This document shows, one piece after another, positions 1 through 21,084 of a DNA stretch of 21,084 nt. Source of the stretch: Candidatus Thorarchaeota archaeon SMTZ1-45 (GTDB lineage: Archaea; Asgardarchaeota; Thorarchaeia; Thorarchaeales; Thorarchaeaceae); contig LRSL01000056.1 in NCBI GenBank assembly GCA_001563335.1, positions 1 to 21,084 of the forward strand. The letters are read 5' to 3'. Within the stretch, counting starts at the first letter, position 1. Every line of letters begins with the position of its first letter. The translations under genes and the position numbers were made by a program. A model generated the notes under the pieces. The model saw only the letters and a list, made by a program, of their open reading frames with translations. It searched no databases and was not told the origin of the DNA.

Positions 1-1
1 G

Positions 2-382
2 ATTCTCTTTATGGGACTCGAAACAGAAGACATGGAAGTTGCAGAAAGAATACAAGAGAAATACATGAGCTGCCCGAGACTGCTAATGTTTGCTCCGGTG
101 ACAGGAAGATACAATGTATTCGCAGTAATGGTTGCAGAGGACACATGGAGTCTTGAATCGATAATTGGAACATGCAGTATGAGAACAGAGCCAGGCGTGA
201 GAAAATCAGAGAGCTGGTTTGGAAATGCGCCGGTTGCTCCCAAGTATTTGCAATTAAACTTGGCACCTGGTGCTCTTGGAGGTTCGGTTGCTCCTTGTGG
301 AAGAGATTGTGGTGCCTGTAGCACCAAACAAGTCCAAGAAGAAGACAAGAAAGAGCAAAGGTTAACTCGACGAAGCGCTTGA
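2..382 (+). CDS. Lrp/AsnC-family regulator, C-terminal part (5' end outside window), with a Cys-rich tail that looks truncated or frameshifted
   Basis: The frame is open from position 2. CPRLLMFAPVTGRYNVFAVMVAED resembles the AsnC/RAM ligand-binding domain (VTG.Y.). It is followed by APCGRDCGAC and then a low-complexity tail. Confidence 0.55.
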   Translation: MLFMGLETEDMEVAERIQEKYMSCPRLLMFAPVTGRYNVFAVMVAEDTWSLESIIGTCSMRTEPGVRKSESWFGNAPVAPKYLQLNLAPGALGGSVAPCGRDCGACSTKQVQEEDKKEQRLTRRSA

Positions 383-399
383 GTAAATTTGTGAGTCAA

Positions 400-990
400 A
401 TGAGTGATGTCTTCATTCACCCACTAGCTGTCATCGATGAAGGAGCCAAGATTGGCGAAGGAACACGAATCTGGCATTTTGCTCATGTTAGAGGGACCGC
501 AAAGATTGGCAAAGATTGTACCATTGGCAAGGATGTCTATATTGATGCAGATGTTGTCATAGGTAACAATGTGAAAATACAAAATGGAGTTTCGGTGTAT
601 AACGGAGTAACAATTGAAGATGATGTCTTCTGCGGTCCTCACATGACTTTCACCAATGATTTGTATCCTCGAGCGTTCAGTGCGTCTTGGGAGATCATGA
701 AAACGACTGTAAAGAGAGGAGCTTCGATAGGAGCACATGCAACAATAATCTGTAACATTACTCTTGGCGAGTTTTGTATGATTGGAAGTGGAGCTGTTGT
801 TACACATGATGTGCCACCATATGGTCTCGTTCTTGGCAACCCAGCAAGACTTGTGGGATTTGTTTGTAAATGTGGTCAGCCACTGAGTGAAGAAGTATCA
901 CGAAGTGACAAATCTATTATAATGCGTTGTGCAAAATGCGATTCAGAGATAGAGATACTGAAAGCAGATTTTAAGAAAAAGGTCAGGTAG
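400..990 (+). CDS. Hexapeptide-repeat (left-handed beta-helix) sugar N-acetyltransferase, WbpD/WxcM-like, with C-terminal zinc ribbon
   Basis: FIHPLAVID, IGEGTRIWHFAHV, KIQNGVSVY, FTNDLYPR and GNPAR motifs; C-terminal CKC...CAKC. ATG at 400 is preferred over TTG at 379. Confidence 0.88.
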   Translation: MSDVFIHPLAVIDEGAKIGEGTRIWHFAHVRGTAKIGKDCTIGKDVYIDADVVIGNNVKIQNGVSVYNGVTIEDDVFCGPHMTFTNDLYPRAFSASWEIMKTTVKRGASIGAHATIICNITLGEFCMIGSGAVVTHDVPPYGLVLGNPARLVGFVCKCGQPLSEEVSRSDKSIIMRCAKCDSEIEILKADFKKKVR

Positions 991-997
991 ACCTACG

Positions 998-3109
998 TTG
1001 TCTCACTTGTATAAGAAATTCGTGAAGGAAAGAGTTACCGCCTTAGTGAGTGAAACTGAGAACATCCGAAACGTAACGATAATAGCTCATATTGACCATG
1101 GAAAAACCACACTAAGTGATTCATTGATTGCTGCTTCTGGATTGCTTTCCAAGGAAGTTGCTGCGTCAGCCAGACTTCTCGATTATGATTATATCGAACA
1201 ACAGAGAGGTATCACGATTAAAGCGTCTGGAATTTCTTTAATTCATTCATTTCAAGGAGTAGACCACCTGATCAATCTTGTAGACACTCCGGGGCATATC
1301 GATTTCTCAAGTCATGTAACCCGAGGCCTTCGACTTACCGATGGTGCAGTAATTGTAGTTGATGCGATCGAAGGCATAATGGTTCAAACTGAAACTGTGA
1401 CAAGACAAGCGATGATGGAACTGGTTAGACCAGTGCTCTTTGTGAATAAGGTTGACAGGCTGATCAGAGAACGAAGATTGAACAGTCAAAAGACTGCTTC
1501 AGAAATTAATAAACTAGTTAGAGAATTCAATGCAATGCTTGGAAAGTACCTTGACGATAAAAGACTGGAAGAATGGGAGATATCCTTCAGCAATGGTTCG
1601 CTTAGTGTAGGTTCAGCAATTGATAAATGGGGACTCGATATAGTTACTCTGAAGGAATACACTGGAGGCAGTGAAAAAGCTGCGGATTTGACAAATGCGT
1701 TCCTCTCAATTCTTGATGAGATTGAAAAAGCATACAAGGCTGGAAAAAGAAAGGAGATAGGTGAGAGGTTTCCTGTTGCCAGGGTAGTATTGGATTCTGT
1801 TGTTAGAGTAGTTCCAAATCCCAAAGAGGCACAGTCATATAGAATCCCTATGCTTTGGGAAGGTAGTCCAGATTCGGAGATTGGAAGAAGTCTCATTAAT
1901 TGTAGTGCAAAAGGCCCTTGTATTTGTGTTGTTGGAGAGGTCCAACCGGATAGACATGCATCTACTGTTACAGCCGTGAGGATTTTTTCTGGAACTTTAG
2001 AGCGAGCAAAGCTTCTGACTAATCTAAGAACGAGAGAACAAAGGAAGTCACTGCAGATTGGTATGTATATGTCAAAAACTCGAGTCGATCTTTCGCAAGT
2101 GCCCGCAGGAAATTTGGCATTCATTTCGGGATTGAGAAACATTGCGGTTGGTGATACTCTTGTTGAAACAGAAACTTTCGAAAAAACAACAGAAACAATC
2201 CCTCCGATGATTGCACTGCAATATCCGACAGAGCCAGTTGTAACCTACGCAATAGAACCAAAGAGCTTAGTAGATTTGGGAAACATACAAGCACCAATTG
2301 AAGCATATGTGAAAACAGATCCCGCTCTAGAATTCGAAGTCAATCCAGAAACAGGTGAAATGCTCCTTTCGGGAGCAGGAGAGCTTCATATTGAGATTAC
2401 AGTTGAGAAACTTAGTAGGCAAGGATTAGAAGTCACACTTGGAAAACCAATGGTCCTTCTGAGAGAACAACTTACAACTGATGGTAAACCATTTTCTAGT
2501 GTAAATGAGAATGTCAGTTCATTCACTATTCGTGCGATTATTACATCCGATGAAATAGTGCCAGACACCCTTGGAACAGTGATTGATAAAGATCTAGGGT
2601 CGTCCTCCTGGATTATCGATTGTACTAAGACAATCAATCCGTTTGGAGACGAAGCTCAGTTGATTAAGGAGGCATTTAGGACAATCATTCGAAATGGACC
2701 ATTACGTGGTGAAAAAATGCGAAGATTGGGATTACTTATAGAAGGAGTACATATCAAGTCAGAAGCACCTGAAACTTCATGGAGAGACATCACGCAACCA
2801 CTGATAGATGTAGCCCGAAAAAGTGTATCAACAGGTGCCCCGGTTGTTTTGGAACCATGGATACATCTTGAAATTAGCACTCCTGAAGAGTATGTTGGAA
2901 CCTTGAGCGCCATCATTTCAAGGAGAAAAGGACAGGTTCTGGAAATAAACTCCAACAGATCTCTTTACAGACTTGACGCAGAGATACCTGTGAAAGAATC
3001 ATTTGGTCTAGCTAATGAGATTCGAACTTCCACTTCCGGATGGGCAACATGGGGAGCTCGAACTGGAGGTTATCGAAACATCAAAAATCCTGAGATTCGT
3101 TTTGACTAA
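998..3109 (+). CDS. Elongation factor 2 paralog (aEF-2p-like translational GTPase) lacking the diphthamide HRG loop
   Basis: G1 AHIDHGKTT, G2 RGITI, G3 DTPGHIDF, G4 NKVD; domain III ETGEMLLSGAGELHIEI; domain V LEP...ESFGLANEIRTSTSG. The HEDxxHRG loop is replaced by IKSEAPETSWRD. Confidence 0.9.
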   Translation: MSHLYKKFVKERVTALVSETENIRNVTIIAHIDHGKTTLSDSLIAASGLLSKEVAASARLLDYDYIEQQRGITIKASGISLIHSFQGVDHLINLVDTPGHIDFSSHVTRGLRLTDGAVIVVDAIEGIMVQTETVTRQAMMELVRPVLFVNKVDRLIRERRLNSQKTASEINKLVREFNAMLGKYLDDKRLEEWEISFSNGSLSVGSAIDKWGLDIVTLKEYTGGSEKAADLTNAFLSILDEIEKAYKAGKRKEIGERFPVARVVLDSVVRVVPNPKEAQSYRIPMLWEGSPDSEIGRSLINCSAKGPCICVVGEVQPDRHASTVTAVRIFSGTLERAKLLTNLRTREQRKSLQIGMYMSKTRVDLSQVPAGNLAFISGLRNIAVGDTLVETETFEKTTETIPPMIALQYPTEPVVTYAIEPKSLVDLGNIQAPIEAYVKTDPALEFEVNPETGEMLLSGAGELHIEITVEKLSRQGLEVTLGKPMVLLREQLTTDGKPFSSVNENVSSFTIRAIITSDEIVPDTLGTVIDKDLGSSSWIIDCTKTINPFGDEAQLIKEAFRTIIRNGPLRGEKMRRLGLLIEGVHIKSEAPETSWRDITQPLIDVARKSVSTGAPVVLEPWIHLEISTPEEYVGTLSAIISRRKGQVLEINSNRSLYRLDAEIPVKESFGLANEIRTSTSGWATWGARTGGYRNIKNPEIRFD

Positions 3110-3118
3110 ATGTCAAGG

Positions 3119-5419
3119 TTAACGTCGAAGATAGAACCTTCTATTCAAAACAGTTCCAAGTAGTGAAACTACTCTACGGTCCACTAGAGATACACCATCG
3201 ATCATTAGCAGTGCTCGATTCAGATTTGAGAAGACTGCATTAAGGTAAGGTTGGGCTTCAACCATTTCTGATTGTTCAACCATTTGAAGATAGGCGTCTG
3301 CGATTTTAATCAATCCAAGCCAGTCTTCGGCTAAAAGGTAGTCATATTGAGTTTGATCAGAAACAATGAGAGTTCCAGGAAATTTGCTCTTATCAACATA
3401 GGCTGCATATTGATTTTCAAGCGCTAGTGAAAAACGACGCAAAAGCTGTGATATCGATGAGGATGTTGCTTTAATGAACTCTGCTGACTCAATAAATGAT
3501 GGTTCTATTCTAAGGACATCACCAAATGCAATAGCAGCTCCATAGAAACCACTAGCCAATTCAGAGTAGTCCTTGTTATCATAAAATGCTCTTATTGTCT
3601 GGACAAGGTATGTTTGACCTAACCAATATTGAGCCAAAAGAGGATCGGTTTCAAGGACAGTGTCGTCTACAGGAGGTTGGATACGGCCACCAACCTCAAC
3701 GTTTAGTGCACTCAAATTCATCTTTGCTGTTGATAGAGCTGCCATTAAGCTAGCAACATTAGAAAGCTCTGATGCATTCTGACTCATAATCTTGGATCGG
3801 TCCAGAAGAGTGTTCCATGAGGACTCTATGAATGGTACGACAAGTGAAACACCTTGAATAAAGATCGAATCTTCATCCATTTGTACATCGAAAAGTAACC
3901 TATCGATATCATCTAGAAGCCTCATGAGTCTTGGAGGGATTGTACCTCCATGTCGAATTAGCAACCAAACGACATTATAGGTTGCAATTGCTACTTCTAC
4001 GAAAGCGCGATTGTCAGTAGGAAAGAGAGGAACATATTGTACAAGAATCTCACGAAGTGGATCTTGGATGTCTATATCTGACCTTTCAATCACACGCATC
4101 TTAGAAAGTGCTAAACCCATTCTAGTCCCAATGAGCTCGATTTCTGAAATCCGACCCTCAGAGAAATGGTCTTCTCTTAGTTTCACAGCTTTTTCAAAAG
4201 CTTCCACTCCAGTTGACCAAAACTCATCACATTCTGTGCATAGGCATGCCCAACCTATTGCATTCTCGGTTCTAGCAACTTCAAGGTCAGTATCAGGGTA
4301 TATGTCTTTCAATTCCCGTAGTAATTCCTTAGCTGCATCAAAATACTCTGTTGCTTTAGTGATGCTTTCATGATCACCAAGTAACCCATGTGCGAAACCA
4401 AGTCCTGCTAACGTTTTGAATATGTGAATTCTTTGACTTGCATCTAAGTCTTCAATACTATAGAATATTCTGAGTCCAAGCTGGAGCCGCTCTATGGCTT
4501 GAGGAACGCCCTCGCGCCAACCGTTTGCCAAGATACTCGAACCAATAACAAGGTGAGCTAACCCCACTTCAGGTTTTCCCACAAGTTTTGCGTTAAAAGC
4601 TAAATCATAGAGTTCTGCGGCTTTATCGCCAATATCGCGTGCAGTACGGTGTGAAACCGAATCATCTCTAGTTTCATTTACTCCTAGTTGGAGATTGACC
4701 GCCGCAAGCCAAACAGGATCATTTAGTGCTCTAGCTCTTCGCTCTAAATCCTTTAATTTCTCTCGAGCATCTTCAAATAGTCGGAGTTCCGTGAGAACAC
4801 AGGAATGGTCAAACGTAAGCTCATATAAAAGATCTTTTAGGCCAATCTCATTGCTTATCTCAATCAATCGATTAAGAAGTAGTTCAGCACCCTCAAAGAA
4901 ACCCTCCTCAGATAGAACCCATGCAAGATTGTGCACTTCATACAAAGCAAGATTGGTAGATCCCTCATGACGTCTATCGTAAATCGCATTTAGTGTCATG
5001 AGAACTTCGTCAGCTAGGAAAGGGAGTAGAGGTCTGAGATTAAGACGAATTGAAGAACTTAGTGCTTGTGAAAGCTCACCAAGCATGTCAATGAGATTGG
5101 GAATTGCTTCAATATCCGGAAGTAGCTCACATTCAGAGCGTCTGAAACTATTCGTATATCTTGTGTCAAGTAACAATAGTAGTTCAGGAAGTACGCGGCT
5201 TTTATGGAAAGACAATCGAATCGATAACTCAGTAAGCTTAGCACTAGCAAGACCAGTTCTACGAAGAATTATCTCTTCAATGGCACGTGCTATATCAAAG
5301 AGAGTATTTGCTTCTTCACTGTCATCGAAAGGGATATTCTGAACTGCTGAGAGCCCATCATCGAGAGATAGGTTTGCACAGAGTATGTCTCTCAATGTTG
5401 CTATCAACAGGTCTTGCAA
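3119..5419 (-). CDS. Large alpha-helical TPR-like repeat protein, function unknown
   Basis: 766-aa ORF with TPR-like helical pairs (HNLAWVLSEEGFFEGAELLL, GLGFAHGLLGDHESITKATEYFDAA, ENAIGWA). A GAGAGG SD-like sequence precedes the TTG start. Confidence 0.65.
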   Translation of the reverse strand: MQDLLIATLRDILCANLSLDDGLSAVQNIPFDDSEEANTLFDIARAIEEIILRRTGLASAKLTELSIRLSFHKSRVLPELLLLLDTRYTNSFRRSECELLPDIEAIPNLIDMLGELSQALSSSIRLNLRPLLPFLADEVLMTLNAIYDRRHEGSTNLALYEVHNLAWVLSEEGFFEGAELLLNRLIEISNEIGLKDLLYELTFDHSCVLTELRLFEDAREKLKDLERRARALNDPVWLAAVNLQLGVNETRDDSVSHRTARDIGDKAAELYDLAFNAKLVGKPEVGLAHLVIGSSILANGWREGVPQAIERLQLGLRIFYSIEDLDASQRIHIFKTLAGLGFAHGLLGDHESITKATEYFDAAKELLRELKDIYPDTDLEVARTENAIGWACLCTECDEFWSTGVEAFEKAVKLREDHFSEGRISEIELIGTRMGLALSKMRVIERSDIDIQDPLREILVQYVPLFPTDNRAFVEVAIATYNVVWLLIRHGGTIPPRLMRLLDDIDRLLFDVQMDEDSIFIQGVSLVVPFIESSWNTLLDRSKIMSQNASELSNVASLMAALSTAKMNLSALNVEVGGRIQPPVDDTVLETDPLLAQYWLGQTYLVQTIRAFYDNKDYSELASGFYGAAIAFGDVLRIEPSFIESAEFIKATSSSISQLLRRFSLALENQYAAYVDKSKFPGTLIVSDQTQYDYLLAEDWLGLIKIADAYLQMVEQSEMVEAQPYLNAVFSNLNRALLMIDGVSLVDRRVVSLLGTVLNRRFYLRR

Positions 5420-5473
5420 AGGAGCCTCTCCTATCCGATGATGCTCTCTCTTCCTGCTTTAAAGGTTTCACAG

Positions 5474-5480
5474 AAAAAAA
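5474..5480 (-). terminator. Putative archaeal oligo-T terminator after the second KaiC-like gene
   Basis: A7 on the + strand (T7 on the - strand) immediately after the TAA at 5481-5483. Confidence 0.4.
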
Positions 5481-6194
5481 TTATCGATGTATAACAAAAT
5501 CATGCCACTCACGAGAGGTGTCAGTCCCCCTCATACGCTCCATCCTAATTTGGTGGCGAGGTATTGGACCGCTATCATCAATTCTGAATCTCAGAACTGC
5601 ATCAGCTAGGTAGGAATAGGTTGCATATGTCGTTTCCTCATGTACACCCTCCTCAAGAATATACATGATACTATGCGATCCTTGCTTAATTCTACCACTC
5701 AACCGTTGAACTGCTCGTGGCATAGTAGCAGGAGTAGAATGAAGAATCAATGTGGAAAGACTGTCAATAACCACACGTGCGACTACAAGATTCTCCAGGA
5801 CCTCGGATAGGACAATTCCAAGTTCACTGATATCATCCACTTTTGTTAGGGACCTTGCAGGACCAAGCGTTGGAGCACCCATTCGCTCGGAGTATCCATC
5901 AATGAAGATGAACTTGCCAGATAGCTCATCTTCATCTATTGTCCATCCATGGCGACTCATATCATTTCGAATGACTCTTGGAGATACATCAGTTGTAACA
6001 AATACAGCTGGAAAGCCGGATCCAAGCCCCTCAGCGAGGAATGCCTCAGCATAGGTTGTCTTTCCCGACCCAAGAGGACCAACCAACATGTATGACACTT
6101 GCGTAAGTTGACCAAACTTGACAAGATCACTAATCATAGGAGTGGCTTTTGCTGGTGGTTGCACCACCCTTTGTGTGTTCTGATTCTCAACCAC
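5481..6194 (-). CDS. Single-domain KaiC/RAD55-like RecA-superfamily ATPase, degenerate catalytic site (CII-like)
   Basis: Walker A GPLGSGKT, Walker B VVIDSLS, SYLADAV, RMRG. The catalytic EE position reads TTDV. A GAGGA SD precedes the GTG start. Confidence 0.85.
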   Translation of the reverse strand: MVENQNTQRVVQPPAKATPMISDLVKFGQLTQVSYMLVGPLGSGKTTYAEAFLAEGLGSGFPAVFVTTDVSPRVIRNDMSRHGWTIDEDELSGKFIFIDGYSERMGAPTLGPARSLTKVDDISELGIVLSEVLENLVVARVVIDSLSTLILHSTPATMPRAVQRLSGRIKQGSHSIMYILEEGVHEETTYATYSYLADAVLRFRIDDSGPIPRHQIRMERMRGTDTSREWHDFVIHR

Positions 6195-6219
6195 TTTAAG
6201 GTCCTCGCTGTTTCTCCGA

Positions 6220-6966
6220 TTAACGCCCAGGACTGATTTCGCCAGGCCATACTCGGATTCCTTCGTCGGTTATTCTCATGGAATGAATCCTTGAACTATG
6301 CTTTGAGCCTCTCAATTTGAGAACCTCAATTGAACGAGATCGTGATGTGTCACTTATTTTCTCGTTATAAAGTACAATAACACCTGATGCTAAGAAGGCT
6401 TCGATGTCAAAAACACCAAATCCCTGTTCATGAGCTGGAATTTCGCTGGTAAGAAGGAGCGTACAACCAGTCCTTGTGATACTAGCAGCGAGCTTGAAGA
6501 ATTCCTCACGAAGGATATCTCGACTTTTAAATTTATACGCTAGAATTGAAAGGGTGTCGAGAACAACACGTTTTGCATTCAATTTCTTCACATGATTGAG
6601 AATAATAGCCTCCAGTCCGGAAAGGTCAAAGCTGGGATACTCTCCAATAGTTACTGGAGCTACTTCCTTAGATGGTGACAGGTCTACTATTGAAATCTTC
6701 TTTTCCTTCTCAAGCTTCTCGAGGTCCATTCCAAATCGAATCATGTTCCTTTTAATGAGGTGAGGAGGCTCTTCGAGTGTTACTAATACGCCAGCTTCAT
6801 TATAATCAGTTGCACCCTTATAGATGAACTGAGTTGCAAGAATGCTCTTTCCTGTCCCAGCTTTTCCAGCGACAAGTATTGTATCACCTCTGGGAAAGCC
6901 GCCCTCAATTAGTTCATCGAGGCCGGGAATTCCAGTCTTTACTCGTTCTATTGTAGTGTCGCTCAT
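6220..6966 (-). CDS. Single-domain KaiC-like ATPase (CI-like), catalytic motifs intact
   Basis: RVKTGIPGLDELIEGGFP, Walker A GKAGTGKS, TLEEP, RVVLDTLS, EAFLASGVIVL, RSIEVLKLRGSKH, ITDEGIRVWP. Confidence 0.92.
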   Translation of the reverse strand: MSDTTIERVKTGIPGLDELIEGGFPRGDTILVAGKAGTGKSILATQFIYKGATDYNEAGVLVTLEEPPHLIKRNMIRFGMDLEKLEKEKKISIVDLSPSKEVAPVTIGEYPSFDLSGLEAIILNHVKKLNAKRVVLDTLSILAYKFKSRDILREEFFKLAASITRTGCTLLLTSEIPAHEQGFGVFDIEAFLASGVIVLYNEKISDTSRSRSIEVLKLRGSKHSSRIHSMRITDEGIRVWPGEISPGR

Positions 6967-7295
6967 TCTGACTCATCCTTCTTTTTCGTCAATACTTTAG
7001 CACCAAGAACCATCTTCATCAGTAAGTCTGGTTCGGGAATACCGGTTACTGACACTCCACCTATCATTACTGTTGGAAGAGCAAAGATACCATACTCTTC
7101 GGCGGCTTCTGGATTCTCGCTGACGTTAATCACTTTCAACGTAAATACGTCAGAGCCAAAGTTTTCAATTGTTTCTCTTATTACTTCCTCTGCTCGTGGA
7201 CAAAATGCGCAAGAGTCAGACTTGAAGAAAACGACCTCGATTGTTTCAGAGTCGTCCTCTTCTATCGATGCCTTGCGTGTCTTTTTGTCCGACAA
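6963..7295 (-). CDS. Thioredoxin-fold protein with CAFC motif and KaiB-like segment
   Basis: CxxC (CAFC) and the cis-Pro motif ALPT; VFTLKVINVSENPEAAEEYGIFALPTV. An AGGAG SD precedes the TTG start, and the stop overlaps the KaiC-like start (ATGA). Confidence 0.85.
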   Translation of the reverse strand: MSDKKTRKASIEEDDSETIEVVFFKSDSCAFCPRAEEVIRETIENFGSDVFTLKVINVSENPEAAEEYGIFALPTVMIGGVSVTGIPEPDLLMKMVLGAKVLTKKKDESE

Positions 7296-7411
7296 ATGGA
7301 AGCACTCCTAGGTTTGAGAAACGGCAAGGTTCAAAGAAATGCTAGTCACTTGAATGTTTTGAGGGTGTTGGCGAATGCTCTTTTTCAGCGGCTATTATTA
7401 CCTGGGTAATA

Positions 7412-7807
7412 TCAGTACTTCAATAGACGCTTGATTCTTGTTGCTGCTTTTCCTATTGGTCGTGAATGATATCTAACATCACGAGGCATGACAGCAGCCA
7501 AAATGAGTGCCTGCTTTCCAGTAGTCCCAATCTTCTTGAAGACTGCTTTCCCATGAGTGCACCGAAGACTAATATCACGAATATCACCAAGCATCAATTC
7601 TTTCCTAACTCGCTCAGCTGAGTCAGAGATAAAACCAGAGACTGCCGCAACAACATCTCGATCTGCACCGGAAGAAACTGCTGAGGCAATTGAGAACCCA
7701 TCGTCTCTGACAAGAGCGGCGAGTGTAAATCCACCCTCCTTATTCATTTGCTCGAGAATCTTTGGAAGAACACTATAGTCAGGACGACTCATCCTAATTA
7801 TCTCCAT
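7412..7807 (-). CDS. Roadblock/LC7 (MglB-like) domain protein
   Basis: GGFTLAALVRDDGFSIAS, VVAAVSGFISDSAERVRKELMLG and terminal helix KAATRIKRLL match the roadblock pattern; 131 aa. Confidence 0.85.
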   Translation of the reverse strand: MEIIRMSRPDYSVLPKILEQMNKEGGFTLAALVRDDGFSIASAVSSGADRDVVAAVSGFISDSAERVRKELMLGDIRDISLRCTHGKAVFKKIGTTGKQALILAAVMPRDVRYHSRPIGKAATRIKRLLKY

Positions 7808-7840
7808 TTAACCAACGGTCTACCATCGAGTTATTCGTTT

Positions 7841-7888
7841 CCCTAATAAACAATGTGAGATTGAATTGACGACAGTAGAAATTTAAAT
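7841..7888. promoter_or_regulatory. Candidate divergent promoter between the roadblock and Rab-like genes
   Basis: GTAGAA-ATTTAAAT (7875-7888, BRE/TATA-like) lies about 40 nt before ATG 7928. TTTATTA on the - strand (7844-7850) lies about 40 nt before the roadblock start. Confidence 0.35.
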
Positions 7889-7927
7889 GCACTCGACTTC
7901 TGGACATGAGTACGGAGTAAGAGTGCG

Positions 7928-8476
7928 ATGCCTGCTGAGTACCGCTACAAGATTGTCATGTTAGGAGACGGTGCTGTAGGCAAAACAGCTATGACAACTC
8001 GATTTACCCAGAACTTCTTTGATACAGACTACAAACGCACTATCGGGAGTGACTTTGCTGTTAAAAGACTTCAACTAGATGATATTAATGCGCATGTGAC
8101 TCTGCAAATATGGGATCTTGCAGGTCAGCCAAGATTCGAGTCTGTGCGTCAAGGATTCTATAGAGGTGCGCGAGGTGGTCTCTTGCTATATGATGTGACT
8201 CGAAGACGGACATTCATTAATATAGAAAACTGGAAAGAAGAAGCTTTCAGGAGTCTACAAAAAGAGATACCTTTGGTCGTAGTAGCAAACAAGGTAGACC
8301 TGAAAGATAGTCGAGTTGTCGCTACAGAAGAGGGAGAAGAGTACGCCAAGAATAACAGTTTCATGTATGTTGAGTCTAGTGCATTAACTGGAGAAAATGT
8401 CGAAGAGGCATATGCCAATCTTTGTAGGATAATGATTGAAGAATCTAAAGACATCAGCGAAATGACATCAACATAG
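7928..8476 (+). CDS. Rab-like small GTPase (Asgard type, no C-terminal prenylation motif)
   Basis: G1 GDGAVGKT, G2 TIG, G3 WDLAGQ, G4 NKVD, G5 SAL; RabF-like IGSDF, TLQIW, RFESVR, FYRGA, LLYDVT. Confidence 0.93.
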   Translation: MPAEYRYKIVMLGDGAVGKTAMTTRFTQNFFDTDYKRTIGSDFAVKRLQLDDINAHVTLQIWDLAGQPRFESVRQGFYRGARGGLLLYDVTRRRTFINIENWKEEAFRSLQKEIPLVVVANKVDLKDSRVVATEEGEEYAKNNSFMYVESSALTGENVEEAYANLCRIMIEESKDISEMTST

Positions 8477-8482
8477 CAATCG

Positions 8483-9610
8483 TTATGCTTTCCTGGCGGT
8501 TCCTTTCAATAGACCTAATTCACGTTTGCATTGCCAAACTAGATAGAAGACCTTCTTTGTTGCTAAGGTTTCTTCATTATAATTCGCACAGAGGTCTTCA
8601 AACCTCTTGATTAGTCCATCTCTTGTTTCAAGACTTAATGTAGACTTAATTTCCTCCAAAAGTGCTTCAAATGGAGCTATGGTGGCTGCAAGATCAGTCA
8701 CCTCCCAACGTATGATAGCACCAGTACCATCAGCAGTCAGGAAAGAGGATGTATTGGGATACCACTCAATCCCATCAATTTCACCCATGGTTCTAGCTTC
8801 GCCCTGAATAGCTAGTTTCTCAGTATCCCAGAGATAGATTGTTTTATCGCTAGAACCAGAAGCAAGGTACTTACCATCCTCACTAAAGGAGATTGCTCGA
8901 ACCTCGGTGATATGGCCTCGAAGTATGTGGTCTGCTTTCATCGGTTTCCCAGATGAGTCCCAGAGAATCGTGCTAAGATCGGAGGAGCAGGATGCTAGAC
9001 GAGACCCATCAGGAGAGAAACGGACTTGTTGCACAGCAGCACTGTGTTCACTGTGACGATGAATCATTTTACCAGAGTTTGAATCCCACTCACAAATATT
9101 GGCATCAACAGATCCTGAAACAATTCGATCACCTTTTGGATCCCAGTCACAGGCTACGACATAGAAACCGTGTCCCTTCAAATGGAGAATCCGTGAATGA
9201 TTTTCAACATCCCAGATCATCAGGGTAGTATCACCACTTCCAGACACTAGCTTGTTGCCATCGGGTGAAAAAGCCAATGCAAGAACAGGATATTCATGAC
9301 CTTCTAAAGTGGCAATACAATCTCCAGTTCTGATATCCCAGAGTTTCACAACACGTTCAACACTTCCAGAGGCTACAATGTCACCTCTTGGACTAAAGGC
9401 TATAGAGGTGCAGAGAAACTCATCTTGCATCCGTTGCATCTCTTCACCATTATCAGCAGCAAATAGTCTAATACTGCGGTCCTGCATTGCGGCTGCAAAC
9501 ATACGTCCAACCTTGTTCATAACAAACCGGCGAGTGATCTCAGATCCATGCTCAGCCTGAGTCCTAAGTATGATTGGTTTCAGAAATATTGAGGTTTCTA
9601 GAGTATCCAT
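8483..9610 (-). CDS. WD40 beta-propeller protein (about 7 blades) with short C-terminal helical domain
   Basis: Seven repeats ending IRLFA, VKLWD, LMIWD, ICEWD, TILWD, IYLWD, IIRWE, several preceded by GH/EH dipeptides, then a helical tail of about 70 aa. Start uncertain (9610 or 9625). Confidence 0.92.
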   Translation of the reverse strand: MDTLETSIFLKPIILRTQAEHGSEITRRFVMNKVGRMFAAAMQDRSIRLFAADNGEEMQRMQDEFLCTSIAFSPRGDIVASGSVERVVKLWDIRTGDCIATLEGHEYPVLALAFSPDGNKLVSGSGDTTLMIWDVENHSRILHLKGHGFYVVACDWDPKGDRIVSGSVDANICEWDSNSGKMIHRHSEHSAAVQQVRFSPDGSRLASCSSDLSTILWDSSGKPMKADHILRGHITEVRAISFSEDGKYLASGSSDKTIYLWDTEKLAIQGEARTMGEIDGIEWYPNTSSFLTADGTGAIIRWEVTDLAATIAPFEALLEEIKSTLSLETRDGLIKRFEDLCANYNEETLATKKVFYLVWQCKRELGLLKGTARKA

Positions 9611-9782
9611 TTCTGTCACACACACAGGACCATTTCAGATGGCTGAGCTTTTAGGCTGCGTAAAAGTCTTGTTGATATGTCATTTATTCAGAGTCCCTGC
9701 ATCGTTTTAATTCAAGAAATTGATGTCACATCACAATAATCATTATCTATAGTCATAATGGCCATCAACAGGAGGACAACTA

Positions 9783-11003
9783 TTGGCTAGGAAAACTGAG
9801 CGTTCAATTGATTCAGCCTTGGGAGGAAGTGAAACAGTCGACCGTTTGAAAAAAGCAATGAAGGGAATCATGAAAAAACCCAATGATATTGTAAACAAGA
9901 TGTTGGCTAATTTAACTAGTATTCAGGCTTGTAAGGATGCTGCACTTACAGGGGATGATGACCTTAGAGTACTAGCTGTTTGCAGACTCGGGGAATTCGG
10001 TGATGCGGCTTTCGAAGCACTAGACATATCTCTGAACGATGAGAACCCTATGGTTCGTACAGTTGCTGCAGGAATGTTAGCATATACCGAAGACAAAGAG
10101 GCAATTGATATTCTCAAGCTATACCTAGTTGATAACAATGAAACTGTGAGAGATGCAATCAAATACTCACTAGGCTGGCTAGAGGAATATGCTACAGATA
10201 AGTACCATGGTACTAGAATTCCCGAGAAATGGGAGAATCCAGGCGAGATACTTCTTGATACAGATGTCATACCATTAAAGACATCGGAAGATGTTGAGGT
10301 GACTAGTACCTACACAGCTGCTCCAGAAAGTCTTGAATTTGGAATGACTGTGGAGAATAATACCTTGGAACCAATTCATGAGGTGTCCATCAAGATTTTG
10401 TTGTATCCAAACGAGAGCCTTGAGCCACTAGAATCCTTAAGCCAAGTAATCGATACAATTGAACCGGGAGGGGGTGAAGCTCTAATCTTTGGTTTCAAAG
10501 TGACGAGTGAAATAGTTGAGGGCGAATTCGTCACATCAGTTCAGTTTATTGATTCAAAAGGCGAAGATATCGCAGCAATCTCTGGTAACATTTTTGTAAG
10601 GTCATTTTTCGAGCAGGTGCTTCCATTAGAAATGACTCCAGAGGAGTTGTTGAGTCTGAAGTCCGAAATGAAAGAGTGGAATAGAGAACACTCTTTGGCC
10701 ATTGAAGCAGCAGAACTTTTTGATATTCTCAAAGACCTTTTCCAGGATTGGAATCTCCATACCGTTCAAACTGAGAGTACAGAGAGAGAGAACATGTTCA
10801 TGGGTATTGTGTCAGGAGCAGCGACAGGAAGGATACATGATAACAAATTGGTTGTCACTCTCCCACTTGTTGGAAGACTCAATGATGACCTATCGAAGTT
10901 GAGGATTGACGTTCTCTCAGAGGATCCTGAAGCACTACACACAGTAGCAAGTGTGTTATTTGAGGCAATCCAGCGAAAGCTTGGTGTTATCGAGATTGAC
11001 TAA
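9783..11003 (+). CDS. HEAT-repeat protein with C-terminal Ig-like plus platform domains resembling adaptin/coatomer appendages
   Basis: HEAT/PBS-like repeats (LRVLAVCRLG, DENPMVRTVAAGML, DNNETVRDAIKYSL); beta-sandwich (FGMTVENNT..IHEVSI..IEPG..FGF); platform-like end (SKLRIDVLSEDPEALHTV). An AGGAGG SD precedes the TTG start. The HEAT call is firm; the appendage call is inferred. Confidence 0.65.
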   Translation: MARKTERSIDSALGGSETVDRLKKAMKGIMKKPNDIVNKMLANLTSIQACKDAALTGDDDLRVLAVCRLGEFGDAAFEALDISLNDENPMVRTVAAGMLAYTEDKEAIDILKLYLVDNNETVRDAIKYSLGWLEEYATDKYHGTRIPEKWENPGEILLDTDVIPLKTSEDVEVTSTYTAAPESLEFGMTVENNTLEPIHEVSIKILLYPNESLEPLESLSQVIDTIEPGGGEALIFGFKVTSEIVEGEFVTSVQFIDSKGEDIAAISGNIFVRSFFEQVLPLEMTPEELLSLKSEMKEWNREHSLAIEAAELFDILKDLFQDWNLHTVQTESTERENMFMGIVSGAATGRIHDNKLVVTLPLVGRLNDDLSKLRIDVLSEDPEALHTVASVLFEAIQRKLGVIEID

Positions 11004-11081
11004 GTTTGTGAATAGAAAAGTTAACGTGAAGATAGTCATCGACACTAAAACTAGAAATAAGAGTATCTGGAAGCTACAAGA

Positions 11082-11363
11082 ATGATGGAACCAACAGGTT
11101 ATGATGAAAAAGACTTGGAGAAGTGGAAAACGAAAGAGAGTTTTCAGTCACTAGAAAAGTTTGCTCTTAAGAGTGTGGGTAACAAGAAAGTCTACAAACT
11201 CCGAGAGCTCTTGTATAATTTTGATCCGATTCATTTGACTATGTATATGCTTGGAGTGTGCGGGAGGAAGATATTGGTGAAGATTGATACTTTTGATTTT
11301 CCAGATGGTGAACGGCGAGTTGGAATAGAGTTTGTTGAAATAATGAAAATGAATGAATGGTGA
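11082..11363 (+). CDS. Small hypothetical protein
   Basis: 93-aa ATG-initiated ORF filling the gap between two clear genes; no recognisable motif. Confidence 0.55.
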   Translation: MMEPTGYDEKDLEKWKTKESFQSLEKFALKSVGNKKVYKLRELLYNFDPIHLTMYMLGVCGRKILVKIDTFDFPDGERRVGIEFVEIMKMNEW

Positions 11364-11370
11364 TTTTCTC

Positions 11371-11385
11371 AAGTCAGTCTGACTT
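11371..11385. repeat. Perfect inverted repeat AAGTCAG-T-CTGACTT between convergent genes
   Basis: 7-bp arms read directly from the sequence, in the short gap between the stops at 11363 and 11403. Confidence 0.45.
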
Positions 11386-11402
11386 AAACAAAGAGGATTT
11401 TA

Positions 11403-11969
11403 TTAAGTGAGTCCACCGGCTTCAAGAATCTTGATTGCCAGCTCAAGGAATGCTGCTTCGACATTAAGACCTGTCTTTGCAGAGGTTTCTAGAAATGAAG
11501 TGATGACACCCTGAGCAGCAATCCTATTCGCTAATTGTTGTCCCTCGTTAGTGGTCACAATTGTTTGAGCCATTACAGGATTGTCTTTGAACTGGTCACG
11601 AAGATCTGTTTTGTTTGCGATCAAAACAATGGGTATCTTCTTACCTGCATTCGTCCAACACTCTTCCACCCAATTCATGAGGTTATCAAAGGATTTTCTC
11701 TCAACTGTCGAATATACAGCTAATGCACCTTGTGCGCCTTTATAGAACGTAGAACGTACGCTTTTGAAGTGCTCCTGACCAGCTAAGTCCCAAATCTGAA
11801 TACTCACGTCATGACCGCCTTCTAGTTGCATCTTCTTGACGGCGAAGTCTGCACCGATGGTGATCATATAGTTGGCCCTGAAGCCTTCTCCCATGTAAGT
11901 TCTACGGAGACTTGTCTTCCCGACGCTTCCATCTCCCATTAATACAACCTTGAACAATGCAGTGACCAT
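11403..11969 (-). CDS. Rab-like small GTPase with insertion after G4
   Basis: GDGSVGKT, TIGADF, QIWDLAGQ, FYKGA, NKTD, ETSAK. A GGTGA SD precedes the ATG; no C-terminal Cys. Confidence 0.93.
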   Translation of the reverse strand: MVTALFKVVLMGDGSVGKTSLRRTYMGEGFRANYMITIGADFAVKKMQLEGGHDVSIQIWDLAGQEHFKSVRSTFYKGAQGALAVYSTVERKSFDNLMNWVEECWTNAGKKIPIVLIANKTDLRDQFKDNPVMAQTIVTTNEGQQLANRIAAQGVITSFLETSAKTGLNVEAAFLELAIKILEAGGLT

Positions 11970-12170
11970 AGTTTGTCACCTGAATGGTAGAGTGTCTTCT
12001 GGACACTAGCGCGGTATTTGATATTTCCGCTATTTGAGTCTATGCCGATTGAATCTCAATGGAAAATAGAATCCGAAACTATCAAGCAGGGGTTTACTTT
12101 CGGGAAACTGTCCCCCTCAGAGCTATACATTCGGACGGACTAAAGAATTCCATAAAACCCACAATCAATG

Positions 12171-12197
12171 GGGCTGTAATATACTGGCTTACAGTCC
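12171..12197. promoter_or_regulatory. Inverted repeat upstream of the PolB2 cassette (operator or RNA hairpin)
   Basis: GGGCTGTAA-N9-TTACAGTCC: 9-bp arms with one mismatch that would be a G-U pair in + strand RNA. Confidence 0.4.
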
Positions 12198-12246
12198 GGA
12201 GACCGCCCTCTGAACTGTGAGTAACGCCACTAAGAGGATGAAGACC

Positions 12247-12516
12247 TTGGGACGAACAGTCCGCACTTATAGAGATGCGGTTAGGATTGAGGAGGCACGA
12301 TGGAAGGACTTCAGACGGACCCTTAGACCGTCCCAGAGAAACCGTTTCGACCGAATTTTCGACTGTGCAAGAGGATTTGCAGATGCAGGAACGATGATGG
12401 TGACACCACGTATCATTGAGGTCATCCTACTATCTGCAGTCTTAGAGATACTTGGAGAGCTCGATGAGATTCAGAGGAGGGTTCAGGTCTTGGAAGAAAA
12501 GATCGATAACAAGTGA
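12247..12516 (+). CDS. Small alpha-helical PolB2-associated protein (arCOG07300-like)
   Basis: (M)GRTVRTYR..E..RWKDFRRTLR....RFDRIF..AR matches the small protein encoded next to archaeal PolB2. TTG 12247 has a GAGGA SD; the ORF track starts at 12217. Confidence 0.75.
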   Translation: MGRTVRTYRDAVRIEEARWKDFRRTLRPSQRNRFDRIFDCARGFADAGTMMVTPRIIEVILLSAVLEILGELDEIQRRVQVLEEKIDNK

Positions 12517-12522
12517 TGATGA

Positions 12523-14802
12523 ATGAAGAAGACAGGATGGCTCTTGGACTGTAGCGTGGACCAGGAGAAGCAGGCACTGACCCTCTGGATCAAGAGCGAG
12601 GGGAAGACCAAGGGCTATACCTATCGTGGATTTCAGCCCTCTGTGTATGTCAGTACAGACCTGATGAGGAGTATGAATTGGAGTAAGAATGACATTCTGC
12701 ATGCGGTCTTGGAACATCCCAAAGTAGTGCACACAGAGATTGTGAGGAAATATACCAGTGTCTATGATGCGGAGAGGTCTCCAGTTCTACAGGTGTTCAC
12801 TACGCCAGATGCTCAGCGAGAAGTAGCAAGAGACCTCGAGAAACTGCCTGGAGCAACAGTGTTTCATGCTGACATTGACCCAGTCCACCAGTTCTTCATT
12901 GCCAAGGACATGTTCGCCTTTGGACGTGTTGAGTTTGAGCTGAGGGGGGATGAGATTGTTGATGTTGAATGTCTTGACGAGCGAGAAAACCCGAAGTATG
13001 AAATTCCTGAGCTCGAAGAACTGGGATTTGAGGTGTTTGTAGACACCGAGCAGATTTTTCCGCGAATGGAGGATGGGATACATCACATTGAGGTCTACTA
13101 CAGAGGAGAAACAATCCGTATCGAGGACGAAGAGGAGAGGAGTATTCTCTACAGGTTTCAGAGAATAATCGATAAGATAGACCCAGATGTTATATTCACG
13201 AGAAGAGGGGATGAGAGTCTCTTTAGATATCTAAGCCTGCGTGCGAAGGTTAACGGGATGGAGCTGAAACTCTCACGAGATGACTCGCCACTAAAGGTAA
13301 CATACCAGGAGCCTCAGTCGTTCTGGCAATACAACCGGATTGTGTTCAAATCTGGAACACAGGTCACATTGAACGGGAGAATCCATATTGACAGGGGAAA
13401 AACCGGCATGCACTTCTTCTCACCTGTGGGACTGGAGGGAGTAGTGGAGAGCTGCCGTCTTGCTTTGGGTCGACCACAGAGAGTTTCACGGATGACAATC
13501 GGTGGAGTGAACGCAGCTGTACAATATTATAATGCCTTCAAGATGGATATCCTCATACCTCCAGTCAAACGAAACCCTGAGTTTCTCAAGACACTGAATG
13601 AACTGGCATCAATCGATAGAGGGGGACTGATTCTCCAGCCACGACCAGACATCTATGAAAACGTTGCAGAGTGCGACTTCTCATCGATGTATCCTACGCT
13701 TATGGTCAACAAGAACATAAGTCCTGAAACCATCTGCACCCGAACGGACTGTCCCTATGGTAGAGAGCACTGTATCCAAGTTCCTGAGCTGAGTTTTAAG
13801 ATCTGTACTCGGAAGAGGGGAATTGTTTCTGAGTCATTGAAGCTGCTTGTGAACAGACGGATGAAGTTCAAGGATTTGATAGAGGAGGGTCAAGATGCCA
13901 AGAAGTACGAGTTTGTTCAGAACACTCTGAAGGGGGTCCTAGTTTCATGCTTTGGCTATCTTGGCTTTAAAAACGCAAAATTCGGACGGGTTGAGGCTCA
14001 CACTGCAGTTACTGCATTTGCAAGAGATGTCATGCTCAGGACCCAAGAGATTGGAGAAGAAATGGGGCTTGAGATGATTCATGGTATTGTGGACTCAGTC
14101 TGGCTTCAGGCTGAAGGAGAGGTGGAATACGACAACGTGGTTGAGTTCTGTGAGCGTGTGACCAAGGATGTTGAGATTCAGATGTCACCCAAGGGAGTCT
14201 ACAGATGGATGGTCATTCCATCTTCTCGTCTACACCCCTCGATTGCCCCACTGAACCGGTACTATGGAGTCTACAGAAATGGAGGAATAAAAACGCGAGG
14301 GATTGAAACCCGTCGACGTGACACATGTCTCTATGTCGGAGATTGTCAGAAAGAGATGATCAAGACCCTTTCACGAGGTCGGGACAAGGCAGGGTTTCTC
14401 GAACAGATACCAAGCACATACATGGTATGTCAGGAGTACATCAATAGGCTCCATGATGACGATGTTGACCTTAGAGACCTGATTCTTAATTCCACACTCA
14501 CAAGAAATCCCCATGAGTACCGCGCCACATCAAGGGCTGCAGTGGTTGCTCAGCAATTAGTCAAAGCCGGTCGAGAGCTACATGCGGGCCAAAAGGTTCG
14601 ATATGTGATGACATCTGCGGATTCAGAAAACCCCATACGTAGAGTGTGCGCATTGGAGTTGTTCGATGAATCAACGAGATATGACCCTATTGCATATGCG
14701 AAACTCTGCGAACGTGCCTTTGAGAGTCTAGTACCTGCGCAGTATCTTAACTTGAGAAAAGAAACAGATCCTGAGCAGACAGTCCTCATCAAAAATATGT
14801 GA
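12523..14802 (+). CDS. polB2: Family B DNA polymerase, PolB2 (Dpo2) group
   Basis: Motif A ECDFSSMYP and motif B K..LVSCFGY; motif C reads HGIVDS instead of YGDTDS; KTRGIETRRRD. Exonuclease motifs are degenerate. The small partner gene is adjacent. Confidence 0.88.
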   Translation: MKKTGWLLDCSVDQEKQALTLWIKSEGKTKGYTYRGFQPSVYVSTDLMRSMNWSKNDILHAVLEHPKVVHTEIVRKYTSVYDAERSPVLQVFTTPDAQREVARDLEKLPGATVFHADIDPVHQFFIAKDMFAFGRVEFELRGDEIVDVECLDERENPKYEIPELEELGFEVFVDTEQIFPRMEDGIHHIEVYYRGETIRIEDEEERSILYRFQRIIDKIDPDVIFTRRGDESLFRYLSLRAKVNGMELKLSRDDSPLKVTYQEPQSFWQYNRIVFKSGTQVTLNGRIHIDRGKTGMHFFSPVGLEGVVESCRLALGRPQRVSRMTIGGVNAAVQYYNAFKMDILIPPVKRNPEFLKTLNELASIDRGGLILQPRPDIYENVAECDFSSMYPTLMVNKNISPETICTRTDCPYGREHCIQVPELSFKICTRKRGIVSESLKLLVNRRMKFKDLIEEGQDAKKYEFVQNTLKGVLVSCFGYLGFKNAKFGRVEAHTAVTAFARDVMLRTQEIGEEMGLEMIHGIVDSVWLQAEGEVEYDNVVEFCERVTKDVEIQMSPKGVYRWMVIPSSRLHPSIAPLNRYYGVYRNGGIKTRGIETRRRDTCLYVGDCQKEMIKTLSRGRDKAGFLEQIPSTYMVCQEYINRLHDDDVDLRDLILNSTLTRNPHEYRATSRAAVVAQQLVKAGRELHAGQKVRYVMTSADSENPIRRVCALELFDESTRYDPIAYAKLCERAFESLVPAQYLNLRKETDPEQTVLIKNM

Positions 14803-14803
14803 C

Positions 14804-16159
14804 CTATTCGGTCACAGCATGAGCCTGCATCGCAATTCGGGGTCTCAATTCACGGACAGGGATTCCTGTTTCTTTTGAAACACGGAATACATCATCAGCT
14901 TCGGGCTTTATGCTTAGAATACTCCCATCAATGCTTCGAGAGACCTTTACACGAACCATGTATTCTGTACCGTCAATATCGAGACTACAAACAATGGTTT
15001 CACGGACAGCTTTGAGCCTTTGCCAAGTAGTATATCGAATTCCGATTGTCCCAAGGTTCCTAATCATGACATCAGCAATGCTCTTCAGACCAGCTTTGGC
15101 AGCAATTACTTTGACAACATAACAAGGGCGGTTCTTCTTGCCTATGGCGGGTATGATAGTCACATCATAAGCCAGACCCTCATCAAGAAGAGTATCAAAC
15201 AAGGTACCAAGAGTTTCGCCATCAACATCATCGACATTAGTTTCAATGACTATCACGTCATCCTCGTTCCATCCATCGAGCACTTTTGGTGGCTCCTCAG
15301 TTTTAGCTGGTTTCTCTTTAGGAGGTTTTTCCTTGGTAGTTTTCTTTTCTTTCTTCTTAGGCTCTTCCTTGACAGGTTTGGTGACCTCATCTTCTGGAAG
15401 GACCGTTTCACCAATTACGATTGACATCATATTGGGGATCTTGCCAAGATCACGTACACCAAAGCCAAACCCCTGATTCTGTGCAACAAAATCCTCATGC
15501 GAATCCACAAATTTGTCCGTGATTGCAATAAGGATAGCTGCTCCTGTTGGTGTCAGAACTTCTGTTTTTGCATCTCCTTCATGGTATGGAACATCATTTG
15601 CAGTCAACATCTCAGCAACTGCAGGTACTGGGACTTCAAGAGGTCCATGCTCTGTTTCAATAGTTCCGCTACCTACTGCGACTGGAGTAGATAGAAATTC
15701 TGCTTCACCTAAAAGTCCAATTCTGTCAAGGAGATAAGCAGATCCTACAATATCTAGTATAGTATCAACAGTTCCAGTTTCGTGAAGATGAAGTTCTTCC
15801 ACTGGTTTGTTATGAGCTCTACTCTCAGCCTCAAGAAGCTCATTTAGAGCTTTTTCAGCAATCTTCTTTCCGTCTTCTGATAACTCAACCTCTTCAGAAA
15901 CTGAGTCAAGTACCTCCCTTATAGAAGTAGGAGAGAGCCGGATTCCAGTGTTTTGCGAAATCTCGATTTTGCGACCTGTTACTCCAGCATGAGAATGGGA
16001 TACTATGTTTAAACGAAAAGAGGGGTCGTAGATAAGAAGACTGGCTGCAACAGGAAGCAAAGCATCATCTTCACCGATGAGATCTGTGAGAGCAGAGAGA
16101 AACATATCACCTGACGCGCCAGCAGTTGCCACGTCTATGAGCACGGTCTTCTTTGTCAA
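14804..16159 (-). CDS. larC: Nickel pincer cofactor Ni-insertase LarC (DUF111)
   Basis: GASGDMFLSAL, HLHETGTVDTILDIVG, EHGPLEVPVPA, TPTGAAIL, ETNVDD, GKKNRP, GTIGIR, KPEADD. TTG 16159 has an AGGAGG SD at 16169-16174. Confidence 0.92.
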   Translation of the reverse strand: MTKKTVLIDVATAGASGDMFLSALTDLIGEDDALLPVAASLLIYDPSFRLNIVSHSHAGVTGRKIEISQNTGIRLSPTSIREVLDSVSEEVELSEDGKKIAEKALNELLEAESRAHNKPVEELHLHETGTVDTILDIVGSAYLLDRIGLLGEAEFLSTPVAVGSGTIETEHGPLEVPVPAVAEMLTANDVPYHEGDAKTEVLTPTGAAILIAITDKFVDSHEDFVAQNQGFGFGVRDLGKIPNMMSIVIGETVLPEDEVTKPVKEEPKKKEKKTTKEKPPKEKPAKTEEPPKVLDGWNEDDVIVIETNVDDVDGETLGTLFDTLLDEGLAYDVTIIPAIGKKNRPCYVVKVIAAKAGLKSIADVMIRNLGTIGIRYTTWQRLKAVRETIVCSLDIDGTEYMVRVKVSRSIDGSILSIKPEADDVFRVSKETGIPVRELRPRIAMQAHAVTE

Positions 16160-16309
16160 ACAATGTATCCTCCTATTGATATACACCGAGTGGAACAAGC
16201 ACAAGACTCAAACTTTTCATTCTTTTGAGTGTGAACCTCTTATCCATTAATGTTATTCCATTCTAATTGACCTAAATAAGATTATCAGCTTGTATCGATT
16301 TCAAGTGTT

Positions 16310-17089
16310 TCAAGTTATTGCGGTTCTTCTCCATTCTTCAAAGATGGCCATATACATACATTCTGATGGAGGAATCCACATCTCTGCTGAGTCAAATGAT
16401 TTGTCAACAAAATCAACTGGAGCATTTCTAATTATTACTGCTGGAATTGACTCATCTGATTCGCCCATAACAGCAGTACAAGCAGATGCAAGATTATCTG
16501 CAATAGCTCTGCGTGTGATATGTAGTTCATTACCAAACAAGTCCTTTCTACCTCTATCATCAGCAACAGGATAGAATCCAGCAACACCAAGAGCCATTCC
16601 AACATTTCCCAATCTCAAGGGTTGTGTACGACTATCAATTACAATGATACCTACCTCCTTCCCAAGGCGACTTCTAATCTCATTACGCAGTCTTTCTGCA
16701 CTCGCACGAGGATTGGTTGGAAGCAGTGACGCATGACCTGGTGGTACGTTAGATTTGTCAACTCCTGCATTGGCCATCAAGGTGTTGTTCTTGATCGTAA
16801 GAACCACGTGTGGAATGCCTCCCAAGATTTCGTCAGCCTCTCTGATAATGAGCTCAGCCACTTCAGGAAGTATATCGTACTGATGCGCCAATTCCTCAGC
16901 CTGCTCTGATGGTGTCACATCAGATAATGCCACAACCCTACCCTCAGTTGTCCCGAGAGGGGTTTCAGCAATGGCGAGGATATCATCGTCCTCTAATTCA
17001 AGCCCTGCATCTTCGATTCCTTTCAAGATTACATCAAGGAGGCTATCAGCTGGCGTAATTATCCGGGTTTTAATGGGAAGAATGTTCAT
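16310..17089 (-). CDS. cofE: Coenzyme F420-0:L-glutamate ligase
   Basis: DDDILAIAET, EGRVV, ANAGVDKSN, DS..QPLRLG, DDRGRKDLFGNEL.IT..AIADNLAS, MGESDE..PAVIIR. Start probably ATG 17089. Confidence 0.92.
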   Translation of the reverse strand: MNILPIKTRIITPADSLLDVILKGIEDAGLELEDDDILAIAETPLGTTEGRVVALSDVTPSEQAEELAHQYDILPEVAELIIREADEILGGIPHVVLTIKNNTLMANAGVDKSNVPPGHASLLPTNPRASAERLRNEIRSRLGKEVGIIVIDSRTQPLRLGNVGMALGVAGFYPVADDRGRKDLFGNELHITRRAIADNLASACTAVMGESDESIPAVIIRNAPVDFVDKSFDSAEMWIPPSECMYMAIFEEWRRTAIT

Positions 17090-17131
17090 TCTGGAAACCA
17101 AAAAGAGCTTATCAGTGACCACAAAATAAAG

Positions 17132-18556
17132 TCATCCATGTCCCTTCTTCTGAAGCTTTCGTCTCTCAGCCATGATACACTTATCACCCTTACGACCACC
17201 CATTGGATTTCGAGTTGTCCCCATTGAGTTCATACATCTGGCAGCCACTGCTGCGCCCATTGCTAAACCATCCTCGACAAAGAGAATGTCATGGGAAGAG
17301 GTCCATAATTCCCCGTTATTCAGCTTCAAATTATCAATGATTATCTTTGGTTTATCTCCAGTTATTATTGAACGGCCAGTTAGCCCTAATGATGTGTTGT
17401 CAAAGATGAGACCTTCTGCATCAACTAATAGGAGTAGTTTTTGTACGATTCGTGCTTGAATATGGTCTATCACAGTGAGTAGAGCATTAATTCCAGCCTC
17501 ATTGATTATGACTTCTCCGATTTTTTCCAATTCGTTTAGCTTTGACCCATTTGTGCCAACATCAACACCAATCAACAGGACTCCTGAATCCTCTGCAGAT
17601 TTTCCATTCACTGGGACTGTCCCAAATCGGGTGTCTGTTTGTTTGACCTTCTCAATTCTAATATGCTTTTCAATATCAATAATCCAGTTCTCTTCAATCT
17701 GAACACTTTTCGATTTTCTTGAATGCGGGATATCTAATACTGATCCATTCTTCAAAGGAACTAAACCAGAGAGGTGTACCAATGAGTCGGGTATTGCACC
17801 AGCCAATCCAGCAAAGGACCCGATTGTTTTAGCATAGGGGTAGCTATCATCTGTAATCCGACCAGCGAGAGTTGTGCCAAAATCAAGAGTCATTACAGGA
17901 TTACGGAAATCAATGTCGGTGCTTTTTGCAGCACCTTTGATACCAGCAGTGACCAACTCACCCTCCATCTCATTAGCCACGATATCTGTTTCTGACGGTG
18001 GTAATGAACTTGCGACAGCACCATCAAAATAGACTTTCTTCAACCAAGTGAAGTCCTGTAAACTTGGTGGAAGATTCTCAGCAGTAAGAGAGGCAGTCAT
18101 CTTACGGGGAGGAACACCAGCGCTTAAACATCCCTCAGCAAGAGCTCGAACAATCATTCCAACTTCTGAAGGATGAGCAAAGCCTGCAGTAACACCAGTG
18201 GATCTAACGACAAAATGAAGATCTCTAGCAATATCTAGTCGTACTCGGTCTAGTACTGTAATTAATATGTCTGCAATCATTTCCGATACAGATTCTCTAG
18301 TAAGGTTGACTCCGAAGATTGTCTTGCCAAATATGGTTTCTTCAGGTTTTGGGGGACGAACATCCCTTGTTAACCGAATTTCCTTATCTATCTCGAAAAT
18401 TTCTGCAGTTTCAAGATTGGTGGATACAAGTATGCACTTAGTTGTTGTATTCCCCAGCTCTACTGATGCAACTGTGTAAAATGGTCCCTTCCGAAGAGAA
18501 GAAACTCCAATCGATCGAGGTCGATGAATTTTATCTTTCTTCAGCACTAAAACCAC
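17132..18556 (-). CDS. Methanogenesis marker protein 14 (DUF2114-like; ASKHA-fold ATPase)
   Basis: VASVELGNTTTKCIL, LHFVVRSTGVTAGF, VANEMEGELVTAGIK, DFRNP..LDFGTTLAGRI, GLAGAIPD, ARCMNSMGT..NPMGG; lies directly downstream of mtrH. Confidence 0.85.
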   Translation of the reverse strand: MVLVLKKDKIHRPRSIGVSSLRKGPFYTVASVELGNTTTKCILVSTNLETAEIFEIDKEIRLTRDVRPPKPEETIFGKTIFGVNLTRESVSEMIADILITVLDRVRLDIARDLHFVVRSTGVTAGFAHPSEVGMIVRALAEGCLSAGVPPRKMTASLTAENLPPSLQDFTWLKKVYFDGAVASSLPPSETDIVANEMEGELVTAGIKGAAKSTDIDFRNPVMTLDFGTTLAGRITDDSYPYAKTIGSFAGLAGAIPDSLVHLSGLVPLKNGSVLDIPHSRKSKSVQIEENWIIDIEKHIRIEKVKQTDTRFGTVPVNGKSAEDSGVLLIGVDVGTNGSKLNELEKIGEVIINEAGINALLTVIDHIQARIVQKLLLLVDAEGLIFDNTSLGLTGRSIITGDKPKIIIDNLKLNNGELWTSSHDILFVEDGLAMGAAVAARCMNSMGTTRNPMGGRKGDKCIMAERRKLQKKGHG

Positions 18557-18563
18557 ATCCTGA

Positions 18564-19504
18564 TTATTTCAGTTTCCTGTAAGGATGAGTGTCAGGAGGT
18601 GTCACACCAAACTCTAGTTCTGAAGACTCAGCTGCAAAGATATCCCCCATTGCAATCACAGGAAACACATGATTAGCATTTTCAATGGGACCATAGAGCA
18701 CAAAATCAGCCCCCATCATCTGCACAATGAGATTCGATGCAACATCAGCTGTGAAGAAGACTTCTCGATTAATCTTCTTGTACTTTCTTAACCATGTCCA
18801 AGATGATGGGGCATTATGAACTCCAGAACCAGTAGGCTGTCCGTAGATTGTTTTTGATACGAATGTAAAAGCTGCTGCAGATCCAGCACCAGCTCCAATT
18901 GCAGTCACAGCTGTGTCAATCAATGGTTTTGTAATGCCCAACTCTCTTGCAAGATCAATCAGACCCTTCTTGAGTGTCAGAACACCCTTCTCTAACACAG
19001 CCCTTCTGCCTGCGATGGACGGATTTTGAGGATTGAAAGCAAGAAGTATTGCACTTTCTGGTTGGACCTCTCCTAGAGCATCTAACTCCTCATCTGTTGC
19101 TGACACATTGAGGGAATTGTATATTGCACGATCAAGAAGGCCAGTTTCTTCTGCATGTCTTAAGCCTGTGATACGGACCAAAGGGTCTGTCGAGTCAATT
19201 AGAAAAGGTGCGTTAGAGAGGTCAGACACAAAATCAATGCAATGTACTTCTTCAATGCATGTTCAGACTCAGAAAAAATCTGAATAAGCGCAGGATTCCC
19301 GGTCAAAGCGGACATCTCATCTTGCGTCTGAATCAGAGATGTAGCACTCTCTTTGTCAAACACTCCCTTTTTCGAATCAGATACTATCTTGTGTCCACTA
19401 TAGAAGATGGTTCCACCCAGAACAGTTGGTGTTTCCCCAGGATTGCCACCGATTTTAACTCCACCAATGGTGTGGATTACCTGTTCTTTCTCAAATACAA
19501 ACAC
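18564..19504 (-). pseudogene. mtrH: MtrH (methyl-H4MPT:corrinoid methyltransferase) split by a frameshift
   Basis: N-part MFVFEKEQ..IGGNPGETPTVLGGTIFY (19199-19504) and C-part PFLIDST..IYNSLN..LIDTA..GSGVHN..GADFVLYGPIENA (18564-19229) are in different frames. A 5-bp tandem duplication lies at 19235-19244. Confidence 0.88.
19235..19244. repeat. 5-bp tandem duplication CAATG-CAATG causing the mtrH frameshift
   Basis: Removing one copy restores TAC ATT GAT TTT GTG TCT GAC (YIDFVSD) and joins the two ORFs. Confidence 0.9.
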
Positions 19505-19509
19505 CTGTC

Positions 19510-20196
19510 TTATACCTCCCTTCCGAAAAGAATTGTACCAGTTTCATCATCTTGTACCTCTATCAAGACTGACGAGGGGTTCTCTGATACAATAGCACTT
19601 GTTTGTTGACTCGAAACTAAGGAACTCGTTGAATCCAGAATGACACTGTATTCTGGAAGGAGTATCACATCAGCCCTTGATGATAGTTTTGGAGTCTTTT
19701 TAGGTGCGATTTTAGATTCCACCCACATAGCTCCTTTCGAGTACTCACCAGGATTCGTTATACTTAGCTCTTTTGCTTTGGCACCTATTATTTCAGGATC
19801 ATTAGTGTTTATCATGTCTATTAGTTCAATTTGATCTCTAAAATGATCTATACCTTCGAGTGGTATATTCTCTATGTATGGGATTGCACCTTCAGCATCG
19901 ATTATCTTACGTGTTTCTGGGTCAACACCATTTTGATACAGGGCTCTTAGAGAGCGACCTGTTAGGTGACCTGGAACCTCAGGTCCTGATAGAATCAAGT
20001 ATCGTATTTTTGGATTTGATATGATATTGATAATGACCCGTTCAATACCAATATTCTCTGTCTTACAGGTGCCAATTATTGCATACTCTGTATCCACACT
20101 AATCTTCTTGCCTAGTGTGCATATCGCGACACAATGAGTGCTATTTCCAACTTCAAAATCACCTGATATAGGAGGCCATTCACGATCACTGCTCAT
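19510..20196 (-). CDS. mtrA: MtrA/MtxA-like corrinoid protein, soluble (no transmembrane anchor)
   Basis: WPPISGDF.VG, VAICTL, G.CKTENIGIERVI.NIISNP.IRYLIL.G.EV.GH.TG (cobalt-ligand His), GAIPYIEN. The C-terminal extension is not hydrophobic. Confidence 0.92.
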   Translation of the reverse strand: MSSDREWPPISGDFEVGNSTHCVAICTLGKKISVDTEYAIIGTCKTENIGIERVIINIISNPKIRYLILSGPEVPGHLTGRSLRALYQNGVDPETRKIIDAEGAIPYIENIPLEGIDHFRDQIELIDMINTNDPEIIGAKAKELSITNPGEYSKGAMWVESKIAPKKTPKLSSRADVILLPEYSVILDSTSSLVSSQQTSAIVSENPSSVLIEVQDDETGTILFGREV

Positions 20197-20213
20197 TGTC
20201 TTTCTTCACTCTC

Positions 20214-21084
20214 CTATTCGTTTGTAGGTGGTTCAAATAGAGGTCTATCAATATCTAAGGCAAAGTTTGCCTCAGCTATTGCTGATACTATTGCATTTCC
20301 AATTAGAGCAACAGATGTGAATACTTCCTTAGTGTGAATCATTGAACCATACATTATTGCGTCAGTGGCAAATAGCTGAGCTGCAACCGTTGATGCAACG
20401 AGTGCAGCATTCTGAATAGAATCAATATCGAGCCCAGATTGTTTGATGAATTTCCATGCTGAAGGAGCATTATGTGGTCCTAAACACGTGGGGAGTCCGA
20501 GTTCGGATTTTATTGCCAATGTCGTTCTATACTCAAGGCCATAACCAGCTCCAATGGGCATTGTTGCAGGGTCAATCAGAAATTTCTTGATTCCCATGGA
20601 TTCAGAGAGCATAAGAGCATCTCTTATTGTTTCCATTCTTTCCGGTAATGTTGTGGCTCGTGGAGACCATCCCAACACCACAGCCATGTCAATGGAGCTG
20701 TTTTTCAATACCTCCTTCTCATTATCCTTCATCGATAGGTTGATTGAATTATAGATTGTTCTTGTGGAGAGCCCTGACTCGTCACAGTATTCGATGGCGC
20801 GAATACGAGCTTCAGCATTAGTCGATTCAAACATAAAGGGACCGTCAAAATTCTCAGATAACCATGACAAGTGATTTTCTATTGCTATAGGTGTTCGTCC
20901 ATAGGCTTGGATGACAAGTGGATGACCTGTCTTTTCAACCATTGATAATCCTGTGTTAATCCATTCTTTTGCTGTGTTCTTATCGAAAATGCCTTCTCGC
21001 GTGTTTTCCATTATTGGTTGACCCTTGAAGAATAAACCTCCCACTAAAACAGTGGGATTTTCGCCAGGATGCCCTCCTATAGTA
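20214..21084 (-). CDS. Second, divergent MtrH-family methyltransferase (5' end outside window)
   Basis: The frame continues to the window edge as TIGGHPGENPTVLVGGLFF; also G.FDK..A, IYNSIN, LIDPA, GPHNAPSAW, DAIMYG. Confidence 0.85.
   Translation of the reverse strand, partial: TIGGHPGENPTVLVGGLFFKGQPIMENTREGIFDKNTAKEWINTGLSMVEKTGHPLVIQAYGRTPIAIENHLSWLSENFDGPFMFESTNAEARIRAIEYCDESGLSTRTIYNSINLSMKDNEKEVLKNSSIDMAVVLGWSPRATTLPERMETIRDALMLSESMGIKKFLIDPATMPIGAGYGLEYRTTLAIKSELGLPTCLGPHNAPSAWKFIKQSGLDIDSIQNAALVASTVAAQLFATDAIMYGSMIHTKEVFTSVALIGNAIVSAIAEANFALDIDRPLFEPPTNE

Follow-up and report, generated by a model that had tools for sequence, protein, structure and literature searches.

A conserved gene trio of a thioredoxin and two KaiC-family ATPases in Thorarchaeia, probably a signalling operon and not a split KaiC

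Results

We analysed a window of 21,084 nt from a Thorarchaeota genome, the window being the whole stretch of DNA under study, in which three minus-strand genes form a head-to-tail run in both the ORF listing and the sequence. The first, Trx (6963..7295, minus strand, TTG start), encodes a 110-aa mini-thioredoxin of the MJ0307 type that has CAFCP as its active site, a cis-Pro in the ALP motif and charged, disordered tails. It is followed by K1 (6220..6966, minus strand, ATG start), a KaiC-family ATPase of 248 aa with one domain and a full set of catalytic motifs, and by K2 (5481..6194, minus strand, GTG start), a divergent KaiC-like ATPase of 237 aa. The TGA stop of Trx overlaps the K1 ATG as ATGA (6966-6963), and the K1 stop and the K2 GTG are 25 nt apart (spacer at 6195..6219, minus strand, read 6219-6195), confirming from the ORFs and the sequence the arrangement described in the original prediction. 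Where K2 starts is uncertain: residues 1–18 lack conservation, which begins with an invariant P19 and a nearly invariant M20, so that translation may really start at the ATG of residue 20, in which case the K1–K2 spacer would be longer. A T7 tract (5474..5480, minus strand, read 5480-5474) lies directly after the K2 stop TAA, where it had been taken to end the run. In this genome alone it may serve as an archaeal terminator; the tract is not conserved, as only 7 of 69 related loci have a run of at least five T in the 40 nt that follow the K2 stop.

The trio is flanked by genes of several other kinds. P766 (3119..5419, minus strand), 61 nt downstream of K2, encodes a 766-aa all-helical TPR-like solenoid that had no Pfam match; its AF2 model (pLDDT 89.8) contains 34 helices, Foldseek matched it to the TPR scaffolds Ctr9, Ski3 and LGN at low TM-scores, and the ESM Atlas gave a TPR lead at 0.93. 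A Roadblock/LC7-domain protein of 131 aa is encoded 116 nt upstream of Trx (7412..7807, minus strand); it matched Pfam Robl_LC7 at 2.7e-4, just below the cut-off, and its PDB matches were weak Roadblock matches only, at 1.5e-3 and worse. Divergent from the Roadblock gene lies a gene for a Rab-like small GTPase (7928..8476, plus strand; Pfam Ras, 6e-53), near-identical to the crystallised 'Thorarchaeota Rab' (PDB 7ezb, 2.5e-119 over residues 1–182 of 182). To our knowledge this Thor-Rab is the only Thorarchaeota Rab-like GTPase to have been crystallised. The GTPase gene is flanked in turn by a gene for a 380-aa WD40 beta-propeller protein (8483..9625, minus strand; Pfam WD40, 3.8e-49), the conservation of which is less strict.

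Synteny was assessed in 71 related Thorarchaeota loci, each gene being counted only where the flank sufficed. K1 was present in each of the 61 loci where it could be scored, Trx in 60 of 60, the Roadblock gene in 56 of 56, P766 in 58 of 59, the Rab-like GTPase gene in 51 of 53 and the WD40 gene in 42 of 49. The loci belong to one family, and part of the synteny they share is inherited. The Trx–K1 junction measures -4 nt in 40 of 60 loci, -1 nt in a further 8 and at most 9 nt in any of them; the K1–K2 spacer has a median of 25 nt (range 10–78, 68 related loci). The overlaps and short gaps persist though protein identities drop to 47–67%. In the sister family L066, the genes for the GTPase, the Roadblock protein, Trx, K1 and K2 are co-directional, with gaps of 46, 76, 0 and 26 nt. 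Further downstream, a gene for an EF-2-like protein is also syntenic, and this broader synteny, the EF-2-like gene included, persists in L066. Across its relatives in Thorarchaeia, the Trx–K1–K2 trio is thus conserved and operon-like, as had been predicted. Its arrangement is far beyond chance, and it is part of a larger conserved block comprising the Rab-like GTPase, the Roadblock protein, Trx, K1, K2 and the TPR scaffold. Judging by the sequence, Trx and K1 are very probably translationally coupled.

Trx scored above the cut-off of Pfam Thioredoxin_3 (PF13192; 1.2e-9, 38.5 bits against 24.8), and C29, C32 and P74, which belong to its CAFCP and ALP motifs, are invariant in 39 of 39 orthologues. 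The best match of its profile was the MJ0307 thioredoxin (1fo5, 3.7e-17), over the full length. By these comparisons the MJ0307 family (NCBIfam TIGR00411) is the closest named family, but Trx is not a member by the equivalog cut-off (3e-14, 52.8 bits, below 92.75). The AF2 model of Trx (pLDDT 79.8) has the order strand-helix-strand-helix-strand-strand-helix. All Foldseek matches listed in the top 50 ranks were thioredoxins or thioredoxin-containing entries, and KaiB was not among the matches listed in those ranks. The original prediction had made Trx a relative of KaiB, of which a weak and partial likeness survives. Trx is the sole match to Pfam KaiB in the genome (PF07689; 1.6e-6, 28.2 bits against a cut-off of 27), over profile positions 16–55 of 82 only; hhalign aligned it with the KaiB of Cereibacter sphaeroides at 93% probability over just 44 columns, and KaiB matches of its profile in the PDB were partial, at about 1e-4. 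Against the KaiB model TIGR02654 it scored 23.8 bits, the cut-off being 145.3. By its motifs and fold, Trx is therefore a genuine redox protein of the MJ0307 type, with a partial and remote likeness to KaiB.

K1 belongs to Pfam PF06745 (1.5e-70, 237.6 bits against a cut-off of 26.6, profile positions 1–228 of 231) and carries a Walker A motif (GTGKS), TLEE, a Walker B motif and LKLRG; neither TLEE nor the P-loop varies among 28 sequences. Its motifs point to a complete, catalytically intact single-domain KaiC-family ATPase. The motifs EAFLAS, RSIEVLKLRG and ITDEGI, cited earlier as signs of likeness to CI, are all present in K1, and the likeness itself was borne out, with 171.9 bits on CI and 79.8 on CII of the KaiC structure 8zn5. 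PH0186 (2zts, 2.8e-48) is a strong solved relative. C168 occurs in 33 of 62 orthologues, and K1 has no conserved cysteine. A circadian KaiC identity for K1 and K2 was considered and rejected: both are single-domain and fall far below the cut-offs of NF006799 (408) and TIGR02655 (546.25), with scores of 201.1 and 152.5 for K1 and of 56.3 and 34.5 for K2, in each case over the first half of the model only.

K2 is also a member of PF06745 (6.8e-29, 101.3 bits against 26.6, profile positions 12–220) and in addition passes the cut-off of DUF7504 (PF24336; 3.5e-9, 37.8 bits against 27). Its best PDB match was the Pyrococcus single-domain protein PH0284 (2dr3, 1.1e-17). The sequence TTDVSPR, the GK of the P-loop, the DS of Walker B and both R220 and R222 are found in 67 of 67 orthologues, so that the Arg of the RMRG motif is retained; a cysteine count across orthologues found none in K2. 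Asp-Val (TTDV) replaces the catalytic Glu-Glu in all 67. The CII domain needs this Glu pair for its kinase and ATPase chemistry, and in the printed alignment of CI and CII domains the position is EE in most and E-S in one. The SYLAD motif of K2 had been placed at the CII phospho-site, which we take to be S431/T432, and the alignment agrees: Ser194-Tyr195 falls on this site, occupied by Ser-Ser in the C. sphaeroides KaiC and Ser-Thr in the Sphingobium KaiC, and Ser194 is kept in 66 of 67 orthologues. Among 54 relatives of K2, the column holds Ser in only 8, and the neighbouring position is aromatic (Y/F) in 35, which makes the K2 Tyr typical of the family.

The proposal that K2 is CII-like did not survive phylogenetic analysis with separated CI and CII domains. 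For the tree, 149 sequences were collected, only those matching the K1 profile over 150 positions or more were included, and 53 of 106 representatives were dropped together with a GvpD-like protein of locus L072. The CI and CII rows number 18 each, from 16 metagenomic two-domain KaiCs and the plasmid KaiCs of C. sphaeroides and Sphingobium, and the set is without cyanobacterial KaiC. K1 groups with the CI and CII domains of the two-domain KaiCs. K2 falls outside CII: a branch with 95% SH-aLRT support parts it from all 18 CI, all 18 CII and the K1 rows, and on its side of this branch it groups with 54 other single-domain proteins. Constraining K2 and CII to a clade lowered lnL by 255 and was rejected (p-AU 1.9e-30). 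In phmmer comparisons with KaiC, K2 is closer to CI (41.0 bits) than to CII (13.6 bits). Together with the loss of the Glu pair, these results argue that K2 belongs to a separate single-domain KaiC-like family. On this sequence evidence, the locus holds two different KaiC-family ATPases and a thioredoxin, and its reading as a KaiC split into CI and CII halves is not supported.

Thioredoxin genes beside KaiC-like genes were also found in other Asgard families. Ten of the best Asgard thioredoxin matches outside Thorarchaeota had usable flank; nine of these adjoin a KaiC-like gene, and all nine keep the CxxC. Locus L107 has the order Trx, K1-like gene and DUF7504-type KaiC-like gene, as in the Thorarchaeota locus; the K2-like genes of L072 and L107 matched DUF7504 at 47.4 and 36.7 bits, respectively. 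Conversely, among 20 loci located by way of K1-like genes of other Asgard families, none carried a thioredoxin gene within 2.5 kb, suggesting that the Trx partnership is lineage- or paralogue-specific. A Roadblock gene was nearby in 5 of 20 loci in other families and a GTPase gene in 2/20 and 3/20; some of this adjacency could be chance, since both kinds of gene are numerous in Asgard genomes. A natural Trx–K1 fusion, suspected from an open frame of 359, proved to be separate ORFs, 9 nt apart, in L095 and L096.

Complex prediction with Trx as the partner of K1 and K2 gave a score of 0.60 (runs 0.60, 0.64 and 0.48), against 0.00 for the best of three controls, including 0.00 with K1 replaced. 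Of 157 solved complexes, 116 pass the mark applied to this score, as do 2 of 215 mismatched pairs; only 18 of the 157 pass with a score of 0.60 or less, a range that also holds both passing mismatches. The runs share at least 73% of contacts, with a partner pLDDT of at least 72, and gave no interface. For the interaction between thioredoxin and ATPase considered in the original prediction, this gives weak support, as a predicted, K1-dependent placement of Trx. The score may also echo solved KaiB–KaiC CI complexes.

Discussion

Makarova, in mBio in 2017, is reported to have described archaeal KaiC-like ATPases as 'signal transduction hubs'. We think it probable, though by no means assured, that the Thorarchaeial locus is a conserved operon for such a KaiC-like signalling ATPase with a thioredoxin partner, without a CI/CII split. 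K1 and K2 would form a RecA-type ring or a pair of rings, in which K1 would hydrolyse ATP and may also autophosphorylate. K2 would be a nucleotide-binding, regulatory and hydrolysis-poor subunit that contributes its arginine; 'hydrolysis-poor' is what we infer, since the Asp at the first catalytic position might allow slow hydrolysis. Trx could dock on K1 as an adaptor analogous to KaiB, and the redox state of its CxxC might set or report the state of the ATPase. The ATPases are presumably not disulfide substrates themselves, because K2 is without cysteine and K1 without a conserved one. Output would most plausibly go to the co-conserved neighbours, namely the Roadblock protein, the Rab-like GTPase and the TPR scaffold.

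Trx might instead share no more than its expression with the ATPases and be an ordinary disulfide reductase that acts on cysteines of the neighbours or on unrelated substrates, forming no stable complex with K1 or K2. We regard this as unlikely, even though Trx has a full thioredoxin active site with its cis-Pro and potential targets are at hand: cysteines are conserved in the Roadblock protein (C83, 56/58), the Rab (C166, 50/53) and P766 (C14, 53/60; C392, 54/60), and K2 has none. The Trx gene overlaps the start of K1 in a conserved manner, as stoichiometric partners typically do, and this argues against such a role, as do three further Asgard families in which CxxC thioredoxins adjoin KaiC-like genes without Roadblock, GTPase or TPR genes within 3.5 kb. 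The predicted placement of Trx, dependent on K1, points weakly in the same direction.

Inherited synteny without shared function, with K1 and K2 serving the archaellum or a pilus (ArlH/FlaH), a gas-vesicle role of the GvpD type or RadB-like repair, is decidedly improbable. Weak NCBIfam matches to FlaH/ArlH and RadA/RadB models speak for it, as does the broader synteny kept in L066, but the scores are all far below the cut-offs (for K1, 64.5 against 194 for FlaH and 46.8 against 215 for ArlH; for K2, 18.6 against 215 for ArlH; for RadB, 15.9 against 278), and overlaps and short gaps would not be expected to be kept at 47–67% protein identity under this reading. The 21,084-nt window contains no archaellum, pilus or gas-vesicle genes. 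It is scarcely credible that, as first proposed, K1 and K2 are the CI and CII of a two-polypeptide KaiC with a redox-active KaiB relative, working as an hourglass timer and resembling the Kai clock before its fusion: K1 is CI-like within a clade holding both CI and CII, the K2 Ser194-Tyr195 aligns with the CII phospho-site, Trx passes the Pfam KaiB cut-off and its binding to K1 is weakly predicted, but K2 is excluded from a clade with CII, sits with other single-domain proteins nearer to CI, lacks the Glu pair kept by every CII domain in the alignment and has a family-typical Tyr, and the full length of Trx resembles the MJ0307 thioredoxin, with the likeness to KaiB confined to 40–44 positions.

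A signalling operon of this kind has several partial counterparts. The Pyrococcus horikoshii proteins PH0284 (2dr3) and PH0186 (2zts) are likewise single RecA-like KaiC domains of about 250 aa; the Glu pair absent from K2 is present in PH0284 in the printed alignment. We know of no thioredoxin or GTPase context for either. Trx shares with the mini-thioredoxins MJ0307 and MTH895 (1fo5, 1nho) a core of about 85 residues, the CxxC, the cis-Pro, the fold and a full-length match, and differs from them in its charged N- and C-terminal tails and in the fixed position of its gene before that of a KaiC-like ATPase. The KaiBC systems of Cereibacter (Rhodobacter) sphaeroides and cyanobacteria resemble the locus in their PF06745 ATPase, the likeness of K1 to CI and a small thioredoxin-fold gene abutting the ATPase gene, kaiC and kaiB being 2 nt apart on C. 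sphaeroides plasmid pB. Here, in contrast, there are two single-domain proteins in place of a CI–CII fusion, K2 is not CII and, as had been noted for the window, there is no KaiA, which is absent from the whole genome; Trx is redox-active by motif and nearest to the MJ0307 thioredoxin, its likeness to KaiB being partial.

The closest described system, as far as excerpts of a 2016 paper relate (PMC4858521), is a KaiB-like partner of the thioredoxin family encoded beside an archaeal single-domain KaiC-like ATPase, with a proposed signalling role. Both systems place a single-domain KaiC-family ATPase next to a small thioredoxin-fold protein. Compared with the system in those excerpts, the Thorarchaeota Trx keeps the CxxC and cis-Pro, the ATPases are a fixed pair of an active one and an Asp-Val variant with an intact P-loop, and genes for a Rab-like GTPase, a Roadblock protein and a TPR scaffold surround the module. 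Inactivated KaiC-like paralogues (iKaiC, in a footnote) are a described theme in the portion of PMC5847659 covered. No description of the Trx–K1–K2 cluster was found in the literature searched, covered in part, on archaeal KaiC-like ATPases, thioredoxin/KaiB, Roadblock proteins and small GTPases.

The juxtaposition of Thor-Rab-like and Roadblock genes recalls known pairs of GTPase and Roadblock protein (MglA/MglB; Rag-Ragulator; the Asgard Rab, in sections of PMC10933270), from which the locus differs in that KaiC-like ATPases and a thioredoxin adjoin the pair. According to the same sections, GTPase genes of MK-D1 are generally not in operons with Roadblock genes, and genome layout is a poor guide to the partners of Asgard GTPases; a term search of PMC10933270, in the sections covered, found no link of a KaiC-like ATPase and thioredoxin to Asgard GTPases. 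[quoted passage not shown]

Our analysis removes an attractive but wrong idea, that of the locus as a preserved pre-fusion CI and CII Kai clock. In its place it defines a sharply conserved archaeal module, in which a CxxC thioredoxin is translationally coupled to a KaiC-like ATPase of the active type, followed by an Asp-Val paralogue. This module could be a tractable model for the inputs to archaeal KaiC-like 'hub' ATPases, and the locus gives concrete, testable partner candidates for Thor-Rab. If the one-machine extension were true, it would represent a prokaryotic analogue of how nutrients and energy control Rag-Ragulator, and a crystallised Asgard Rab would for the first time have regulators assigned to it.

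A conserved, operon-like cluster of a thioredoxin and two KaiC-family ATPases

Three genes lie side by side on the minus strand: Trx, a CxxC thioredoxin (7295..6963; 110-aa ORF, TTG start), K1, a KaiC-family ATPase (6966..6220; 248-aa ORF, ATG start), and K2, a divergent KaiC-like ATPase (6194..5481; 237-aa ORF, GTG start). The original prediction read them as a KaiC split into CI (K1) and CII (K2), with Trx as a redox-active KaiB relative. The sequence bore out its details: the Trx stop and K1 start share ATGA, a 25-nt spacer precedes K2, seven T directly follow the K2 TAA, and every quoted motif occurs in the ORFs. In Pfam, both ATPases matched the KaiC ATPase family PF06745 (K1 1.5e-70, K2 6.8e-29), K2 also matching DUF7504. 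They are the only clear KaiC-family genes in the genome, where four further PF06745 matches are partial and inside larger ORFs. The claim that kaiA is lacking holds genome-wide, no KaiA being found in this genome.

We used K2 to find 71 Thorarchaeota loci and scored their synteny, counting loci with enough flank. The expected conservation of the trio was confirmed, with K1 in 61/61 and Trx in 60/60 loci around K2. They were accompanied by the Roadblock gene upstream of Trx (56/56), a Ras-like GTPase (51/53), a WD40 protein (42/49) and P766, the 766-aa protein downstream of K2 (58/59). Of 60 Trx–K1 junctions, 40 measured −4 nt, eight measured −1 nt and none exceeded 9 nt; across related loci the K1–K2 and K2–P766 gaps had medians of 25 and 61 nt. 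A T run of at least five after K2 was present in only 7/69 loci. At the sister-family locus L066, GTPase, Roadblock, Trx, K1 and K2 are co-directional (gaps of 46, 76, 0 and 26 nt) and P766 is missing.

The cluster GTPase is near-identical to the "Thorarchaeota Rab" of PDB 7ezb (2.5e-119, 182/182 residues). The paper on the 7ezb structure (PMC10933270) describes operons with Roadblock genes as not the general rule for MK-D1 GTPase genes, and genome layout as a poor guide to GTPase partners. The AF2 model of P766 is a 34-helix solenoid (pLDDT 89.8) resembling the TPR scaffolds Ctr9, Ski3 and LGN, with low TM-scores.

Several other features of the window and related loci were recorded. GTPase-related genes are abundant around the cluster. 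A second Ras-family small GTPase (11403-11969, minus strand, 188 aa) and a HEAT-repeat protein (9783-11003, plus strand, 406 aa) lie within a few kb, and a 703-aa EF-2/EF-G-like GTPase paralogue (998-3109, plus strand) is convergent to P766. At L066 the equivalent gene (4670-6766) lies immediately next to K2, since that locus lacks P766. One Thorarchaeota genus has, directly upstream of Roadblock and at the window's GTPase position, an ORF of 419 aa that by eye looks like a pyruvate kinase (L095, 3238-4497); at L028, whose coordinates overlap the L095 region, the GTPase is ~1.7 kb further upstream. G+C is 0.47-0.48 at 12001-15000 of the window, a stretch containing a family-B DNA polymerase gene (12523-14802), and ~0.42 elsewhere. 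An MtrH-family gene on the minus strand (18564-19504) occupies two overlapping ORFs: 19504..19199 covers Pfam MtrH profile positions 1-86 and 19229..18564 covers positions 87-296. The cause may be a frameshift or a sequencing error, or the gene may be genuinely split. Beside it, also on the minus strand, are an MtrA-like gene (20196..19510) and a second, intact MtrH-like gene (21044..20214).

Trx is a thioredoxin with remote likeness to KaiB

Trx residues C29, C32 and P33 and the cis-Pro motif ALP were invariant in 39/39 orthologues. Pfam favored Thioredoxin_3 (1.2e-9) over KaiB (1.6e-6); the latter match (28.2 bits) exceeded the cut-off of 27, which Trx alone reaches in this genome, and covered profile positions 16-55 of 82. 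The Trx family profile matched MJ0307 thioredoxin (1fo5) best, at 3.7e-17 over its full length; next came MTH895 and archaeal protein disulfide oxidoreductases, whereas KaiB chains matched over part of the length only (~1e-4, positions 31-73). Modeled with AF2 (pLDDT 79.8), Trx shows the strand-helix-strand-helix-strand-strand-helix succession of mini-thioredoxins, and its tails are disordered. All Foldseek matches listed in the top 50 ranks were thioredoxins or thioredoxin-containing entries, with KaiB absent among them. Alignment to Cereibacter sphaeroides KaiB by hhalign gave 93% probability (E 3.5e-7) over 44 columns, with the CxxC region outside. By its conserved residues and modeled fold, Trx is thus a redox-active thioredoxin, as predicted, and the partial KaiB matches make it "KaiB-like" only as a remote superfamily likeness.

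K1 resembles CI and K2 belongs to a separate clade

We compared both ATPases with two-domain KaiC. K1 matched the first domain of the KaiC in PDB 8zn5 with 171.9 bits and the second with 79.8, and its best stretch was CI in every two-domain entry listed; its sequence is CI-like, as proposed. K2 was closest among solved structures to single-domain Pyrococcus PH0284 (2dr3, 1.1e-17), and on 8zn5 it scored 41.0 bits with CI and 13.6 with CII. Both NCBIfam KaiC equivalog models were matched in the first half alone, far under their cut-offs.

A quick IQ-TREE search used 118 domain sequences: nine orthologues each of K1 and K2, the N- and C-terminal domains of two-domain KaiCs (18 of each, among them those of the C. 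sphaeroides KaiC from plasmid pB, which has been studied experimentally), triple-domain and GvpD domains, three KaiC-like genes from another Asgard family, and 53 single-domain representatives found with K2 (53 of 106 representatives, matching the K1 profile over <150 positions, were left out). In this tree, which holds no cyanobacterial KaiC and places K2 on a long stem, a branch with 95% SH-aLRT separated CI, CII, K1, GvpD and triple-domain rows from K2 and 54 single-domain proteins. Constraining K2 with CII, the original prediction's own grouping, lowered the log-likelihood by 255 (p-AU 1.9e-30; AU test run after the tree was seen). By these comparisons K2 is not CII-like, and the two-polypeptide CI/CII reading is not supported.

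Across 67 K2 orthologues the P-loop Gly-Lys, the Walker B Asp-Ser and both arginines of RMRG, which aligns with LKLRG of K1 and KaiC, were invariant. So was TTDVSPR, at the position of the catalytic Glu pair of K1 and KaiC domains. The missing Glu pair is a trait common to the wider clade: its 54 non-Thor members carried GK[ST] in 49 cases and Glu-Glu in only two, mostly having Asp-x. In the alignment the SYLAD Ser falls on the first residue of the CII phospho-site, and it is kept in 66/67 orthologues; because it occurs in only 8/54 relatives, and the Tyr is their usual aromatic residue, a phospho-site in K2 is possible but not indicated.

Only four proteins in a library of 1.84 billion representatives matched K2 at ≤1e-30. 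Among 400 Asgard genomes, orthologue-level matches (≤2.2e-63) were confined to the window's genome, 75/85 others of its family and the one sister-family genome, the next best match being 6e-27.

Thioredoxin and KaiC-like neighbors outside Thorarchaeia

Trx has the same range as K2, with orthologue-level matches (≤2.5e-35) at 73 places: the window's genome, 71 others of the family and the sister family; beyond these, the best match was 1e-19. We inspected 13 weaker thioredoxin matches with their flanks. Three were unlinked paralogues or other proteins and one lay at a contig start; the remaining nine directly adjoin a KaiC-like gene. Six loci of one family encode a two-domain KaiC-like protein of ~470-490 aa, then a CSWCP thioredoxin; two of another family have a CGFC thioredoxin, then a K1-like gene (~1e-63 to 1e-67); and at L107 a CAFCP thioredoxin is followed by a K1-like gene and then by one of the DUF7504-type KaiC-like kind, the order seen in the window. 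At the six loci (L100-L105, six genomes of one Asgard family), the 470-490-aa KaiC-like protein has an N-terminal domain that looks active and a second, degenerate one, and the CSWCP thioredoxin, of 86-101 aa, follows immediately, as in the kaiC-kaiB order of C. sphaeroides.

The converse comparison, starting from 20 top-ranking K1-like genes of other families, found no thioredoxin within 2.5 kb of any; a Roadblock-domain protein is encoded next to five of them and a Ras-like GTPase next to two. In a set of 20 K2-like loci, a GTPase gene adjoins a K1-like gene at three, and two of these three also carry a divergent KaiC-like and K2-like pair. These adjacencies are suggestive only, because Asgard genomes contain many Roadblock and GTPase genes and the genomes compared are related. 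At L119, L123, L124, L126 and L129 (three further Asgard families), K1-like genes adjoin 289-420-aa proteins with an N-terminal Roadblock/LC7 domain and a further C-terminal part. Another family has a different multi-KaiC cluster, without thioredoxin (L072 1173-5618, and L073): one strand encodes a GvpD-like KaiC ATPase of 488 aa, a Ras-like GTPase and a K1-like ATPase, and divergent from these are a KaiC-like gene and one for a K2-like protein whose P-loop is degenerate (GPPSVVKT).

Predicted interaction and proposed mechanism

Inactivated KaiC-like domains are an already described theme (PMC5847659). Single-domain archaeal KaiC homologues have also been described, as has kinase activity in two archaeal KaiC3 homologues, for which that passage of the paper gives no domain number (Schmelling et al. 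2017, PMC5520375). Together with the KaiB-like thioredoxin-family partner of archaeal KaiC-like ATPases in Makarova et al. (PMC4858521), the pairing of Trx with KaiC-like genes is therefore of a known kind. What appears new is the fixed pair of an active and an Asp-Val ATPase, the finding that the partner is a genuine CxxC thioredoxin, and the conserved embedding with Thor-Rab, Roadblock and TPR scaffold; none of these was found in the KaiC-like, thioredoxin and Asgard literature searched, and paper supplements may list such neighborhoods.

We ran one complex prediction of K1, K2 and Trx, with Trx as partner and a 28-row alignment each. It scored 0.60 (runs 0.60, 0.64, 0.48), against 0.00 for the best of three controls, among them the one with K1 replaced (0.00); contact agreement between runs was at least 73% and partner pLDDT at least 72. 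The mark used was reached by 116/157 solved complexes and 2/215 mismatched pairs, and at ≤0.60 by only 18 of those 157 and both passing mismatches. The prediction came without an interface, and its model may carry a bias from solved KaiB-CI complexes. The result weakly suggests the Trx–ATPase interaction originally predicted.

Beyond the families, motifs, conservation and gene coupling of Trx, K1 and K2, which are observed, we propose that K1 and K2 would assemble in RecA-type fashion, K1 as the catalytic part and K2 as a regulatory subunit that binds nucleotide and donates an arginine. The ATPases are unlikely disulfide substrates, since K2 lacks cysteine altogether and C168 of K1 occurs in only 33/62 orthologues. 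We leave room for Trx instead reducing neighboring proteins, as single conserved cysteines occur in Roadblock (56/58), the GTPase (50/53) and P766 (53/60 and 54/60). In the mechanism we propose, Trx would dock on K1 and link thiol redox state to the ATPase, with the Roadblock/Rab pair and TPR scaffold as plausible recipients of the output.

Follow-up and report, generated by a model that had tools for sequence, protein, structure and literature searches.

Gene content of the locus

The analysed window, a 21,084-nt stretch of contig LRSL01000056.1 from Candidatus Thorarchaeota archaeon SMTZ1-45, contains a minus-strand row of genes for a Roadblock/LC7-fold protein (Robl), a thioredoxin-fold protein (Trx), two KaiC-family proteins (KaiC1 and KaiC2) and an all-helical protein, and, transcribed divergently from Robl, a gene for a Rab-like small GTPase (Table 1). 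The initial annotation had placed Robl 116 nt upstream of Trx-KaiC1-KaiC2 on the same strand and head-to-head with the Rab-like gene across 120 nt, and the ORF coordinates agree with both statements. Its five gene identities (roadblock, Rab-like, Trx and two KaiC) are upheld, by Pfam for the Rab-like, Trx and KaiC genes and by fold for Robl.

Table 1. Genes and intergenic features of the Robl/Rab-like locus (positions in the window)
Feature	Position	Strand	Length	Pfam match or remark
All-helical protein	3119-5419	-	766 aa	co-oriented with KaiC2, 61 nt beyond it
KaiC2 (second, divergent KaiC-family protein)	5481-6194	-	237 aa	PF06745, 6.8e-29; DUF7504
KaiC1 (single-domain KaiC-family ATPase)	6220-6966	-	248 aa	PF06745, 1.5e-70
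Trx (CxxC thioredoxin-fold)	6963-7295	-		Thioredoxin_3, 1.2e-9
Robl-Trx spacer	7296-7411	-	116 nt	
SD-like TAGGAG	7305-7310			in Robl-Trx spacer
Conserved element CAAAACATTCAAGTG	7347-7361	-		in Robl-Trx spacer
Robl (Roadblock/LC7-fold)	7412-7807	-	131 aa	
Robl/Rab-like divergent spacer	7808-7927		120 nt	
TATA-like element GTTTATTAGG	7842-7851	-		ahead of Robl
TATA-like element ATTTAAAT	within 7878-7890	+		ahead of Rab
Rab-like small GTPase	7928-8476	+	182 aa	Ras, 6e-53

The stop of Trx and the start of KaiC1 overlap by 4 nt. Trx carries the CxxC motif CAFC and matches the KaiB Pfam family at 28.2 bits (cut-off 27) over only 40 residues, with the CxxC kept. KaiC1 possesses a Walker A motif (GKAGTGKS) and the catalytic pair ('LEE'), and its scores against the two halves of the KaiC in 8ZN5 (171.9 bits to CI, 79.8 to CII) make it, by sequence, closest to the CI half; identity of KaiC1 across the family is 77-95%. 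KaiC2 retains the Walker A motif (GPLGSGKT) and has 'TTD' instead of the Glu-Glu pair ('vfvttdvsp' aligned against 'iyvaleehp' of PH0284), a replacement which suggests that it is probably not catalytic. The 766-aa protein belongs to no Pfam family, and the matches of its language-model features to TPR clusters (at 0.93) are a lead only towards a TPR-like nature; it is found throughout family f1 of the order and is missing from the cluster in genome G025. As to the traits of the KaiABC clock, there is no double-domain KaiC, the two KaiC genes being single-domain, and no KaiA family was detected among the window proteins scanned.

The Rab-like GTPase and the Roadblock protein

The Rab-like protein is identical in 182/182 residues to the crystallized Thor-Rab (PDB 7EZB/7EZD/7EZE), whose structure and basal GTPase activity have been published. 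It has the P-loop GDGAVGKT, R37-T38 in switch I and DLAGQ67 in switch II, i.e. an MglA-like intrinsic Arg37 together with the switch II Gln67, so that the trait of a cognate GTPase in MglB-type GAP systems (its own Arg and Gln) is present. Tran et al. report that Arg37 of Thor-Rab aligns with the Arg53 finger of MglA and that other paralogues are without this Arg. Among 20 Rab orthologues Gln67 is retained in all and Arg37 in 18, the exceptions being Thr in G025 and His in L047. The core of the protein is nevertheless of the Rab/Ras type and not of the MglA type: its closest PDB relatives after 7EZB are Rab11, Rab2, Ypt1 and Rab8, and the RMSD values given by Tran et al. are 1.04 Å to Rab1B vs 2.38 Å to MglA. 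No C-terminal prenylatable Cys of the kind found in eukaryotic Rabs occurs in the protein (it ends in ...DISEMTST), as noted also by Tran et al.

Robl scores 21.1 bits (E=2.7e-4) against PF03259 in the scan of the window proteins and 21.3 bits in the scan of its own genome, in both cases under the 23-bit cut-off. Its AlphaFold2 (AF2) model, calculated with 21 orthologues, has a mean pLDDT of 81.4 and the order a-bb-a-bbb-a (H11-25, E29-34, E39-44, H50-71, E78-83, E86-94, E101-107, H115-129). In the Foldseek search it matched 9JUE (MK-D1 Roadblock3; TM 0.82/0.88), then MglB chains (TM 0.78-0.82) and, ranked behind these, LAMTOR2 (TM 0.60-0.73), with probability 1.00 for 9JUE, 1J3W, 3T1S, 6IZW, 7F8M and LAMTOR2. 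The predicted structure confirms a full Roadblock/LC7 fold for Robl despite the missed Pfam cut-off, while similarity between the Robl and MglB sequences is undetectable by phmmer. The orthologue alignment reveals a conserved C-terminal basic motif, in which R112, Y113, R116 and K120 are invariant. In 13/21 orthologues the protein begins at 'M[EK]RPDY', equivalent to Met6 in the window ORF; Robl therefore probably starts at 7792, and the divergent spacer would lengthen to 135 nt.

At the level of the genome that contains the window, Roadblock genes lie beside Ras-family genes more often than expected by chance: 5 of the 13 Robl_LC7 matches (at 3 loci) are located at most 2 kb from one of 25 Ras-family matches, while random placement expects 0.42 (P(>=3)=0.029; P(>=5)=0.0014).

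The initial annotation had suggested signalling through the Roadblock protein to the GTPase. The prediction of a complex of two Robl chains with Rab passed our mark weakly, with a score of 0.34 vs 0.02 for the best of three controls; between runs at least 71% of the contacts recur, and the partner has a pLDDT of 75 or more. In calibration this mark was reached by 116/157 solved complexes and 2/215 mismatched pairs, but the Robl2:Rab score falls in the weak band (<=0.60), which holds only 18 of the 157 solved complexes and both mismatches that passed. The model thus lends weak support to binding of Rab by a Robl homodimer, and since MglA-MglB complexes have already been solved, resemblance to these could account for the pass. 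Mirror-tree analysis of rate covariation with the species signal removed gave a Robl-Rab partial r of 0.54 for 8 taxa, a hint of covariation; with 16 taxa and permutation no clear signal remained (Robl-Rab partial r 0.23, P=0.08), the other values being 0.28 for Robl-WD40, 0.25 for Robl-EF2-like, -0.26 for Robl-KaiC1 and 0.07 for Robl-Trx.

Conservation of the cluster within the order

The arrangement is not confined to the genome in which it was noticed. Orthologues of KaiC1 occur in 73/87 genomes of the order, including 24/24 high-quality genomes and 17/17 genera. In 37/37 other genomes examined, which represent both families, Robl, Trx and KaiC1 form an uninterrupted row; KaiC2 comes next in each of them with one exception, where the available stretch ends at that point. 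Rab adjoins Robl, within 283 nt, in 32/36 testable genomes. The initial annotation had built on this adjacency; it is widespread and it is also separable: Rab is deleted in G011 and translocated in G097, and insertions part the two genes in G063 (a TnpB-like one) and G091. In G011 (91% complete) Rab has been precisely deleted, so that WD40 now adjoins the Robl promoter; no Rab orthologue was found in this genome at E<=1e-60, and Robl-Trx-KaiC1-KaiC2 is intact, with Robl at 78% identity. In G097 the segment Rab-WD40-HEAT-Rab2-PolB is carried by a different contig. For a 400-aa ORF in L011, BLASTP rejected a TnpB insertion like that of L041; the ORF is the WD40 orthologue.

Within family f1 the entire 21-kb window is collinear, including the unrelated housekeeping genes PolB, LarC, CofE and Mtr (about 16 genes of unrelated function over 17 genera), and adjacency in this family is therefore weak evidence, most of the conservation being uninformative. 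In the second family, represented by G025, Rab is inverted, which makes Rab-Robl-Trx-KaiC1-KaiC2 co-oriented with a Rab-Robl gap of 46 nt; the far side carries ParA/NUBPL, HflX and a helicase in place of WD40/HEAT/Rab2, and hexapep-EF2-like remains beside the KaiC genes.

Intergenic elements

The divergent spacer contains two back-to-back TATA-like elements, and the blocks 'CATTTAATAGG/AAG' (with 'GAATGCGCAA') and 'CCTTAAAA' recur across 19 orthologous Robl/Rab spacers; they are read here as candidate promoters. In the Robl-Trx spacer the element CAAAACATTCAAGTG is recognizable by eye in the spacers of about 19 of 21 compared genomes; in the five spacers measured it lies 45-52 nt ahead of the Trx start, whereas its spacing to the Robl stop varies. 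Such a position-locked element suggests that the Trx unit is regulated separately from Robl, and together with the promoter-like element of Robl it indicates that the two units may be expressed separately. As for a wider regulon, genome matches with at most one mismatch number 7 vs 7 for the reversed control, and the only exact copy in the genome is that in the window. The Robl-Trx spacer is at least 63 nt long in every orthologous locus compared, in contrast to a Trx/KaiC1 spacing of -20 to +7 nt (20 orthologous loci) and a KaiC1/KaiC2 gap of 9-35 nt; this difference, with the conserved element, would make Robl the least tightly coupled gene of the row. Some orthologues (L039, L040) have oligo-T runs directly behind the Robl stop.

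Relatives outside the order

The initial annotation had proposed a check of neighbourhood conservation across Thor, Loki and Heimdall genomes. The arrangement holds across the order, but in other Asgard families no such cluster was found at the 20 KaiC loci and 9 Robl loci compared, and it is thus not a general Thor/Loki/Heimdall feature. The identity of the best KaiC1 relatives is at least 67% within the order and falls to at most 47% outside it. A tblastn comparison of the 20 KaiC loci with the window proteins detected Trx at 2, Robl at none and a single Rab-like match, at a locus end some 5 kb away from the KaiC gene; upstream ORFs scanned at such loci were Lrp/AsnC-type (6/6). Beyond the order, the closest homologues of Robl lie beside KaiC/Trx at 0/9 loci, and the Trx-KaiC(-KaiC) rows of other Asgard families contain no detectable Robl. 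In one other Asgard family (G036, G102) we found a Trx-KaiC-RagA/Arf-like GTPase operon. Small ORFs without Pfam match upstream of Trx in G036 and G399 gave probabilities of at most 1% against the Robl alignment (hhalign). A 152-aa ORF had no match in a lenient Pfam scan, and its AF2 model from only 2 sequences is unusable (pLDDT 38.7), with a bb-a-bbb-aa order compatible with longin.

Comparison with known systems

In the MglA/MglB polarity switch of Thermus and Myxococcus (PDB 3T1Q, 6IZW) the gene for a Roadblock-fold homodimer adjoins that for a small Ras-like GTPase, and here too a gene for a Roadblock-fold protein lies beside one for such a GTPase. The resemblance extends to the fit of the Robl model on MglB and to the GTPase Arg at the position of MglA Arg53 with the switch II Gln. 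The present locus differs in that the GTPase is Rab-like with a canonical DLAGQ, the genes are divergent instead of forming an mglBA operon, and a Trx-KaiC-KaiC unit is attached. Ragulator-Rag (LAMTOR2/3 with RagA/C) uses a Roadblock dimer as a small-GTPase platform, and LAMTOR2 is among the fold matches of Robl. The initial annotation had gone further and seen in the locus an analogue of nutrient-to-GTPase signalling; none of our results bears on nutrient sensing. The GTPase is Rab-like and not Rag-like (Gtr1_RagA 16.7 bits, cut-off 22) and is a single domain without the C-terminal roadblock domain of Rags. The Asgard operon of a LAMTOR1-like Roadblock protein, a Rab-like GTPase and DENN (Liu et al., bioRxiv 10.1101/2020.10.19.343400) is another conserved Roadblock-superfamily/Rab-like neighbourhood; here, in contrast, KaiC and Trx are present, no DENN-domain gene was detected among the window proteins scanned, and KaiC is absent from the main text of that preprint.

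Actinobacterial conservons or AGPS (CvnA-D, Mfp) are described as systems in which an autophosphorylating ATPase serves as sensor beside a roadblock protein and a small Ras-like GTPase, in some cases with a further small sensor protein modulating the ATPase (10.1101/2025.07.03.663114), and in the Mfp system the roadblock MfpD is reported to be the GAP of MfpB. The gene content of our cluster suggests the same logic of ATP-using sensor, roadblock and small Ras-like GTPase. The differences are the KaiC/RecA-type ATPase pair and the archaeal host, and neither the histidine-kinase-like CvnA nor CvnC (DUF742) was detected by Pfam among the window proteins scanned. The resemblance is best read as analogy, not membership.

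Archaeal KaiC-like ATPases were reportedly described as signal transduction hubs by Makarova et al. in 2017 (mBio). The association of such an ATPase with a KaiB-like thioredoxin partner (arCOG01174-type; Makarova et al. 2016; PMC4858521) is matched here by a Trx-fold gene translationally coupled to single-domain KaiCs, one of them degenerate; Roadblock or Rab-like neighbours are not mentioned in the accessible portion of PMC4858521. Our full-text literature search, covering sources other than the 2017 KaiC-hub paper and the supplements of the cited papers, returned no published description of the cluster, and the main text of the Thor-Rab paper does not mention KaiC, ATPase, gene cluster or genomic context. 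New here are the identity of the Rab-like gene with Thor-Rab, the fold of Robl, the order-wide contiguity of Robl-Trx-KaiC1 and the looser Robl|Rab junction.

Proposed function of the cluster

Small GTPases and proteins of the Roadblock or longin kind number in the dozens in Asgard archaea. According to the Thor-Rab authors (Tran et al.), gene layout makes it hard to match a GTPase to its GAP or GEF. For the only Thorarchaeal Rab whose structure is solved and whose GTPase assay is established, the neighbouring gene is a conserved Roadblock gene, and a candidate cognate pair is therefore directly testable with existing reagents.

The case for a functional link between Robl and Rab is circumstantial. 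We tentatively favour, as possible though short of probable, an order-specific Asgard G-protein cluster in which Robl regulates Thor-Rab and the attached Trx-KaiC1-KaiC2 unit tunes Robl; the binding of Robl to Rab, the direction in which a signal runs and any contact between KaiC and Robl are all putative. Robl, expressed from a promoter of its own, would form a homodimeric Roadblock platform of the MglB/LAMTOR type, with the divergently transcribed Thor-Rab as its most likely target. It may be a regulator of the GAP type (or one selective for the nucleotide state) that places the intrinsic Arg37 and Gln67 of the GTPase, in the way that MglB acts on MglA. Towards the KaiC genes Robl would be permanently attached to the Trx-KaiC1-KaiC2(-TPR) unit, presumably an active CI-like KaiC ATPase, a catalytically degenerate KaiC and a CxxC thioredoxin, whose ATP/redox state could set the availability or activity of Robl. 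The mode of action of the cluster would then resemble that of the actinobacterial conservons, which join a sensor ATPase, a roadblock, a small GTPase and an accessory sensor, with the KaiC pair replacing the histidine-kinase-like CvnA. If the KaiC/thioredoxin unit does feed in, an Asgard Rab-like switch would for the first time have a proposed input pathway, and archaeal KaiC-family ATPases would gain a new role. The broader notion of an archaeal 'G-protein system' in which a Rab switch responds to the energy and redox state of the cell, independent of bacterial conservons and older than Ragulator-type Roadblock platforms, we regard as unlikely.

Robl might instead be only an adaptor or output subunit of the KaiC module, its adjacency to Thor-Rab being inherited gene order without direct regulation. 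The unbroken Robl-Trx-KaiC1 row in 37/37 other genomes, the position of all four disruptions (G011, G097, G063, G091) at the Robl|Rab junction and the survival of an intact Robl without Rab in G011 all point this way. We nonetheless consider it rather unlikely, because the Robl-Trx spacer is never below 63 nt and holds a promoter- or operator-like element, while the other genes of the unit are tightly packed; Robl distances do not covary with those of KaiC1 (-0.26) or Trx (0.07); Trx-KaiC(-KaiC) rows of other Asgard families are without detectable Robl; the Robl2:Rab prediction gives weak support against near-zero controls; and the fold of Robl is that of known GTPase regulators.

Alternatively, the locus may hold two unconnected systems side by side: a Robl-Rab pair resembling MglB/MglA, and a Trx-KaiC1-KaiC2(-TPR) operon under a promoter of its own, with no signalling from one to the other. 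Robl and Rab have separate TATA-like elements, a fixed-distance (45-52 nt) element precedes Trx, oligo-T runs occur after the Robl stop in L039 and L040, Trx-KaiC pairs exist elsewhere without Robl, Robl homologues outside the order are beside KaiC/Trx in 0/9 loci, and the association of KaiB-like thioredoxin with KaiC is already known in archaea (PMC4858521). Such independence is, however, quite unlikely in our opinion, given that at the junction breaks of G011 and G097 Robl remains with Trx-KaiC and not with Rab, that the five genes are co-oriented with short gaps in G025, and that another Asgard family joins Trx-KaiC to a small GTPase. The complete lack of a functional relation, with slow rearrangement of the region in the order making every adjacency historical, appears very improbable, even if the collinearity of about 16 unrelated genes over 17 f1 genera and the persistence of hexapep-EF2-like with the KaiC genes in G025 are what it would predict. 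The Trx/KaiC1 start-stop overlap points to an operon, the intergenic elements are conserved, Roadblock genes are enriched genome-wide beside Ras-family genes, the Robl2:Rab complex prediction is weakly supportive, and in G025 Rab is inverted yet still adjacent to Robl, while the far-side neighbours differ.

Organization of the locus

The window, an entire 21,084-bp contig (C56 of the genome G000), contains five consecutive minus-strand genes, encoding a Roadblock/LC7-fold protein (Robl), a CxxC thioredoxin (Trx), two KaiC-family ATPases (KaiC1 and KaiC2) and a 766-aa helical protein. Past the divergent Ras/Rab-family gene (Rab) come genes encoding one WD40 and one HEAT-repeat protein and another Rab-like protein (Rab2). 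The spacers of 116 nt (Robl/Trx) and 120 nt (Robl/Rab) reported in the initial annotation were both exact on recount.

Coordinates of the cluster genes and the divergent Rab-like gene
Feature	Position	Strand	Remark
Robl	7412-7807	-	Roadblock-fold
Trx, CxxC thioredoxin	6963-7295	-	
KaiC1	6220-6966	-	
KaiC2	5481-6194	-	
766-aa helical protein	3119-5419	-	
Ras/Rab-family gene (Rab)	7928-8476	+	divergent from Robl

Identity of the encoded proteins

The Rab product matches 182/182 residues of the crystallized "Thorarchaeota Rab" (Thor-Rab; PDB 7EZB, 7EZD and 7EZE). According to the text of Tran et al. 2024 (PMC10933270), the structure nearest to Thor-Rab is human Rab1B, its GTP hydrolysis is slow, comparable to that of Rab11B, it lacks prenylatable cysteines, and its Arg37, not found in the paralogues, occupies the position of the intrinsic arginine finger of MglA; the main text makes no mention of the neighbours of the gene. 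Arg37 is present in 18/20 orthologues (one has His and that of G025, discussed below, has Thr) and Gln67 in all 20. Rab2 (11403-11969, minus strand) is 41% identical to Thor-Rab, has Ile rather than Arg at the switch I position, and is the better conserved of the two across the family (74-94% versus 66-78%).

Robl scores 21.1 bits against the Pfam Roadblock family, below the threshold of 23 bits. A model based on 21 orthologues (pLDDT 81.4) nevertheless has the complete Roadblock fold, with Roadblock3 of MK-D1 (9JUE) as the top structural match (TM 0.82/0.88), followed by MglB (TM 0.78-0.82) and then LAMTOR2. The Roadblock crystallized by Tran et al. (7F8M) is a different paralogue (E=0.0015 against Robl). 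The position of Met6 (ATG at 7792) is the start in 13/21 orthologues, and the first five codons of the Robl frame (7792-7807) are probably untranslated. KaiC1 is CI-like (171.9 bits to the CI half of KaiC, 79.8 bits to CII), with Walker A and the Glu-Glu pair both intact; KaiC2 retains Walker A and has Thr-Asp at the position of the pair. A Pfam scan assigned no family to the 766-aa protein, for which language-model features alone provide a lead towards a TPR-like protein.

Conservation within the order

A single KaiC1 orthologue is found in 73/87 genomes of the order Thorarchaeales, including all 24 high-quality genomes and all 17 genera, with 77-95% identity inside the family of the window (f1) and 67% in the sole genome of the second family (f2, G025). 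Within the genus, the genomes devoid of Robl are those devoid of KaiC1, with the sole exception of G007, where KaiC1 is located at a contig start. We compared 37 other genomes, namely 18 from the genus (1.5-kb flanks) and 20 representatives (9-kb flanks), one of which (G001) belongs to both sets. The arrangement is not confined to the window genome: Robl-Trx-KaiC1 is unbroken in 37/37, KaiC2 comes next in all but one, where the compared stretch ends, and, of the 36 genomes in which the distance could be judged, 32 have no more than 283 nt between Rab and Robl. The cluster is real and order-wide; the literature searches made found no published description of it.

Inside f1 gene adjacency is weak functional evidence, because the entire window, including genes for the hexapeptide transferase, EF-2-like protein, family-B DNA polymerase (PolB), LarC, CofE, DUF2114 and Mtr subunits, is collinear across the family. 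The informative comparison is G025, which retains the hexapeptide transferase, EF-2-like, KaiC2, KaiC1, Trx, Robl and Rab genes, with Rab inverted so that Rab, Robl, Trx, KaiC1 and KaiC2 are co-oriented (Rab-Robl gap of 46 nt). The stretch examined in G025 contains neither the 766-aa protein nor WD40, HEAT and Rab2; past Rab it has ParA/NUBPL, HflX and a helicase instead. The gene order kept over 17 genera is hexapeptide transferase, EF-2-like, the cluster, WD40, HEAT (found in some genomes only), Rab2, PolB, LarC, CofE, DUF2114 and MtrH/MtrA/MtrH.

Adjacency of Robl and Rab is interrupted in four genomes. G011 (L011 1885-3255, contig C316) shows a precise, natural deletion of Rab: Robl, with its promoter-like block intact, is separated by 168 nt from the WD40 orthologue (73% identity), and a search of the assembly (91% complete) at E<=1e-60 recovered no orthologue of Rab. 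In G063 a TnpB/Cas12f1-like gene (406 aa; L041 6810-8030) sits exactly in the divergent spacer, and in G091 a 1.2-kb insert with two ORFs of no known identity separates the two genes. In G097 Rab-WD40-HEAT-Rab2-PolB is on a separate contig, and two congeners retain the adjacency.

Spacing and putative regulatory elements

At the orthologous loci Trx runs into or directly up to KaiC1 (-20 to +7 nt) and KaiC1 and KaiC2 are 9-35 nt apart (114 nt at one locus with a truncated KaiC2 call), while the Robl/Trx gap is always 63-111 nt, except for 272 nt at one locus. The Robl-Trx spacer carries a conserved 15-nt element, CAAAACATTCAAGTG (7347-7361, minus strand), followed by TAGGAG. Its distance to the Trx start is 45-52 nt in the five spacers measured across the order, with a variable distance to the Robl stop. 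The element is unique in the genome of the window, departs from the canonical A/T-only TATA box, and could serve Trx-KaiC as an internal promoter or operator. The divergent Robl/Rab spacer contains distinct conserved TATA-like blocks, one for each gene. We infer three promoters, those of Rab and Robl and the candidate internal promoter/operator of Trx-KaiC.

Relatives outside the order

Beyond Thorarchaeales, identity to KaiC1 falls to 39-47% even for its best relatives, and no Robl was detectable at any of 20 such loci from other Asgard families. Two of these loci show partial resemblance. At one (G399, L055 4312-6427), a 117-aa protein that matches thioredoxin faintly (18.9 bits) heads a row continued by a thioredoxin, KaiC and degenerate KaiC/DUF7504, near which neither a GTPase nor a Roadblock was detected. 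At the other (G036, L051 3235-6414), a RagA/Arf-like GTPase comes after Trx-KaiC in a co-oriented six-gene row that recurs in another genus (G102, L075 4274-7496) with 61-82% identity; the row consists of ORFs of 139 aa, 100 aa (faint wHTH matches) and 152 aa (no family), the CxxC-type thioredoxin, the KaiC and the GTPase. The closest homologues of Robl from beyond the order adjoin KaiC or Trx at none of nine loci; at one of the nine the neighbour is an Arf-like GTPase. A different KaiC pairing is widespread in other Asgard families: a co-oriented Lrp/AsnC-type regulator gene (~130-177 aa) precedes the closest KaiC1 relative at L052, L054, L057, L059, L061 and L066.

Functional interpretation

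The initial annotation proposed that an ATP/redox-sensing Kai-like module may signal through Robl to the Rab-like switch, as an analogue of nutrient-to-GTPase signalling. We predicted the complex of two Robl chains and one Rab chain, using custom alignments and three controls. The score of 0.34 (best control 0.02) lends the Robl-Rab contact weak support. The pass mark is reached by 116/157 solved complexes and 2/215 mismatched pairs; passing scores of 0.60 or less comprise just 18 of the 157 solved complexes, and both passing mismatches. At least 71% of contacts recur between runs, and the partner pLDDT is at least 75; the pass may reflect likeness to MglA-MglB, since complexes of these have been solved. 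The nutrient analogy is left with the shared Roadblock fold as its sole support. In the genome of the window Roadblock genes are enriched close to Ras-family genes, with 5/13 lying within 2 kb of one (0.42 expected). Evolutionary rates of Robl and Rab showed no distinct covariation (partial r 0.23, P=0.08).

The best explanation, which we advance tentatively, is a conservon-like G-protein cluster, in which Robl would regulate Thor-Rab in the manner of MglB and would be genetically tied to the Trx-KaiC1-degenerate KaiC2 unit, which could feed in ATP/redox input. The strongest counter-evidence comes from the junction breaks, where Robl every time stays with the KaiC unit and not with Rab, as would a subunit of the KaiC module; this reading we consider somewhat less probable. 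The promoter-like architecture favours two independent neighbouring systems, the other main rival, which appears rather unlikely, and purely historical synteny, despite the collinearity across f1, seems the least likely of all.

Elsewhere in the genome of the window, a second cluster (G000:C55:45332-47163) has three consecutive Roadblock genes by a Ras-family gene (80-737 nt away), and contig C69 contains a Roadblock-containing 326-aa frame 1.6 kb from a GTPase.
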